64,000 bases of DNA, taken from an uncultured bacterium. Its GTDB lineage: Bacteria > Desulfobacterota_D > UBA1144 > Nemesobacterales > UBA2774. Below, piece by piece: positions 1 through 64,000 of this stretch (position 1 is the first letter of the stretch; each line of letters opens with the position of its first letter). Where the stretch lies: positions 32,001 to 96,000 of the forward strand of contig CAVPJU010000010.1 of the NCBI GenBank assembly GCA_963705505.1, in the 5' to 3' direction. The position numbers and the translations under genes were made by a program. The notes beneath the pieces are model-generated. The model did not search any database. It saw nothing but the letters and a program-made list of their open reading frames with translations, and was not told where the DNA came from.

Positions 1-1159
1 GAACGGCGAGGCGGCTTTTAGCCTCTTCCATGATAGGACAGGTCCATTTATCGCAAAGGACGCCTACATTTTTGTCATCGACCCGAGCGGAGTCGATCTC
101 GTCAATCCGGGCTTTCCGAACCTGGAAGGCCGCAACATTCTGGACGTGAAGGACACCCAGGGAAGGATGTTGATCCGGGAGATGCTCCGGGTCGTCGAAA
201 CCAGCGGTTCCGGCTGGGTCGACTATATGTGGCCCAAACCGGGAGAAAGTGTCTCCACTCAGAAATCCGCTTATGTGAGCAAGGCGAAGATGGGCGACCA
301 GTGGGTGCTGGTAGGTAGCGGTGTATACCTTGCCGATGCTCCCAAAGCGGTCCAGGCCGGCGAGAAGATGACCGCTTCGGAGCTGATGACGCTTGTCCGG
401 GAAGGAGCAGCGGTCCTGGAAAAGCAAGGCGAGAAGGCTTATCCCGAGTTCCGACAGAAAGGATCAAAGTGGTTCCGTGATGATACTTATTTCTTTGTCT
501 GGACCATGGACGGAACCAGAGTTTTTCATGCCGCGGATCCATCACTCGAGGGCCGGAATGCAAGCGGTGTCAAGGATGTCCTGGGAAGACCCTATGGCAA
601 GATGTTCCTGGAGACGGCTGCCGGACCTGCCGGTGAGGGGTGGGTCCACTACATGTATCCCGAGCCGGGGAACATTTTCCCGACGTGGAAGTCAACTTTC
701 GTGAAGCGGGTGACCTTTCCTTCCGGGAAAGAGTACATCATCGGTTCCGGTATCTACAACATGCAGATGGATAAGCCCTTCGTCGAGGATGTGGTGAATC
801 GTGCCGCTGCCCTTGTCGCGGAACAGGGGAAGGATGCCTTTAGCCAATTGCGCGACAAGACGGGGCCCTTCATATTTATGGATACCTATGTGTTTGTCGA
901 TACACCCGATGGCACCGAGCTGGTGAATCCCGCCCAGCCCAGCCTGGAAGGAAAGAATCTCATTGACCTGAGGGATCTGAAGGGGAAAGCGGTAGTCCGG
1001 GAGGAAATCGCCGCCGCCATGAAAGACGGCAGCGCCTGGCTCGATCTCTACTGGTACAAGCCCGGACAAAATACTCCTGCACGAAAGCGGACCTTCGTGA
1101 GGAAGGTGCAATCCGGTGAGGAGACTTATATCGTCGGCTCGGGTTTCTACCCGGAATAG
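1..1159 (+). CDS. Tandem single-Cache (sCache_2-like) domain protein, 5'-truncated by the window edge
   Basis: The frame is open from nt 2 (NGEAAFSLFHDRTGPFIAKDAYIFVID...), upstream of the ORF-track start at 146. Three repeats of Y[IFV]FV..dG....hP..P.LEG.N...kD..G...GW..Y.w.kPG....K..fV......iGSG.Y. No output domain before the stop. Confidence 0.8.
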   Translation, partial: NGEAAFSLFHDRTGPFIAKDAYIFVIDPSGVDLVNPGFPNLEGRNILDVKDTQGRMLIREMLRVVETSGSGWVDYMWPKPGESVSTQKSAYVSKAKMGDQWVLVGSGVYLADAPKAVQAGEKMTASELMTLVREGAAVLEKQGEKAYPEFRQKGSKWFRDDTYFFVWTMDGTRVFHAADPSLEGRNASGVKDVLGRPYGKMFLETAAGPAGEGWVHYMYPEPGNIFPTWKSTFVKRVTFPSGKEYIIGSGIYNMQMDKPFVEDVVNRAAALVAEQGKDAFSQLRDKTGPFIFMDTYVFVDTPDGTELVNPAQPSLEGKNLIDLRDLKGKAVVREEIAAAMKDGSAWLDLYWYKPGQNTPARKRTFVRKVQSGEETYIVGSGFYPE

Positions 1160-1324
1160 CAAATGAATATCTGCGCTAAGCTTGCAAGAAACGAATAAGG
1201 GTGAAATTCACGGAACGATAAAATGGTAAAAGCTGTGCTGGAGGCTGAATGAGCGGTCTGCCAGTCGGATAAAACGGCTGGGAGAAGGCGGGCCGGACTT
1301 GCAGAAAATCTATGAATTAGCTAA

Positions 1325-1357
1325 TGTTATTAATATGATAGAATACGTAACGCCATA
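1325..1357 (+). repeat. Direct repeat copy 1 (att-like), degenerate duplicate of the radical SAM gene start
   Basis: TGTTATTAATATGATAGAATACGTAACGCCATA matches 8529-8561 at 30/33; it reads MIEYVTP* versus MIDYVTPY... Confidence 0.8.
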
Positions 1358-1401
1358 GGTCAGTTATGTATTCCAATATCACAATCAACGCATATGTCGG
1401 T

Positions 1402-3786
1402 TTAGTGCGTGTTCCATTTCCAGTCCCGAATCTCGGGCATGTCTTCGCCGTGTTTGTGAATATAGTGTTTGTGGTCGAGCAGTTTGTCGCGGATGAATTG
1501 TTTGGCGTAGGCGCCCCTCGAGCCCAGACTCGAAACACGATCGATCACGTCACCGACCAAATGAAATCGGTCGAGGTCATTCAGGACCGCCATGTCGAAG
1601 GGAGTTGTAGTGGTTCCCTCTTCCTTGTAACCGCGAACGTGCAAGTTCTTGTGGTTATTTCGGCGATAGGTCAGACGATGAATCAACCAGGGATAACCAT
1701 GATAGGCGAAGATGATCGGTTTGTCCTTGGTGAAGAGCAGATCGAAGTCATTGTCACTCAGTCCATGGGGATGCTCGCTTGCAGGCTGGAGCTTCATCAA
1801 GTCCACCACGTTAATCACGCGGATCTTTAGGTCTGGTAAGTGGTGTCGCAGTATCTCCACAGCTGCCAGCGTTTCCAAGGTCGGGACATCTCCCGCACAA
1901 GCCATCACTACATCCGGCTCGTCCCCCTCATCGTTGCTGGCCCACTCCCAAATGCCCAGCCCAGCCGTGCAGTGTTTAACGGCGGAATCAATATCCAGCC
2001 ATTGGAGCCCCGGCTGTTTGCCTGCAACAATAACATTGACGTAATGGCGGCTGCGCAGACAATGGTCGGCCACCGACAGCAAGGTGTTGGCATCAGGCGG
2101 TAGATATACGCGGATGATATTGGACTTCTTATTCACCACATGGTCGATGAAACCCGGGTCCTGGTGACTGAAACCGTTGTGGTCTTGACGCCACACATGA
2201 GAGGTGAGCAGATAATTCAGCGAGGCGATGGGGCGTCTCCACGGGATGTGACGTGTCACCTTGAGCCATTTGGCATGTTGGTTGAACATCGAGTCCACGA
2301 TGTGAATGAACGCTTCATAGCAGGAGAACAACCCGTGGCGACCGGTGAGGAGATAACCTTCCAACCAACCCTGACACAAATGCTCGCTCAGCACCTCCAT
2401 TACCCGGCCGTCGGGTGATACATGGTCATCCGTTTTCAGAATTTCAGCGGTGGAGACGCGGTCGGTGATGTCGAACAAGTTCGTGAGACGGTTCGACGCG
2501 GTTTCATCGGGGCCAAAAACCCGGAAGTTACGTTCTTCCCAATTCATTTTCATGACGTCCCGTACGAACGCTCCCATGATCCGAGTCGCTTCTGCAATTT
2601 CTGTGCCAGGCTGGGGAACAGCCACTGCATAATCTCGAAAATCCGGCATTTTCAGATCGCGAAGGAGAATCCCTCCATTAGCATGAGGATTGGCCCCCAT
2701 TCGCCGCTCGCCCTTCGGGGCCAGTTCAGCGAGTTCTGGAATGAGTTTACCGCTCTCATCGAAAAGCTCCTCAGGCTTGTAGCTCTTCATCCATTGCTCC
2801 AGCATTTTCAGGTGCTGGGGGTTCGTCCCAATTTCTGAAAGAGGCACTTGGTGCGAGCGAAACGTGCCCTCGACCGGCAGGCCATCCACTTCCTTCGGGC
2901 CTGTCCAACCCTTGGGTGTGCGCAAAATGATCATGGGCCACTGCGGCCGCTTCTTAAATCCTCCAGCGCGAGCCGTAGTCTGGATGTGTGTGATCTCCTC
3001 GATGATCGTATCCAGTGTGCCGGCCATGACCTGGTGAATTTCTTCGGGCTCTTCCCCCTCGACGAAATATGGATGGTAGCCATACCCACGAAAGAGTTGG
3101 TCCAATTCCTCGTGACTGATACGCGCTAGGATGGTGGGGTTGGCAATCTTGTAGCCATTCAGGTGAAGAATGGGCAGGACCCCTCCATCGTGGACGGGAT
3201 TGAGGAATTTGTTCGAGTGCCAACTGGCGGCCAATGGACCAGTTTCTGCTTCGCCATCGCCGACTACACATGCGACCAGCAGGCCAGGATTGTCAAACGC
3301 AGCGCCATAAGCGTGGGCTAGCGAGTAGCCAAGTTCCCCTCCTTCGTTAATCGAGCCTGGTGTTTCCGGAGCGACGTGGCTGGGAATCCCGCCGGGAAAG
3401 GAAAACTGGGTAAACAACTTTTTCATACCCGGTTCATCCTGCGAGACTTCCGGGTAGAATTCGCTGTAGGTGTCCTCCAGATAAGTGTTGGCTACCAATC
3501 CGGGTCCTCCGTGACCAGGACCGGCGACATAGATCATGTCGAGGTTATATTTTTTGATGACCCGGTTGAGATGAACATAGATAAAGTTCAAACCGGGCGT
3601 GGTGCCCCAATGACCGAGGAGTCGTGGCTTTACGTGCTCAAGCTTGAGCGGTTTCTTCAACCGCGGGTTGTCACAAAGATAAATTTGGCCGACAGATAGA
3701 TAGTTGGCGGCACGCCAATAGGCATTCATCTTTCGCAGCTCATCGTCTGTGAGCGTCTTATCCGCAGGGTTCGTCTTTTTATTCAT
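1402..3786 (-). CDS. xfp: Xylulose-5-P/fructose-6-P phosphoketolase
   Basis: Motifs [41 protein letters not shown]. Start set at ATG 3786 behind a GAGGAG RBS. Confidence 0.95.
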
Positions 3787-3950
3787 CGATCTTCTCCTCA
3801 ACGCTCACTGAGACTGATTAAGATGCATATACTCATTCATATATAAAATATACTTTCGTCATTCGGAAATAACTAATATGGTTATTCGTTCACACACGCC
3901 GAAGTAATATTGTCTCCGGCTTCATGGACGTTCCCGCGTTAAAAGTCGAG

Positions 3951-6494
3951 TCACCGCTGCCACAGGATGTGAGGGGCTTCCAGGGGAACCACAACCCCGG
4001 GGTAGCTTGGTATCACTCGCGCCGTATAGTCAGTCGCCGGGCGTGTTGCAGGCACTCGTGCGCTATAGACGTAGACGCTAACTGCCCCCTCAGGTTGTCG
4101 GACCTGTGTCATTTCCTGCCGCACGGAACCGCCGCCGTTGAGTCCCCGGGCATAAAGCTCTACTCGTACCGCACTCGGGTCGAGGTCATTAAGATAGACC
4201 TGAATTTCAAAGACATATTCTTCCCCATCGGTCTCAACCTTCTCGTCGCTTAAGCGCAGCGTATCCCAATTTTCTTTCAGAGCCTGTTGCCAATTGACTA
4301 GCTGCACACCCACTGCGCCTTTATCATATGCGCGTTTACGGCAGGCAGTTGCAGCCGGGAGGTAGTGATCCTCGGTATATTCGCGGACTGTGCGGGCGGC
4401 GGAAAAACGCGGCGTCAATTGCGCCATGCTTTCCCGCATCCGCGCCACCCAAGCAGTGGGAATGCCCTTCGCGTCCCGGTTGTAGAACTCGGGGATCACC
4501 TCGTGTTCGAGCAAGTCGTAGAGCGCTTCCGCTTCGGCAACGTCCCAGGCCGGATCGTTGCCATGTTCCCGGCCGTCACCCAACGCCCACCCCACTTCCG
4601 GAGTGTAGGCTTCCGCCCACCAGCCATCCAACTCCGAGAGGTTGATACCACCATTGACGAGCACCTTCATGCCGCTCGTTCCGCTGGCCTCCCATGGCCG
4701 TCGCGGCGTGTTGATCCAGACATCCACACCCTGTACCAGACGCTCAGCCAATGACATGTCGTAGTCACCGAGGAACATCACATGGTTGCGCGCCTTGGGC
4801 CTCAGGATGAATTGGATCCATTCACGGATCATGGCCTGGCCCGGATGGTCCGCCGGATGGCTCTTGCCGGCAATGATGAGTTGCGCGGGGCGCTGAGGGT
4901 TCGTTAACAGGCGAAGCAACCGGTCCGGGTCGTGCAGAAGGAGATTCGGTCTTTTATAGGTTGCGAAGCGGCGCGCAAAGCCCAACGTCAGTGTGTTGGG
5001 ATTGAATAGGCGATTCACCCCCTTTGCCTTGGACGCCATTCCGGAGGCGGTCATTTGCTTTGTCAATCGTTCTCGAGCGTATTCAATGAGAGACTTGCGG
5101 ACAGTGGAGCGCAGTTGCCACAGCTTGGCGTCGGGGACGCGGCGTATGTCCTGGTCCAGGGTTTCCGTCGTTCTCCGCCAGGGGTGTTTCCCGCAAGCCT
5201 CGGTCCAAAGGCCGTCGGCGGCTGCCGAGTCCCAAGTTGTCATGTGGACTCCATTGGTCACGTGCCCGACCGGCACTTCATCCTCCGGCCAGCTAGGGAA
5301 AAGAGGTTGAAAAATGCGCCGGCTTACCTCCCCATGCAGGCGGCTCACCCCGTTTATCGCTCCACTTCCTCGAGCCGCAAGGTAAGCCATATTGAAAGGC
5401 TCTGACGAGTCGTTCGGGTTTTGCCGGCCAAGGGCCAGCAAATCGTAGAGTGCAATGCCGAGCTTATTTCGAGCGTAATCACCGAGGTACTGCTCGATGA
5501 GGTCAGGAGCGAAGCTGTCAAAACCGGCAGCCACCGGCGTGTGTGTGGTGAAGAGGTTACCAGCTCGTGTGACGGCAAGGGCGACCTCGAAAGATTGTCC
5601 TGTTTCCTCCATGAAACATCGTGCGCGTTCCAGCACCGCAAAAGCCGCATGCCCTTCATTCAGGTGGCAGACTTCCGGCTGGATGCCGAGCGAACGAAGT
5701 AGCCGCCAGCCGCCGATCCCTAGTACTAGTTCTTGCTTGAGGCGCAGCTCTGGCCCGCCCCCGTAAAGCTCGCTTGTAATTCCTCTATGAGCCGGGAAGT
5801 TCACCGCGTCATTGCTGTCCAGCAGGTAAAGCTTCACTCTGCCAACCTGGACCTGCCATGCACGCAGCGAGACCGAGTAACCGGGTAATTCGATCTCCAC
5901 CCGCAACCACTCCCCGCTCGATTCCCGCAGGGGTAGGATCGGCAATTGACCGGCATCATTGAAGGGGAAGAGAGCCTGTTGCGCCCCGTCCTTGTCGATC
6001 ACCTGGCGAAAATAGCCCTGCTGGTAGAGCAGCCCCACGGCGACCACCGGCACACCCAGGTCGCTGGCGGCTTTAAGCTGGTCGCCGGCCACATTGCCAA
6101 GCCCGCCTGAATAGATGGGGAGAGCTTCGCTCAACATGAATTCCATGCTGAAATAAGCGATATAGATCAGGGGTGCTTCTGGATGATGTTGCTGAAACCA
6201 TGCAGGCGTCCGGGCTGCCGACTGCCTATCCTGCAGCACGTCACTCAGCTGTTTGCGAAAGTCGGAATCGGATAAGACCCGCTCGAGCTGTTTCCTCGAG
6301 ACAGTTTGCAGGACGACCCAGGGATTATGCGTACGTTCCCATAGCGCTGGATCAAGTTGCATCCAGATTCCATCGGCGGCATGATTCCACGCCGAGCGCA
6401 TGTCCAGCGCCAACTCTGCGAGCGAATCGAATCCCTCCAGATCAGTGGGTAGAAAAGAGTAGATCGGGTTGTTAATGAGTGCTTGTTTGCTCAT
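3951..6494 (-). CDS. glgP: Alpha-glucan (glycogen) phosphorylase
   Basis: Motifs YSGGLG, HLNEGH, NGVSRLHG, ARRFATYKR, EASGTSGMK (PLP lysine). Confidence 0.95.
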   Translation of the reverse strand: MSKQALINNPIYSFLPTDLEGFDSLAELALDMRSAWNHAADGIWMQLDPALWERTHNPWVVLQTVSRKQLERVLSDSDFRKQLSDVLQDRQSAARTPAWFQQHHPEAPLIYIAYFSMEFMLSEALPIYSGGLGNVAGDQLKAASDLGVPVVAVGLLYQQGYFRQVIDKDGAQQALFPFNDAGQLPILPLRESSGEWLRVEIELPGYSVSLRAWQVQVGRVKLYLLDSNDAVNFPAHRGITSELYGGGPELRLKQELVLGIGGWRLLRSLGIQPEVCHLNEGHAAFAVLERARCFMEETGQSFEVALAVTRAGNLFTTHTPVAAGFDSFAPDLIEQYLGDYARNKLGIALYDLLALGRQNPNDSSEPFNMAYLAARGSGAINGVSRLHGEVSRRIFQPLFPSWPEDEVPVGHVTNGVHMTTWDSAAADGLWTEACGKHPWRRTTETLDQDIRRVPDAKLWQLRSTVRKSLIEYARERLTKQMTASGMASKAKGVNRLFNPNTLTLGFARRFATYKRPNLLLHDPDRLLRLLTNPQRPAQLIIAGKSHPADHPGQAMIREWIQFILRPKARNHVMFLGDYDMSLAERLVQGVDVWINTPRRPWEASGTSGMKVLVNGGINLSELDGWWAEAYTPEVGWALGDGREHGNDPAWDVAEAEALYDLLEHEVIPEFYNRDAKGIPTAWVARMRESMAQLTPRFSAARTVREYTEDHYLPAATACRKRAYDKGAVGVQLVNWQQALKENWDTLRLSDEKVETDGEEYVFEIQVYLNDLDPSAVRVELYARGLNGGGSVRQEMTQVRQPEGAVSVYVYSARVPATRPATDYTARVIPSYPGVVVPLEAPHILWQR

Positions 6495-6608
6495 GGTTTC
6501 TCCTTCAGATTTTTCCGTAAAGAAAATCCGGAACTACATTTACTATGTTTTTCCTTCGCTGCAATACACATCAACAGGCCTGCTTCATATGTTGCGATAA
6601 CGGCTCGA

Positions 6609-8273
6609 TCATGTATCGTTGCTGCTCCTTGCCGCCTTCAAAGCGCAGTTGACGATTGCCTGTGCCTCTTCCTGGATGCGGCGCAAATGATCCTTCCCAC
6701 TAAAACTCTCCGCATAAATCTTGTAGATATCCTCCGTCCCGGAAGGACGAGCCGCGAACCATCCGGTCTCGGCAATAATCTTCAATCCCCCGATGGAACC
6801 GCCATTGCCCGGTGCTTGAGTGAGTATGGCTTGGATTTTTTCGCCCGCCAGATCTGTGGATCGAACCTGGTCGGGTGAGAGTCTTTCCAGCGCTTCCTTT
6901 TGCTCCTGGGTGGCTGGCGCCTCAATCCGTTCGTAAACGGGCTCACCTAACTCACGAGTAAGCTTCCGGTAGATCTCGCCAGGGTCGCAGCCCATACGTG
7001 CTGTGATCTCTGCCGAGAGCAGCGCTGGGATGATACCGTCTTTATCCGTGGTCCATACACTACCATCAAGGCGGAGAAAAGAAGCTCCCGCGCTTTCTTC
7101 ACCGACGAAACCAAGCGAACCATCAAGGAGACCATCAACGAACCACTTAAAGCCAACCGGCACCTCATAGAGCTTCCTACCGAGCTTGGCGGTGACGCGA
7201 TCTATCATCTGGCTACTTACAACTGTCTTACCTACCGCCGCTTCCTGCCGCCACTTAGGTCGGTATTGGAAAAGGTAGAAGATGGCGACTGACAGATAGT
7301 CATTGGGCGGCAACAAACCCACACTCTTGGTAACAATGCCGTGTCGGTCATGATCTGTGTCGCAGGCGAATGCGATCTCGAAACGATCCTTCAATTTGAT
7401 TAATCGCTGCATCACATAGGGCGAGGAAGGATCCATGCGTACCTGGCCATCCCAATCAACGGTCATGAAACGAAAGGTCGGATCGACCATCTCGTTTACG
7501 ATCTTGAGGTTCAACCCGTAGCGATCAGCAATCGGACCCCAATAGTGGACCCCGGCTCCACCGAGTGGATCCACGCCCAGGCTGATCTTCGAACCGCGGA
7601 TGGCGTCCATGTCAATTACACTGCCGAGGTCGTTCACATAAGCATCAAGGTAGTCGTACCGGTGCGTCGTGTCTGCGCGAAGAGCTTTTTCAAAGGAAAT
7701 TCTTTTTACGCCTTGGAGGCGATTTTTGAGAAACTCATTTGCCTTCGCCTCGATCCAGCCGGTAATGTCAGGTCCCGCCGGCCCGCCGGTGGGGGGATTG
7801 TACTTTAAGCCACCATCATCCGGCGGGTTGTGCGAGGGCGTGATCACAATGCCATCGGCAACTCCTGTTGTGCGGTTGCGGTTGTACATTAGAATCGCGT
7901 GAGAAACGGCAGGAGTCGGCGTATATTCATCACGCTCAGCGATCATGACATCCAATCCGTTTGCCGCCAGCACTTCAAGCACACTGGCAAAAGCCGGCAC
8001 GGAAAGTGCATGGGTGTCCATACCCAGGAACAGCGGGCCATCGATCTTCTGCTGCTGGCGGTACAGGCAAATGGCCTGACTGATTGAGAGAATATGCCAT
8101 TCATTGAAAGTCTTCTCGAATGATGAACCACGATGCCCCGAGGTACCGAACACGACCCTTTCTTCAGTAACCGAATGATCAGGCATCTCACTATAATAAG
8201 CAGTGACTAGCTTGGGTATATTAACCAGCCTTGAAGGCTTGACAGGCTTTCCTGCAAAATGATTCAAATTCAT
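6609..8273 (-). CDS. pgm: Phosphoglucomutase (alpha-D-glucose-1,6-bisphosphate dependent)
   Basis: Motifs FGTSGHRG, TPSHNPP (catalytic Ser), DTDHDRH, GEESAG, RPSGTE. Confidence 0.95.
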   Translation of the reverse strand: MNLNHFAGKPVKPSRLVNIPKLVTAYYSEMPDHSVTEERVVFGTSGHRGSSFEKTFNEWHILSISQAICLYRQQQKIDGPLFLGMDTHALSVPAFASVLEVLAANGLDVMIAERDEYTPTPAVSHAILMYNRNRTTGVADGIVITPSHNPPDDGGLKYNPPTGGPAGPDITGWIEAKANEFLKNRLQGVKRISFEKALRADTTHRYDYLDAYVNDLGSVIDMDAIRGSKISLGVDPLGGAGVHYWGPIADRYGLNLKIVNEMVDPTFRFMTVDWDGQVRMDPSSPYVMQRLIKLKDRFEIAFACDTDHDRHGIVTKSVGLLPPNDYLSVAIFYLFQYRPKWRQEAAVGKTVVSSQMIDRVTAKLGRKLYEVPVGFKWFVDGLLDGSLGFVGEESAGASFLRLDGSVWTTDKDGIIPALLSAEITARMGCDPGEIYRKLTRELGEPVYERIEAPATQEQKEALERLSPDQVRSTDLAGEKIQAILTQAPGNGGSIGGLKIIAETGWFAARPSGTEDIYKIYAESFSGKDHLRRIQEEAQAIVNCALKAARSSNDT

Positions 8274-8528
8274 TGCATAACGACCTGATGCTGTTCTAAA
8301 TCATGTATGAATAAATAAGACAATAAAGAATCCGGAAGCCGCTATATCAAAAACCAAGACCCCAACCTTATTCTAAACAATTATTATTAAGGTATTGTGA
8401 AAATCAGAGCAATAGAAACCGATGAATGAATTTTTTATCAGATTTTTACGCGAGACTATATGTTAATTCGTCTGATATTTCGCATGCTTTAGCGAACGTG
8501 ATTTGTAAAAATCCTGAACATTTGTTAG

Positions 8529-8561
8529 TGTTATTAATATGATAGATTACGTAACTCCCTA
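8529..8561 (+). repeat. Direct repeat copy 2 (att-like), overlapping the radical SAM start codon
   Basis: TGTTATTAATATGATAGATTACGTAACTCCCTA; 30/33 identical to 1325-1357. Confidence 0.8.
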
Positions 8562-9435
8562 CTTCAGGCCCCCGAGCGAGGGTAATAGCTTCATTCTCCA
8601 GGCGACGATAGGCTGCTCCCACAACCAGTGCACTTACTGTGCAATGTACAGAGAGGAGGAGCAGAGGTTCCGCATACGTCCGATGGAAGAGATAAAGCAG
8701 ATCATAGACGAAGCGAGCGAATCGGGACAAATAGACGACCGTGTATTCATAGCCGACGGCAATGCGCTTGTACTTTCGCAGAAGAAGCTCATCGAAATCA
8801 TGGAGTATCTCAGAGAAAAATCCCCCGGCATCGGGCGTATCAGGATGTATGCGAACGTCGGCGATATACTGAGGAAAGGGGTCGGGAACCTGAAAGAGCT
8901 GAAGATGCTCGGCCTCGACATGGTTTATATAGGTTTTGAGAGCGGGGACGATATAGTCCTCGAGCGGATAAAAAAAGGGGCGAGCTTTGATCAGACGGTG
9001 AAGGCGTCCCGGATGCTGAAGGAAGCGGGGATAATGAACTCAGCCATGGTGCTTCTCGGCATGGGCGGCGTCGAGAGGAGTGCCGAGCACGCGGAAGCGA
9101 CAGGCAGGCTCCTCACTGCGTGCGACCCCGAATACGTCGGCGCGCTTTCCCTCCAGCTCCGTCCGGGTGCGCCCGTGTACGACGAATGGAAGAGGGGGGA
9201 ATTCGAGCTTCCGGGTAAGTTTCAGATGATCACGGAGCTTCGAATACTCGTCGAGAATACGGAGCTTACAGACGGGTACTTCTTCTCGAACCACATCTCG
9301 AATTATCTGCCTATCAAGGCGAAGTTCCCCGAGGACAAGGAAGAGGTGCTCCGGCAGATAAGAGCCGTGCTCGAGAGCGGGGACGAGTCGCTTCTCCGCC
9401 CCGATTATTACAGGGACGTCATAAACCAGTACTGA
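8539..9435 (+). CDS. Radical SAM protein of unknown function
   Basis: CxxxCxxC (CSHNQCTYC), N-terminal RPPSE, YIGFESG. Confidence 0.85.
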   Translation: MIDYVTPYFRPPSEGNSFILQATIGCSHNQCTYCAMYREEEQRFRIRPMEEIKQIIDEASESGQIDDRVFIADGNALVLSQKKLIEIMEYLREKSPGIGRIRMYANVGDILRKGVGNLKELKMLGLDMVYIGFESGDDIVLERIKKGASFDQTVKASRMLKEAGIMNSAMVLLGMGGVERSAEHAEATGRLLTACDPEYVGALSLQLRPGAPVYDEWKRGEFELPGKFQMITELRILVENTELTDGYFFSNHISNYLPIKAKFPEDKEEVLRQIRAVLESGDESLLRPDYYRDVINQY

Positions 9436-9474
9436 ACTATCTTTAATAATAACCAAACTTAAAGGAGAAATATT

Positions 9475-10410
9475 ATGCCCAGGATCGCCACGATTTCACC
9501 TGTCTGGGGATGCAGTATAGCCGACCTCCGCGCCCTCGCGAATGAGGCGGAAGCGGGGGGTTTCGAAGCTATATTCTCCCCCGAGGTGCCGCCGTATAAC
9601 GGTTTATCGAACGCTCAGGTCTTTGCCGAAGCTACGAGCAAGATCAAGGTAGGCACGTGGATAACAAATATTTACATGCGTCTGCCCGTGATCGCGGCCG
9701 CGACCGCCCTCACTATTCAGGAGTTATCGGGCGGCAGGATGGTGCTCGGTCTCGGCGTTAGCCATAAGCCCGTAAACGACAGGTACGGCATAGAGATGGG
9801 GGACCCCATAGAGAAAATGAGGGGATACGTGAAGGCTGTGAAGTCCTTCATGGACGGTACGGCCCCGCAGCTGACCCTCAAACGCGAGCTGCCGAAAGTC
9901 CCCGTGTATATCGCGGGACTCACGAAAGGGGCGGCCAAGCTCGCTGGTGAAGTAGCGGACGGAATAATGCCTTACATGTCCACGCCGGAATATATCAAGA
10001 CGCTGGCGGGATACGTTGCCGAAGGTGCTAAGGCTGCCGGACGAGACCCTTCTGAGATAGACATCACGCTCGGCATACCGTCTGTCGTATCGGACGACCT
10101 CGGGCTCGCCAGGAAGGCGGGCAAGCGCGGCCTCTCCGGATATCTTCGGTTTCCGTTCTATCAGAGGCTCATGAGGAATAACGGCTTCGGCGACGTAATT
10201 GACAAGATCAATGGCGGAGCGGATCCGGCAGAGGTATTCACGGACGAGATGCTCGACGCCGTTGCGCTCGTAGGCCCGGCGGAAAGGTGCAGGGAGAGGC
10301 TCGAGGCATACAGAAAAGCAGGGGTCGGTCTCCCGATAATCGTGCCCAACGCCGCGGGAAAACAGAGCAACATCGAGGTAATGAAAATCACCGTCGCGGC
10401 GTATAAGTAG
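9475..10410 (+). CDS. Luciferase-like monooxygenase (LLM) class flavin/F420-dependent oxidoreductase
   Basis: AEAGGFE, ATSKIKVGT, SGGRMVLGLG, AGEVADG; AAGGAG RBS upstream. Confidence 0.85.
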   Translation: MPRIATISPVWGCSIADLRALANEAEAGGFEAIFSPEVPPYNGLSNAQVFAEATSKIKVGTWITNIYMRLPVIAAATALTIQELSGGRMVLGLGVSHKPVNDRYGIEMGDPIEKMRGYVKAVKSFMDGTAPQLTLKRELPKVPVYIAGLTKGAAKLAGEVADGIMPYMSTPEYIKTLAGYVAEGAKAAGRDPSEIDITLGIPSVVSDDLGLARKAGKRGLSGYLRFPFYQRLMRNNGFGDVIDKINGGADPAEVFTDEMLDAVALVGPAERCRERLEAYRKAGVGLPIIVPNAAGKQSNIEVMKITVAAYK

Positions 10411-10467
10411 TAGTACTTCATTTGTATGAGCGGCTTCCGCCGCGTCCGAACGAAGACCAGGCTTATC

Positions 10468-10607
10468 TGTCATTTCGAACACACGTGAGAAATCTATTTT
10501 TTAATCCCCTCTCCCCTCCGAGGGAGAGGGCAAGGGTGAGGGGGTACATTAGAAATAAAAACTGCGTTCGTCACTGAGCGCACACGTAGTGTGCCGTCGA
10601 AGGGTGA
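10468..10607. repeat. Cluster of short REP-like palindromic elements between convergent genes
   Basis: TGTCATTTCGAAC..GTGAGAAATCT (10468-10495), CCCCTCTCCC..GGGAGAGGG..GGGTGAGGGG (10506-10544) and GTCACTGAGC..GTCGAAGGG (about 10570-10604). Confidence 0.55.
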
Positions 10608-10632
10608 GTTGGGATGGGTAAAAACAGCTGCC

Positions 10633-12345
10633 TCACTTCTGCTCCACTTGCAATGTCCTCAGCCTGTTTATCGCCGCGGCAAGCTCGATCTTCCTGAACT
10701 CCGCATAGCCTCCCGAAATCCTCGTACCTATGACATCGAGCCCGTCCCTCGCTATGTCCATCATTACGAGGGATGCCACCTCCCTCAATGTCCTCTTCCC
10801 GTCCATGTACCTCCGCGCGTACTCTATGGCGTCCCCGATCGCCGCAGTCTGGCATATATCCACAAGCTGCTCGACGGCGTGCAGGTCTATCTTCTGTCTC
10901 CCGAAAGATATCGATTGGAGGCTCTTGGCCGAAATCTTGACGTCCTTCTTCCCCTTCCTCGGGTCGAAGCTCCCGGCAAGAGGTATCCTGTCGGTCACCC
11001 TCCCTAATGGGCCTCCCCCCTCCTTCTTCCTCTCGCTCGGGAACCTCCGCGCTATTTCGAGCGCCTCGGCAGTGACATTCGCAGGCTTATATTCGATCAT
11101 ACAGATCACGTGGTCTGCCACATCGAAGTAGTCCCCGGAGCCCCCCATCACGAGCACCGTTGATACCCTCTGGTCCGTGTAGAGGCTCCTGACCGTGTCT
11201 ATGTAGGGCGTTATAGGCTCCCTGTCCTTCGATACGAGCTCCTGCATGCGGTGGTCCCTTATCATGAAGTTCGTCGCCGAGGTGTCCTCGTCGATCAGCA
11301 GCACGTGAGCGCCCGATTCGAGCGATTCCAGTATGTTCGCCGCCTGAGACGTGCTTCCGCTCGCATCCTCGGTTGAGAAGGACTTGGTGTCCTTCCCGTA
11401 GGGGAGGTTCGAGATGAATGGCGATATGTCCACCTTCTCGATCCGCCTCCCGTCCTCGGCCCTTATCCTGACCGCGTTCGGGTTGGTGACGACGAACTCC
11501 CTCCCGTCCCCGGGAATGTGGTTGTAGATGCCCTCGGATACGGCCTCAAGCAGAGTGGACTTGCCGTGATACCCGCCTCCGACGATGAGCGTCACCCCTT
11601 TCGGTATCCCCATCCCGGATATCTGCCCCCTGTTCGGAAGCTCTACGTCCATTTTGAGTGAAGGAGGGGACTCGAACGGGACCGCCTCGTCTTCACTCAT
11701 AGGCCCCGGGTCGATTCCGCTCGCTCGGGGGAGTATGCTCCCCTCAGCGATGAAGGATACGCAGCCGAGCCCTTCTATCTCGTTCCGGAGAAAATCCGCG
11801 TCCTCAGCCGTCTCGATGTGCTCGTATAGAGCGTCCTCGTCGAGGTTCCCGAATATCATCGAAAACCTGACTATCTTCGGAAGCTCCTCGAAGAACATGG
11901 CCTCCGCGTGCTTCCCGGCCACACTGCGTCCGAAAGCCGGCAGGCCCATCCCGAACCTCGCTTCGGCATACATGTGCGTGACGACCACCGACGAGCGCTC
12001 GAGTATCTGCTGGCCCGGCCTGCTCATGGATATCAGGCCGCTCTTCCCGCTCCCCCTGTTCCCTAAGGAGAACTTCTCCGACGCTGAGTTGAATGCCCTG
12101 GCGATGAAGTCCCTGAGCGCGATCTCCCTCGTCTTCCCGGAGTAGGTGTCCTTCGGGAACCCGGCGGTGTCCTGATAGACCCTTACCCTCACGCGGGACG
12201 GCGAGGCGAAGGGGTCCCCCTGCACCCGGTCTATATAGAATACGAAATCGTCAAACCCGTACTCGCCCGCAATATCCCTGTACGCTGGGTATCCCCTGCC
12301 GTCTATAATCCTGAGCGCGTCCCTCAAATCGTGTGCGGTCTTCAT
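10633..12345 (-). CDS. ABC-ATPase domain-containing protein (PF09818-like)
   Basis: VQGDPFASPS, Walker A GGGYHGKST, DASGSTSQAA, LLIDEDTSATNF. Confidence 0.85.
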   Translation of the reverse strand: MKTAHDLRDALRIIDGRGYPAYRDIAGEYGFDDFVFYIDRVQGDPFASPSRVRVRVYQDTAGFPKDTYSGKTREIALRDFIARAFNSASEKFSLGNRGSGKSGLISMSRPGQQILERSSVVVTHMYAEARFGMGLPAFGRSVAGKHAEAMFFEELPKIVRFSMIFGNLDEDALYEHIETAEDADFLRNEIEGLGCVSFIAEGSILPRASGIDPGPMSEDEAVPFESPPSLKMDVELPNRGQISGMGIPKGVTLIVGGGYHGKSTLLEAVSEGIYNHIPGDGREFVVTNPNAVRIRAEDGRRIEKVDISPFISNLPYGKDTKSFSTEDASGSTSQAANILESLESGAHVLLIDEDTSATNFMIRDHRMQELVSKDREPITPYIDTVRSLYTDQRVSTVLVMGGSGDYFDVADHVICMIEYKPANVTAEALEIARRFPSERKKEGGGPLGRVTDRIPLAGSFDPRKGKKDVKISAKSLQSISFGRQKIDLHAVEQLVDICQTAAIGDAIEYARRYMDGKRTLREVASLVMMDIARDGLDVIGTRISGGYAEFRKIELAAAINRLRTLQVEQK

Positions 12346-12586
12346 CGATTCGGGAATAATATGATACTTTGAGAGTGAAGTCCACAGCGGGAATATCTAA
12401 AACCGGACAGCCCGAAAACAGACATTGAGGGCACCGGTTTTCATAGACTCAGCCGCGGCTATAAATTTGTGAACGGGTGCTGTTAAAACTTGTGGAAATG
12501 CAAAAATAAATATTGTATGTTGTTTGGTGGTTGGGGGATATAACACACCGCGGGCGGATTTCAATTTCACTGAAGGAGGTATTGGT

Positions 12587-12918
12587 ATGAAGTCTAATTT
12601 CAGCAAGTGGTTAATCATCCTTTGCGCCGGAGTGCTTGTGGGCTCGGGCTGGGCGCATGCAAGCGGAACGAAGAGCCTGCAGAGGAAAAGGTCGAAGAGG
12701 TCGAGGTTGACGAGGTCGAGACACCGTCTGCGCAGGATACTACCGAAGATATGACGGAGGAGTCTGTTGAGATGTCAGTCCAGGAATCGACCGGTTCCGG
12801 CACTGAAGTAGAGGAAACGGTTGAAGAGACCGTGGATTCCGTTCAGGACGCGGACCAGCCAGCGCCCGACCAGACGCCCGACAAGAGCGGACAGGATTCC
12901 GGTCAAAACGCGCAGTAG
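12587..12918 (+). CDS. Small acidic lipoprotein, apparently frameshifted at about 12640
   Basis: AAGGAGGT RBS then ATG 12587. MKSNFSKWLIILCAGVLV joins GLGLGA-CKRNEEPAEEK... if one G is added to GGG at 12640-12642, giving a lipobox LGAC and 110 aa. Confidence 0.7.
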
Positions 12919-12978
12919 GATTTAAAACGGTATCGTTAACGGAGTTCAAGGGTAGGTTTTATTTATAGAACATAATCG

Positions 12979-13008
12979 GGGCGGGCATATACGGTGTCCG
13001 CCCTTTTT
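12979..13008 (+). terminator. Rho-independent terminator
   Basis: GGGCGGGCA-loop-TGTCCGCCC followed by TTTTT. Confidence 0.75.
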
Positions 13009-13133
13009 GTTGATTCTTCCGATCCGGACCTGACTTAAGCTCTTATTTCACCCTCCTCACAGTCTCTCGATTTATTCCTCACGCGCCGGCCCCGCCTTGT
13101 GCGGAGTCCGCTTCAAAGATAAAATACCTCTCT

Positions 13134-13361
13134 ATGAAATCCAGGAGAACGTTCGAGGACGCCCTTAAGGAGCTCAAGGAAATAATACGCAAGCTCGAGA
13201 GCGGCAACCTCCCCCTCGAAGATTCGATAAAGCTCTTCCAGGAAGGGACCGAGCTCATCTCGTTTTCGCATAAAAAGCTCAATGAAATCAGGAAGAAAGT
13301 CGAGATACTCGTCGAAAAGAACGGGGAGACGGCTTTTGAGGATTTCGAGCCCGAGAGCTGA
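13134..13361 (+). CDS. xseB: Exodeoxyribonuclease VII small subunit
   Basis: FEDALKELKEII.KLESG.L.LE.SI..F.EG; lies upstream of ispA. Confidence 0.9.
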   Translation: MKSRRTFEDALKELKEIIRKLESGNLPLEDSIKLFQEGTELISFSHKKLNEIRKKVEILVEKNGETAFEDFEPES

Positions 13362-13367
13362 TCCGCA

Positions 13368-14264
13368 ATGGGATTCGATATAAAAAGCTATCTTAATCAT
13401 AAGCGGGAGCTTGTGGACAGCAAGCTCGACTCGCTGCTGGCGGACGGGGGCGGTCATCCGACGAGGCTCCTCGAGTCCATGCGTTACAGCGCTCTCGCCG
13501 GGGGCAAGAGGCTCCGGCCGATACTCACGATCGCGGCGGGAGAGGCTGTGGGAGGCGACCCTTTAGAGGTCCTGCCCGTAGCGTGCGCTATAGAGATGAT
13601 CCATACCTATTCGCTCATACACGACGACCTCCCTTCCATGGACGACGATGCGCTCAGGAGGGGTGTGCCGACGAACCACAAAGTCTTCGGGGAGTCGACC
13701 GCGATACTCGCGGGGGACGCGCTTCTGACGGACGCATTCAGCATTATCGTGAGAGACGGGCTTAAAGCAGGCATAAGCCCCGAAGTTATCTGCGGCGTCG
13801 TGAGCGATATATCGCAGGCCGCGGGCTCACACGGTATGATAGAGGGGCAGGCTATAGACCTCGCTCTTGCGGGAATTAAGGACGTAACTATAGGCGAAGT
13901 CGAGCGAATGCACGCTCTCAAAACAGGCGCAATGATAAGGGTATCCGTCACGACGGGCGCGAGGATCGGCGGGGCGGATAAAGTACAACTCGCAAAACTC
14001 ACTTCCTACGCCGAAGCAGTCGGCCTCGCGTTTCAGATAATTGACGACGTGCTCGATGTAGAGGGGGAGGGGGACCTCGGCAAGGAGAGGGGCAACGACG
14101 CGAGACAGGGGAAATCCACTTACCCGGGGCTTGCGGGGATCGAGGAGTCGAAAAGGAAAGCTTCCGACCTCACGCGGAGCGCCGTCCGTATGCTTGAGGG
14201 CTTCGACGAAAAAGCCGAGCCGCTAAGGCAAATTGCGCTCTATCTGGGCTGCAGAAATCACTGA
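13368..14264 (+). CDS. ispA: Polyprenyl (farnesyl/geranylgeranyl) diphosphate synthase
   Basis: GGKRLRP, LIHDDLPSMDDDALRRG, KTG, FQIIDD. Confidence 0.9.
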   Translation: MGFDIKSYLNHKRELVDSKLDSLLADGGGHPTRLLESMRYSALAGGKRLRPILTIAAGEAVGGDPLEVLPVACAIEMIHTYSLIHDDLPSMDDDALRRGVPTNHKVFGESTAILAGDALLTDAFSIIVRDGLKAGISPEVICGVVSDISQAAGSHGMIEGQAIDLALAGIKDVTIGEVERMHALKTGAMIRVSVTTGARIGGADKVQLAKLTSYAEAVGLAFQIIDDVLDVEGEGDLGKERGNDARQGKSTYPGLAGIEESKRKASDLTRSAVRMLEGFDEKAEPLRQIALYLGCRNH

Positions 14265-15037
14265 TGAACATTAAAGAAGGCAGGGAACGCGCCTCGGGGA
14301 GGAAGAGGCTCGACGCAGTCCTCGTCGAGAGGGGGCTTGTTGAGACGAGGGCCAGGGCGCGCGCCGTCATCATGGCCGGGGACGTCTACGTCGACGGCGT
14401 CAAGACGGACAAGGCGGGCGCTCTCGTAAAGGAAGGCTCGGAGGTCGCGGTCAGGGATACCTCCCTTAAATACGTTAGCCGGGGAGGGCTCAAGCTCGAA
14501 GCAGCCTTGAGGGAGTTCGGCATAGACCCGAAGGGGAAGACGGCAATAGATATAGGCGCCTCCACAGGGGGCTTCACCGACTGCCTGCTCAAATCCGGAG
14601 CCGAGAAGGTTTACGCGATCGACGTGGGCTACGGCCAGCTCGACTGGAAGCTCAGGCAGGACCCGAGGGTCACGGTAAGAGAGAAGCTGAACGCCCGATA
14701 CATCAAGCCCGAAGACATAGGGGAGCCCGCGGATATAGTTGTTATAGACGTCTCATTCATTTCCCTCACGATGATAATCCCTCCCGCGATTGCGCTCCTT
14801 AAGCCGGGCGGAGTCCTCGTCGCGCTCATAAAGCCGCAGTTCGAGGTAGGGAAGGGGGAAGTGGGGAAGGGCGGCATAGTCAGGGACGAATCGAAGCACA
14901 GGGAAGTAGTGGATAAGATCACTGAATTCGTTAAGAGTCACGGTCTCGGAGTCCTCGGGGTTATTCCTTCGCCCATCGAAGGGGCTGAGGGGAATAAGGA
15001 ATTTCTGATTGCCGCGGTTAAAGGGAACGAAGATTAG
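14264..15037 (+). CDS. tlyA: TlyA family rRNA (cytidine-2'-O)-methyltransferase
   Basis: S4 domain, YVSRGGLKL, DIGASTGGFTD, DVSFIS, KPQFE. Confidence 0.92.
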   Translation: MNIKEGRERASGRKRLDAVLVERGLVETRARARAVIMAGDVYVDGVKTDKAGALVKEGSEVAVRDTSLKYVSRGGLKLEAALREFGIDPKGKTAIDIGASTGGFTDCLLKSGAEKVYAIDVGYGQLDWKLRQDPRVTVREKLNARYIKPEDIGEPADIVVIDVSFISLTMIIPPAIALLKPGGVLVALIKPQFEVGKGEVGKGGIVRDESKHREVVDKITEFVKSHGLGVLGVIPSPIEGAEGNKEFLIAAVKGNED

Positions 15038-15052
15038 GAGAGTACGATCGGG

Positions 15053-15697
15053 CTATTTCTTTCCCCAGTCTGCGAGGAACCTTTCAAGCCCGATATCAGT
15101 GAGCGGGTGTTTCACTAACTGTTTGAATACCTTGTACGGCATTGTCGCAATGTCTGCACCCATTTTCGCCGCTTCGACTACGTGGAGCGGGTGTCTCACG
15201 CTCGCTACGAGCACTTCCGTTTTGATGTCGTAGTTCTCGAAAATTTGAACGATGTCCTTGACCATCTCCATGCCGAATTCCGATATATCGTCGAGCCTGC
15301 CGACGAACGGGCTCACGTAAGCGGCTCCTGCTTTCGCGGCGAGGAGCGCCTGAGAAGGGGAGAATATCAGCGTCACGTTCACGTTTATGCCTTCGTCTGA
15401 CACAATTTTCGTCGCCTTAATCCCGTCCTCGGTGAGCGGCATCTTCACGACCACGTGCTCGTGTATTTCAGCGAGGTCCCTCGCCTCGTCTATCATGCGC
15501 TCTATGTCCGTCGAGAGCACCTCGGCGCTCACGGGCCCCTTTACGATCTCGCATATCTCCCTGACGAGTTCCTTGAACCCCTTCTGCTCGCCTTCCTTGG
15601 ATACGAGGGACGGGTTAGTCGTCACGCCGTCGAGCACGCCGTAGCTCGCGGCGTCCCTTATCTCGTCGAGATTCGCGGTATCGAGAAAGAATTTCAT
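15053..15697 (-). CDS. fsa: Transaldolase / fructose-6-phosphate aldolase
   Basis: [33 protein letters not shown]. Confidence 0.9.
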
Positions 15698-15854
15698 GAC
15701 TGCCTCCTCATCGAAATTGAGGTGGAATATACCATAATTCCCGCGGGCTTTGAAATTATAAGCGCTATTGAGATCGATTATCCCCGGAATTATTTGACAA
15801 ATATGGTATTCCCTGCAAAATATTCACGATTATCCGCAGGAGGGATGTAATTTA

Positions 15855-16145
15855 ATGGCTAAAAGAATTAAATCCGGAATCAAGAAACACCGTCAGAGCA
15901 TAAAGAAAAGAGACAGGAACACCATAGTTAAATCCGACCTCAAGACTCAGGTAAAGAAGATCAGCACACTTATTGAGAATAAGGACGTAAAGGCTGCGGA
16001 AGAAATTCTGAGAGAGACGGAATCAAAGCTCAAGAAAGCCGCTTCGAAGGGCGTAATCAATAAAAAAACTGCATCGAGGAAGACCGGCAGGCTCGCGAAA
16101 AGGATATCTCAGCTCTCAAAAGCTCCTGAAGCCCCCGCTTCGTAA
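15855..16145 (+). CDS. rpsT: 30S ribosomal protein S20
   Basis: KSGIKKHRQS...RN...KS.LKT..KK; ASKGVI.KKTASRK. Confidence 0.92.
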   Translation: MAKRIKSGIKKHRQSIKKRDRNTIVKSDLKTQVKKISTLIENKDVKAAEEILRETESKLKKAASKGVINKKTASRKTGRLAKRISQLSKAPEAPAS

Positions 16146-16153
16146 ATACCCCC

Positions 16154-17158
16154 TCAGCTCCTGGCACACAATTCAAGCACGAGCTTCGTTAGCACGAAGC
16201 TCTTAGGCACGTAGCTCAGCTTGAGCTTCCTATCGCACTCGGCGAGCGCCTCCATTATGCGCGCTATGTCCTCGTACGTGAACTTTTTCAGATCCTCGCT
16301 CAGGTAATAGTACTGTCCGGGGGAAATCTTCAGCTCCTTGATCATCTCCGCCTGCGGCGTCTTCTTGTCCAGGAGCTCCTTCGCCCTCCATATTAGCCTG
16401 AACCTCCAGGTCAGAAGCCCCAGTATGGACAGAGGCTCCTCGCCGGCCGCTTCGAGATCACTCAAAACCATGTGGGCTGTCCGCTTGTCTCTTTTAGAGA
16501 CCGCATTTATGAGCTGATAGATGTCGGCGAACTTCGTCTTGCTCGTAAGGCTCTCGACGTCGTTTGGTCCTATGGTCTTTTTGTCCCCTTTGTATATCGA
16601 AATCTTTATAAGCTCGTTGTGTATCTCCTGGAGGTCATCCCCGACGAGGCCGATCAGGGTCTCGGCTCCAGCGTTTGTAATTTCGTATCCGAGCCTCCGT
16701 GCTTCCTCCTTCACCGCGGACATAGCGTCACCCTTCCCGAGTGTGAAGTCGAATACGGATACGTTTTTCCCTCCGCCGAGCCTGGGTTTCTTCCCCTCGG
16801 AAAATATGAGGACGAGGCACGCCGCAGGCGATGGGGACGATATATAAGGTTCGAGCGCGGTAAGCTCCTTAGCCGATAATTTGTCGGCGTTTTTCACCAC
16901 AATGAGCTTCTTTTTCGAGAACATCGGGTATGTGCTCGCGTTATCCGCGATCTCCTTCCCCGACGCGCTTTCCCCGTGGAAGACTATGTAATTTATATCC
17001 CCCGAAGGGCCGAGAAGCTTTTGCCTTAGCTCAGATACCGCCTTCTCAATGAGATATGACTGGTCTCCCGTGAATACGAGCACCGGCGCGGGATCGCCCG
17101 AAGCTATGTAATCCGTGAAGTCATCCGAGCCTGATTTCCCCCTGGGTTTTTGTTTCAT
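16154..17158 (-). CDS. holA: DNA polymerase III subunit delta
   Basis: PMFS.KKLIVVK, GDDL..I.NEL.K, D..LK pattern; convergent with rpsT as commonly seen. Confidence 0.85.
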   Translation of the reverse strand: MKQKPRGKSGSDDFTDYIASGDPAPVLVFTGDQSYLIEKAVSELRQKLLGPSGDINYIVFHGESASGKEIADNASTYPMFSKKKLIVVKNADKLSAKELTALEPYISSPSPAACLVLIFSEGKKPRLGGGKNVSVFDFTLGKGDAMSAVKEEARRLGYEITNAGAETLIGLVGDDLQEIHNELIKISIYKGDKKTIGPNDVESLTSKTKFADIYQLINAVSKRDKRTAHMVLSDLEAAGEEPLSILGLLTWRFRLIWRAKELLDKKTPQAEMIKELKISPGQYYYLSEDLKKFTYEDIARIMEALAECDRKLKLSYVPKSFVLTKLVLELCARS

Positions 17159-17292
17159 CTTCGGTTCACGTATCGGATGGATTAATCATCGCGCCTGAAA
17201 GCGGGATGGATTACAGGTGAGTATATTCGAGCGCGGGAGGGGAGGCAAGCGGGCTGGAAAGGGGCGCGCAATCGTTTACACTCTACACTGAA

Positions 17293-17964
17293 ATGGACTC
17301 GGACACGAAAGGCGTTATAAGCTGGGAATACCTCGGCACCGTGAGTTATTCCGACGGCTTGGCGCTCCAGAACGAGCGGCGCGAGAGAATGCGCTCGGGA
17401 GGCTCCGGTACAGGCGGCTACCTTCTCCTCCTCCAGCATCACCCCGTCATCACGGACGGCAGGTTCGGGCGCGGCGGCAACATCATACTCACGCCCGAAG
17501 CGATGGAGAAGCGCGGCGTCGAGTTATATAAAACCGAGAGGGGAGGGGACGTCACGTTCCACGGCCCCGGCCAGCTCGTCGCGTACCCGATAATCGATCT
17601 CCGGGCTTTCGGTCTCGGGGCGAAAGCCTACGTCGGCGCTCTCGAGGACACCGTCGTACGCGTGATCGGGGATTTCGGTCTGCAAGGTGTGCGCATGGAG
17701 AAGCTTCGCGGCGTCTGGGCTTACGGAGGCAAGATCGCGTCTGTCGGGGTCTCGGTCAGGGGCGGAATAACCATGCACGGCTGCGCGCTTAACGTGAATA
17801 CCGACCTCAGCTATTTCTCCATGATAATCCCCTGCGGCATCGAGGGCGTTATGATAACGTCGATGAAGGATATTCTGGACGAGGAGATCGACTTCGAAGC
17901 GGTTAGCGCATCGTTCGTCCGTCATTTCGGCGAGGTCTTCAAAGCCGAGATGAGAAGTTCGTAG
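17293..17964 (+). CDS. lipB: Lipoyl(octanoyl) transferase
   Basis: LLQHHPV.T.G, RGGDVTFHGPGQLVAYPI, KIASVG, HG.ALNV, PCGI. Confidence 0.92.
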   Translation: MDSDTKGVISWEYLGTVSYSDGLALQNERRERMRSGGSGTGGYLLLLQHHPVITDGRFGRGGNIILTPEAMEKRGVELYKTERGGDVTFHGPGQLVAYPIIDLRAFGLGAKAYVGALEDTVVRVIGDFGLQGVRMEKLRGVWAYGGKIASVGVSVRGGITMHGCALNVNTDLSYFSMIIPCGIEGVMITSMKDILDEEIDFEAVSASFVRHFGEVFKAEMRSS

Positions 17965-18280
17965 CACTCGTGCCCCAAAACTACCCTGATAGCAGCACGA
18001 AAGCAGACCGATTACGTCATTTCATGTTTCAATCCATCATCCTGACAGCATATACCCTTAAGCAATATGCTGATTGGCTATTATCTATTATACGGTGTCA
18101 TTCCCGCAACGATTGCGCACGAGTAAGCAATCGGACGCCATGACAACAAAGGCACCGACGTAAAATAACTCCTGCCTGAATGTTGCTGAAGTCCAAATAG
18201 GGGTAGGGAGGATTTTAAGTTCGTCGTTATTATATGATTATCTAAGTAGTTTTGAACAATTGATAATTCAATGCCTAGAG

Positions 18281-18706
18281 TTATCCCCCGCAAAGCTCGA
18301 GCGCATTGAAGAAGTAGCCGATCTCGAACGCGGCAGATTCGGGCGAGTCCGAACCGTGTACGGTATTCTCCTCGATGCTCGTCGCGAAATCCTTCCTTAT
18401 TGTCCCTTCAGCGGCCTGGGCGGGATTGGTGGCCCCCATAATCTCTCTATTTTTGGCGATGGCGTTCTCCCCTTCGAGCACCATCAGGACGACAGGGCCC
18501 CGCGACATGAAATCGGTCAGGCTCCCGTAAAAGGGCCTATCCTTGTGCACTATGTAGAAGCCCTCCGCGTCCTTTTTGGTGAGCTTTACCATTTTGAGAG
18601 CAGCGATTCTGAGCCCGTTCTTCTCGAACCTGCTTATGACTTCTCCGATTACGTTTTTTTCGACACCGTCAGGTTTTATGATCGATAAAGTGCGTTCCAA
18701 TTTCAT
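18281..18706 (-). CDS. ndk: Nucleoside-diphosphate kinase
   Basis: [22 protein letters not shown]. Confidence 0.95.
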
Positions 18707-19196
18707 GCCTCCAGGTTATTTTTGCCCCTTAATTTTTTCGGCAAATTCAGTTTTGTCAAATGCCGGGCGCCCCGCGGCCCCATGTCCCTTATCCCCGAGC
18801 GAAGGGTTTTACAGCCCTATTTCATTCCGGGAGTCCCCATTATCTGCCGCAACTATTCGGTTTCCGGCAAAAATACTGAAAATTAACTCTTGCCCTATTT
18901 GCTTTCATGCCCGATAATTAAATATAGACCGGATTATACGCTTTATGTCCGGTAATGGATGATGGAATAAGACTCGGAGGTGTCCCGGTCTTTTCATCGG
19001 CATACGGACTATATGACTTACGGTTCATCGGCGATCCCGGCTCTCAGGGTACGGAGATTGCGACATATTTTACTGCCCCGCTCATTTTTAGGAGCTTATT
19101 TTTCTCTCCCGGTAAGGAAAAATTCTGTAAATATGATAAATTAATACCTGTTATGGTACGGGATGATGAGACCGCGCCGCCAAGAGAAGGGAAAAC

Positions 19197-21260
19197 ATGT
19201 TAATTCTGGATAAGAGGAAATACGAGAGAATCGTATCGGATCTTATTGACGCAAAGGATATAAGGGAAATCGTCGATAAGTTCTCGATAGACAGGATTTA
19301 TTACTACCACGTACTTAAGGATATATCTTCGGGACAGCGCTCGCCTAATTTCAAACACCTTCAGAGTATAGCCCGGAAGAGGAAGCTCAGCGAAAATTTC
19401 ATTATAGAGCAGTCAAAATCGGTCCTGAATTATTTCGTACCGTACTATCAGAGCTACCCGACCGACTCGCTCGACTACTACAAGATACTGAATGTCCCCC
19501 GCAACGCCGCTGAGGAAGAGATAAGGCGGAGCTGGATAGAGCTCATGAAATCCCACCACCCGGACAAGGCGGGGGCAGATGGGCTGGACGCCGCGAAAAA
19601 GATAAACGAAGCCTATGATGTCCTGGGCAACAGCACTAAAAGGGAGGCGTACGACAATAAGCACCTCCCCGCGATGCCCGTCATAATCCCCGACAGCGGG
19701 CTCAGGAGATACTACTATGCAGTGCCGATCGCTCTCACCATATTCGTGGTGCTTATGTACGCCCTGGGCTCGGGACTCATATTCAAATCTCAGGAAGAAA
19801 AAGAAAGGCTCGCAAGGGTGATAGAAGACCCGAGCATCCCCAATGCCGTCTATAAGGGCGATTTAATGAAAGACGAATCCGATGAAAAAGCTGCTTCCGA
19901 AATAAAACCCGTCGAGCCCGCCGGCGATACGAACAGGATGATAGCGGAGAGGGAGAAGGAATCAGTCGAAGCCGGAAATAATCAGGAACAGAGAGGGGCC
20001 GAAATACCCGCTGAGGAGACTCTTGCCGAAAGTCGTAGTGCCGCGGAAATGAAGACGGAATCAGCGGCTGCGGAGTCGCCGGATAAAAAGGTTCCGGAAG
20101 AAACGGCGGAGAAGCCCGGGGCAATAGAAGTCGCCGATGCGGATAAAGGCGAGGTACCGCCTGTAGCGGCCGAGCCTGAAAAAAAGTTGGAGATAACCGA
20201 AATAATTCCCGATAAAGAGGAAAAGGCCGCTCCTGCCGAGGAAAAATCAGCCGGGGGTGAAAAGGTTCTGGCCGAAGCCGGCAGCGCTGAAATAAAAGAG
20301 AACCCAGAGGAAAATGAGAATACGGACAAGGCTGTTCCCGAGAAAAAGACGGAGGCTCAGCCGAAGGACGAGGAGCCCGTCAAGAAGGCGGTTATAGCCG
20401 AAAAGGCCCCGGAACCCGGTTCGGGGACGGAAGAGACGGCTAAAATTGCCGTACCCGAAAAAGAAGGAACATATACCGGCGGCACGTATCATACCGTCAA
20501 GAAAGGCGAGTCGTTATGGACGATAGCCCGCAAGTTCGACACGACTACCGCCGAGCTTACCAGGCTCAATAACATTGGGAACAGCAAGATAAACATCGGC
20601 GATAGATTATTAATATCCGGCAACGGTGTCCCTCTCCGCGAGACCGATTCAGGGCCCGGCATTATGGCAAGAAAGGCGGAGGCTGCTGAACCCGCTCCCG
20701 TTACTGCGGCAAAGAAGCCGGAAATCCCCAAGACTATAATTACAAAAACGGAACTAAACGGAAAGTCCCCGGAAAAGTCGGATATCGCCGCTGATTTCAA
20801 TCCCGAGCTCGCCACCTCGGCCGTGGCGATAAGGAATACCGAGGTCAGGGCTCCCGCGCCCGCTCCGCCTGTTTCCTCGCCGGACACGAACTCGCTTTAC
20901 TCTTTTGTTTCCAGTTACGTATCCGCTTACAAGAACAGGGACCTGGACCGTGTGAAGGCACTTTTTGCGCCTGATGCCGTCGAGAACGGCGTCAGCATAG
21001 CGAGGGTGCTCAGCAGCTACAGCTCGAACTTCTCAAAGCTCGAGATAGTCAGCTACGACGTAAAGGTCAAAAGGGCAACCCTTCAGAATTCCCTGGGGTA
21101 CGTAAGAGGGGATTTTTTCATAACGTTCAAGGACCAGCGCACGGGCGTGCTCAAGAACTCGAGAGGGAATATCAACTGGAAACTTGCCTGGGCGGGAGGC
21201 GCGTGGAAGATCCAGGAGCTTACCTATAAAATCGAATCAACCGATTCTGTCGGCGGATAA
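19197..21260 (+). CDS. J-domain / transmembrane / acidic linker / LysM / NTF2(SnoaL)-like multidomain protein
   Basis: DYYKILNV...HHPDK...INEAYDVL (J domain); TM segment YAVPIALTIFVVLMYALG; E/K/A/P-rich linker; YHTVKKGESLWTIARKF..T.AEL..LNNI (LysM); C-terminal FVSSYVSAY...DLD...LFAPDA...WKI. Confidence 0.8.
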   Translation: MLILDKRKYERIVSDLIDAKDIREIVDKFSIDRIYYYHVLKDISSGQRSPNFKHLQSIARKRKLSENFIIEQSKSVLNYFVPYYQSYPTDSLDYYKILNVPRNAAEEEIRRSWIELMKSHHPDKAGADGLDAAKKINEAYDVLGNSTKREAYDNKHLPAMPVIIPDSGLRRYYYAVPIALTIFVVLMYALGSGLIFKSQEEKERLARVIEDPSIPNAVYKGDLMKDESDEKAASEIKPVEPAGDTNRMIAEREKESVEAGNNQEQRGAEIPAEETLAESRSAAEMKTESAAAESPDKKVPEETAEKPGAIEVADADKGEVPPVAAEPEKKLEITEIIPDKEEKAAPAEEKSAGGEKVLAEAGSAEIKENPEENENTDKAVPEKKTEAQPKDEEPVKKAVIAEKAPEPGSGTEETAKIAVPEKEGTYTGGTYHTVKKGESLWTIARKFDTTTAELTRLNNIGNSKINIGDRLLISGNGVPLRETDSGPGIMARKAEAAEPAPVTAAKKPEIPKTIITKTELNGKSPEKSDIAADFNPELATSAVAIRNTEVRAPAPAPPVSSPDTNSLYSFVSSYVSAYKNRDLDRVKALFAPDAVENGVSIARVLSSYSSNFSKLEIVSYDVKVKRATLQNSLGYVRGDFFITFKDQRTGVLKNSRGNINWKLAWAGGAWKIQELTYKIESTDSVGG

Positions 21261-21540
21261 TAAGATAAGCCGGCGGCGTACCCCGGAGAAAATTAAACCT
21301 TTATAACTTCACAGGATAGGGAGAACGCATCTAAACTTACCGAAGCGGCGGGGATAGGGAATTATTATCCGCGGAGGAGTTCATCATACGGCATACGAGC
21401 CGATATCGCGTGACGGCGCAAATATAACAAAAACTGTTCAAAAGGCGGTTAGTCGGGTAGTTTTTAGCTTCTTTAACAATTTAAATTGCCGTGCTGAAAG
21501 CCGTAATTGCGGTGAATTCTTGGCAAGCCAAAAAAGGGAG

Positions 21541-21828
21541 ATGGTATTCGAAATGGCTATATCAGGCAGAAGAAAAAAGAAAGACGCGAAGAAGAACATT
21601 TTAAAAAGGATATGGGACGGATGGAAGAAGATCGCGAGAAAAATAGGCGACTTCAATGCGAGGGTGATACTTACGATTTTTTATTTCGTGCTGCTTCTGC
21701 CCTTTGCTCTGGTGGTCAAATTTTTTACCGATCCCCTTGAGATAAAAAAGGGTGCCAAAAAAGGGTGGCAGGTAAAGGAGGAGAAGGCCGACATTCCTCC
21801 CATGGAAAGGGCGGCGAGGCAGTTTTAA
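21541..21828 (+). CDS. SxtJ-like small membrane protein
   Basis: W.GW.K....IG.FN.RVILT.FYF.LL.PFAL...DPL pattern; directly upstream of the carbamoyltransferase. Start uncertain (21520/21541/21553). Confidence 0.65.
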   Translation: MVFEMAISGRRKKKDAKKNILKRIWDGWKKIARKIGDFNARVILTIFYFVLLLPFALVVKFFTDPLEIKKGAKKGWQVKEEKADIPPMERAARQF

Positions 21829-21877
21829 ACGCATTTTATAGAGGAATTTGCCGGGGGTCAGCCCGCACGGAGACAAT

Positions 21878-23665
21878 ATGAATATTCTTGGAATTTCCTG
21901 TTACTTTCACGACGCGGCGGCCGCGCTCATCAAGGACGGAGTGCTTGTCGCGGCGGCCGAGGAAGAGAGGTTCAGCCGTATTAAACATGATTACGAATTC
22001 CCTGAGAACGCGATAGAGTTCTGCCTCGAGATGGGCGGCATCGAAACCGGCGACCTGGACTATGTAATGTTTTTTGAAAAGCCCTTCATCAAGTTCGAGA
22101 GGCTCCTTCTGTGCTCCATGCAGACCTACCCCCGCTCGATGAAGCTCTTCAGGGAAGCCATGGTCACATGGCTCGGCGACAAGCTCTGGGTGAAGCACCT
22201 GCTTCTTAAGAAGCTCGGAGTCCCCGCGTCCAAGGTCCTCTTCAGCGAACACCACCTCTCGCATGCCGCGAGCAGCTTCTACTGCTCCCCATTCGACGAG
22301 GCCGCGATACTGACGGTAGACGGTGTGGGTGAATGGACGACGGCTGCGCTCGGAGTGGGTAAAGGCACCGACATAAAGCTCCTTAAGGAAATAAGGTTCC
22401 CGCATTCACTGGGCCTGCTGTATAGCGCATTTACGGCTTTTCTCGGCTTCGAGGTAAACGAGGGGGAGTACAAAGTCATGGGAATGGCGCCATTCGGCCA
22501 GCCCAAATATGTAGATAAGGTCTACGAGCTTGTCCATGTGGACGACGACGGCGGGTTCGAGCTCGATATGGATTACTTCTGTTTCCACTACTCGTCCGAA
22601 AAGACCTTCAACAAGAAGTTCGAAAAGCTGTTCGGAGACCCGAGGGACCAGAAGGCGCATTTCTTCACCCCCTCGACCGGATACCCTTCATATTTCGGAG
22701 ACAGGCCCCCGAATTTCGACGAGCTTGGGAAACAGAACCAGTACTACGCCGACATAGCGGCGAGCATACAGGTGGTGACCGAGCAGATAATGCTCAAAAT
22801 GGCGCAGTACGCCTACAGGGAGACGGGCATCAACAAGCTCTGCATGGCAGGCGGTGTAGCGCTCAACAGTGTGGCGAACAGAAAAATACTGGCGGAGACG
22901 CCTTTTGACGATATATATATCCAGCCGGCTGCGGGCGATGGAGGCGGAGCCGTGGGCGCCGCGCTTTACGGTTATCATGCGCTTCTGGGCAAGCCCAGGA
23001 ATTTCGTAATGGAGCACGCATACTGGGGCGAGGAGCACAGCGCCTCCGATACGGAGGAATTCCTCAAGGAAAACAACATACCTTACGAGAGGCTCGAAGA
23101 CGACGAGAAGCTCATCGGGCGGGTGGTCGATAACCTCACTCGGGGGAAGGTCATCGGGTGGCATCAGGGGAGGTTCGAATGGGGGCCGCGCGCTCTCGGG
23201 AACAGGAGCATCCTGGCCGACCCGAGGAGGGCCGACATGAAAGATATAGTCAACGTAAAAATAAAGTTCAGGGAGCCTTTCCGTCCGTTCGCGCCTTCCG
23301 TGCTCGAGGAGAAGGCCGGGGATTATTTCGCGCTCGACGATCCGGCGAGGCATTACCCGGCGCGTTTCATGCTCTATGTGACGGACGTACACGAGGACAA
23401 GCGCGGCGTGCTGCCGGCTATAACGCACGTGGACGGGACCGGGAGGCTTCAGACCGTGAAGAGGGAGCTCAACCCCAAATACTACAGGCTCATCGAGACA
23501 TTCGGCGATGCAACGGGCGTGCCGGTTGTGCTCAACACATCGTTCAACCTCAAGGGCGAGCCGATAGTGAACACGCCCGGAGAGGCGTTCAACTCATTCA
23601 GCAAGAGCGGGATGGACGTTCTCGTACTCGGAAATTATTTAATAGACAAGGAAAAACTTCCTTAA
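21878..23665 (+). CDS. NodU/CmcH/SxtI family O-carbamoyltransferase
   Basis: ILGISCYFHDAAA, EEERFSRIKH, HHLSHAAS, DGVGE, GGVALN, EWGPRALGNRS, KFREPFRPFAP, NTSFN. Confidence 0.92.
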   Translation: MNILGISCYFHDAAAALIKDGVLVAAAEEERFSRIKHDYEFPENAIEFCLEMGGIETGDLDYVMFFEKPFIKFERLLLCSMQTYPRSMKLFREAMVTWLGDKLWVKHLLLKKLGVPASKVLFSEHHLSHAASSFYCSPFDEAAILTVDGVGEWTTAALGVGKGTDIKLLKEIRFPHSLGLLYSAFTAFLGFEVNEGEYKVMGMAPFGQPKYVDKVYELVHVDDDGGFELDMDYFCFHYSSEKTFNKKFEKLFGDPRDQKAHFFTPSTGYPSYFGDRPPNFDELGKQNQYYADIAASIQVVTEQIMLKMAQYAYRETGINKLCMAGGVALNSVANRKILAETPFDDIYIQPAAGDGGGAVGAALYGYHALLGKPRNFVMEHAYWGEEHSASDTEEFLKENNIPYERLEDDEKLIGRVVDNLTRGKVIGWHQGRFEWGPRALGNRSILADPRRADMKDIVNVKIKFREPFRPFAPSVLEEKAGDYFALDDPARHYPARFMLYVTDVHEDKRGVLPAITHVDGTGRLQTVKRELNPKYYRLIETFGDATGVPVVLNTSFNLKGEPIVNTPGEAFNSFSKSGMDVLVLGNYLIDKEKLP

Positions 23666-23732
23666 CTGGCGCGAGGTTAACGAGTGCTGTAAAATTAGAT
23701 ATAATTTATTATCTCATCGGGGGGATATTCAT

Positions 23733-23912
23733 ATGTCGTTCCTAAAGGGCATAACTGACAGAATGGGCATAATCGGCGAGCTGCTCCAGTTCTTCATACA
23801 GAACAAGTGGTGGTGGATTACGCCGATGATTCTGATACTACTCATATTCGCATTATTGATTATATTTGCGCAGAGCTCCGCAGTGGCTCCCTTCATATAC
23901 ACGCTATTTTAA
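23733..23912 (+). CDS. DUF5989 / SxtK-like small membrane protein (59 aa, below the ORF-track cutoff)
   Basis: Translated by hand: MSFLKGITDRMGIIGELLQFFIQNKWWWITPMILILLIFALLIIFAQSSAVAPFIYTLF, with the characteristic APFIYTLF C-terminus. Confidence 0.85.
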   Translation: MSFLKGITDRMGIIGELLQFFIQNKWWWITPMILILLIFALLIIFAQSSAVAPFIYTLF

Positions 23913-23924
23913 TAGCCGATTCAT

Positions 23925-23955
23925 GCCCGGCCGCGCGCACGGCCGGGCTTCTTCT
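23925..23955 (+). terminator. Probable rho-independent terminator
   Basis: GCCCGGCCG-CGCGCA-CGGCCGGGC followed by TTCTTCT. Confidence 0.6.
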
Positions 23956-24311
23956 GTAATTTCTCAATCGCTCAACTCCCTTACATTCCGTTTTCACCGG
24001 AGCATCCCGGACGTACTCTATACCGGGTTTAATCACACGTTGTACTTCTCCGGTCAGATCTTTTTTATCCGGCAACTTTGATATTTACCCTCCGGCAAAT
24101 AAGGGTATAGAATTAGGGAAAGGGGATGTTATCGGTTTCCATAATTCCGACGACATGTATGCGGTTGTTCAAGTGCTCGGGAGTTTATCCGTCCTGCGAG
24201 CGGAGAGCTTGCTGAGTGATTATGCGCCGGACCGATCTTTATGCGGCGGGATATGAATCAGTCAGATGCTCGGAATTAAAAGTTGATTAAACAACGCGAG
24301 AGTGCCACCGG

Positions 24312-25355
24312 ATGAAAAGAGCGGTCATCAGCGGTATTACAGGTCAGGACGGCTCGTACATGACGGAGTTTCTGCTGTCGGTCGGTTACGAGGTGCACGG
24401 TATCATCAGCTGGTCTAATCCGTCTAAAGACGAATATATAGACCGTTCTTATCTCGATCACGGGGAGCAGGACCCGGGGCTCTACCACCATTCCTGGGAC
24501 ACGTCCGATTCCGGGCAGCTCACTAAACTCATTTACGAGATTCATCCTGACGAGGTCTATCACTTCGGGGCCCAGGGCCGCACGAGTGTCAGGTACGATA
24601 TGCACGAATTCAGCGGGGATATAACGGGGCTCAGCTCATCGACGATTTTAGAGGCGATAAGGCAGAGCGGCATTAAGTGCAGGTTCTGTCACGCTTCATC
24701 GAGCGAGATATTCGGCTCGACACCGGCTCCGCAGAGAGAGTCTTCCCCTTTCCGCCCGCACAGTCCCTATGCGTGCGCGAAGCTCATGTCCCACCTGTCG
24801 GCGGTAAACTACAGGGAGGCGTACGGCATATTCGCAGCGAACGGGATACTTTTCAACCACGAGTCCCCGAGGAGGGGAGAGATATTCGTATCGAGGAAGA
24901 TAACCAGCGCCGTAGCGCGGATCAAGGCGTGCGAGGAGAGATACCTCATTCTCGGAGACCTCAAGCCAGAAAGGGACTGGGGTTATGCGCCCGAGTACAT
25001 AGAGATGATGTGGAAAATGCTCGATAACGATTCACCCTGCGACTACGTGATAGGCACGGGCGAGTCGCATCCGGTGGGGGAGTTCGTCGAGGAAGCGTTC
25101 GCATACGCAGGGCTTGACTGGAACGAGCATGTGAGGATAGACCCGAGGTATTTCCGTACCCCGGAGGCGCCGGTCTTGAAAGCCGACCCCTCGAGGGCGA
25201 AAATGGAATTGGGATGGGAGCCGCATATCAGGTTCAGGGAGCTTGTAAGGGTCATGGTCGACGCCGATATGAGGGCGCTCGGTCTCGAGCCTCCGGGACA
25301 AGGGGACAGGCTGCTTGAAGAGACGTTCCCCGTGAGCTGGTGGAAGAAGGAATAA
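24312..25355 (+). CDS. gmd: GDP-mannose 4,6-dehydratase-like protein (divergent)
   Basis: GITGQDGSY, ASSSE, SPYACAK, FNHESPRRG, RDWG; the N-terminal cofactor loops are atypical. Confidence 0.8.
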   Translation: MKRAVISGITGQDGSYMTEFLLSVGYEVHGIISWSNPSKDEYIDRSYLDHGEQDPGLYHHSWDTSDSGQLTKLIYEIHPDEVYHFGAQGRTSVRYDMHEFSGDITGLSSSTILEAIRQSGIKCRFCHASSSEIFGSTPAPQRESSPFRPHSPYACAKLMSHLSAVNYREAYGIFAANGILFNHESPRRGEIFVSRKITSAVARIKACEERYLILGDLKPERDWGYAPEYIEMMWKMLDNDSPCDYVIGTGESHPVGEFVEEAFAYAGLDWNEHVRIDPRYFRTPEAPVLKADPSRAKMELGWEPHIRFRELVRVMVDADMRALGLEPPGQGDRLLEETFPVSWWKKE

Positions 25356-25531
25356 CCGCCTCACACCGTGAAGCTGTACTCTCACGGATACCGCTTTCCC
25401 GTCCGACGCTTCGGGGTGTATCGCGATCCGGCGGGAAATAAATTTTGACCTTTCCGTATTTTCCCTTAAACTCTTGTCCGAAAAAACGATGATTAATTTA
25501 TTCTTACCGGAAGGTAAAAGAGGAGGCTTTA

Positions 25532-26134
25532 ATGCAGAGATTTGTTATCCCTCACAATCACGAGATAACTAAAGAGGACAGACGCAAGCTAAGCGGCCAC
25601 GGCTCGCTTATCCTTTGGTTCACGGGCCTTCCGTGCTCGGGTAAATCGACGCTCGCAAACGAGGTCGAAAAAAGGCTGATCTCCTCGGGGGTCAGGACTT
25701 TCATTCTCGACGGCGATAACGTCAGGATGGGGCTTTGCAAGGACCTCGGGTTCTCGGAGGCGGACAGGGCGGAGAATATAAGGCGCATCGGAGAGGTGTC
25801 CAAGCTCTTCGTTCAGGCCGGATGCATAGTGCTTTCGGCATTCGTGAGCCCGTACAGGAGGGACAGGGACGCTGTCAGGGCGCTCGTCGATGAAGGCGAG
25901 TTCGTGGAGGTGTTCGTGAGCGCTCCCCTCGAGGTCTGCGAGCAGAGGGACGTAAAGGGTCTTTACAAGAAGGCGAGAGAGGGGGTTATAAAAGGGTTTA
26001 CAGGAATCGACGACCCCTACGAGGCGCCGCTGAAGCCGGAAATAGTCATAGAGACGGACAAGATGACGCTCGAGAAGGGAGCCGATTACATAATCAGCTA
26101 CCTCGCCGCGAAAAAGGTTTTGAATTCGAACTAA
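25532..26134 (+). CDS. cysC: Adenylyl-sulfate kinase
   Basis: [40 protein letters not shown]. Confidence 0.95.
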
Positions 26135-26165
26135 CCCGGCAATGGCCGTAGAGGAGATATATAGT

Positions 26166-27107
26166 ATGCGTAAAAGGGTCCTCGTAACCGGAGGGGCGGG
26201 ATTTATAGGGTCCCACCTCTGTGAAAGGCTCCTCGGAGAGGGGAACGAGGTCATTTGCGTGGATAACTTCTTCACGGGGTCGAGGGAAAATATCAAGCAC
26301 CTACTTCCCGACCCCTATTTCGAGGTCGTCAGGCACGATATATGCTTCCCTCTTTACCTCGAGGTGGACGAGATATATAACCTCGCGTGTCCCGCATCCC
26401 CGATCCATTATCAGCTCGATCCTGTCCAGACGACCAAGGTCAACGTCTCGGGGTCGATAAACATGCTGGGGCTCGCAAAGAGGCTGAAGATAAAGATATT
26501 CCAGGCATCGACGAGCGAGGTCTACGGAGACCCCGCAGTTCACCCCCAGACCGAGGATTACTGGGGGAACGTAAACCCGATAGGGCTGCGTGCCTGCTAC
26601 GACGAGGGGAAGAGGTGCGCGGAAACCCTCTTTTTCGATTACCACCGCCAGCACGGCATAGAAATCAAGGTGCTCAGGATATTCAACACGTACGGCCCGA
26701 GGATGCACCCAAACGACGGCAGGGTAGTGAGCAACTTCATCATCCAGGCGCTCAGGGGGGAGGACATTACCATTTACGGGAGTGGCTCGCAAACGAGGTC
26801 CTTCTGCTACGTGGACGATACCGTGGACGCCGTTATACGCATGATGAACTCTCCCCGCGGGTTTACGGGTCCCGTAAACGCCGGGAACCCGGATGAAGTC
26901 ACGATGCTCGACCTCGCAAAGAGGATTATAGACTTAACGGACTCTCCATCGAAGCTCGTATTCAGCGACCTGCCCGGGGATGACCCGCGGAGAAGGAAGC
27001 CCGACATATCGCTTGCGCAAAAGAACCTCGGGTGGAATCCGGAGATAGATCTCGGAACCGGGCTCTTAAGGACAATTGAGTATTTCAGGTCGCGCCTCGG
27101 TGAGTAG
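26166..27107 (+). CDS. UDP-glucuronate decarboxylase (UDP-xylose synthase family)
   Basis: [47 protein letters not shown] before ATG 26166 (alternative start 26142). Confidence 0.92.
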
Positions 27108-27359
27108 CGGGTCGAGAAAGGCCTTTCTTATGCAATCGGTCTGGGCGCTGCTATGTCCCTGGGTCCGGCATAAACTGTGCCGCGTCCGGATTCCCGCGAA
27201 TAATGCGTGACATATCTGATTATAGAATTATATAAACGATTGCGGTGCGCATGCCTCTTTTGACGGTTTTTCCCCGTAGCTGACAAAAATAGTCTTGACT
27301 TTTTGTAAGCAGTTGTATTATCATTTAAATACCAGTTCTAGGACCGAAGAAATATCTAA

Positions 27360-28652
27360 ATGTCTGATATTAAAGCAAAAAATAAACTTCAGCATACTCG
27401 ATTATCCAAGCTCATGACTGAAATCGCCGAAAGGGCGAAGGGAGCTTCGCTTAAGCTCGCAAAATCCCCTTCCGGCCCCAAGAACGACGCGCTTCTCAGG
27501 ATGTCAAAAGGCATCATCGAAAGGGCGGGGCATATAATCGCTGAGAATAAGAAGGACGTGGACGAGGCCCTGTCGAAGGGGCTCTCCGGAGCCATGATAG
27601 ACCGTCTCACGCTGACAGAGGAGCGTATCGCGAAGATTTCGGACGGACTCAGGGAAGTCTCGGCCCTCGATGACCCCGTCGGGGAGATCGTCCGCATGTG
27701 GAAGCGTCCGAACGGGCTTCTCGTGGGGAAGATGAGGATACCGCTTGGCGTGATAGGGATAATTTACGAGTCGAGGCCCAACGTCACGGCCGACGCCGCG
27801 GGCCTATGCATTAAGTCGGGCAACGCGGTTATACTCCGCGGCGGCTCTGAATCGATAAGGACTAACCTCGCGATAGGCGAGGTGCTGAGGGGCTCCCTGA
27901 AAGAGTCCGGTCTGCCCGAGGACGCGGTGCAGATCGTCCCGGTCGCAGAGAGGGAGGCGGTTCTCGAGATGCTCAAGCTCGAGGAGTATATCGACCTCAT
28001 AATACCGAGGGGAGGGGAGGGACTCATCAGGTTCGTGTCGGAGAACTCGAGAATACCCGTCCTCAAACATTATAAGGGTGTTTGCCACATATTCGTCGAC
28101 GAGAGCGCCGACCCTGAGATGGCCGAGAGGATTTGCGTTAACGCCAAGGTGGAGCGCCCGGGCGTATGCAACGCCATGGAGACGATGCTCGTCCATGAAA
28201 ATATTGCGGGTAAATTCCTGCCGCGTATCGCGAAGAGGTTCGCCGAAGAGGGGGTTGAGCTCAGGGGCTGCGAGCGCACGAGGGAAATAGTGCCCGGTAT
28301 GAAGAAAGCCGAAGAGGCGGACTGGTACGAGGAATACCTCGACCTCATACTGAGCGTGAAGGTCGTAAAAGATATCGATGAAGCGATAAACCATATAGAG
28401 AAATACGGCTCCATGCACACGGAGTCGATAATCACGGAGAACTACACAAATTCTCAAAAGTTCCTAAACGGAGTAAATTCGTCGACCGTCATGGTCAACG
28501 CGTCCACGCGGTTCAGTGACGGGTACGAGCTCGGACTCGGCGCCGAGATCGGAATAAGCACGTCCAAGCTGCACGCTTTCGGACCGATGGGCGCACTCGA
28601 GCTTACGACGACGAAGTTCATCGTTTTCGGAGAAGGGCAGATTAGAAAGTAG
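27360..28652 (+). CDS. proA: Glutamate-5-semialdehyde dehydrogenase
   Basis: [43 protein letters not shown]. Confidence 0.95.
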
Positions 28653-28680
28653 TGCCATCTAAATTAGAGGAGGATGGAAA

Positions 28681-30024
28681 TTGAGAAAAGCCAGGCTTAA
28701 GACCAAAACCCTTCCTGCGTCCGACAGAAAGAGTTCGAGGATCGGATCCATATCCAAGAAGAAGGAAAAGAAGAAAGAGAATTTCACGAATGCCGAGTAC
28801 GATAATTTCCCCGAGGATATCGAGAGCGTCCCGCAGGAGGAAGAGTTCCTGATGGATATCGACGATAAGGTGCTTGTCGAGCTCTCGGAGGCGGAGATCG
28901 ACCTGAAAGAGGAGAACCCGGAGGACGAATCGTCCGAGGAAAGCGGAAAGCAGTTTACGCCTGATGAGGAATTCAGGCTCTTACAGGTTTATTTCAAGGA
29001 GATGGGGATGGAGCCTCTCCTTACCCCGAAAGAGGAAATAGAGGTTTCGGCCAAGATAAAAAGGTGCGAGGCGAAAGCGGCCGAGATGAGGTCGATACTC
29101 GAAAACCTTTTTCAAAAACGGCTCGGCAAAGCGCTTGAAAGCACGATCTCCCAGGTGGAAGGCCTTAAACGCAGAGGCATGTCCGCGCGGATGAAAAACT
29201 CGAAAAAGCTGAAATCGGCCGTAAGGAAGCTCGACGGCGAAGCGGCAAAGAAAAGCATCAGGAGATCGACCCTCCTTTCAAAGGTGTACATGATGCGCGC
29301 GAGGCGCTTCAAGGAAAGGTTTATAAAAGCCAATCTCAGGCTCGTCGTGAGCATTGCGAAAAGGTATATGAGCAGGGGCCTCCCGCTGCCCGACCTGATT
29401 CAGGAAGGGAACGTGGGTCTCATGAGGGCGGTCGAGAGGTTTGACCATACGAAGGGGTATAAGTTCTCTACGTACGCGTCGTGGTGGATACATCAGGCGA
29501 TATCGCGCTCCCTTCTGGACCAGACGAGAACTATCAGGGTCCCGGTTTATGTGCTCGAGCAGGCGACCAAGGTCCACAGGGTCAGCTCGGCGATGAATAA
29601 GGAGATGGGAAGAAAGCCGCTCCCCGAAGAGATTTCGAGGAAGACCGGCATTTCCGTCGAGGGCGTAAAGAGGGTGCTCGAAGCGACCAAGGAAGTAGTT
29701 CAGCTCGACTCCCCTGTTCTCGACGGTGAGAAGACGACGCTCCTCGATTTCATACAGGACGACGTTACGGGCTCTCCCGACTTTGCCGTTGCGAAAGCCA
29801 CGCTTACATCGAAGATAAAGGACGCCCTCTCGACGCTCACGCCGCGCGAGGAACAGATACTCAAAATGAGGTTCGGCATAGGTTTCGAGACGACATTCAC
29901 GCTGGACGAGATAGGGAAACACTTCAGGCTGACCAGGGAACGCATCAGGCAGATAGAAAAGAGGGCTCTGGAGAAGCTCGAAGATTCCGACGTAGGGGCG
30001 ATACTTAAAAGTTTTATAGAGTAG
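28681..30024 (+). CDS. RNA polymerase sigma-70 factor, RpoD/RpoS family (divergent)
   Basis: ANLRLVVSIAKRY, DLIQEGN.GL..AV.RFD, KFSTYA.WWI, TRERIRQIE. Confidence 0.88.
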   Translation: MRKARLKTKTLPASDRKSSRIGSISKKKEKKKENFTNAEYDNFPEDIESVPQEEEFLMDIDDKVLVELSEAEIDLKEENPEDESSEESGKQFTPDEEFRLLQVYFKEMGMEPLLTPKEEIEVSAKIKRCEAKAAEMRSILENLFQKRLGKALESTISQVEGLKRRGMSARMKNSKKLKSAVRKLDGEAAKKSIRRSTLLSKVYMMRARRFKERFIKANLRLVVSIAKRYMSRGLPLPDLIQEGNVGLMRAVERFDHTKGYKFSTYASWWIHQAISRSLLDQTRTIRVPVYVLEQATKVHRVSSAMNKEMGRKPLPEEISRKTGISVEGVKRVLEATKEVVQLDSPVLDGEKTTLLDFIQDDVTGSPDFAVAKATLTSKIKDALSTLTPREEQILKMRFGIGFETTFTLDEIGKHFRLTRERIRQIEKRALEKLEDSDVGAILKSFIE

Positions 30025-30029
30025 AGTCG

Positions 30030-31685
30030 ATGCTCGTCGGACTCAACCTCAAAAATTTTACCGTCATTGACGAAATCGCCGTAAGCTTCGGTCCCGGACT
30101 CAATATAATCACCGGAGAGACAGGGGCGGGCAAATCCGTCATAGTCGATGCCGTGAACGTGATACTCGGGGATAAGGTGTCCCCGGAGTACATAAAAACG
30201 GGCAGGGAGGAGGCACACCTGGAGGCGCTTTTCGACGTATCCGAAAATGCCGCTCTCAGGGAGAGGCTCGATTCCCTCGGATTCGACACCCCGGACGGCG
30301 AACTCCTCGTAAAGCGCATAATCTACCGTAAGGGCAGGAGCAGGGCCTTTATAAACGGCGGCATAGCCACTCTCTCCATACTCGAGCAGGCAAGCGAAGG
30401 AATAATAGACATATTCAGCCAGCACGAGCACCAGAGCCTCCTCAGGGCGGAGAACCATGTGAAAGTTTTGGATGAGTACGGCGGGCACGCAGGGCTCGTA
30501 TCGGAGTTGAGGGAGATTTACGGCAGGTGGAGGGGCGTGAATAGAGAGCTCGACAGGCTCGTGGAGAGTCAGAAAACGCTCTTCGAGAGGGAAGACTTCC
30601 TCAAGTTCCAGTGCGCTGAGATAGACGACGCGCTCTTGAGAGAAGGGGAGGACACGGAGCTCGAGGACGAAAAGAAGAGGCTCCTTAACAGCGAGCGTCT
30701 CCTTTCGGCGGCGCGGGGTGCGTACGAGGCTCTATACGAGAGCGAGCCTTCACTCCTCGGGTCATTGAAGAGGCTCTCCTCGGATGTTCAGGACGCGAGC
30801 AGGATAGACGTCTCGCTCAGGCAGGCGGCGGAATCCATCGAAAACGCGGCTCTCCAGTTAAAGGACGCCGCTTTCACACTCAGGGACTACGCATCGGAGC
30901 TCAGCTTCGAGAGCGGCAGGCTCGAAGTGATCGAGAGCAGGCTTCAGGAGATAAAGGACCTCAAAAGGAAATTCGGCGAGACGATCATAGATATACTGAG
31001 AAAGAGAGAAGAGCTCGGAAGGGAGCTCCACGGCATAGCGAGCTACGAGGGTGAGGTCTCGAAGCTGAGAGAGGAGTCCGAGAAGATTAGGATCGAGCTC
31101 TATTCAAAGGCTGAAAAGCTCTCGAAGCTGAGGAAGGAATCGGCGGTTAAATTGAGCAGGTCCATCGAAAAGGAGCTCAAGGATGTAGGCATAAAGGGCG
31201 CAAGGTTTTCAGTAGCTTTCGGAGAGAAGGACGTCTCCGCCGACGGAATGGACGACGTCTCGTTCCTCTTCTCTGCAAACCCGGACGAAGATCCGAAACC
31301 CCTTACGAGAGTGGCTTCGGGTGGAGAGCTCTCGCGCATAATGCTCGTCTTAAAGGAGCTCATCGCGAAGATGGAGGGTGGCTCCGTGATCATATTCGAC
31401 GAGGCGGATTCGGGTATAGGCGGCGCCGTCGCCGAGACTGTCGGAAAGAAGATACGGAATCTCTCGGAGCACTGTCAGGTGATATGCATCACGCACCTGC
31501 CTCAAGTGGCTAAATTCGCCGATACGCATCTACTCGTGACGAAGACGCTTGAGGACAAAAAAACGCGTGTCGGGATACGGAGCCTCGGGCGGGAAGAAAG
31601 GGTCAGGGAGCTCGCCCGCATGATTGGCGGTATAAACGTAACCGAGAAAACTATCGAAACCGCAAAGGAGATGCTCGGCAACTAG
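30030..31685 (+). CDS. recN: DNA repair protein RecN
   Basis: TGETGAGKS, coiled coil, ASGGELSR, FDE.D.GIGG, ITHLPQVA. Confidence 0.95.
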   Translation: MLVGLNLKNFTVIDEIAVSFGPGLNIITGETGAGKSVIVDAVNVILGDKVSPEYIKTGREEAHLEALFDVSENAALRERLDSLGFDTPDGELLVKRIIYRKGRSRAFINGGIATLSILEQASEGIIDIFSQHEHQSLLRAENHVKVLDEYGGHAGLVSELREIYGRWRGVNRELDRLVESQKTLFEREDFLKFQCAEIDDALLREGEDTELEDEKKRLLNSERLLSAARGAYEALYESEPSLLGSLKRLSSDVQDASRIDVSLRQAAESIENAALQLKDAAFTLRDYASELSFESGRLEVIESRLQEIKDLKRKFGETIIDILRKREELGRELHGIASYEGEVSKLREESEKIRIELYSKAEKLSKLRKESAVKLSRSIEKELKDVGIKGARFSVAFGEKDVSADGMDDVSFLFSANPDEDPKPLTRVASGGELSRIMLVLKELIAKMEGGSVIIFDEADSGIGGAVAETVGKKIRNLSEHCQVICITHLPQVAKFADTHLLVTKTLEDKKTRVGIRSLGREERVRELARMIGGINVTEKTIETAKEMLGN

Positions 31686-31737
31686 ATTCGCCGCGAGGGG
31701 ATTTCAAACCGGCGAATGAGTAAGGGCTTGATCGAAA

Positions 31738-32298
31738 ATGCCTATAAGCGTTAAAGAGACGGAGCTTCCCGGAGTACTGGTGATAGAGTCCGAAATACAC
31801 TCGGACGCCAGGGGTTTCTACAAAGACGTATACCACCTTGAAAAGTACAGCTCCTCCGGCCTCGGTATGACGTTCGTTCAGGACAACCACTCACATTCGG
31901 TCAAGAATGTGCTCCGCGGAATTTATTACCAGATGACTAAGCCCCAGGGCAAACTCGTTATGGCAATAACCGGAGAGATTTTCGACGTGGCGGTGGATAT
32001 AAGGGCAGGCTCGCCTAATTTCGGGAAGTGGACGGGTGTTTACCTCTCGCCTCTCAATAACCGTCAGCTATATATACCCGAGGGTTTCGCACACGGGTTC
32101 TGCGTCCTCAGCGATTCCGCGGACGTAATATATAAATGCACGCAGTTTTATGCCGTCGATGAGGACTACGGCATACTCTGGTCGGACCCAACTCTCGATA
32201 TAAATTGGCCTGTGAAAGAGCCGATTCTATCGGAGAAGGACAAAAACAACCCCCCTCTCCACGAAATACCGCTCACGCTTCTTCCTTCTTACAAATAG
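31738..32298 (+). CDS. rfbC: dTDP-4-dehydrorhamnose 3,5-epimerase
   Basis: D.RG.F, VQDNHS.S..NVLRG, DVAVDIR..SP.FG, PEGFAHGF, YKC. Confidence 0.9.
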   Translation: MPISVKETELPGVLVIESEIHSDARGFYKDVYHLEKYSSSGLGMTFVQDNHSHSVKNVLRGIYYQMTKPQGKLVMAITGEIFDVAVDIRAGSPNFGKWTGVYLSPLNNRQLYIPEGFAHGFCVLSDSADVIYKCTQFYAVDEDYGILWSDPTLDINWPVKEPILSEKDKNNPPLHEIPLTLLPSYK

Positions 32299-32389
32299 AG
32301 TTGTTCGAAATAGATTCAGCCCGGCTGCAACGGGACGGTCCCTGAGACGTTTTTCGGTTCCGCGGGCCGCGTTTCTTATTCGGGCTGCC

Positions 32390-32944
32390 TTATGACTGGT
32401 AGGCTGCGAAGACGACGGCGGCGATCACCGTAGTCCATAGACCGCTCTTGTCCCCGACCGCTGTCTGGGTGTTATTCATCGTCTTTACGGTGTGCCCGCT
32501 TATCTTCCATATATCCTTTTGCTCGTCATAGCTCTTATCCGGGTCGAAAGGCGCGCCCAGCGTCGTGGCAAGCATGTACGCAGCGAGGTCCTCCGCGTAC
32601 TCCCCCGCTATCGTATCGTTCTGTCCGAAGCTGTGGTGCTCGGATATATAGCCGTGGTGCTCAGGGTCTTTCGGTATCGCGATGCCTGTGGTGGCCGCCA
32701 CGAGCCTGTTGGGCTCATTCGTGGCGTTTTCGCTCATCACTACGTGCACTATCTGTCCCGGGCTCAGATATTTTAGCCCGTTCGTGCGCGATATGAGTTT
32801 GCAGTTGGGAGGGAAAATACTCGACACCTTTACCAGGTTATATGCGGCAATCCCCGCGTCCCTGAGGGCCATTTCGAAGCTCGTGAGTTTCTCTTTGTGT
32901 TTCCCGACGCCTTTTGTGATGAAAGCCTTTTTTGGTAAAAGCAA
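32390..32944 (-). CDS. Pyruvoyl-dependent arginine decarboxylase
   Basis: SFE.ALRDAGIA.YNLV.VSSIFPP (Ser-Ser self-cleavage site), GYISEH; AAGGAGGT RBS upstream of a TTG start. Confidence 0.9.
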   Translation of the reverse strand: MLLPKKAFITKGVGKHKEKLTSFEMALRDAGIAAYNLVKVSSIFPPNCKLISRTNGLKYLSPGQIVHVVMSENATNEPNRLVAATTGIAIPKDPEHHGYISEHHSFGQNDTIAGEYAEDLAAYMLATTLGAPFDPDKSYDEQKDIWKISGHTVKTMNNTQTAVGDKSGLWTTVIAAVVFAAYQS

Positions 32945-33130
32945 TTTTGTTACCTCCTTGAATTAAAAGCAGAATTTTCTACTATAAGGCGGCAATTGTC
33001 AAACCCAGGGGCGTTTAAATAATGAGACAGGGCGCGCTGTGCCGGTTTTGCATTTTTTGTAATCCCGTTCTGACGTCATTTGTGACTGTTTTTCCTGCTT
33101 AATTTTCAACATTTAATATTTATTTGTTCC

Positions 33131-33143
33131 TAACCCCTTGAAA
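33131..33143. promoter_or_regulatory. Possible IHF site
   Basis: TAACCCCTTGAAA has one mismatch to YAANNNNTTGATW and lies about 30 bp upstream of the sigma54 box. Confidence 0.4.
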
Positions 33144-33170
33144 ACATTCGATTGGTGACTAGGTTGTATA

Positions 33171-33187
33171 TTGGCACGCAAATTGCA
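33171..33187 (+). promoter_or_regulatory. Sigma54 (-24/-12) promoter
   Basis: TTGGCACGCAAATTGCA fits TGGCACG-N4-TTGC[AT]; GG at 33173-74 and GC at 33185-86 have the exact spacing. Confidence 0.85.
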
Positions 33188-33234
33188 TGTAAATAATACA
33201 TGACGTTGTAAAAATTTCAACAGGAGGTAGGTAA

Positions 33235-33453
33235 ATGGACATCAAAATAGTACCATATAGGTTCGAGCCGTCATGCGATTGTTCGCCCGAAGCCGTAGGT
33301 TTTGACAAGAGCCTCCACATAGGCAGCGTTCACGCTCCCATTACTTATTGGGGGGTTTTCCTGAACGAGAACAGGGTTTCTACGACCTCTTCGAGAGAAC
33401 TCGCCGAAAAGACCAAGGAGTGGATGGAGAACTGGCTGGCAAGCCCGCAATAA
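33235..33453 (+). CDS. Hypothetical 72-aa protein (CxC motif)
   Basis: AGGAGGT RBS, upstream sigma54 promoter and downstream terminator; no recognisable family. Confidence 0.75.
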   Translation: MDIKIVPYRFEPSCDCSPEAVGFDKSLHIGSVHAPITYWGVFLNENRVSTTSSRELAEKTKEWMENWLASPQ

Positions 33454-33481
33454 CGAAAAAAATATCCGATACCCCCTATCT

Positions 33482-33525
33482 GCCGCATTGATGCATATGC
33501 TTTATGCATCAATGCGGCTTTGTTT
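33482..33525 (+). terminator. Rho-independent terminator
   Basis: Perfect 16-bp stem GCCGCATTGATGCATA / TATGCATCAATGCGGC followed by TTTGTTT. Confidence 0.8.
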
Positions 33526-33673
33526 CGCAAATCCCTCATACACCCCATATGGATTATCCCGGCGCGGAGAGCCGCCGGACCTCTATGATTGCCCGGTCTT
33601 TGACTGCGGGCTCCGTTTGGAAGTATATTAGTCGCAGAAGGCTTATATATATCTGACGAGGAGACGGGTTGAT

Positions 33674-34705
33674 ATGAAGGCTGTCGTTACGGGCGGAACC
33701 GGGTTCATAGGCGGACGGCTCGTCGAAGAGCTCGTTGAAAAGGGATACAAAGTCAGATGTCTCGTCAGGGACACGAGCGACGTAAAGATGCTTAAGGAGC
33801 TGGGCGCCGAGCTTTACCACGGCGACCTCGGCGATAGCCGAAGCCTCGAGAGACTGCCCGAGGGCGGCGACGTGGTATTCCACCTGGCTGCTCTGGTTTC
33901 CGACTGGGGGGAGAGGTCGGAGTTCCGGAGATTCAATGTAGATGCAACCAACACCCTTCTCGAAGCTTCGCTGAAGTCGGGCGTGAAGAGGTTCGTCCAT
34001 ATGAGCTCCTCCACGGTCGTCTGGAAGTCCGACTTCTGGAACGTCCACAACCTGATCGACATAGACGAGACTTTCCCGTACAGGGACAGATACAACGATT
34101 ATTACAACGAGTCGAAGGCGGATGCTGAAAGGCTCGTATTAAGATTTTACAGGGACCGTGGTCTCGGGACCGTGGTCATCAGGCCCTCAAACGTCTGGGG
34201 CGCCGGAGATACGGTGATTCTTCCGCGGGTGGCGATGGCAGCCCGGAAAGGAATTCTTTTCCCCATGGGCAGCGGCGTGAGGACCGTCACTCCCTGCCAT
34301 GTCTCGAACCTCGCCAGGGCTCTCGTCCTCGCGGCGGAGAGCGGGAGAGCGCCGGGCAATATCTACTTCGTAAACGACGGGGTAAAAATAAGCTACATGG
34401 AGTTTCTTAAGAAACAGTTAAAAGCGGCGGGGATCGACTGGACTCCGGGTTTCTCTATACCGTATAAATTCGCGTATGCTCTGGCGTCGATCATGGAGTC
34501 CGCATACCGCGCGAGGAAATCGAAGAAGCCCCCCGTGCTCACCAGGTTTGCCGTGGCTGCGCTCGCCGGCAGCAGGAGCTACTCCATAGAAAAGGCGAGG
34601 CGGGACCTCGGTTACGAGCCTTCCGTCGATATGGACCTGGGGATGAGAGAGATGGAGAACTGGGTCAAGCTCCTGGGCGGAACCGACGCGCTTTTGAAAT
34701 CATGA
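33674..34705 (+). CDS. NAD-dependent epimerase/dehydratase (3-beta-HSD-like extended SDR)
   Basis: VTGGTGFIG, FHLAA, HMSS, YNESK, RP..VWG.GD. Confidence 0.85.
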   Translation: MKAVVTGGTGFIGGRLVEELVEKGYKVRCLVRDTSDVKMLKELGAELYHGDLGDSRSLERLPEGGDVVFHLAALVSDWGERSEFRRFNVDATNTLLEASLKSGVKRFVHMSSSTVVWKSDFWNVHNLIDIDETFPYRDRYNDYYNESKADAERLVLRFYRDRGLGTVVIRPSNVWGAGDTVILPRVAMAARKGILFPMGSGVRTVTPCHVSNLARALVLAAESGRAPGNIYFVNDGVKISYMEFLKKQLKAAGIDWTPGFSIPYKFAYALASIMESAYRARKSKKPPVLTRFAVAALAGSRSYSIEKARRDLGYEPSVDMDLGMREMENWVKLLGGTDALLKS

Positions 34706-34795
34706 CCGGTATAAATATTTTCCTGACATCATGAATGCACGACCGTTTGATTGAAAGAAGGCTTCATTTAATGTAGTTTTCTTCACGCCCCCGAT

Positions 34796-35527
34796 ATGCA
34801 GGACTCACACACGGATTCAGGATTCGATATCCAAGCCCAGGGACTGACGAAGTCGTTCGGTAATTTTGAAGCCCTCTGCGGGATAGACCTCGATATCAGA
34901 AAGGGGGAGTTCTTCACCCTGTTCGGCCCGAACGGAGCGGGCAAGACCACTTTTATCCGGATACTCTCCACCCTTGCAAAACCCTCCTCGGGAAAGCTGA
35001 CGATATCGGGGTTCGATGCGAGGAAGGAGCCCGACAAGGTGAGACGGGTTACCGGGGTGATATCGCACGACCCGTTTTTATACGAGAACCTGAGCGCGTT
35101 CGAGAATATAAAATTCTTCGGGACCCTTTACGGGGTCGAGAACATAGATGACAGGGGCGAGGAAGTCATAAAACAGGTCGGACTCGGTCAGCGCATGCAC
35201 GATCTCGTGAGGAATTTCAGCCGGGGCATGAAGCAGCGCCTGGCGGTAGCGCGGGCGATAGTACACGAGCCCGGGATACTCCTCCTGGATGAGCCTTATA
35301 CGGGGCTCGACCAGCACGGGGCAAAAGTATTCGGGGAGATGCTCACACTCCTTAAATCCCGGAACCGGACGATACTAATGACAACTCACAATATGGATGA
35401 AGGCCTTGACCGGAGCGACCGTATAGGCATTCTCGCCGGGGGGCGTATAGTCTATGAATGCGGAAGGGAAGGGGTGGATAAGGACACCTTCAAGGAAATA
35501 TACATTTCGAGTGTGGAAAATTCATAA
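34796..35527 (+). CDS. ccmA: Heme exporter ATP-binding protein CcmA
   Basis: GPNGAGKTT, FSRGMKQR, LLLDEPYTGLD; ccm context. Confidence 0.85.
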   Translation: MQDSHTDSGFDIQAQGLTKSFGNFEALCGIDLDIRKGEFFTLFGPNGAGKTTFIRILSTLAKPSSGKLTISGFDARKEPDKVRRVTGVISHDPFLYENLSAFENIKFFGTLYGVENIDDRGEEVIKQVGLGQRMHDLVRNFSRGMKQRLAVARAIVHEPGILLLDEPYTGLDQHGAKVFGEMLTLLKSRNRTILMTTHNMDEGLDRSDRIGILAGGRIVYECGREGVDKDTFKEIYISSVENS

Positions 35528-35805
35528 AACGTAAAATTACTTGAAGTATTTGGATGGCAGGCATGCCAGTTATTACAGGATGATACAGCAAATATATAAT
35601 GCAATAACTGATGTTGGTAAATTAATATTTCGGATCACGGTTTAGAGTTAAAATACTTTTATTTACGAGCATTATGCAGAATATTAAATATGTATAGTAA
35701 TAACTACATATCATTGGATATTATGGCTCCACACTGCATCGATTGCCCGTATCCCGGAGTCAAAGTCTCAATCCACGAGAGCCGGAAGACGGAGGCTGAC
35801 CCGGA

Positions 35806-36477
35806 TTGAAAAAGGTTTGGGCGATAATCAGGAAGGATTTTGTGACGGAGATGAGGACAAAAGAGCTCTTCTCCTCCATGCTGACATTTTCACTCCTGGT
35901 TACGGTGATATTCAGCTTCGCTTTCGGGTTCTCGACGGAGCTTGTCAGGCTTTCGGCACCGGCGATGCTATGGATCACGTTCACGTTCGCCGGGGTCCTC
36001 GGCCTCTCCCGCTCGTTCGCGCTGGAGAAGGAAGGTAACGCCGTCCTCGGCCTCCTCCTCACGCCGACGGACAGGAGTCTCATTTACTTCGGTAAAATGA
36101 TAAGCGGCACGGTCTTCGTTTTCATAGTCGGCATTATAATCGTCCCGATGTTCATTCTCTTCTTCAATCTCAGCTTCCTGGCCACTCTCGTGCCTCTCGT
36201 GCCCGTCATATTCCTGGGCGCGCTCGGATTCGTCTCCGTGGGCACGTTGTTTTCAGCTATGGCCGTCAATACGCGGCTCCGCGAGGTGCTCCTCCCGATA
36301 CTCCTCTTTCCGATAATCATCCCGCTCATTGTGAGCGCGGTGAAGCTGACGGGACTCGTGCTTGAGGGGAAGCCGCTCTCGGAGGGATCTTCCGCTTTAC
36401 AACTCCTCATAGCATTCGATATAATCTTTATTGCCGCGTGCGCCGTGGTCTTCGAATTCGTGATAGAGGAATCGTAG
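35806..36477 (+). CDS. ccmB: Heme exporter protein CcmB
   Basis: KD...E.R, LW..F.FAG.LGL.RSF..EK, R.REVLLP.LL.P; multi-TM. Confidence 0.88.
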   Translation: MKKVWAIIRKDFVTEMRTKELFSSMLTFSLLVTVIFSFAFGFSTELVRLSAPAMLWITFTFAGVLGLSRSFALEKEGNAVLGLLLTPTDRSLIYFGKMISGTVFVFIVGIIIVPMFILFFNLSFLATLVPLVPVIFLGALGFVSVGTLFSAMAVNTRLREVLLPILLFPIIIPLIVSAVKLTGLVLEGKPLSEGSSALQLLIAFDIIFIAACAVVFEFVIEES

Positions 36478-36490
36478 GGGGCAATTCAAC

Positions 36491-37162
36491 ATGAGCCGGA
36501 TAATGAGAAAAGTGCTGGTAGTCCTCACGTTCATAGGCATGGCTGCTTCCCTCTATGCCGCCTTCGTTTACGCACCCACCGAGCCCAAGATGGGGCACAT
36601 ACAGAGGATATTCTATATCCACATGGGGACTGTGTGGGTTGCGACTGTGGCGTTCATAATCGTATTCGTATCGAGCATTATGTATCTCTGGAAGGAGAGC
36701 AGGAAGTGGGACATCCTCGCTTACTGCTCAGCGGAGATAGGCGTCGTTTTCCTTACCATCACGATACTCACCGGGAGCATCTGGGCAAAGCCCATATGGG
36801 GCACATGGTGGACCTGGGACCCCCAGCTCACGACGACATTTATATTGTGGATACTCTATATCGTTTACCTCGTGCTCAGGTCGTCTGCCGGCAGCGACAC
36901 GAAAAAGGCCAAGTTCGCTGCGGTCTTCGGAATAATCGCGTTTATCGACCTGCCGCTCGTATACATATCCGTGAGGGTCATGAGGGGTATCTCCCCCGTG
37001 GTGTTCGGCCCCGGAGGCGGGGGCATTACGCCCGAGATGCTGTATGCCCTCCTGATTAACCTTGCGACGTGTTCCCTTTTATTCATTTTGCTCCTCCTCG
37101 AGCGGATGGACATTGAGCGGATGGGCGACCGACTCGCGGGCTTAAAGGCCGGTAGAACCTGA
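36491..37162 (+). CDS. ccmC: Cytochrome c biogenesis heme chaperone CcmC
   Basis: RIFYIH, TGSIWAKPIWGTWWTWDP (WWD domain). Confidence 0.9.
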   Translation: MSRIMRKVLVVLTFIGMAASLYAAFVYAPTEPKMGHIQRIFYIHMGTVWVATVAFIIVFVSSIMYLWKESRKWDILAYCSAEIGVVFLTITILTGSIWAKPIWGTWWTWDPQLTTTFILWILYIVYLVLRSSAGSDTKKAKFAAVFGIIAFIDLPLVYISVRVMRGISPVVFGPGGGGITPEMLYALLINLATCSLLFILLLLERMDIERMGDRLAGLKAGRT

Positions 37163-37300
37163 TCCGGGGCGTGTGCGGTCTCATCGCCGGTCCGCCGCAG
37201 CGGGCGGCAATACTTAAGACGTAACATTACTAATACTGTATAATTAGCTTTCAATTAATAAGTATTAAATACGGCTCGGCTCTCTTTCAGGCAAAAGGCA

Positions 37301-37966
37301 ATGGAAAGTCAAGGCGAAATGTATGACTACTACGTAATAGCGGCGGTAGTCATCGGACTCATCGAGTGCTTTTTCGGCTACAGGATTCTCAGGTTCCTCC
37401 TGGGCGTGCTGGGCTTCATCGCAGGCGCCGTGGTGGCCGGGAGCCTCGGGTACGAGCTCTCAAACGGAAGCGAGCTGATTTCCATTATCTCCGGTATAGC
37501 GGGCGGTGTCATAGGCGCTTTCATCATGTACACGCTCTACGTAGTGGGGGTGTTTGCCATAGGGGCGGCGCTCGGCTTCATGATAGCGTCCTACGTTTTC
37601 GGCATTATGAATACGGGCCCTGTCACTCTGATGCTCGTAGCCGCAGCCGCGGCAGGCGGTATTCTCGCGGCTGTTTTCCGGAAGCCCATGCTTATACTCG
37701 CGACCGCTTACGGCGGCTCGTATGCGGCGGTTACGGGGGTTTCGTACCTGCTCGCAAAGAATTTCAATCCTCTCGATCCGGAGTTCCTGAATTCCCTCGG
37801 TGAGGACCAGCTCTACAGGATGGCGATTATATGGTTCGGCCTCGGGGTATTCGGCTTCGTCGTCCAGCTTATGACTCTTCCCGCCGCTGGAGAAGCCGGG
37901 GATTCCGCCGCGGACGACGTCGGGGAAGCGGGTGCCGGAGAGGAGGACGGGGGAAAGGAGTCCTGA
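37301..37966 (+). CDS. DUF4203 (TM7S3/TMEM198-like) membrane protein
   Basis: G...CFFGYR..R....GF.AG; TA..G; multiple Gly-rich TM helices. Confidence 0.7.
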   Translation: MESQGEMYDYYVIAAVVIGLIECFFGYRILRFLLGVLGFIAGAVVAGSLGYELSNGSELISIISGIAGGVIGAFIMYTLYVVGVFAIGAALGFMIASYVFGIMNTGPVTLMLVAAAAAGGILAAVFRKPMLILATAYGGSYAAVTGVSYLLAKNFNPLDPEFLNSLGEDQLYRMAIIWFGLGVFGFVVQLMTLPAAGEAGDSAADDVGEAGAGEEDGGKES

Positions 37967-38153
37967 GGGCGGGCAAAAATCTGCTTTTATAACTAAAATT
38001 AGTCATTGACCGCGGTTAAAATATCCGTGAAACTGAGTATTGCCGATTATTTCCGGCTGCGGGCGTGGTTTTAATAGGGGTAGCGTATGGTTTTTTAATT
38101 TCCCGTGGGTGCAGGTATTCTTTTTAGAGCCGGTGAGGGAGATTGATTCTATC

Positions 38154-38810
38154 TTGAAAGCTGTATTGCTTCTCATAGCGCTTGCGGGTTTATGTTTTGC
38201 GGCATCGTGCTACGACTCTGAAGAAAAGGAGTCGAGCGTGATGAGGTTCCCGGTCTCGGACCAGGGTGAATTTAATGCGCTCGGAAACGCCGTGATCGAT
38301 AAGAACGTGACGAGCGACGGGAACGGCTCTCTCTCCGTAGATACTCAGTCGCCGGTGAGCATAGAGCTTTTCACGGTGGACGGCTCCGGCCTCGACCATA
38401 CACGCGCCGCTTATAAGGCCATGATCAAGACTGAAGGGCTGACTGCCGCAGGGGATACGAAGGGTATAGCGTATCTCGAAATGAAGGTGCGTTACCCCGG
38501 AGGGGAGGAGCTCGTTTCCCGCGGCCCGCGCATCCCGCCTACGGGGACGACCGATTGGATGCCGGCTGAAGCCGTGCTCTATGCGGATAAAGGCGTAAAA
38601 CCTGACAGGGTCTCGCTCTCTCTTGTGGTCGACGGGAAAGGGAAGGTCTGGATAGACGACGTAATGCTGGTCACGCAGCCCCTAAGGCTCGAGTACCTCT
38701 TTTGGGGGAACACTGTTGTCTGGATAGTACTAATTATATATATTTATCAACTACTCGCGAAACAAAAAAGGCTCCGAAGGGAGCTCGGCTCGATGAGTCA
38801 GGGAACTTAA
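38154..38810 (+). CDS. Lipoprotein with beta-rich periplasmic domain and CcmD-like C-terminal tail
   Basis: Probable TTG start 38154 gives a signal peptide ending ...FAASC. C-terminal YLFWGNTVVWIVLIIYIYQLLAKQKRLRREL resembles CcmD and lies directly before ccmE. Confidence 0.6.
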   Translation: MKAVLLLIALAGLCFAASCYDSEEKESSVMRFPVSDQGEFNALGNAVIDKNVTSDGNGSLSVDTQSPVSIELFTVDGSGLDHTRAAYKAMIKTEGLTAAGDTKGIAYLEMKVRYPGGEELVSRGPRIPPTGTTDWMPAEAVLYADKGVKPDRVSLSLVVDGKGKVWIDDVMLVTQPLRLEYLFWGNTVVWIVLIIYIYQLLAKQKRLRRELGSMSQGT

Positions 38811-38855
38811 GATAGAATTTTTTGTAACCCCGGTCGTGAAGCCAAGGGTGAGCGA

Positions 38856-39293
38856 ATGCTTAAAGGCAAATTAAAATTCATCGTAGCGATCGTCGTGATA
38901 GCGCTTGCCGTGAGCTATCTGGTTTACGGCGGCGTGAAGGACACCATGGTGTATTACCTCACCGTGAAGGAGCTCAAGAGCAGAGTCCCTTCTATCTACG
39001 GCGAGAAGATCAGGGTGTCGGGGAAGGTCGTGCCGGGGTCCATAAAGCACGGCGCGGACGGGGCGCTCGAGTTCAGCATCGCTGACGGCGGAGGGGATAT
39101 CGCTGTCGCTTACAGCGGGATCGTCCCCGATATCTTCAAGGATAACGTTGAAGCCGTCGTCGAAGGCGAGTACACTCCAAAGAACGTCTTTGAGGCGGAT
39201 GTGCTCCTGGCCAAGTGTCCGACGAAGTACGAATCGACCGAGGCGCTGTATAATAAACCGGCCTCGGAAAACAAAGGGGTAAAATCCTACTGA
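38856..39293 (+). CDS. ccmE: Cytochrome c maturation protein CcmE (CxxxY variant)
   Basis: YY.T..E, RV.G.V..GS, Y.G..PD.F, LAKCPTKY. Confidence 0.92.
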   Translation: MLKGKLKFIVAIVVIALAVSYLVYGGVKDTMVYYLTVKELKSRVPSIYGEKIRVSGKVVPGSIKHGADGALEFSIADGGGDIAVAYSGIVPDIFKDNVEAVVEGEYTPKNVFEADVLLAKCPTKYESTEALYNKPASENKGVKSY

Positions 39294-41299
39294 TGGTAGA
39301 GACAGGAAAGATATCAATATATCTGGCTTTCGCCGTATCCATCTATGTCGTATGCGCGTCGATTTACGGCGCGAGGACGGGGAAAGGCGATTTCATAAAC
39401 AGCGCCCGGAACGGAGCGCTGGCAGTGTGTTTTCTCCTCATCGTTGCCGCGGGCTCTCTCCTTCATTCTCTCGTAAACCTCGATTTCAGTCTCAAGTACG
39501 TGGCGCTTAACACGAGCACCGATCTCCCGGTGATATACAGGTTTACTTCGCTCTGGGCGGGACAGGCGGGCTCACTCCTCCTCTGGTCGCTCATCCTGTC
39601 CATATACACTGCTCTCGTCGTCCTTTCGACCAGAAACAGATCGAGGAAGCTCATGCCCTATGTCCTGGCCGTTCTCGCGGCCATATTAGTCTTCTTCACC
39701 TACATAGTAGGCTTCGTTGAAAACCCTTTCGAAAAGCTCCCCGTAGCTCCGCTTGAGGGCAGGGGGCTTAACCCCATTCTCCAGAACGCGTACATGGCTA
39801 TCCATCCGGTCACGCTTTACCTCGGCTACGTCGGCGTGAGCGTCCCGTTCGCGTTCGGCATGGGCGCGCTGCTGAGCGGTCAGCTCGGCGACGAATGGAT
39901 AAGATACTCCCGCAAATGGACCCTCCTCGCATGGACGTTCCTGAGCGTGGGGCTCCTGCTGGGCGCGCGCTGGGCTTACCTCGAGCTCGGGTGGGGAGGA
40001 TACTGGGCGTGGGACCCGGTGGAGAACGCGGCTTTCATGCCCTGGCTTGCGGGCACGGCTTTCCTCCACTCGGTCATGATCCAGGAAAAGAAGGGCATGC
40101 TCAAGAAATGGAACATGGTTCTGTTGATCATCACTTTCTTTCTCGCTATATTCGGCACATTCATAACGCGAAGCGGCGTCATATCGTCGGTCCACTCATT
40201 CGCGCAGAGCGATATAGGCCCGCTCTTTCTGGGCTTCATAGCATTCTTACTTCTTTTTTCGTTCGCCGTGTTCCTCTACCGGATGCGGGACCTCGAATCC
40301 GAAAACAAATTCGACTCGATACTTTCGAGGGAAAGCGCTTTCATATTCAATAACCTGCTTTTCCTGGGCGCCGCGTTCGCGGTTTTCCTGGGCACGATCT
40401 TCCCGATCATGTCGGAGGCCGTGACAGGGCATAAGATCCTCGTGGGCTCGCCGTATTTCAACAGGGTGAACGTTCCGATTGCGCTCGTGCTTATTTTCCT
40501 CATGGGCGTGGGTCCGCTCATATCATGGAGGAAGGCGTCTAAGGAAAACCTCATGAAAAACTTTTTCGTCCCCGTCCTCATAGGCGTGGTCACTGCCGTC
40601 GTGCTGCTGTCGATCGGGGTGAGGGATGTTTACGCGCTCCTCTCTTACGCGTTCTGCGCGTTCGTCACGGGGACGGTATTCACGGAGTTCTTCCGCGGGG
40701 TGCGGGTCAGGAGCGGGAGGGGCGAGAATCCGGCTCTCGCTTTCGTGCGTCTCGTGTCGAGGAACAAGAGGAGATACGGCGGCTACATTGTGCATATAGG
40801 CGTCGTATTGATAGTCCTGGGCATCACGTCTTCTTCCGTTTTCGTAACGGAGAAGCAGGCGACGCTCACGAAAGGGCAGTCGGTCGAGATAGGCGGATAT
40901 ACTCTCACGTACCGGGGGCTCGAGCAGTATACGACCGACGCAAAGAACGCCACAGTGGCCAAGCTCGACGGCTTTAAGAACGGAAAGGACATAGGTCTGA
41001 TAGCACCCGAAAAGAACGTCTATAAATACGAAGGGAACCGCGAGATAAACCAGGAGACCGAAGTCTCCCTGAGATCGACATTCACCGACGACCTCTATGT
41101 GATACTGATGAATTACAGCGGGGACGGCTCGGCGACCATCAGGGTCATAGTGAACCCTATGGTAAGCTGGATATGGGCGGGCGGACTCGTGCTGCTGATG
41201 GGGGCTATCGTAACCATGTGGCCCGGCGGACGGAAGGGGCGCGAGGAAGCTTTTGTCAGGTACACGTTAGGCGACAGTGACGGGACCGTAAAGGTGTAG
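39293..41299 (+). CDS. ccmF: Cytochrome c heme lyase CcmF
   Basis: W.GQ.GSLLLW, GLNP.LQ, HP..LY.GY, WAY.ELGWGGYWAWDPVEN, SVHSFA, GGY.VH.G. Confidence 0.95.
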   Translation: MVETGKISIYLAFAVSIYVVCASIYGARTGKGDFINSARNGALAVCFLLIVAAGSLLHSLVNLDFSLKYVALNTSTDLPVIYRFTSLWAGQAGSLLLWSLILSIYTALVVLSTRNRSRKLMPYVLAVLAAILVFFTYIVGFVENPFEKLPVAPLEGRGLNPILQNAYMAIHPVTLYLGYVGVSVPFAFGMGALLSGQLGDEWIRYSRKWTLLAWTFLSVGLLLGARWAYLELGWGGYWAWDPVENAAFMPWLAGTAFLHSVMIQEKKGMLKKWNMVLLIITFFLAIFGTFITRSGVISSVHSFAQSDIGPLFLGFIAFLLLFSFAVFLYRMRDLESENKFDSILSRESAFIFNNLLFLGAAFAVFLGTIFPIMSEAVTGHKILVGSPYFNRVNVPIALVLIFLMGVGPLISWRKASKENLMKNFFVPVLIGVVTAVVLLSIGVRDVYALLSYAFCAFVTGTVFTEFFRGVRVRSGRGENPALAFVRLVSRNKRRYGGYIVHIGVVLIVLGITSSSVFVTEKQATLTKGQSVEIGGYTLTYRGLEQYTTDAKNATVAKLDGFKNGKDIGLIAPEKNVYKYEGNREINQETEVSLRSTFTDDLYVILMNYSGDGSATIRVIVNPMVSWIWAGGLVLLMGAIVTMWPGGRKGREEAFVRYTLGDSDGTVKV

Positions 41300-41345
41300 A
41301 AATTCTTAGCAGCTGTATTCAGCACAATTCATAAAAGGGATTAAA

Positions 41346-41885
41346 TTGGAAATTATACTGGCTTTAGTTATAGCTGCGCTTGCGGCTCTTTTTATTTCGA
41401 TGCCCTTTTTCTTCAGGAGTAAAAAAAGATTCGGAGCGGAATATTTCCCCGACCCGCGCCAGGAGAAGCTGAAGGCGCTCCTTTCTCAAAAGGATTCCCT
41501 CCTCACGGCGATAAAGGATATCGAGTTCGATCACGGACTCGGAAAATTGTCGGGGGAGGATTTCGAGGAGCTGCACGGGAAGTACAGGAGCGAAGCCGCC
41601 CTGGTGCTGAAACAGATAGACTCTCTCGGCAAAGGAGACGCGGCGGTCGACGATTATGACGATATAGAGAAGGAAATCAGGGCGGAGCGGATGAAGTTTC
41701 TGACGTCTTACGATGACGAAGAGCTTGAGAAGGAGATACTGCGCGCACGCGAGGCAACATGGAATGCCGGCGGCGGAACGGTATTCTGTTCCAAATGCGG
41801 GAGCGCCTGCGAGGAGCAGGATCTCTACTGCTCAAAATGCGGCGCAAAGCTAAAGAATATTACGGAGAATAAAAATGCAGGGTAG
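41346..41885 (+). CDS. CcmI-N-like membrane protein with C-terminal double zinc ribbon
   Basis: N-terminal TM; IKDIEFD..LGKLS.EDF..L; C-terminal CSKCG...YCSKCG. Confidence 0.65.
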   Translation: MEIILALVIAALAALFISMPFFFRSKKRFGAEYFPDPRQEKLKALLSQKDSLLTAIKDIEFDHGLGKLSGEDFEELHGKYRSEAALVLKQIDSLGKGDAAVDDYDDIEKEIRAERMKFLTSYDDEELEKEILRAREATWNAGGGTVFCSKCGSACEEQDLYCSKCGAKLKNITENKNAG

Positions 41886-43338
41886 GTCAGGCGCGTTCAT
41901 CCTCACGTTTACTTTTCTGGCACTCTTGTTCATCCCCGGTGTATACAGGTCCTACGCCCAGAACCCGCACGATATGGACAAGATGGGGAAGGACCTTTTT
42001 ATAGAGAACCGCTGCGTCAGATGCCATACGATAGGGAGGGGGAGGTTTGTGGGCCCCGATTTGAACGGCGTCGGCCAAAGGTACAACCGGGACGAGTTAA
42101 TCAAATGGATCGAGAACCCGCAGGCGGTCTATCAGTCAACGGGCAAGATGCCCATGAATGAAGGCTATCCTCCCATGCCCCCGATGGACATCAACCCGAT
42201 GGTGGCACAGGCCATAGCGGATTATCTCCTCGCTGTCAAAGTGAAGCCCGACACGGGGAAGGGCGGGACTATTATCGGAAAGGTGCTCAATAAGACCGAG
42301 AACACTGCAGTCCCCGACATAAAAGTCACGCTCGTGTCCTATATGGGAGATAAGGAAACGGGCAGGACGGATTCCAAAACTTCAAAGGACGGCAGCTTCT
42401 CGTTCACGGCCCTGCCCTGGGACAGGAGCTACGCGGTCACTATCGAATACGACAGCGCCGAGTACTCTACCGATAAGATGGTCTTCTATCCGGACGAGGA
42501 GACGAAGACGCTCGACTTGCCCGTGTACGCACCCACGACGAGCGGAGATAGTATAGGCGTGACCGAAGCTCACATGATAGTTCAGGTGGTCGAGGGAGGC
42601 CTTTCTATAGCCGACCTCTCGGTCTTCGACAATAAAGGGGATAAGATGTATGTGGGAAGCGGGGAGCTCGCCGACGGAAAGAAGGAGACGCTGAAATTCA
42701 GCGTCCCGCCGGACGCGGCTAATATTAATTTCATAAGCGGCCTCGCGCCCGAAAGCATTGTGAGGACACCGTCGGGCTTCTCCGATACCGGGAGCGTTGC
42801 CCCGGGATCCAAAAGAATTGTATTTGCATATACGCTGCCGCTCGGCTCCGGCAGCGGATCAGTGGAGAAGACGATAGAATACCCCACCGAGAAGTTCCTG
42901 CTCCTCGTATCGAAATCGAATGACACAGTCACGGTCGAGGGCCTCAGCGGAGGCGATACCGTGCAGATAGAGAAGGAGGATTTCATCAGGTGGTCGGGCG
43001 AGAACCTGAAGCCGGGACAGAAGTTTACGGTCAGGTTTGTGAACCCGACCGCGTGGAAGGAGTATATCAAGTGGGGAGCAATAGGGCTTTTAATTCTCGT
43101 CGTCGGAGGAGGAATAATTTATTCCTCGTTTGCGCGGGGCGGGAGTAAAGATGCCGACGAAGAGAAAAAGAACGGACGGAGAGAATCGCTCATGGAGAGG
43201 AGGAGCCATCTGGTAAAGGAGATAGCGGCTCTTGACGACGGATACGAAGCGGGGCGTATCGACGAAACGGCTTATAAGGAACTCAGGGAATCTAAGAAGG
43301 CGGAGCTTCTTGAAGTTACACGGAGACTGCGATTTTGA
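41875..43338 (+). CDS. Monoheme cytochrome c fused to carboxypeptidase-regulatory-like beta domains, TM and SHOCT-like tail
   Basis: Signal peptide; CVRCH...GPDL...MPP; GTI.GKV.N.T...T..DG.F.F; C-terminal TM then IAALDD.YEAG.IDE..Y. Confidence 0.75.
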   Translation: MQGRSGAFILTFTFLALLFIPGVYRSYAQNPHDMDKMGKDLFIENRCVRCHTIGRGRFVGPDLNGVGQRYNRDELIKWIENPQAVYQSTGKMPMNEGYPPMPPMDINPMVAQAIADYLLAVKVKPDTGKGGTIIGKVLNKTENTAVPDIKVTLVSYMGDKETGRTDSKTSKDGSFSFTALPWDRSYAVTIEYDSAEYSTDKMVFYPDEETKTLDLPVYAPTTSGDSIGVTEAHMIVQVVEGGLSIADLSVFDNKGDKMYVGSGELADGKKETLKFSVPPDAANINFISGLAPESIVRTPSGFSDTGSVAPGSKRIVFAYTLPLGSGSGSVEKTIEYPTEKFLLLVSKSNDTVTVEGLSGGDTVQIEKEDFIRWSGENLKPGQKFTVRFVNPTAWKEYIKWGAIGLLILVVGGGIIYSSFARGGSKDADEEKKNGRRESLMERRSHLVKEIAALDDGYEAGRIDETAYKELRESKKAELLEVTRRLRF

Positions 43339-44061
43339 TCACAAGTCTCCATGATGAAACTGGATTATAGAAAGAACCGCGATGCTTGCGGTTTCCGTTC
43401 TAAGAGTCCTGGGACCCAGACCCAGGGGGGTAAAACCCATTTCACTAGCAAGGAGGACTTCCTTTTCCGAAAATCCACCTTCCGGTCCTATCAATACTAT
43501 AATATTTTTAGGAAGTTGTAAAGAGTATTTTAGATGATCTTTGATGGAATGTTCATAATTAACATGGAATATCAGTGATAAGTCGCTCATATTCTTATAG
43601 TTTAATGCCTCAGAAAAATTTAAAGTATTTTCTATGATTGCCGGTCTGGTCCTTCCGCACTGCTTTGAGGCCTCAAGCGCGATCCTCTCCCATCTCTTTT
43701 TTTTATCCGCCGTCCTCACCTGCGACCTTTCGGTTATTACGGGCACGATTGTATGTACGCCTAACTCCGTCGCCTTCTCCACTATGTAGTCCATCTTGTC
43801 TCCCTTCGTGAGCCCCTGAAGAAGGGTAATATTAAGCGGGGAATCGGTCGTCACTTTCCGGGACGAAATGATATCGATGACTATCTCTTTGCTTCCGATC
43901 CCGGCTATCTTCCCGGTGTATTCCCTGGAGCACTCATCGAAGAGCGTTATGGTGTCTCCTTCCCTGAGTCTCAGCACCTTCACGATGTGTTTGTAATCGG
44001 TGCCGGAGATGAGCGCCTTATCACCTTCTATGTTTTTTTCTTTTATCGGGAATCTCGGCAT
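43339..44061 (-). CDS. rsmE: 16S rRNA m3U1498 methyltransferase
   Basis: H..KVLRL, K.DKMD..VEKATELGV, EASKQCGR, IGPEGGF, LG.R.LR.ETA. Confidence 0.95.
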   Translation of the reverse strand: MPRFPIKEKNIEGDKALISGTDYKHIVKVLRLREGDTITLFDECSREYTGKIAGIGSKEIVIDIISSRKVTTDSPLNITLLQGLTKGDKMDYIVEKATELGVHTIVPVITERSQVRTADKKKRWERIALEASKQCGRTRPAIIENTLNFSEALNYKNMSDLSLIFHVNYEHSIKDHLKYSLQLPKNIIVLIGPEGGFSEKEVLLASEMGFTPLGLGPRTLRTETASIAVLSIIQFHHGDL

Positions 44062-44138
44062 CGTTTATGCTGGAATCAGGAATGTGTTTTTATGAGACGG
44101 TTATTGTGACAGGGCCCAGCTCACCACATCCGCGGCTT

Positions 44139-45677
44139 TTATTTTTTCTGCTTCTCATGTGTAACGAAGTACTCCGCGATCTCTTCCGCGAGCTTATCGA
44201 CTGTATATTCGGGTGCGGTTATCTGAGCGACGTATCCGGCGTCCCTGAGCGTCTTCGCTGTTATCGGCCCGATGCATGCGACGGCGGGGCGTCCTGATGC
44301 GGGTCTGAATCCGGGAAATATCGAGAGGAAGTTCCTCACGGTGGATGAGCTGGTGAATGTAACTGCATCTATCATGTTCCGCTCAAGCATATTTTTTATT
44401 TTCTCCGATTTCTTCTTTCCGGGCTTCCTCGTCTCATAAGCCGTCACTACATCGACCGCGGCTCCCATCTCTCCGAGCGTGACGGGCAGGACGTCGCGCG
44501 CTTTGCTCGCCCTCGGTATCAGTATCCGCTTGCCCTTTACATTTTCCTTCCCGAACCTTTCTATGAGTCCCTCGGCCCTGTACTCGCCGGGAATGATCTC
44601 CACATCGATGCCTTTCTTCCCGATCTCTCCCGCGGTGACTTCACCGATCGCGGCTATCCTGATGCCGTAGAGCGCCCTCACGTCCTTCCCCGAGAGCCTG
44701 AGCCTCTCGAAGAACTTTCCCACGCCGTTTACACTCGTGAATACAATCCAGTCATAACTCGCGAGACTGCCGATAGCCCTGTCGAGGGCCTTAAAGCTTT
44801 TGGGAGGGGCTATCTCTATGACGGGGAACTCTATGACCTCCGCTCCCTTTTCTTCGAGCAGCCTGACGAAGGACTCCGCCTGCTCCCTCGCCCTCGTGAC
44901 TATGACCCTCTTTCCGAAGAGCGGTTTCCGCTCGTACCAGTTTATTATTTCTCTTAGATTTATGACTTCCCCCGTGACGACTATCGCGGGAGAGATAATG
45001 TCCTTCCTATCTTTCACGGATCGCGCGATGTCCCCGACAGTCCCTGTAACGACTGCCTGCGCCGGGTATGTCCCCCACGTGATGACCGCAGCGGGAGTGC
45101 CGGAAGGCTTCCCGGAATCCATGAGCTTCCGCATGTTTTTTTCGATGTTCCTCACTCCCATGAGGAATACCACCGTGCCTATTTTCGCGAGCGCATCCCA
45201 GGGGATGTTCGATTCCTCCTTCCCCGGGTCTTCGTGCCCGGTGACTACCGCGAAGGATGAAGTGACGTCCCTGTGCGTAAGGGGTATGCCCGCATACGCC
45301 GGGACCGCGGAGGCGGAAGAGACTCCGGGCACTATCTCGAAAGGGACTCCTTTCTTCGCGAGCGCCTCTGCTTCCTCTCCGCCCCTCCCGAATATGAAAG
45401 GGTCCCCGCCCTTCAAGCGCGCGACAGTCTTTCCCTTTTTCGCCCGCGCGACCAGAAGCCTGTTTATCTCGCCTTGTGACATCTCCTTTGCGCCTGCTTT
45501 CTTGCCTACGTAAATCACCTCCGCGCTCGTTCGGGCGAATGAGAGCAGCCTCCGGTTGACGAGGTAGTCGTATACGATTACGTCTGATTTCTCGAGTATT
45601 TCTTTTCCTCTGAGAGTGAGGAGGCCCGGGTCTCCGGGTCCAGCGCCTATCAGATATACGGTTCCGGCTTTAGACAT
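44139..45677 (-). CDS. cobA: Uroporphyrinogen-III C-methyltransferase / uroporphyrinogen-III synthase fusion (CobA-HemD)
   Basis: GAGPGDPGL, RLKGGDPFIFGRGGEE, then HemD motifs VTR, FTSVNGV, FTSSSTV, CIGP.T. Confidence 0.92.
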   Translation of the reverse strand: MSKAGTVYLIGAGPGDPGLLTLRGKEILEKSDVIVYDYLVNRRLLSFARTSAEVIYVGKKAGAKEMSQGEINRLLVARAKKGKTVARLKGGDPFIFGRGGEEAEALAKKGVPFEIVPGVSSASAVPAYAGIPLTHRDVTSSFAVVTGHEDPGKEESNIPWDALAKIGTVVFLMGVRNIEKNMRKLMDSGKPSGTPAAVITWGTYPAQAVVTGTVGDIARSVKDRKDIISPAIVVTGEVINLREIINWYERKPLFGKRVIVTRAREQAESFVRLLEEKGAEVIEFPVIEIAPPKSFKALDRAIGSLASYDWIVFTSVNGVGKFFERLRLSGKDVRALYGIRIAAIGEVTAGEIGKKGIDVEIIPGEYRAEGLIERFGKENVKGKRILIPRASKARDVLPVTLGEMGAAVDVVTAYETRKPGKKKSEKIKNMLERNMIDAVTFTSSSTVRNFLSIFPGFRPASGRPAVACIGPITAKTLRDAGYVAQITAPEYTVDKLAEEIAEYFVTHEKQKK

Positions 45678-45851
45678 GACGATCAGTAAAGAAAACCGAA
45701 GGGGTGCTCCATTGTCAAGAAATTTCTCAGGCGCTTTAAATAGTGCCTGATATATGTATTATATTAGCGCTTGCCCGATAATTCTGTATGATAATATTAA
45801 GTTATTCCTGGGAATCAGAATACACGATAACTTTTTGGGCGGAGGCGAACT

Positions 45852-46442
45852 ATGCTCGTTAAAGACTTCATGACACCCGATCCGATTACCGTTACATCCG
45901 ATAAAAGGGCGGACGAAACCCTCGAGATGATGAGGAGCCTCAATTTCAGGCAGTGCCCTGTCGTCGAGGGCGGAAAGCTTGTGGGGATAGTGACACAGCG
46001 TGATATACGGGCGGCGCTCGTTCAAGGCGGCAACCTCAAGGTCGGCGATATTATGGCCAGGAACCCGATAACGATACTCGATTACGCTTCCGTCGAGGGC
46101 GCGGCCGAGATCATAAGGAGCGGCAAGTTCAACGCCCTCCCCGTCGTCTCGAACAGGGGAGACCTGGTCGGTATTCTGACCGTCACCGACCTGCTCGACG
46201 CATTACTCAGGATGCTGGGGTTCCATGAAAAACCCCAGAGGCTCGAAGTCCAGATGCCTGACGGCATAGGCCTCTTCGACGTGCTGCATGTAATCCAGAA
46301 CAATTCGGAGAAGGTGCTCTCTTTCAGCGCCGCGCCCGAGAACCGGAAGCTCTACTATTTCTGGGTGGTCAACTGCAACTTCGGCGAGACCGAGAAAGCG
46401 CTCCGTAAAATGGATACCAAAATAAGCACGATCAATTCGTGA
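45852..46442 (+). CDS. CBS-pair protein (AcuB-like)
   Basis: Two CBS repeats (M..DPIT, LVGIVT.RD, LPVV, GILT.TD) plus an ACT-like tail. Confidence 0.8.
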   Translation: MLVKDFMTPDPITVTSDKRADETLEMMRSLNFRQCPVVEGGKLVGIVTQRDIRAALVQGGNLKVGDIMARNPITILDYASVEGAAEIIRSGKFNALPVVSNRGDLVGILTVTDLLDALLRMLGFHEKPQRLEVQMPDGIGLFDVLHVIQNNSEKVLSFSAAPENRKLYYFWVVNCNFGETEKALRKMDTKISTINS

Positions 46443-46524
46443 GGTGTCTATTCAGTGATATGAACGCCTGCGGAACTTCTGGTATAATACAAAAAGGCCG
46501 GTAGATAAAAGGGTCCTTTCTGTC

Positions 46525-46899
46525 ATGGAAGCGGAACAGTACGAATTCATTCTGGATCACTATAAAAACCCGAGAAACTACGGAACGATAGAAGACGCGG
46601 ACGCCTCCTTTGAAGAGGGGATACCTTCCTGCGGGGACGTCGTAAGACTAGACCTCAAGCTCAGGGACGGCAGGGTTGAGGACATAAAATTCTCGGGGAA
46701 AGGATGCGCAATAAGCCAGGCTTCCGTTTCCATACTTACTGAAAACGTGCGTGGTAAAACGGTGGAAGAAATATTATCGTTAAAAGACGAAGAGATGCTG
46801 GGCGCTCTCGGAAAGCCGATCTCGCCCGTCAGGTTCAAATGCGCTCTCCTGGGAGTGAAAGTTCTCAAAAAAGCGCTCCTCGCCAAACGGGCGCCCTGA
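46525..46899 (+). CDS. sufU: SufU/IscU-type Fe-S scaffold / sulfur acceptor
   Basis: ILDHYKNPRN.G, CGD, GCAISQAS, R.KCA. Confidence 0.88.
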   Translation: MEAEQYEFILDHYKNPRNYGTIEDADASFEEGIPSCGDVVRLDLKLRDGRVEDIKFSGKGCAISQASVSILTENVRGKTVEEILSLKDEEMLGALGKPISPVRFKCALLGVKVLKKALLAKRAP

Positions 46900-46938
46900 G
46901 CTTCCATTCCGCGATAAAACCCGGATTCATGAAACCTT

Positions 46939-48186
46939 ATGGAAAGAGCAGCAGATAAAAAGACAGTTTTCGACCCGCTCAGGCTGAGGGAGGATTTCCC
47001 CATTCTCGGGCGGAAGGTAAACGGCAAGCCGCTCGTCTATCTCGACAACGCCGCCACGACGCAGAAACCGAAGCCTGTCATCGATACCTTAAAGAATTAC
47101 TACGAGACGCATAACTCCAATATCCACAGGGGCGTCCACACCCTGAGCTACGAATCCACCGTCTTGTACGAGGATGCGCACAAGAAGGTCGCCGGGTTCA
47201 TAGGGGCTCCCGACTGGCGCAGCATCGTATTTACGAGGAACACTACAGAATCGATAAACCTCGTCGCGTACGCGTGGGGGCTTCGTAATTTAAAAGAGGG
47301 TGACGAGGTCCTAATAACGCTGATGGAGCACCACTCGAATATAGTCCCGTGGCAGATGCTCCGCGATAGAATAGGCGTCAAGCTGAATTTTCTTCCCATA
47401 GACGGCCGCGGCAACCTGAATCTGGACGAGCTTCCTCGGCTCCTCAATGAGAGAACCAAGCTCGTGGGCATCGTACACGCCTCTAACGTGCTGGGCACTA
47501 TAAATCCGGTAAAGCGCATCGCCGAAGAGGCACGGAAGGTCCGGGCGCTCGTGTTGATAGACGCGGCTCAGTCGGTCCCTCACCTGCCCGTCGACGTAAC
47601 GGACATAGGCTGTGATTTCCTCGCGGCTTCCGGGCACAAGATGATGGGACCCACGGGCACGGGGTTCCTGTACGGGAGGCCCGAGCTGCTGGAAGGGATG
47701 GAGCCTTTCCTTTACGGCGGGGACATGATAGAAAAGGTCACGATTGAAAAGTCCACATGGAACGAGCTCCCCTGGAAGTTCGAGGCAGGCACACCGGACA
47801 TAGGCGGAGGCATAGCTTTAGGCGCGGCGGTCGATTACCTCGAAAGCGTAGGTCTTGATAACATTATGGCCCACGAAGAGGAACTCCTCAGATACGCGCT
47901 TGAAAAACTTTCAGAGCATGAATGGATAAAGATATACGGGCACGGGAATGGCGAAAGGGTAGGTGTCATATCCTTTAACGTCGAGGGCATCCACCCCCAC
48001 GATGTGGCCGGCATACTCGACGAAGATGGTATAGCCGTCCGCTCCGGTCACCACTGCGCCCAGCCTCTCATGGCGGAATTAGGCATGGACTACACGGTCC
48101 GCATGAGCTTTTACCTCTACAACACGAAAGACGAGATAGACCTCGCCGTCCGGGCGCTCAAGAGGGCGAAAAAGATTTTCGGATAA
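46939..48186 (+). CDS. sufS: SufS-type cysteine desulfurase
   Basis: YLDNAATTQKP, EHHSN, SGHKM, RSGHHCAQP. Confidence 0.95.
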   Translation: MERAADKKTVFDPLRLREDFPILGRKVNGKPLVYLDNAATTQKPKPVIDTLKNYYETHNSNIHRGVHTLSYESTVLYEDAHKKVAGFIGAPDWRSIVFTRNTTESINLVAYAWGLRNLKEGDEVLITLMEHHSNIVPWQMLRDRIGVKLNFLPIDGRGNLNLDELPRLLNERTKLVGIVHASNVLGTINPVKRIAEEARKVRALVLIDAAQSVPHLPVDVTDIGCDFLAASGHKMMGPTGTGFLYGRPELLEGMEPFLYGGDMIEKVTIEKSTWNELPWKFEAGTPDIGGGIALGAAVDYLESVGLDNIMAHEEELLRYALEKLSEHEWIKIYGHGNGERVGVISFNVEGIHPHDVAGILDEDGIAVRSGHHCAQPLMAELGMDYTVRMSFYLYNTKDEIDLAVRALKRAKKIFG

Positions 48187-48324
48187 CCTCAGCTCATTCG
48201 AATTCATCTAAATTAAATTCCCATCATTTCCATTCTCCGGAACTCCCGGCGAACATTACCTCTCTTGGGTTACAGAGCCGCAGTCTGCGGCTTCTTCCGA
48301 CATGTTCTTACCCTTCCCAATACC

Positions 48325-48344
48325 ATGAGTGAGCGCACACTCAT
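48325..48344. promoter_or_regulatory. Palindromic operator candidate (TetR-type)
   Basis: ATGAGTG-AGCGCA-CACTCAT: perfect 7-bp inverted arms upstream of the nos operon. Confidence 0.55.
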
Positions 48345-48381
48345 TTTTTGTACTATTTTCTGACATACGACAGGGACGGGT

Positions 48382-48395
48382 TTCATTAATATCAA
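48382..48395. promoter_or_regulatory. FNR/DNR-like box
   Basis: TTCAT-TAAT-ATCAA has one mismatch to TTGAT-N4-ATCAA and lies 65 bp upstream of the cytochrome c start. Confidence 0.5.
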
Positions 48396-48459
48396 TCGTT
48401 CCCGATAGTTACGATTGGCATTTAACTTTCTTAATAGTAATCGCAAAAGGAGGCTTTGC

Positions 48460-48867
48460 ATGTTGAAAAATAAGACTTTCTCATTCCCCGCCAGGATGCT
48501 GTTTATGATGCTGGTCGTTACTTTAAGTTTTCACATTTTTGTTCCCGTTTCCATCGGTTCGTCTGACGATGAGGTCGTGGAGAAGGGCCAAAAGGTTTTT
48601 CAGGACAAGGGATGTGTGGCGTGTCACTCGATAGGGAAGGGCAAGATCACAGGGCCCGACCTCTTCGGCGTTACTCAAAGGAGAGATCCGGCTTGGATTA
48701 AGAAATGGATCATGTCCCCCGATACCATGATCATGTCGGACCCCATCGCGAAAGAATTATTCAAACAATACATGGTTCCGATGCCTAATCAGGGGCTCAC
48801 GGACGAACAGGCGGACATACTCATTGAGTATTTCAAGTATCAAGATGCTAACAACGCAAAAAAGTAA
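48460..48867 (+). CDS. Monoheme cytochrome c (nos-associated)
   Basis: AGGAGG RBS; signal/TM segment; CVACH...GPDL...MPN. Confidence 0.9.
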   Translation: MLKNKTFSFPARMLFMMLVVTLSFHIFVPVSIGSSDDEVVEKGQKVFQDKGCVACHSIGKGKITGPDLFGVTQRRDPAWIKKWIMSPDTMIMSDPIAKELFKQYMVPMPNQGLTDEQADILIEYFKYQDANNAKK

Positions 48868-48906
48868 ATCTATGAGAAACCTTTTTACACAAGGAGGTAC
48901 GTAAAC

Positions 48907-50951
48907 ATGTCAGGATTGAAGAAGTGGATCACATTATTGCCGGTTTTTTTCTTGGCTCTGACTACGGTCTTTTTTACGAGCTGTAGGAATTCCGGTAGTG
49001 AGAAGCAGGCGAGTAAACAGGAGACCGTAACATGGGGATTGTCCGAGAGGCGGAGCAGGTAGCGGAGTCGAGGGGTCTTACGCCCAAGGACGTTGAGGCC
49101 GCTCTCAAGACTTACGTGCCTTCGGGGAAATATGACGATTACCTGATGTTTGCCTCCGGAGGACATTCCGGTCAGGTGTTCGTCATTGGCGTTCCTTCTA
49201 TGAGGCTCCTCAAAGAGATAGCGGTATTCACGCCGGAGCCCTGGCAGGGATTTGCGACCGGATCGAAGGAGTCGGACGATTTACTGAAAGAAGGCTATAT
49301 GCCCAACGGAAAAGACGGAAAGCTTACCTGGGCGGATACACACCACCCCGCTCTAAGCGAGACGAAAGGCGATTACGACGGACAGTTCTTATTCATAAAC
49401 GATAAAGCCAATGCGAGGATCGCAGTCATCGACCTCCGCGACTTTGAAGTAAAACAGATCGTAAAGACGCCGAACATGATCTCGGATCACGGCGCTACCT
49501 TTGTTACCCCGAATACCGAATACGTAATTGAGGGTTCCCAGTATGCAACGCCCCTTCCTTTCGAACGATACGCTCCTATGGATGAGTATAAGGACAAATA
49601 CAGGGGTCTCATTACGTTTCATAAGTTCGACAGGGAGAAGGGAAGGATAGACGAGTCCCAGTCATTCCAGATCGAGCTGCCTCCCTACTGGCAGGACCTC
49701 TGCGACGCCGGGAAGAAAGTCAGTGAAGGATGGGTATTCTGCAACTCCATAAATACGGAGCTCGCCACAGGCGGCATTGAGCAGGGCAACCCTCCCTATG
49801 AAGCGGGCGTATCTCAAAGAGACATGGACTATATGCACGTAATTAACCTGAACAAGGCCGTCGAGGTTTCAAAAGAGGCGGGCAAGACAGAGGTTATTAA
49901 CGGAATGAAGGTAATTCCGCTCAACACGGCTATCTCGGAAGGTCTTTTGTATTTCATACCGGAGCCCAAGAGCCCCCACGGAGTCGATGTAGCCCCGGGA
50001 GGAGATTATATAGTCGCTTCCGGCAAGCTCGACACACACGCGACGGTATATTCCTTCGACAAGATAATGGATGCCATGAAAAATAGCAAAATCGAGGGTA
50101 AGGATCCCTTCGGCGTCCCTGTACTGAACTTTAAGGATGTCGTCGCAGCGCAGGTCGAGATAGGCCTCGGGCCTCTCCATACGCAGTTCGATAACGAGGG
50201 TAACGCATATACGAGCGTTTTTATCGAGAGTACGGTTGCAAAATGGAAACTGGGCCCTCCTTACAATACGGGGGCAGACGCCTGGACCCTCGTTGAGAAG
50301 ATGCCGGTTGACTACAACATAGGCCACCTGGTTTGTGCGGAGGGCGATACCGTGTCCCCGGACGGCAAGTACTGTGTCGCGCTGAACAAGTGGTCCATAG
50401 ACAGGTTTACTCCGGTCGGCCCGCTGCATCCTCAGAATTTCCAGCTGATAGACATTTCGGGAAAGAAGATGCAGCTGCTTTACGATATGCCTATAGGCTC
50501 AGGCGAGCCGCATTACGTTCAGATGATCAAGGCTGACAAGCTCAAACCATGGCTCGTTTATCCGGAGGTGGGATTTGATCCGGCGACGATGAGCGTCAAT
50601 CCCGACGCGGCAAAAGCCGGGGGTGAGAAAGTCGTGCGGAGTAACGGAAAAGTCGAGGTATGGATGACCGCTATCAGGAGCCATTACAACCCCGAGCACA
50701 TAGTCGCGAGCGAAGGGGATAAAGTAATAATACATATCACGAGCGTGGAGCGGGCGAGGGACGCTACACACGGTTTCGCCATCGACGGCTACAACGTTAA
50801 CCTGAGCCTGGAGCCGGGTGAAAGCGAGACGGTGGAGTTCGTCGCGGACAAGGTTGGTGTGTATCCGTTCTACTGCACGGAGTTCTGCTCGGCGCTTCAC
50901 CTGGAGATGATGGGTTATCTCCTTGTTGAGCCAAAACAGCCAAAGTCATGA
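48907..50951 (+). CDS. nosZ: Clade II (Sec-dependent) nitrous-oxide reductase; 1-nt frameshift at about 49030-49050 separates the signal peptide from the catalytic body
   Basis: CuZ His motifs DTHH, DHG, PHG, PLHT, IGH, EPH; CuA THG...CTEFCSALHLEM; SGGHSGQ. AAGGAGGT RBS and ATG 48907 give MSGLKKWITLLPVFFLALTTVFFTS-C in a different frame from ORF 49032. Confidence 0.93.
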
Positions 50952-50954
50952 ACT

Positions 50955-51014
50955 ACTGAGGGCGCCCCATCCGGACCTTTAGTCACGGGAAGTGAAGGAG
51001 GGGGCGTCCTCGGT
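50955..51014 (+). other. Long intergenic stem-loop after nosZ
   Basis: ACTGAGGGCGCCCC pairs with GGGGCGTCCTCGGT (14 bp including G-U pairs); no U-tract follows. Confidence 0.6.
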
Positions 51015-51045
51015 TCTAACCCAAAACGGAATAAGGAGGTTTGTT

Positions 51046-51415
51046 ATGAAAAAGTTAATAGCGCCGTTTTTACTTGTAACTTTGTTAGTGTTAGCGGGCG
51101 CCGTTTACGGAGCCCAAAATGCAAGAGACTGCCCAGTCGTGGCAGAAGCAGGCAAACGATACCAGGGCAGCTGTTATGAAAGTCTACGGCGAGCTCGAGA
51201 AGCTGGATGTCAAGTCAGCAGCCGATGCGAAGGATCTTATTGCCGATGCCGTCGCCCAGCTCGGCGAAGGGGATAAGTACCTTAAGCAGGGGGACGAAGC
51301 CATGAATAAACAGGATTGGGAAAAGGCTAATTACGGTTATAACATGGCATGGCAGTATTACGTAAAAGCCGCAACATCCGGATTAAATGCAAAGAGAATT
51401 TTAACCGGACAATAA
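51046..51415 (+). CDS. Secreted alpha-helical hypothetical protein in the nos operon; 1-nt frameshift at about 51113-51119
   Basis: TAAGGAGGT RBS and ATG 51046 give signal peptide MKKLIAPFLLVTLLVLAGAVYGA. Removing one base from GCCCAAAATG joins it to ORF 51119 (MQETAQSWQ...), 122 aa. Confidence 0.7.
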
Positions 51416-51548
51416 AAACTCAGGAGAACGGCGGTTCTCCCATACGACTGGGGACGCTCTTGAATAGCGGATATTTTAGAGTATTCCCCGCCGGTTGTTC
51501 AGAAGGGCCGATCTGAATACGATGTTATTACGAACGGAGGTTTAAAAA

Positions 51549-52202
51549 ATGAAAGAAAACGAATTGATATTCGGGCCGCGAATACCGAAGGAGCTGTGGG
51601 AGAAGGAGAGAAAGAGGTTTCTTGTTCCTTCGATCGTCCTCGTCGTTGCCGCGGTGCTGCTTTTCATCTCGATATTTCTCCCTTATTGGAAACTTACACT
51701 TTTCGCGCCTCAGTATCCTCAGGGTCTCAAAGCCAGTATGTACGTAAACAGGCTTGCGGGGGATATTCAGGAGATAGACGGGCTCAATCACTATATAGGA
51801 ATGAAGCCCATGGACGAGGCTGCCGTGCTCGAACGCACGCTCAGCATATTCATGATCATCGGTATAGCGCTCCTCATCGCGGGGGCCGTATACGTGCACA
51901 GCCCGATTGCGCTTTTCCTGTGCATCCCGGCGGTGCTTTACCCCGCGTTCTTTCTGGGCGACCTCTATTTCTGGATGCGGACCTTCGGCACGAACCTTAA
52001 TCCGCACGCCCCTTTAAGCAGTGCGATAAAGCCCTTCGTACCACCCATACTCGGCGTGGGCCAGATCGCACAATTCAAGACTATCGCGAGCTGGGAGATA
52101 GGTCTCTATATGTCTATCGCGGCTTCGGTACTGATTGTCATAGGCCTCTACTTTCATCGTAAAGCTTATAAGCCGTTAATAGTAAATGAAGGCGTCAGGT
52201 AG
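51549..52202 (+). CDS. nosB: NosB-like membrane protein of clade II nos clusters
   Basis: P.W...L.APQYP.GL, I..LNHYIGM, G.NL.P.AP...PP..G; 4 TM; lies between nosZ and nosD. Confidence 0.8.
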   Translation: MKENELIFGPRIPKELWEKERKRFLVPSIVLVVAAVLLFISIFLPYWKLTLFAPQYPQGLKASMYVNRLAGDIQEIDGLNHYIGMKPMDEAAVLERTLSIFMIIGIALLIAGAVYVHSPIALFLCIPAVLYPAFFLGDLYFWMRTFGTNLNPHAPLSSAIKPFVPPILGVGQIAQFKTIASWEIGLYMSIAASVLIVIGLYFHRKAYKPLIVNEGVR

Positions 52203-52228
52203 AGAAAGGTGTAAATCCCGGGTGACCC

Positions 52229-53629
52229 GTGACTAAATATTGCCTTCTACATTTTTCCACGATCGTTATTCTTGCCCTCTCCGGAGCTGTGAACGGAGCG
52301 GCTGTCGCCAGGACAATCCATGTCTCACCGGACGGCCCCGTAAGATCAATTACTGAGGCTATAGCTTCTGCTGAGAGCGGTGATACCATACGCATCCTGA
52401 AGGGAGACTATAAAGAACATATAGTAATCAACAAGACTTTAACAATTATAGGAGAGGGTTATCCCCGCATAGACGGCGGGGGGAAAGGAGTCGTCGTTTT
52501 AATAAAAGCCCCGAGTACCGTATTCAGGGGTATTCATGTGACGGGGAGCGGCGACAGCCTGAACCTTGAGGACGCTGGTATTATCCTCGATTCCGCACAC
52601 GGGAGCGTCATAAAAGAAAACCGGCTCGATGATGTGCTCTTCGGTATATACCTCAAAAACTCTCCCGACAGTGTAATAGAAAAGAACGTCGTCGAGGGCA
52701 AGCGGCTTACACTTCCCGAACGCGGCGACGGAATAAAGCTCTGGTACAGCTCAGGGACGAAGATACTCTATAACCGGGTCCTCCACACTAGGGACCTTGT
52801 TATTTGGTGGTCGAGCAATACGCTTATAAAAGGGAATACCGTCGAGGAAGGAAGATACGGACTTCATTACATGTCGAGTAACCATAACAGGTTCGAGGAC
52901 AACATTTTCAGGAATAACTATGTGGGCGGGTTCCTCATGTATAGCAAGGGGATTGAGTTTTACAGGAATAGGTTCGTCAGTAACCGCGGCACGGGGTCGG
53001 GCTACGGAGTCGGGTTCAAGGACCTCGACGACGTAGTAGCCAAAGACAACCTTATCGCGGACAACCGCGTTGGAATCTTTCTCGATAACTCGCCCTACCT
53101 CATCGATTCGTGGAATAATATAAGCGACAACGTTATAGCTTTCAACGACATAGGCGTCTCCCTCATGCCTTCGATAAGGAGGAACGCTTTTCACAAGAAC
53201 AGCTTCGTAGATAACGACGAGCAGGTGGAGATAAGGGGAGGGGGAGAGCTTGCAGGGAACGAATGGTCCAAGGACGGCAGCGGGAATTACTGGAGCGATT
53301 ACATCGGATATGACGAGGACGGGGACGGGATAGGAGAGATACCCTACAAGTCCGAGAGCCTCTTCGAGAGCCTTATAGACTCGAAGCCCGAGCTCAGGAT
53401 ATTCGTGTTCAGCCCTGTTGCGAAGGCAATAGAGCTCGCTTCTCAGGCGTTTCCCGTGATCAAGCCCGAGCCCAAGCTCACGGACGACTATCCGCTCGTC
53501 AGCTCGGCGATACCGCCTGACCTCAGGGCAGGCGGGAGGGAAAGGGAGTTGTCGCCGAGGCTTCTTTTCCTGTCCCTCTCTATGGTGATGCTTCCCCTGA
53601 TCTTTTACGGCTACATTATGAAACGGTAA
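52229..53629 (+). CDS. nosD: Nitrous oxide reductase maturation protein NosD
   Basis: Beta-helix repeats, RGDGI.LW, RYGLHYM, GNYWSDY.GYD.DGDGIG..PY. Confidence 0.93.
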   Translation: MTKYCLLHFSTIVILALSGAVNGAAVARTIHVSPDGPVRSITEAIASAESGDTIRILKGDYKEHIVINKTLTIIGEGYPRIDGGGKGVVVLIKAPSTVFRGIHVTGSGDSLNLEDAGIILDSAHGSVIKENRLDDVLFGIYLKNSPDSVIEKNVVEGKRLTLPERGDGIKLWYSSGTKILYNRVLHTRDLVIWWSSNTLIKGNTVEEGRYGLHYMSSNHNRFEDNIFRNNYVGGFLMYSKGIEFYRNRFVSNRGTGSGYGVGFKDLDDVVAKDNLIADNRVGIFLDNSPYLIDSWNNISDNVIAFNDIGVSLMPSIRRNAFHKNSFVDNDEQVEIRGGGELAGNEWSKDGSGNYWSDYIGYDEDGDGIGEIPYKSESLFESLIDSKPELRIFVFSPVAKAIELASQAFPVIKPEPKLTDDYPLVSSAIPPDLRAGGRERELSPRLLFLSLSMVMLPLIFYGYIMKR

Positions 53630-53642
53630 ACGGGAGCTTGAA

Positions 53643-54542
53643 TTGATTGAGATTAAGAACGTAACGAAGCGTTTCGGAAAGCTGACTGCAGTCGATTCGG
53701 TGAGCTTCAGGGCTGAAAAGGGTGAAGCGGTTTCCCTCCTCGGCGCGAACGGCGCCGGAAAGAGCACGCTTATCAAATGCATACTCGGGCTCCTCGATTA
53801 TACGGGCGAGATTACGGTGAGCGGGCTCAGGGTGAAAGACCACCCGAAGGAGGCGAAGTCCCTAATCGGATACCTGCCGCAGGAGCCTCTTTTCTACGAT
53901 ATGCGCACACTCGATATAGTACGTTTCTTCGCGCGGCTCAGGAAAATTGACGAGAGGGGTTCATTGTCGGTCCTGGAGAAAGTGGGGCTTGGGGAGCACT
54001 CTTCCAAATACGCTTCAGAGCTTTCGGGAGGCATGAGGCAGCGCCTCTCTTTCGCTATAGCGCTTCTATCAGAGCCTATGTTCCTGATACTGGACGAGCC
54101 CACTTCCAACCTCGATGCTCACGCGCGCGCTGAATTCCTCAGGCTAATCAAGGAATACAAGGAGAACGGTAAGACGGTGATCTTTTCCTCGCACAGGCTC
54201 GACGAGGTGGACTATCTGGCTGACAGGGCGGTCCTGATGAAAGACGGCAGTGTCGTCATGGACGAGGAGCCGCACAGGCTGAGGCAGTCCCTCGGGCTCG
54301 GCACGAAGATGAATATCGCTGTCCCTGAGGAGTATGTCACACTGGCGTATTCGGCGTTCGCCGGTGCCGGCATAATAGTTCACGGCAGAAACGGAAGGGG
54401 CTTCCTCGTGGAGGTGAAGAGCGGGGACAGCCTCCATCCTCTGAGGGAGCTGATGTCGAGAGACATACCCGTCCTCGGGTTCAGCGTCGAGGAGCCTACC
54501 ATGGAAAATATACTCGAAGGAGCGGGAAAAGATGGAGCTTAG
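53643..54542 (+). CDS. nosF: ABC transporter ATP-binding protein NosF
   Basis: GANGAGKST, LSGGMRQR, LDEPT, SSH; lies between nosD and nosY. Confidence 0.88.
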   Translation: MIEIKNVTKRFGKLTAVDSVSFRAEKGEAVSLLGANGAGKSTLIKCILGLLDYTGEITVSGLRVKDHPKEAKSLIGYLPQEPLFYDMRTLDIVRFFARLRKIDERGSLSVLEKVGLGEHSSKYASELSGGMRQRLSFAIALLSEPMFLILDEPTSNLDAHARAEFLRLIKEYKENGKTVIFSSHRLDEVDYLADRAVLMKDGSVVMDEEPHRLRQSLGLGTKMNIAVPEEYVTLAYSAFAGAGIIVHGRNGRGFLVEVKSGDSLHPLRELMSRDIPVLGFSVEEPTMENILEGAGKDGA

Positions 54543-55371
54543 AAATATTCTCATACTGGCGGGGAAGGAAACGAGGGAGTCGCTCAAGAACAGGTGGTTC
54601 GTTTTATATACCGTCTCTTTTTCCGTCCTCGCCGTGCTCATCTTTTCTATAGCGCCCGGGAGGGGCGAGATCACGGGCATATCGGGCTACGGCAGGACGG
54701 CCGCGAGCCTGGTCAACCTCGTGCTTCTCTTTGTCCCGCTAATAGCGCTTATAACCGGAGCGATAAGCATATCCGGGGAGAGAGAGAACGGAACGCTGCA
54801 GTACCTGCTCTCGCACCCCGTAACCAAATCCGAGGTGTTCGTGGGCAAGTTCTGCGGGATACTCATCCCGATCTGTTTTTCAATTTCGCTCGGTTTCGGG
54901 CTCGCCGGTATAGGAGTCGCGCTCAGAGGCGGGAGCGGGAACTCGGCGGAGTTCATACTGACTGCGCTCCTATCGGGGCTCCTGGCTGCGTCCCTGCTGA
55001 GCGTGGGGTTTGTCGTCTCGGTGTTTTCGGGCAGGGCTTCGAAGGCGATAGGCGTCGCGGTGTTCCTCTGGCTCCTTTTTATCGTTCTCGGAGACCTCGG
55101 CATCATGGGCACAGCTGCAGCGATGGACCTCGGCATAAAGCAGGTCTTCGTGCTCGCGCTGCTAAACCCGGCGGAGGTGTTCAAGATCGCTTCCGTGCTC
55201 GTGCTCAGTCCGCGGTTCGAGATACTGGGCCCAGTCGGAGTTTACGCCGTCAGGACGTTCGGCAGGGAAGGGGTGGTCTATCTGCTCCTCTCCGTCATGG
55301 CGCTATGGACCATCATACCGTTCGTATATGCATTTATAACTTTCAGCATATTCAGGAGGGAAGAAGCATGA
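54532..55371 (+). CDS. nosY: ABC transporter permease NosY
   Basis: RTAASL.NL....VPL.AL, ERE.GTL..LL..P, GKF, NP...F. Confidence 0.88.
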   Translation: MELRNILILAGKETRESLKNRWFVLYTVSFSVLAVLIFSIAPGRGEITGISGYGRTAASLVNLVLLFVPLIALITGAISISGERENGTLQYLLSHPVTKSEVFVGKFCGILIPICFSISLGFGLAGIGVALRGGSGNSAEFILTALLSGLLAASLLSVGFVVSVFSGRASKAIGVAVFLWLLFIVLGDLGIMGTAAAMDLGIKQVFVLALLNPAEVFKIASVLVLSPRFEILGPVGVYAVRTFGREGVVYLLLSVMALWTIIPFVYAFITFSIFRREEA

Positions 55372-55802
55372 AATACTTGCTCATACTGCTTGTGCTCCTG
55401 GGTTTCGCCGCCTGTAAGGATAAAATCGATACCGGGCCTCATATTATTCATTACGGGGAAGATGTCTGCGAGAGGTGCAAGATGATTATAAGCGACAAGC
55501 GTTTTGCCGCCCAATACATCACGGAGAGCGGCGAGGCTAAAAAATTCGACGATATAGGGTGCATGATGGAGGCGCTCAAAGAGAAAAACAAGGACGGTGG
55601 CGGCGTGCTCGCCGTCTATGTCACCGACTACGTCACCGGGGAATGGATAGACGGCGGAAAGGCTTTTTATCTCAAAAACACGGAGCTCAAGACCCCTATG
55701 GGGTACGGTATTGCAGCTTTCGGAAACGAGGAATCGATGCGGGCGAGCCCATTTTATAAGGACGGGCGGGCGCTCGGGGGAATCGATGACCTCCAGAAAT
55801 AA
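55368..55802 (+). CDS. nosL: Copper chaperone lipoprotein NosL
   Basis: ATG 55368 overlaps the nosY stop (ATGA); lipobox FAA-C; C..C.M.I, FDD.GC, TPMG.G..AF. Confidence 0.9.
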   Translation: MKYLLILLVLLGFAACKDKIDTGPHIIHYGEDVCERCKMIISDKRFAAQYITESGEAKKFDDIGCMMEALKEKNKDGGGVLAVYVTDYVTGEWIDGGKAFYLKNTELKTPMGYGIAAFGNEESMRASPFYKDGRALGGIDDLQK

Positions 55803-55821
55803 ATAATCCCGGACGGTTCCC

Positions 55822-56409
55822 ATGGATAAAAGGATTATAGATCCTAGTGAGAAGATTCAGAGCGCCGCGCTTGCGCTCTTTATCAAAAAAGGCATAGCGG
55901 GCACGACGACAAAAGAGATCGCGAGGAAGGCGGGTGTATCCGAAGGCTCCATTTATAATTACTTCGAGAGCAAGGGAGACCTCGCGTATAAGCTCTTTGT
56001 CCGGTATATGGACAAGTTCAGGGACGAGCTCTCGGTAAAATCGGCAGGCGCGGACGGCCCCGCGGGAAAGCTATCCGCCGTCGTCGGGGCTTTCTTCGGA
56101 TTTGCCGAGAGAGAGCCCGAGGCATACGCCTATATAATGATAGGACACTACACCGAGCTCCAGAAAATGAAATATGACAAAAAGAAGCCCAAGGACGTAT
56201 TCGTCGAAATAATCGGGGAAGGCGTTAAAAACGGCGTATTCATGAGCATGGACGAGAACCTCGGGGCAGCCTTCGTCATAGGGATGGTTACCAGGGCGAT
56301 CCTTTTTCATAAGAGCGGCATGCTCGGTATGCCCTATGCGAGGCTTATAGAGGATACCGTGGCCTCTTCCTTACGCGTCCTCGGCGCAGACACGCCGCGG
56401 CCCTTGTAA
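55822..56409 (+). CDS. TetR/AcrR family transcriptional regulator
   Basis: AL.LF..KG...TT.KEIA..AGVSEG.IY.YF.SK..L; starts 19 bp after nosL. Confidence 0.9.
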   Translation: MDKRIIDPSEKIQSAALALFIKKGIAGTTTKEIARKAGVSEGSIYNYFESKGDLAYKLFVRYMDKFRDELSVKSAGADGPAGKLSAVVGAFFGFAEREPEAYAYIMIGHYTELQKMKYDKKKPKDVFVEIIGEGVKNGVFMSMDENLGAAFVIGMVTRAILFHKSGMLGMPYARLIEDTVASSLRVLGADTPRPL

Positions 56410-56522
56410 ACCCGTATAAAATTTTCATAGTATTAAACTTATCCGCTGGAATTATATCCCGGAATGTGCAGGTTATATTTATACTTTATGCATGCTGGTA
56501 AAAATTACACGGAGGATATAGA

Positions 56523-56915
56523 ATGCTCGTAAAAGAATGTATGACCGTAAACCCTGTGACCTTTTCCCCTAAAGAGGACGTCAGGGTCGCCTTTAACACA
56601 CTTACCGACCGCAAGATTCGTCAGGCGCCTGTACTCGAGAATGGAAAGCTGGCCGGTATAGTCACGGACAGGGACCTCAGGCTCGCGGTGGTGGAGACCC
56701 TTACGGAGCCGGGTTTGACTGTGGGTTCCGTCATGACGCGGGACCCCGTAACGGTCAACGAGAATTCTTTACTCAAAGATGCGGCCAGGGTGATCGGTAA
56801 AAACAAGTTCAACGCGCTCCCGGTGCTTTCCGATTCCGGTGAGCTCGTGGGCGTCCTCACTACCACCGATATACTCAACGGTCTCGTTAGAGCGCTCGAT
56901 GCGGAGAAAAAATGA
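56523..56915 (+). CDS. CBS domain protein
   Basis: Stand-alone CBS pair; paralogous to 45852-46442. Confidence 0.85.
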   Translation: MLVKECMTVNPVTFSPKEDVRVAFNTLTDRKIRQAPVLENGKLAGIVTDRDLRLAVVETLTEPGLTVGSVMTRDPVTVNENSLLKDAARVIGKNKFNALPVLSDSGELVGVLTTTDILNGLVRALDAEKK

Positions 56916-56973
56916 CGACCCGTTTCTTTCTATGTTTAAGGCATTAATATATTGTTGACAAAGGAGAGCCTTT

Positions 56974-57414
56974 ATGAAGATTGAGAAAATATTGTTTCCG
57001 ACGGATTTCTCCGCCAGGTCGCTCAGCGCGAGGGAGCACGCGCTTTACCTCGCCCGGGCCCTCGACTCGTCCGTTTATCTGCTTCACGCGATAGAGCCTC
57101 TGAAATACGAGGAGGTGGACGACGAGATCAGGGAATTTTATAAGACGCTCGAGACCCAGCTCGGTGAAAAAATGGAACGGGAAAAAGAGGTCTTTGAAAA
57201 AAGGGGTCTAAGGGTGGATACGGACATAGTTATCGGTCAGAGGTGGAGGGTAATAGACACATATGCCAAAGAGAAGGGAATCGACCTGATAATCATGGGG
57301 TCGCACGGCATCAGGACCGAGACGGGGGAGGTTTCCGTGGGCACGACTAGCCACAAGGTCATGTTCTCGTCCCCATGCCCCGTTCTGATAGTGAGGCACG
57401 ACGAAGCCCGTTAG
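56974..57414 (+). CDS. Universal stress protein
   Basis: ILFPTDFS, DLIIMGSHG, G.T..KV...SPCPVLIV. Confidence 0.9.
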   Translation: MKIEKILFPTDFSARSLSAREHALYLARALDSSVYLLHAIEPLKYEEVDDEIREFYKTLETQLGEKMEREKEVFEKRGLRVDTDIVIGQRWRVIDTYAKEKGIDLIIMGSHGIRTETGEVSVGTTSHKVMFSSPCPVLIVRHDEAR

Positions 57415-57478
57415 TAATATTCTTAATGAGATTTTTACAAAACTGATATAAAATTAGGGCATATTATTACAGGAGGAG

Positions 57479-58297
57479 ATGCTTGATATGACGAGATTCC
57501 TGCCGGATTTGAAGCGGTTTGTCCTTTTAATCGCTGTCGTTGCGGCACCATTTCTATTATCGTCCGGGCCGGGCTTAAACGCGTACGCTCAGGACGGCGG
57601 TACTCAGGCCGCGCCTATAAAACCCGTGATAGACCCGGTCGCAGACAAGCTGCTGAAGTCTATGGGGGCTACGCTCTCTTCCGCCAAGGCTTTCACTTTC
57701 AGGGCCGATATAAACTTCGACCAGCTCCTTGTTTCCGGGCAGCAGATTCAATACGGAGGGACGGCGAACCTGACGGTCGAGAGGCCCAACAAGGTTTATG
57801 TTGAGTTCACGGGGGACCTGGACGGAAAAAGAATATGGTATACGGGTAAGGACGTTACAGTGCTCGACGTGAATAAGAATTTTTACGGCAAGCTGGCCGT
57901 ACCCGCAACTATTGATGAAGCCATGGATAACCTTATGGATCAATACGGGTTCACCCTCCCGCTTTCCGACGTAATGGTGAGCGACCCGTATAAGGCGTTT
58001 ATCAGAAACGTCGCCGCGGGCGTAGTCATCGGGGACAGCATGATAAACGGTCAGCAGTGCAAGCACCTGGCTTTCGTCGAGAAGTATATAGATTGGCAGA
58101 TATGGATTTCAGACGGGGCGCAGGCGCTTCCCTGCAAGCTGGTCATAACGTACAAGACCATACCGGGCGGGCCTCAATATTCGGCGGTATTTTCCAACTG
58201 GGCGATCAACCCGGCTATAAACGCGTCGGTATTCACGCCTGTGCTGCCTGAAGGGGCAGAACGGATAGAGTTTATAAAAATGGGTAATCAACAATAA
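57479..58297 (+). CDS. DUF2092 family periplasmic protein
   Basis: Signal peptide; A..LL..M...L, RP.K, P..ID, LP.SD, C.HLAF....DWQIWI, P.KLVIT.K...G.PQY. Confidence 0.8.
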   Translation: MLDMTRFLPDLKRFVLLIAVVAAPFLLSSGPGLNAYAQDGGTQAAPIKPVIDPVADKLLKSMGATLSSAKAFTFRADINFDQLLVSGQQIQYGGTANLTVERPNKVYVEFTGDLDGKRIWYTGKDVTVLDVNKNFYGKLAVPATIDEAMDNLMDQYGFTLPLSDVMVSDPYKAFIRNVAAGVVIGDSMINGQQCKHLAFVEKYIDWQIWISDGAQALPCKLVITYKTIPGGPQYSAVFSNWAINPAINASVFTPVLPEGAERIEFIKMGNQQ

Positions 58298-58310
58298 TCC
58301 GGGGGCTGAT

Positions 58311-59408
58311 ATGAGAAACCTGAGACAAATGATAAATAGAACGACTATAGCTGCTGCCGTATTCGCGTTCGCAGCATCGGGGGTATTAATGACGGGAGAC
58401 GCCTATTCCCGGGGCGGGTTCGGAGGAGGAGGGTTCGGAGGCGGTTACAGGGGCGCGGATTTCGGCTCAGGAATGGGCGACAGGGGCTTCGGAAACGTCA
58501 GGTATTCGGGGAACAGCATGGGTGACATGTCCGGCTACAAGGGCTTTCAGGGGGATAATTTCGGAAGCAAACAGTCCTTCCAGAACTCCGATTTCAGTCA
58601 GGACAAGAGCGACTTCGGCGGGGATCAGGACTCATTCTCGGGCCGCCAGTCCGAGTCCCAGGACAATACGGGCATGACCCAACGCCAGGCCACGAGCCAG
58701 AACCGCGCCATAGAATCCGATAACGGGCAGAATACCAGCAAAACGACCAACGGCACGACGACTAACGGCAAGACCAACAGCAGCACGAACAGCAACAGCA
58801 CGAACAAAAATAACACCAACAACACCAATAACAGCAACAATTCCAACAACAAGAATAACAACAACAATAACAACAATAATAATAATAATAACACCTACAA
58901 CACCTACAACAATTACAACAACTACAATCACTATTGGGGCGGATACTGGGGCTCATGGGGCGGTTATTACGGCGGGTGGGCTTTCGCGGGCGGCCTGGCC
59001 ATGGGAGCCGCAATAGCGAGTATCCCGGCAAGCTCCTCCACTGTCTATGTATCGGGAAATCCGTTCTATTATTCGGACGGCGTGTACTACGCTCCTCAGG
59101 GCAGCCAGTACATAGTCGTTCCGCCTCCGCCGGGCGCAGTCGTCGATACGCTCCCACCGTCATGCGACACCGTATATGCAGGTGATGATTCGTATTTTGA
59201 CTGCGGGGGCGCGTTCTATTCGTCTGCGGACGCGGGGTTTCAGGTCGTACAGCCCCCTGTGGGCGCGACAGTGGACTCTCTCCCCCAGGGAGCGCAGCGG
59301 AAAACAATAAACGGGACGACTTACTATCTCTTCGGCGCCGCGTATTACCAGCCGTTTTACAGCGGGAGCAGCGTGATATACCAGGTAGTCCCCGATCCGA
59401 CTGCTTAA
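58311..59408 (+). CDS. Secreted low-complexity Gly/Asn-rich protein with DUF6515-like Tyr/Pro-rich repeats
   Basis: Signal peptide, GGFGG repeats, Asn-rich tract, three repeats of LP.....V....YY...G.YY.......Y.VV..P. Confidence 0.7.
   Translation: MRNLRQMINRTTIAAAVFAFAASGVLMTGDAYSRGGFGGGGFGGGYRGADFGSGMGDRGFGNVRYSGNSMGDMSGYKGFQGDNFGSKQSFQNSDFSQDKSDFGGDQDSFSGRQSESQDNTGMTQRQATSQNRAIESDNGQNTSKTTNGTTTNGKTNSSTNSNSTNKNNTNNTNNSNNSNNKNNNNNNNNNNNNNTYNTYNNYNNYNHYWGGYWGSWGGYYGGWAFAGGLAMGAAIASIPASSSTVYVSGNPFYYSDGVYYAPQGSQYIVVPPPPGAVVDTLPPSCDTVYAGDDSYFDCGGAFYSSADAGFQVVQPPVGATVDSLPQGAQRKTINGTTYYLFGAAYYQPFYSGSSVIYQVVPDPTA
58790..58930 (+). repeat. AAC/AAT trinucleotide low-complexity tract (13 consecutive Asn codons at 58854-58892)
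   Basis: Read directly from the sequence. Confidence 0.9.
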
Positions 59409-59444
59409 GCGACCCGACAGGGGACTCATCAGGGCTTTACGGCT

Positions 59445-62114
59445 TCAGAGCCTTTTCAGGGACGTGTATAACTGTCCTGCAGCCAGAGGCAGCAGGCTCA
59501 TGATTGCTATGAGCGTCCAGCCGCCGCGGCCGGGATCGACGACCCCCAGCACATTCGCGACTGGTTCTATATAGACCGCGGCCAGGATTATCAGCGTGCA
59601 GAGAGCTATGGCTCCCCAAACGTATACGTTGCGTGTCACCTCGTTCTTCAACATCCCCGACCTGGCGCCGCGCATGTTGAATACGTGCAGGATCTGAGCG
59701 AAAGCCAGAGTGAGGAACGAGACCGAGACGGCCCTTTTGTCCCCGAATCCGAGTTTATACATAGCCAGGAGTAACGCACCGAGCACGGCTGCGGTGATGA
59801 CCGTGCCGTAACCCGCTATACCGAGCCAGCTCCTCTGCGTTATGATGTGCTCTTTCGGGTCTCTCGGCGGGGAACGCATGACCCTTTCGTCACCTTCGCC
59901 CATCCCGAGGGCGAGCGCCGGGAATACGTCCGTCACGAGGTTAAGGAATAGTATCTGGAGGGGCATGAGCGGAAGGGGGATATGGACGAAGGAAGCGATA
60001 GTCACGACCATGATTTCGCTCACGTTGCATGAAAGGAGGTAGAATATGAACTTCCTTATGTTCCCGAATATAATCCTTCCCTGCTCCACGGCGTGGACTA
60101 TGGTCGAAAAAGAGTCGTCCTTGAGAACTATATCGGCTGCCTCCTTAGCCACCTGAGTCCCCCGCTTCCCCATCGCGATGCCTATGTCCGCCTGCTTGAG
60201 CGCCGGAGCGTCGTTAACGCCGTCCCCGGTCATCGCGACTACGAACCCCTCTTCCTGATAGAATTTAACGAGCGCGAGCTTCTGCTCCGGGCTTACGCGC
60301 GCTAATATCAGCGACTCGGCTACGCTTATTTTAAATTCCTCGGGCAGCTCTTCGATCGCTTTCAGGTCTTTACCGTGAATTACGGGTTCGTCTGCCCTGT
60401 CCGTCAGTCCGACCGCGAGAGCGATATTCCTTGCTGTCGAGGGGTGGTCGCCCGTTACCATTACGACCTTTATCCCGGCCTCTAGACACTTCCCGATGGC
60501 CTCTCTTATCCCCGGTCTGGGAGGGTCGAGGAGGCATACGAGCCCCAGGAACGTGAGGTTCCTATACGGTCTCGATTCGGGGTCAGTCACGGTTTTTTCG
60601 GCGTGAGCGATTACCCTGTATCCCCGGGAGGCGAGCTCTTCGTTCTTTTCGTGCCAGTATCCTTTCATTTCTTCGGACAGGTCTGTGATCCCCGCGGGCG
60701 TGAGTACGTGGTCGGAGCAGGCAAGAACAGCGTCGGGCGCGCCCTTAACGGCCACCCTGTATTTCCCGTCCGACTTGTGGAAGGTCGCCATCATGTTCAC
60801 GAGATTGTCAAACGCCTCGACTCCCGTTTCGGGATACCGCGATATGAGCTCGCCCCTCTCGATCCCGACCCGCGCCCCGGCGTGGAGCAGGGCGATCTCA
60901 AGCGGGTCGCCTATGTTTTCCCCGCCCGCCGCTCCCTTCTTTCCGAGCGCGGCCCTGTTGCACAGGACCCCTGTCTCAATGACCTTTATCGCGGCTTCAT
61001 CGGTAACCGGCCGGGCCATTTCGCCGTTTATGAGGGTCCCTCCGGCATCGTCCTCAAACCCGAGTGTCCCGCCGTCCGTAACGATTAACTCGACGGTCAT
61101 TCTGTTTTCCGTGAGCGTCCCCGTCTTGTCCGTGCAGATGACGTTGGTCGAGCCCAGGGTCTCGACGGCGCTCAGGCGGTTAACGAGCGCGTTCCTCGCG
61201 GCCATTCTGAGCATACCCCTCGCGAGCGCGATAGTGGCGACTACAGGCAGCCCTTCCGGGATGGCGGCAACTGCGAGCGCAATTCCTGTTTTGGCCATGA
61301 GCAGCAGCTCCCGGCCCGTGAGAGCCCCCGCAACGACGACTGCCGATGCGAGCATGAGCGTCACCCATATGAGCCTGTTCCCGAGTCTGTCGAGGCTCTT
61401 CTCGAGAGGGGTTTGTTCCTGTTTCGCGCTTTCGGTGAGAACACTAATCCGTCCCAGCTCGGTATTTAGTCCGGTCGAGGTTACGACACCTTCACCCGAG
61501 CCCTTCGTGAGCGCGGTCCCCATGAAAACCATATTGCTGCGCTCGGCGAGCGTGGTTTCCCCGTTTATCACTCCCGTATTTTTTCTGACCGGAGCCGATT
61601 CCCCCGTGAGCGTCGATTCGTTTGATTCCATTCTCGAGGCCTCTAAGAGCCTCAAGTCCGCGGGGACCATGTCGCCGGCTTCGAGTATTACAATATCCCC
61701 GGGCACTAGCTCCTCGGCGTGGACGACAGAAATAGTCCCGCCCCGCTTGACCTTCGCCTCTATGCGGACGAGATTGTAGAGCGCTTCCATCGACCTCACG
61801 GCCCTTATCTCGGTGAAAAACCCTATAGCCGAGTTTAAGAGTATGACGATTATTACCGCGACGCCTTCGGCCCAGTCGCCGAATGTAAAGGAGAGGAGCG
61901 CTGCGCCTATGAGGAGCAGCACGATGAGGCTCCTGAACTGGCTCACGAGTATGGAGAGGGCGCTCGCCGGCTTCGATTCGACGAGGCGGTTCTGCCCGTA
62001 CTTTCTTAAACGAGCGAGGGCTTCTGAGCCCGTGAGTCCTTCTTCCGGAGAGACTCCGAGCCCGGTTAGCACATCTTCCTCTGAAATGTTGCAGGGATTT
62101 TTTATGACGGTCAT
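59445..62114 (-). CDS. Cation-transporting P-type ATPase (type II, Ca2+/CtpF-like)
   Basis: LTGES, IPEGL, DKTGTLT, KGAP, TGD, GDGVNDAPAL. Confidence 0.93.
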   Translation of the reverse strand: MTVIKNPCNISEEDVLTGLGVSPEEGLTGSEALARLRKYGQNRLVESKPASALSILVSQFRSLIVLLLIGAALLSFTFGDWAEGVAVIIVILLNSAIGFFTEIRAVRSMEALYNLVRIEAKVKRGGTISVVHAEELVPGDIVILEAGDMVPADLRLLEASRMESNESTLTGESAPVRKNTGVINGETTLAERSNMVFMGTALTKGSGEGVVTSTGLNTELGRISVLTESAKQEQTPLEKSLDRLGNRLIWVTLMLASAVVVAGALTGRELLLMAKTGIALAVAAIPEGLPVVATIALARGMLRMAARNALVNRLSAVETLGSTNVICTDKTGTLTENRMTVELIVTDGGTLGFEDDAGGTLINGEMARPVTDEAAIKVIETGVLCNRAALGKKGAAGGENIGDPLEIALLHAGARVGIERGELISRYPETGVEAFDNLVNMMATFHKSDGKYRVAVKGAPDAVLACSDHVLTPAGITDLSEEMKGYWHEKNEELASRGYRVIAHAEKTVTDPESRPYRNLTFLGLVCLLDPPRPGIREAIGKCLEAGIKVVMVTGDHPSTARNIALAVGLTDRADEPVIHGKDLKAIEELPEEFKISVAESLILARVSPEQKLALVKFYQEEGFVVAMTGDGVNDAPALKQADIGIAMGKRGTQVAKEAADIVLKDDSFSTIVHAVEQGRIIFGNIRKFIFYLLSCNVSEIMVVTIASFVHIPLPLMPLQILFLNLVTDVFPALALGMGEGDERVMRSPPRDPKEHIITQRSWLGIAGYGTVITAAVLGALLLAMYKLGFGDKRAVSVSFLTLAFAQILHVFNMRGARSGMLKNEVTRNVYVWGAIALCTLIILAAVYIEPVANVLGVVDPGRGGWTLIAIMSLLPLAAGQLYTSLKRL

Positions 62115-62150
62115 ATCGATACCGGTTTCAGATTGATCGGAACTATACGA

Positions 62151-63761
62151 TTATACAGTTTTGCCGGGCGCTGCCCCCGCGGCGATGATCCGCGCGAGTA
62201 ATGTATTAAGCACTTCTCGCCCGGGCCTGTTTGTATCAATTTCAAAATAGAAGCGGGCATTAATCTCATCGGGCTCTTCCCATTCCGATATGAATTTGTC
62301 CAGTATCGAGGCCCTGGCGTCAGACACCGATGTCCCTTCCTTCTCCCTTTTGAGGAGCCTCTCTTCGATTACGCTTACAGGGGCGGCAGTCTCAATAAAA
62401 TAAACGTTCACCCCCCTCCGCTCCGCCTCACGCGAGAGGATGTCCCTCCGTTTGCGCTTGGAAAAGCTCGCGTCGAGTATGACGGTGCCGCTTACCTCGC
62501 TCTCGTTAAGTGCGCGTGATATTATCTCCCCGTAAGTCCTCTCCGTTATATCCCCCGTATATATGCCGCCTCCCCATTCCTCGTATCGCCTTTCGCCGGG
62601 CCGTGTGCCCGTGATCTCCTTTCTCACCGGGTCGGAGGATACGATCCGGCATGAAAGCTCCTCCCCCAGCATGGCCGCGAGCGTCGATTTCCCCGTACCT
62701 ATGACGCCGAAAGTGACTATAACCGCCGGGGCTGAGCCGAAGAGGGCGTACCTGAGCGCGAGCCTGAAATACCTTTTAGCCCGCTCCAGGGACATTTTCT
62801 TTTCGTCATCAGGCACTTCGGGCTCAAATGCCCTTATGCTCTCGACCTTCCCCCTTACGAAAGCCCTGTAGCATTTATAAAAGTCCATTACGTCATAGAT
62901 GCCCGTATCGTTCATCGCCGCCGAGATTTCATTGACTATAAAACGCGAGAGCCCGCAGTACCCGTTATAGTCGAGGTCCATGGCGAGGAACGCCACATCC
63001 GAAGCGGTGTCTATGTACCTGAACCTCTCGTTGAACTCTATGCAGTCGTAAATGCATATATCGTCCGTGCCTATGTTTATATGGTCGAGGTGGAGGTCGC
63101 CGTGGCAGTCCTTTATGAAGCCGCCTTCCATGCGCTTAAGAAATATTTCACGCTTATTCTCGAAGAAGAGTTCGTTGTAATACTTTATTGCGTCGTATGC
63201 GGTTTTGGAGATCGTCTTATCCGTGAATTTCGCTGAGAGCGCAAGGTTCTCGTCTATGTTCACCCTTACCCTCTCGGGGCGTCCGTACACGAGGACTTCC
63301 TCCTGCCGGGGCTGCCCGTTATAAAATTCCACGAGCTTCCGCGCGAGCCTTCTTAAGTCCTCTTCTCCGGCTTTACCTTTCCGCAGCAGGTTCATGAGGA
63401 ATTTCTGCTCCGGGAGCTTCCTCATCTTGACGGCGTATTCGACGGCGTCTCCCGGCCCGCCGATCGAGAACAGCCCGTCTTTGAGCGTTATTTCCTCGAC
63501 GCCCAGGTATACGCCCCCGCAGAGCCTCCTGTTGAGCCCGACCTCCAGTGTGCAGAAATGCCTCCTCTTTTCGAGAGTGCTGAAGTCGAGAAAACCGAAG
63601 TCAACCGGTTTTTTCACCTTGTAGACATATGGCGGGACGATGAAAACGTCAGACGCGTGTGTCTGGACGTGGCGGACCCTCGAGGGTCTGTGAGGGTACG
63701 ACGAGGGTTCGAGAAGAAAATCTATTAAGTCCTGCCTTCTGTAGCTTTCACATTTAGGCAT
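62151..63761 (-). CDS. Aminoglycoside-phosphotransferase-like + AAA_33 kinase fusion (Rv2004c-like)
   Basis: QTHAS, YK.KKPV.FGFLDFSTL, HGDLHL, DCIEFN, then G..GTGKST, SD..RK, SDA. Confidence 0.88.
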   Translation of the reverse strand: MPKCESYRRQDLIDFLLEPSSYPHRPSRVRHVQTHASDVFIVPPYVYKVKKPVDFGFLDFSTLEKRRHFCTLEVGLNRRLCGGVYLGVEEITLKDGLFSIGGPGDAVEYAVKMRKLPEQKFLMNLLRKGKAGEEDLRRLARKLVEFYNGQPRQEEVLVYGRPERVRVNIDENLALSAKFTDKTISKTAYDAIKYYNELFFENKREIFLKRMEGGFIKDCHGDLHLDHINIGTDDICIYDCIEFNERFRYIDTASDVAFLAMDLDYNGYCGLSRFIVNEISAAMNDTGIYDVMDFYKCYRAFVRGKVESIRAFEPEVPDDEKKMSLERAKRYFRLALRYALFGSAPAVIVTFGVIGTGKSTLAAMLGEELSCRIVSSDPVRKEITGTRPGERRYEEWGGGIYTGDITERTYGEIISRALNESEVSGTVILDASFSKRKRRDILSREAERRGVNVYFIETAAPVSVIEERLLKREKEGTSVSDARASILDKFISEWEEPDEINARFYFEIDTNRPGREVLNTLLARIIAAGAAPGKTV

Positions 63762-63782
63762 CGGTTCCCGCGGAGGACTTTA

Positions 63783-64000
63783 TTACGGCCTTAAGGACAG
63801 GACCGAGCAGGGAGATTCGGGGATCACCCTTTCCGTGACGCTTCCCAGTATGAGCCTCTTTAAACCCGTCCTCGCGTGCGTGTTGATCACTATGAGGTCT
63901 ATATTGTTTTTCGACGCATAATTAGCGATCGATATGGCGGGGCTGAGACCGTGAATGACTTTAGTCGTTATTTCGTTTTTGACCGCCGTACCGCGCGTGG
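63783..64000 (-). CDS. Universal stress protein, C-terminal part (runs off the window)
   Basis: Translated by hand: ...IDLIVINTHARTGLKRLILGSVTERVIPESPCSVLSLRP*. Confidence 0.85.
   Translation of the reverse strand, partial: TRGTAVKNEITTKVIHGLSPAISIANYASKNNIDLIVINTHARTGLKRLILGSVTERVIPESPCSVLSLRP

Follow-up and report, generated by a model that had tools for sequence, protein, structure and literature searches.

A clade II nitrous oxide reductase gene cluster with a free-standing homologue of the cNosZ helical module in an uncultured Dadabacteria-type bacterium

Positions 48460-56409 of the 64,000-nucleotide stretch of DNA analysed here (the window) carry, in this order, genes for a cytochrome c, NosZ, a small secreted protein, NosB, NosD, NosF, NosY, NosL and a TetR-family regulator. 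The original prediction took them for a clade II nitrous oxide (N2O) reductase operon of non-standard membership. The locus raises the questions of how unusual it is, by which route electrons would reach the enzyme, what the small protein is and whether the organism can reduce N2O when nosZ and the small gene are each split across two reading frames. The predicted gene order and identities were confirmed by Pfam and NCBIfam matches, with NosB recognised by its signature motif, and the locus is an ordinary clade II N2O reductase cluster. The uncultured bacterium that carries it is of the Dadabacteria type, and records of its relatives are labelled Thermodesulfobacteriota or Ca. Dadabacteria.

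All features lie on the forward strand. Upstream, a SufS-like gene ends at 48186 and is followed by a terminator-like hairpin (48325-48344, found by consensus scan), which probably bounds the nos transcription unit on its upstream side. A sigma-54-like motif, TGGCAT-N5-TTTC (48416-48431), lies 29 nt 5' of the cytochrome c start codon. This pattern has three matches in the window against 0.13 expected, is kept 5' of the cytochrome gene in six same-genus loci and occurs in its canonical form, TGGCAT-N5-TTGCA, in loci L034 and L043; rpoN is encoded in the genome, and we infer that the motif may act as the promoter of the nos operon. The first gene (48460-48867) encodes a monohaem cytochrome c of 135 aa with an N-terminal signal or anchor and a CVACH motif (PF00034, E 1.5e-12). 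After nosZ and the small gene come nosB (51549-52202), encoding a membrane protein of 217 aa assigned by its LNHYIGM motif and position, and nosD (52229-53629), encoding a periplasmic beta-helix maturation protein (TIGR04247, 422.7 bits; PF05048). These are followed by nosF (53643-54542) for an ABC ATPase (PF00005, position conserved), nosY (54532-55371) for an ABC-2 permease (PF12679) and nosL (55362-55802) for a copper chaperone lipoprotein with the leader ...LGFAAC (PF05573, E 1.6e-13). The TetR-family gene (55822-56409; PF00440) begins 20 nt 3' of nosL and is probably co-transcribed with it; tetR lies 3' of nosL in three of the four relatives' genomes compared, and 5' of the cytochrome gene in loci L041, L042 and L045. 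As had been predicted for the cluster, no nosR, nosGH, Rieske or cytochrome b genes were found in it, and this held across its flanks (43339-62114). The same search of cluster and flanks gave no nosX/ApbE, and the locus therefore has nosD, nosF, nosY and nosL without nosR or, within that scope, nosX.

Comparison with 91 related loci did not bear out the view that this membership is non-standard. The core order nosZ-nosB-nosD-nosF-nosY-nosL is the commonest, being exact in 35 loci, while the full order of the window (cytochrome c-nosZ-small gene-nosB-nosDFYL) is complete in 11 more and consistent in 12 truncated ones. Genes for NosGH, Rieske protein and cytochrome b are absent near nosZ in 82 of the 91, a NosB homologue lies within the nos cluster in 84, mostly next after nosZ or the small gene, and a same-strand CxxCH ORF is found 5' of nosZ in 46 of 85 loci. 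The wider neighbourhood, from NifU/SufS to a P-type ATPase, is syntenic in three of the four relatives' genomes compared; in the fourth, sharing is limited to the nos genes and a CBS-like gene. Non-proteobacterial clade II clusters (Chloroflexota, Ignavibacteriota/Bacteroidota, Gemmatimonadota, Planctomycetota) share the core order and likewise have no nosR, nosX, nosG or nosH. The upstream monohaem cytochrome of Gemmatimonadota is detectably similar to that of the window, and Myxococcota and Planctomycetota loci also carry same-strand CxxCH ORFs 5' of nosZ. What sets the Dadabacteria-type family apart from these other clusters is the small gene, the lipobox leader of NosZ and the terminal TetR gene. 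A NosZ phylogeny had been proposed as a check, and in a quick tree the NosZ of the window fell within a 100%-supported clade of 23 Dadabacteria-type sequences, on a terminal branch of 0.089 against a median of 0.11. The locus is best explained as a vertically inherited operon of a Dadabacteria-type bacterium, and we hold this explanation, together with the working scheme and the reading of the frame breaks given below, to be probable.

NosZ (49032-50951) scored 853 bits on TIGR04246, the model of Sec-dependent NosZ (cut-off 625), and 426 bits on the Tat-type model TIGR04244, below that model's cut-off; by these profile scores it is a clade II, Sec-dependent enzyme. Its fold is a seven-bladed propeller with the CuZ histidine ligands, joined to a CuA cupredoxin domain. 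The original prediction had noted all seven CuZ histidine motifs and the CuA ligands, and these residues (H104, H105, H153, H316, H383, H432 and H494 for CuZ; H580, C615, C619, H623 and M626 for CuA, numbered from ATG 49032) are invariant in 38 clade II NosZ. When aligned to chain 1QNI_A they also fall on its metal-binding positions, in what we take to be the ligand numbering of 1QNI; among the PDB sequence matches there was no clade II NosZ chain. The leader, predicted to be of Sec type, is more exactly of the lipoprotein type. It starts in frame 1 at ATG 48907 behind a good ribosome-binding site (48892-48899), reads MSGLKKWITLLPVFFLALTTVFFTSC... and, as read by eye, has a ...FFTSC lipobox and no twin arginine; with a variable linker it occupies 48907-49048. 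The same leader is in frame with the enzyme in relatives, and the lipobox cysteine is present in 10 of 11. At the other end, NosZ stops straight after the CuA domain, in keeping with the prediction that no cytochrome is fused to it.

The small gene encodes an SPase-I-type signal peptide, MKKLIAPFLLVTLLVLAGAVYGAQN (51046-51121), and a mature protein of 98 aa (51119-51415), which was modelled by AF2 as three helices with a pLDDT of 94.5. An alignment by hhalign with the interdomain segment of Campylobacterota cNosZ gave 97.4% and E 1.3e-11, an HMM of the small protein matched the C-termini of seven proteobacterial NosZ, and homology to the fused NosZ module was also recovered by profile search and Pfam scan. 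Judged from these alignments, the small protein is a free-standing homologue of the segment between the NosZ and cytochrome c domains of Campylobacterota cNosZ. Its identity as a three-helix bundle and its homology to the cNosZ module are new here, and the protein, previously listed as an unknown secreted protein, is no odd extra but the unfused counterpart of that module. Between nosZ and nosB, the small gene was found only in Dadabacteria-type loci (23 by HMM). NosZ and the small gene are found together in 25 of 41 related genomes and each without the other once, and in coordinate-checked matches (for example G013, G014, G003, G007 and G011) they are adjacent on one contig. The family comprises about 110 clusters at 50% identity and is called 'hypothetical' wherever the source names it, while the helical module is present in more than 1000 Campylobacterota cNosZ sequences and in proteobacterial clade II NosZ.

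A close parallel is the cNosZ of Aliarcobacter butzleri (863 aa, P0150), which joins three modules in one chain: the NosZ core is followed by a helical segment (655-757) and a monohaem cytochrome c (770-856). Like the enzyme of the window it is a clade II NosZ of Sec type, and its last two modules are homologous to the window's small protein and cytochrome. Residues 43-131 of the window's cytochrome align with the cytochrome c domain of cNosZ (771-859) at 32% identity (E 2e-13). In contrast to cNosZ, the window encodes the three modules in individual genes with a leader apiece, the cytochrome gene lying upstream, and no cytochrome c is fused to the NosZ C-terminus. By these homologies the nos operon would work like a split cNosZ, yet it is not a member of that group. 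Another arrangement is found in Beta- and Gammaproteobacteria (Thauera/Thiohalophilus-type loci L102, L104, L105, L108 and L110-L112), where the NosZ C-terminus carries this helical module, with the motif WQYxVKxAxxGLxAK, as a fusion (ORFs of 762-813 aa). These loci have nosB and nosDFLY, as the window does, but add two cytochromes and nosG/nosH. A quinol dehydrogenase module of NosGH and cytochromes C1 and C2 is typical of Campylobacterota. The window differs in having no such module: the Wolinella-type set of nosG, nosH and two cytochrome genes is absent from it and, with Thauera genes as queries, was found only in seven proteobacterial loci of the 91.

On this evidence we tentatively suggest that clade II NosZ may have in the small protein a structural partner so far overlooked, a docking module that would bind near CuA and position the monohaem cytochrome c dedicated to the enzyme. 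The module would occur free in Dadabacteria, fused to NosZ in Beta- and Gammaproteobacteria, and fused between NosZ and cytochrome in the cNosZ of Campylobacterota. As far as the fusions indicate, the free protein would most likely sit on NosZ and help to hold or orient the cytochrome.

The original prediction left electron delivery to the monohaem cytochrome and NosB or to genes elsewhere, and proposed a search for a bc1 complex or alternative complex III. Such genes are indeed present elsewhere: the genome encodes two Rieske/cytochrome b complexes (on C3 and C10) and one alternative complex III, with ActA-D/ActF-like genes on C1, and delivery need not rest on NosB alone. A Fer4_5 protein of the NosR/NosH type was not found in the genome. 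Electrons would pass from quinol through one of the two Rieske/cytochrome b complexes or alternative complex III to the monohaem cytochrome c of the operon itself and thence to CuA, and we propose, by analogy with the fused enzymes, that this cytochrome may be the direct electron donor to CuA. A path contained in the cluster itself, with NosB as the quinol-oxidising entry point and the bc and alternative complex III complexes playing no part, seems to us very improbable. NosB is universal in related loci, and no other membrane protein of the cluster is of unknown role. It has about four hydrophobic stretches resembling transmembrane helices, as read by eye, and gave no match in Pfam or NCBIfam. 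The parts of PMC9697520 available describe NosB as essential in Wolinella, with an assumed role in electron transport or copper handling, and give LNHYIGM and YGHN as its signatures. The former is found in the window (GLNHYIGMK), and LNHY[IV]GM in all 78 of the 78 well-covered homologues from related nos loci. At the second the window reads FGTN, and since only 7 of the 78 homologues carry YGHN, it is not a general NosB motif. Against NosB as the entry point, no cofactor-binding motif was seen in it, the histidine of YGHN is replaced, the genome has complete bc-type and alternative complex III complexes, and Wolinella N2O respiration needs a Rieske/cytochrome bc complex besides NosB, as stated in the title of Hein et al. 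2017 (cited in PMC11409646). With electrons entering through the Rieske/cytochrome b or alternative complex III route, NosB would act at the membrane.

Whether the enzyme can be exported turns on the frame breaks. In this assembly the nosZ leader and the mature enzyme, whose frame (49050-50951) is open from 49017, are in different frames, and no single frame runs uninterrupted from leader to stop. At this break (49048-49050), DNA alignment with L003, L004 and L005 placed one missing base behind 49048 (window CCGAGA-GGCGGAG), and a related-strain contig in the public run X1 has a C inserted there, with a net gain of seven bases over 49030-49048. The small gene is split alike between the leader, from ATG 51046, and the mature frame, from 51119; alignment with four relatives identified one extra G at 51121, which is lacking in the related-strain contig of run X3. 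Both indels fall directly after the signal peptide. Both frames are restored in the contigs of X1 and X3, which at 95-96% likeness represent other strains, and relatives are in frame. Apart from the frame break NosZ has no defect. Moreover, a comparison of this 10-contig genome with a relative showed frameshifts in 14 of 234 orthologue-like genes, against 3 of 233 in the reverse control, and the genes split over several frames include those for MetH, an M17 aminopeptidase, a 2-oxoacid dehydrogenase E2, a Mur-ligase-family protein, a sigma-70-family factor and LplA/B. Given the in-frame relatives and related strains and the elevated frameshift load, both breaks are probably assembly errors, a reading in which we have good confidence, and would be indel errors of a long-read-type assembly.

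A genuine frameshift in nosZ in a silent operon had been named as the finding that would overturn the prediction. The break does stand in the assembly, but a real mutation is the less likely reading of it. Were both frameshifts real, the ability to reduce N2O would be a recent loss of this strain, export signals would be missing from NosZ and the small protein, and the cluster would be a young set of pseudogenes. We consider this unlikely, even though neither indel lies in a homopolymer, so that the commonest context of long-read error does not apply, both lie directly behind a signal peptide, and the contigs seen across the breaks come from other strains. Two breaks in 8 kb are a mild excess over background, the genome-wide rate predicting about 0.43 in the 7.9-kb cluster with a probability of about 0.07 for two or more. 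No frameshift was caught in a strictly essential gene, rpoB and rpoC being intact, and G009, of the same genus, also has a split nosZ and a split small gene, which could reflect recurrent decay rather than error. However, frameshifts in about 6% of genes of all kinds, housekeeping genes included, against 1.3% in the control, are implausible for a free-living bacterium. The other nos genes are all intact, the NosZ ligands are all kept and the NosZ branch is not lengthened. G009 aside, nosZ is in a single open frame in the same-genus genomes searched, save for one in-frame TGA in G004 and a cut at the contig end in G002. Programmed ribosomal frameshifting, or leaderless cytoplasmic proteins made from the internal ATGs 49032 and 51119, might be thought of, as in both genes the downstream frame begins with an ATG only a few codons from the break. 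This is hardly credible: neither break is common to any relative, no slippery heptamer occurs at 49040-49055 and the shifts are opposite in direction (-1 and +1). Copper is supplied to NosZ during maturation by periplasmic NosL/NosD, from which a cytoplasmic NosZ could not receive it.

Taking both breaks as most likely assembly errors, the organism can probably reduce N2O, and would do so without producing it. NosZ would be exported unfolded by Sec and probably anchored to lipid through its lipobox cysteine, and in the periplasm it would receive its copper and sulfide from NosDFY and NosL. The organism had been put forward as a potential N2O sink, and the suggested search for nirS, nirK and nor in the 93.6%-complete genome supports it as a candidate. 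There were no matches to nirS (PF02239) or nirK (TIGR02376), and no nor: of the three PF00115 matches two are caa3 oxidases and one is a cbb3 oxidase, the only haem-copper oxidases. NrfA did not score above cut-off, and no molybdoenzyme had the size of NarG or NapA. At this completeness the genome has none of the nirS or nirK, together with nor, of a complete denitrifier, and its gene content makes the organism a candidate non-denitrifying N2O sink. The presence of nosZ in Dadabacteria MAGs is described by Kato et al. 2018 (PMC5877337), the available portion of which reports that the gene is present but not how the cluster is laid out or what the small gene is. One of its MAGs, Bacterium HR37 (locus L043), has the same gene order as the window.

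For annotation, the gain is that a 'hypothetical' family proves to be a conserved helical module in its unfused form, which we rank as the more useful result. Without support from reads, the apparent gene breaks of this cluster are no ground for assuming a loss of function. If the docking role is true, the Dadabacterial operon would be a natural split cNosZ whose parts are open to separate study, and the module offers a concrete, testable way in which the cytochrome donor could dock on clade II enzymes. Organisms with clade II NosZ and without nitrite and nitric oxide reductases act as net sinks of the greenhouse gas N2O, and the present cluster adds a well-described example from the Dadabacteria-type bacteria of wetland and peat.

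The nitrous oxide reductase cluster of the window comprises nine genes on the + strand (48460-56409) in the order originally predicted, namely cytochrome c, nosZ, a small gene, nosB, nosD, nosF, nosY, nosL and tetR. A monohaem cytochrome c (48460-48867; PF00034) is followed by nosZ, whose mature frame (49032-50951) matched TIGR04246, the model for Sec-dependent NosZ, with 853 bits and the Tat-type model with 426 bits. The small gene, which encodes a secreted protein, lies between nosZ and nosB; nosB encodes a 217-aa membrane protein and is followed by nosD (TIGR04247), nosF (ABC ATPase), nosY (ABC-2 permease), nosL (PF05573) and, 20 nt 3′ of nosL, the gene of a TetR regulator. With residues counted from ATG 49032, the CuZ histidines (H104, H105, H153, H316, H383, H432 and H494) and the CuA ligands (H580, C615, C619, H623 and M626) were invariant in an alignment of 38 clade II NosZ proteins, bearing out the predicted complete ligand set. 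In 1QNI, a clade I enzyme of known structure, the aligned positions are likewise metal ligands. The chain terminates directly behind the CuA domain and thus has no C-terminal cytochrome fusion, as had been supposed.

The nosZ leader starts at ATG 48907 behind a strong ribosome-binding site, reads MSGLKKWITLLPVFFLALTTVFFTSC... and contains a lipobox-like cysteine and no twin arginine, which together with the model scores confirmed the assignment to the Sec type. This cysteine is kept in 10 of the 11 relatives compared (loci L002-L012; leader pattern …[FLI]-x-[STG]-C, 48907-48984 in the window), L011 being the exception, so that a NosZ with such a leader is probably held at the membrane as a lipoprotein. 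The NosB of the window matched neither a Pfam nor an NCBIfam model, and in the protein atlas NosB carried solely unnamed or 'cytochrome C family' automatic entries devoid of Pfam families. LNHYIGM, quoted as the NosB signature in a portion of PMC9697520, was found in the window protein and in all 78 well-covered homologues from related nos loci, while the second published motif, YGHN, reads FGTN in the window and was present in 7 of the 78 homologues only.

The membership of the cluster had been described as non-standard, a view that was not sustained when its nine proteins were searched on 91 loci, of which related genomes supplied 11 and a one-genome-per-species scan 80; these loci are the nearest to the window NosZ and form a sample biased towards its kin. 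The exact order nosZ-nosB-nosD-nosF-nosY-nosL occurred in 35 loci, and the full order of the window, including the cytochrome and the small gene, in 11, with a further 12 truncated loci consistent with it; nosZ-nosD-F-L-Y-nosB was found in 11 and proteobacterial clusters with extra genes in seven. Queries with Thauera nosG/nosH and cytochromes, and with the Rieske and cytochrome b proteins of the genome carrying the window (G000), detected no nosG/nosH, cytochrome, Rieske or cytochrome b gene near nosZ in 82 of the 91 loci. Of the 85 loci with enough upstream DNA, 46 have a same-strand CxxCH ORF no more than 1.8 kb before nosZ. The composition of the cluster is standard rather than exceptional, and the combination of Sec and nosB is described in part of PMC11409646 as the rule for clade II. 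The surrounding CBS-NifU-SufS-[nos]-TetR-CBS-Usp-DUF2092-DUF6515-P-type ATPase neighbourhood is syntenic in the related genomes G003 and G013, and in G007 from the cytochrome to DUF6515; G014 has the nos genes and a CBS-like gene alone in common with the window. Between tetR and the downstream CBS gene, the loci of G003 (L129) and G007 (L130) contain approximately 1.2 kb more DNA than the window. The closest NosZ proteins (78-80% identity) are from MAGs labelled Thermodesulfobacteriota, Ca. Dadabacteria UBA2774 and Bacterium HR37, and nosZ has already been reported in Dadabacteria MAGs in a section of PMC5877337. As a clade II nos operon of the Dadabacteria lineage, the cluster is both real and typical.

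The small gene (mature frame 51119-51415; 98 aa), considered at the outset to encode an unknown secreted protein, proved homologous to a helical module fused to NosZ elsewhere. Its 194 close homologues of 122-127 aa are hypothetical wherever named, save one JGI record labelled nitrous-oxide reductase. AlphaFold2 modelled the protein as a confident three-helix bundle (pLDDT 94.5; helices 2-27, 35-63 and 67-96), for which Foldseek against the PDB returned nothing at E <= 0.001 and generic and designed helical bundles only. An HMM built from the stand-alone proteins matched the last ~95 residues of NosZ ORFs of 762-813 aa at seven Beta/Gammaproteobacterial loci (E 8e-11 to 2e-7), and the motif WQYxVKxAxxGLxAK is common to both sets; at these loci the module is fused to the C-terminus of NosZ, whereas in the window it is a separate gene. 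A profile search of 1.84 billion representatives yielded only 110 clusters, with NosZ domains N-terminal to the match in 11 of the 18 long matches scanned.

The same module was found in the cytochrome c-fused NosZ (cNosZ) of Campylobacterota. The 863-aa Sec-dependent NosZ of Aliarcobacter butzleri consists of the NosZ core, the helical module (655-757) and a cytochrome c (770-856); the small protein is 36% identical to its residues 699-756 (E 2e-6), and profile-profile comparison with the interdomain segment gave 97.4% probability (E 1.3e-11) over 83 columns, while the window cytochrome is 32% identical to the cytochrome domain (E 2e-13). This segment is conserved in 1106 proteins, and the best 120 of these, 69-100% identical there, belong where named to Aliarcobacter, Malaciobacter, Arcobacteraceae and Campylobacter. 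On these homologies the small gene is, as a new point, read as the free form of the NosZ-fused helical module, and the window encodes as three separate genes what cNosZ carries in one chain. As cNosZ joins all three modules, the analogy supports the window cytochrome as direct donor to NosZ and makes it probable that the helical protein is a module associated with NosZ. NosZ and the small gene occur together in 25 of 41 related genomes and are both missing from 14; each stands alone once, in G040, where NosZ is of a distant type, and in G026, where the match lies at a contig end. Complex prediction for NosZ and the small protein gave scores of 0.00 and 0.02, values that, in a run without controls, weigh neither for nor against an association. 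The role that we tentatively prefer for the small protein is to dock or orient the cytochrome; alternatively, it might assist the Sec-exported apo-enzyme in folding or assembly. No description of the helical module was found in the openly readable literature.

Both nosZ and the small gene are interrupted in the window, the nosZ leader being in a different frame from the mature enzyme and the small gene being split likewise (its leader starts at ATG 51046 and its mature part at 51119), while both are single open frames in the loci of 11 relatives. DNA alignments with relatives placed the nosZ defect as one base missing behind 49048, where the window reads CCGAGA-GGCGGAG; with the base put back, the product reads ...LSE-x-AEQVAESRGLT, in agreement with ...PETAEQIAEARGLT of the relatives. 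The small-gene defect is an extra G at 51121 (AAATGCAAGAG in the window versus AAAT-CAGGAG or AAAT-GAAGAA in four relatives). Neither break thus lies in a homopolymer. The G4 run at 49034-49037 and the CCC/AAAA homopolymer at 51113-51119, considered as sites of the nosZ and small-gene breaks, were ruled out by homology and in favour of the extra G, respectively.

We regard both breaks as probable assembly artefacts, and with fair assurance. The 2.88-Mb assembly, of 10 contigs and 93.6% completeness, was assessed with 294 ORFs of at least 150 aa from 400 kb of the same-genus G003, of which 234 had an orthologue-like match; 14 of these align in at least two frames, about 10 with clean abutting junctions, versus 3 of 233 in the reverse control of G000 ORFs on G003. 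The frameshifted genes include those for MetH, M17 aminopeptidase, 2-oxoacid dehydrogenase E2, a Mur-ligase-family protein, a sigma-70-family factor and lipoate ligase (example sites C10:237917-237930, 256866-256868, 267383-267387 and 297328-297336). As ~6% of broken genes of such kinds is not credible in a free-living bacterium, the assembly carries indel errors, and any lone broken gene in it has to be treated with caution. Counts of interior stops (14 versus 5 genes) are blurred by differing start sites, by spurious ORFs on the antisense strand and by read-through at the frameshifts, and were set aside as a second error measure. Contigs from public runs, all of related strains, pointed the same way as the frameshift load: in run X1, a contig of 1214 bases that is 96% alike carries a net seven extra bases at 49030-49048, one of them behind 49048, and a contig of run X3 lacks the base at 51121, so that nosZ and the small gene are in frame in those strains. 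Among the pieces listed from the four runs (X1-X4), which are all contig sets, none of the same strain crosses 49048 or 51121, and no RNA run was listed.

Recent inactivation by real mutations would fit the position of both breaks directly 3′ of a signal peptide, their non-homopolymeric contexts, the intact rpoB and rpoC of this genome, uninformative though these are as a gauge of assembly errors, the likewise split nosZ and small gene of the same-genus G009, and the mild excess of two breaks in the 7.9-kb cluster over the ~0.43 expected at the observed density (P ~0.07). It is nevertheless improbable, given the frameshift load of the assembly and the in-frame related strains, and since the remaining nos genes are all intact and NosZ has a terminal branch (0.089) below the median (0.11) in a quick ML tree of 65 rows. 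Programmed recoding of both breaks is very unlikely, because neither is common to any relative and the two shifts run in opposite directions. With the breaks read as assembly artefacts, the nos operon is most likely functional.

In G009 (C17:75975-78369), nosZ falls into two pieces that overlap, and the small gene is likewise split, with a TAG, through error-prone assembly or recurrent decay. Four other NosZ genes of public MAGs contain an in-frame stop (L002 of G004, with TGA, and L075, L086 and L099) and were excluded from the alignments. G000 (C10:477179-478322) and G003 (C1:123671-124808) both have an intact ORF for a DAO-family oxidoreductase, but the C-terminal halves align best in different frames of the other genome's DNA; the gene may represent a compensated frameshift or a dual-open region.

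Upstream of the operon, a terminator-like hairpin lies 3′ of sufS (48325-48344, + strand) and a sigma-54-type motif, TGGCAT-N5-TTTC (48416-48431, + strand), 29 nt before the cytochrome start. The pattern TGGCAY-N5-TTKCW has three matches in the window versus 0.13 expected, the others being at 33172-33187 (+) and 2593-2608 (-); the canonical match at 33172 is upstream of a cytochrome c maturation operon. The motif before the cytochrome is kept in six same-genus loci, the canonical TGGCAT-N5-TTGCA is found in two more distant loci, and rpoN is present in the genome, all of which suggests sigma-54-type control of the nos operon. A sigma-70 promoter scan found six sites versus 7.4 expected. The TetR gene is directly behind nosL in three of four relatives. 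No Rfam family reached its gathering score over 44000-60000. A 7-bp GC-rich hairpin without a T-tail on the + strand (51421-51442), directly 3′ of the small-gene stop, may stabilise the mRNA or serve in its processing between the nosZ part and the maturation genes; the spacer to nosB showed no significant fold (z -1.86).

As proposed with the original prediction, the genome was searched for nirS, nirK and nor and for bc1 or alternative complex III (ACIII). Neither nirS nor nirK was found in the 93.6% complete G000, which also contained no NrfA above cut-off and no NarG- or NapA-sized molybdoenzyme; of its three haem-copper oxidases, two are of the caa3 type and the third is a cbb3 with CcoNO fused, and it therefore has no nor. 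In the cbb3 locus (C10:482595-484760; L126:4595-6760), CcoN and CcoO form one 721-aa ORF (COX1 and FixO), followed by CcoP, CcoG and a DsbD_2 protein. Apart from CcoG and a pyridine-nucleotide oxidoreductase fusion there are no Fer4_5 proteins, and hence no NosR or NosH was found in G000. The search did recover an ACIII locus (multihaem ActA-like, 982-aa ActB-like, NrfD-type ActC, ActD and a second NrfD-type gene) and two Rieske/cytochrome b loci, one on C10 with cytochromes and a NapC/NirT-like gene and the other on C3 adjoining a caa3 oxidase. On C3 (96264-97667; L123:8264-9667), a cytochrome b that ends in a c-type cytochrome domain adjoins the Rieske protein and the caa3 operon, and these genes could encode a bc-caa3 supercomplex-like unit.

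Electron delivery had been expected to rest on the cytochrome and NosB or on genes elsewhere. The cytochrome, which aligns with the cytochrome domain of cNosZ, and the bc and ACIII genes elsewhere agree with this expectation, and electron input need not depend on NosB alone. The likely route would run from quinol through a bc-type complex or ACIII to the operon cytochrome c and on to CuA. With no nirS, nirK or nor, and with this inventory of oxidases and of bc and ACIII complexes, the organism appears to be a non-denitrifying N2O reducer of aerobic or microaerobic habit and, with a nos operon that is most likely functional, the potential N2O sink that it was first taken to be.
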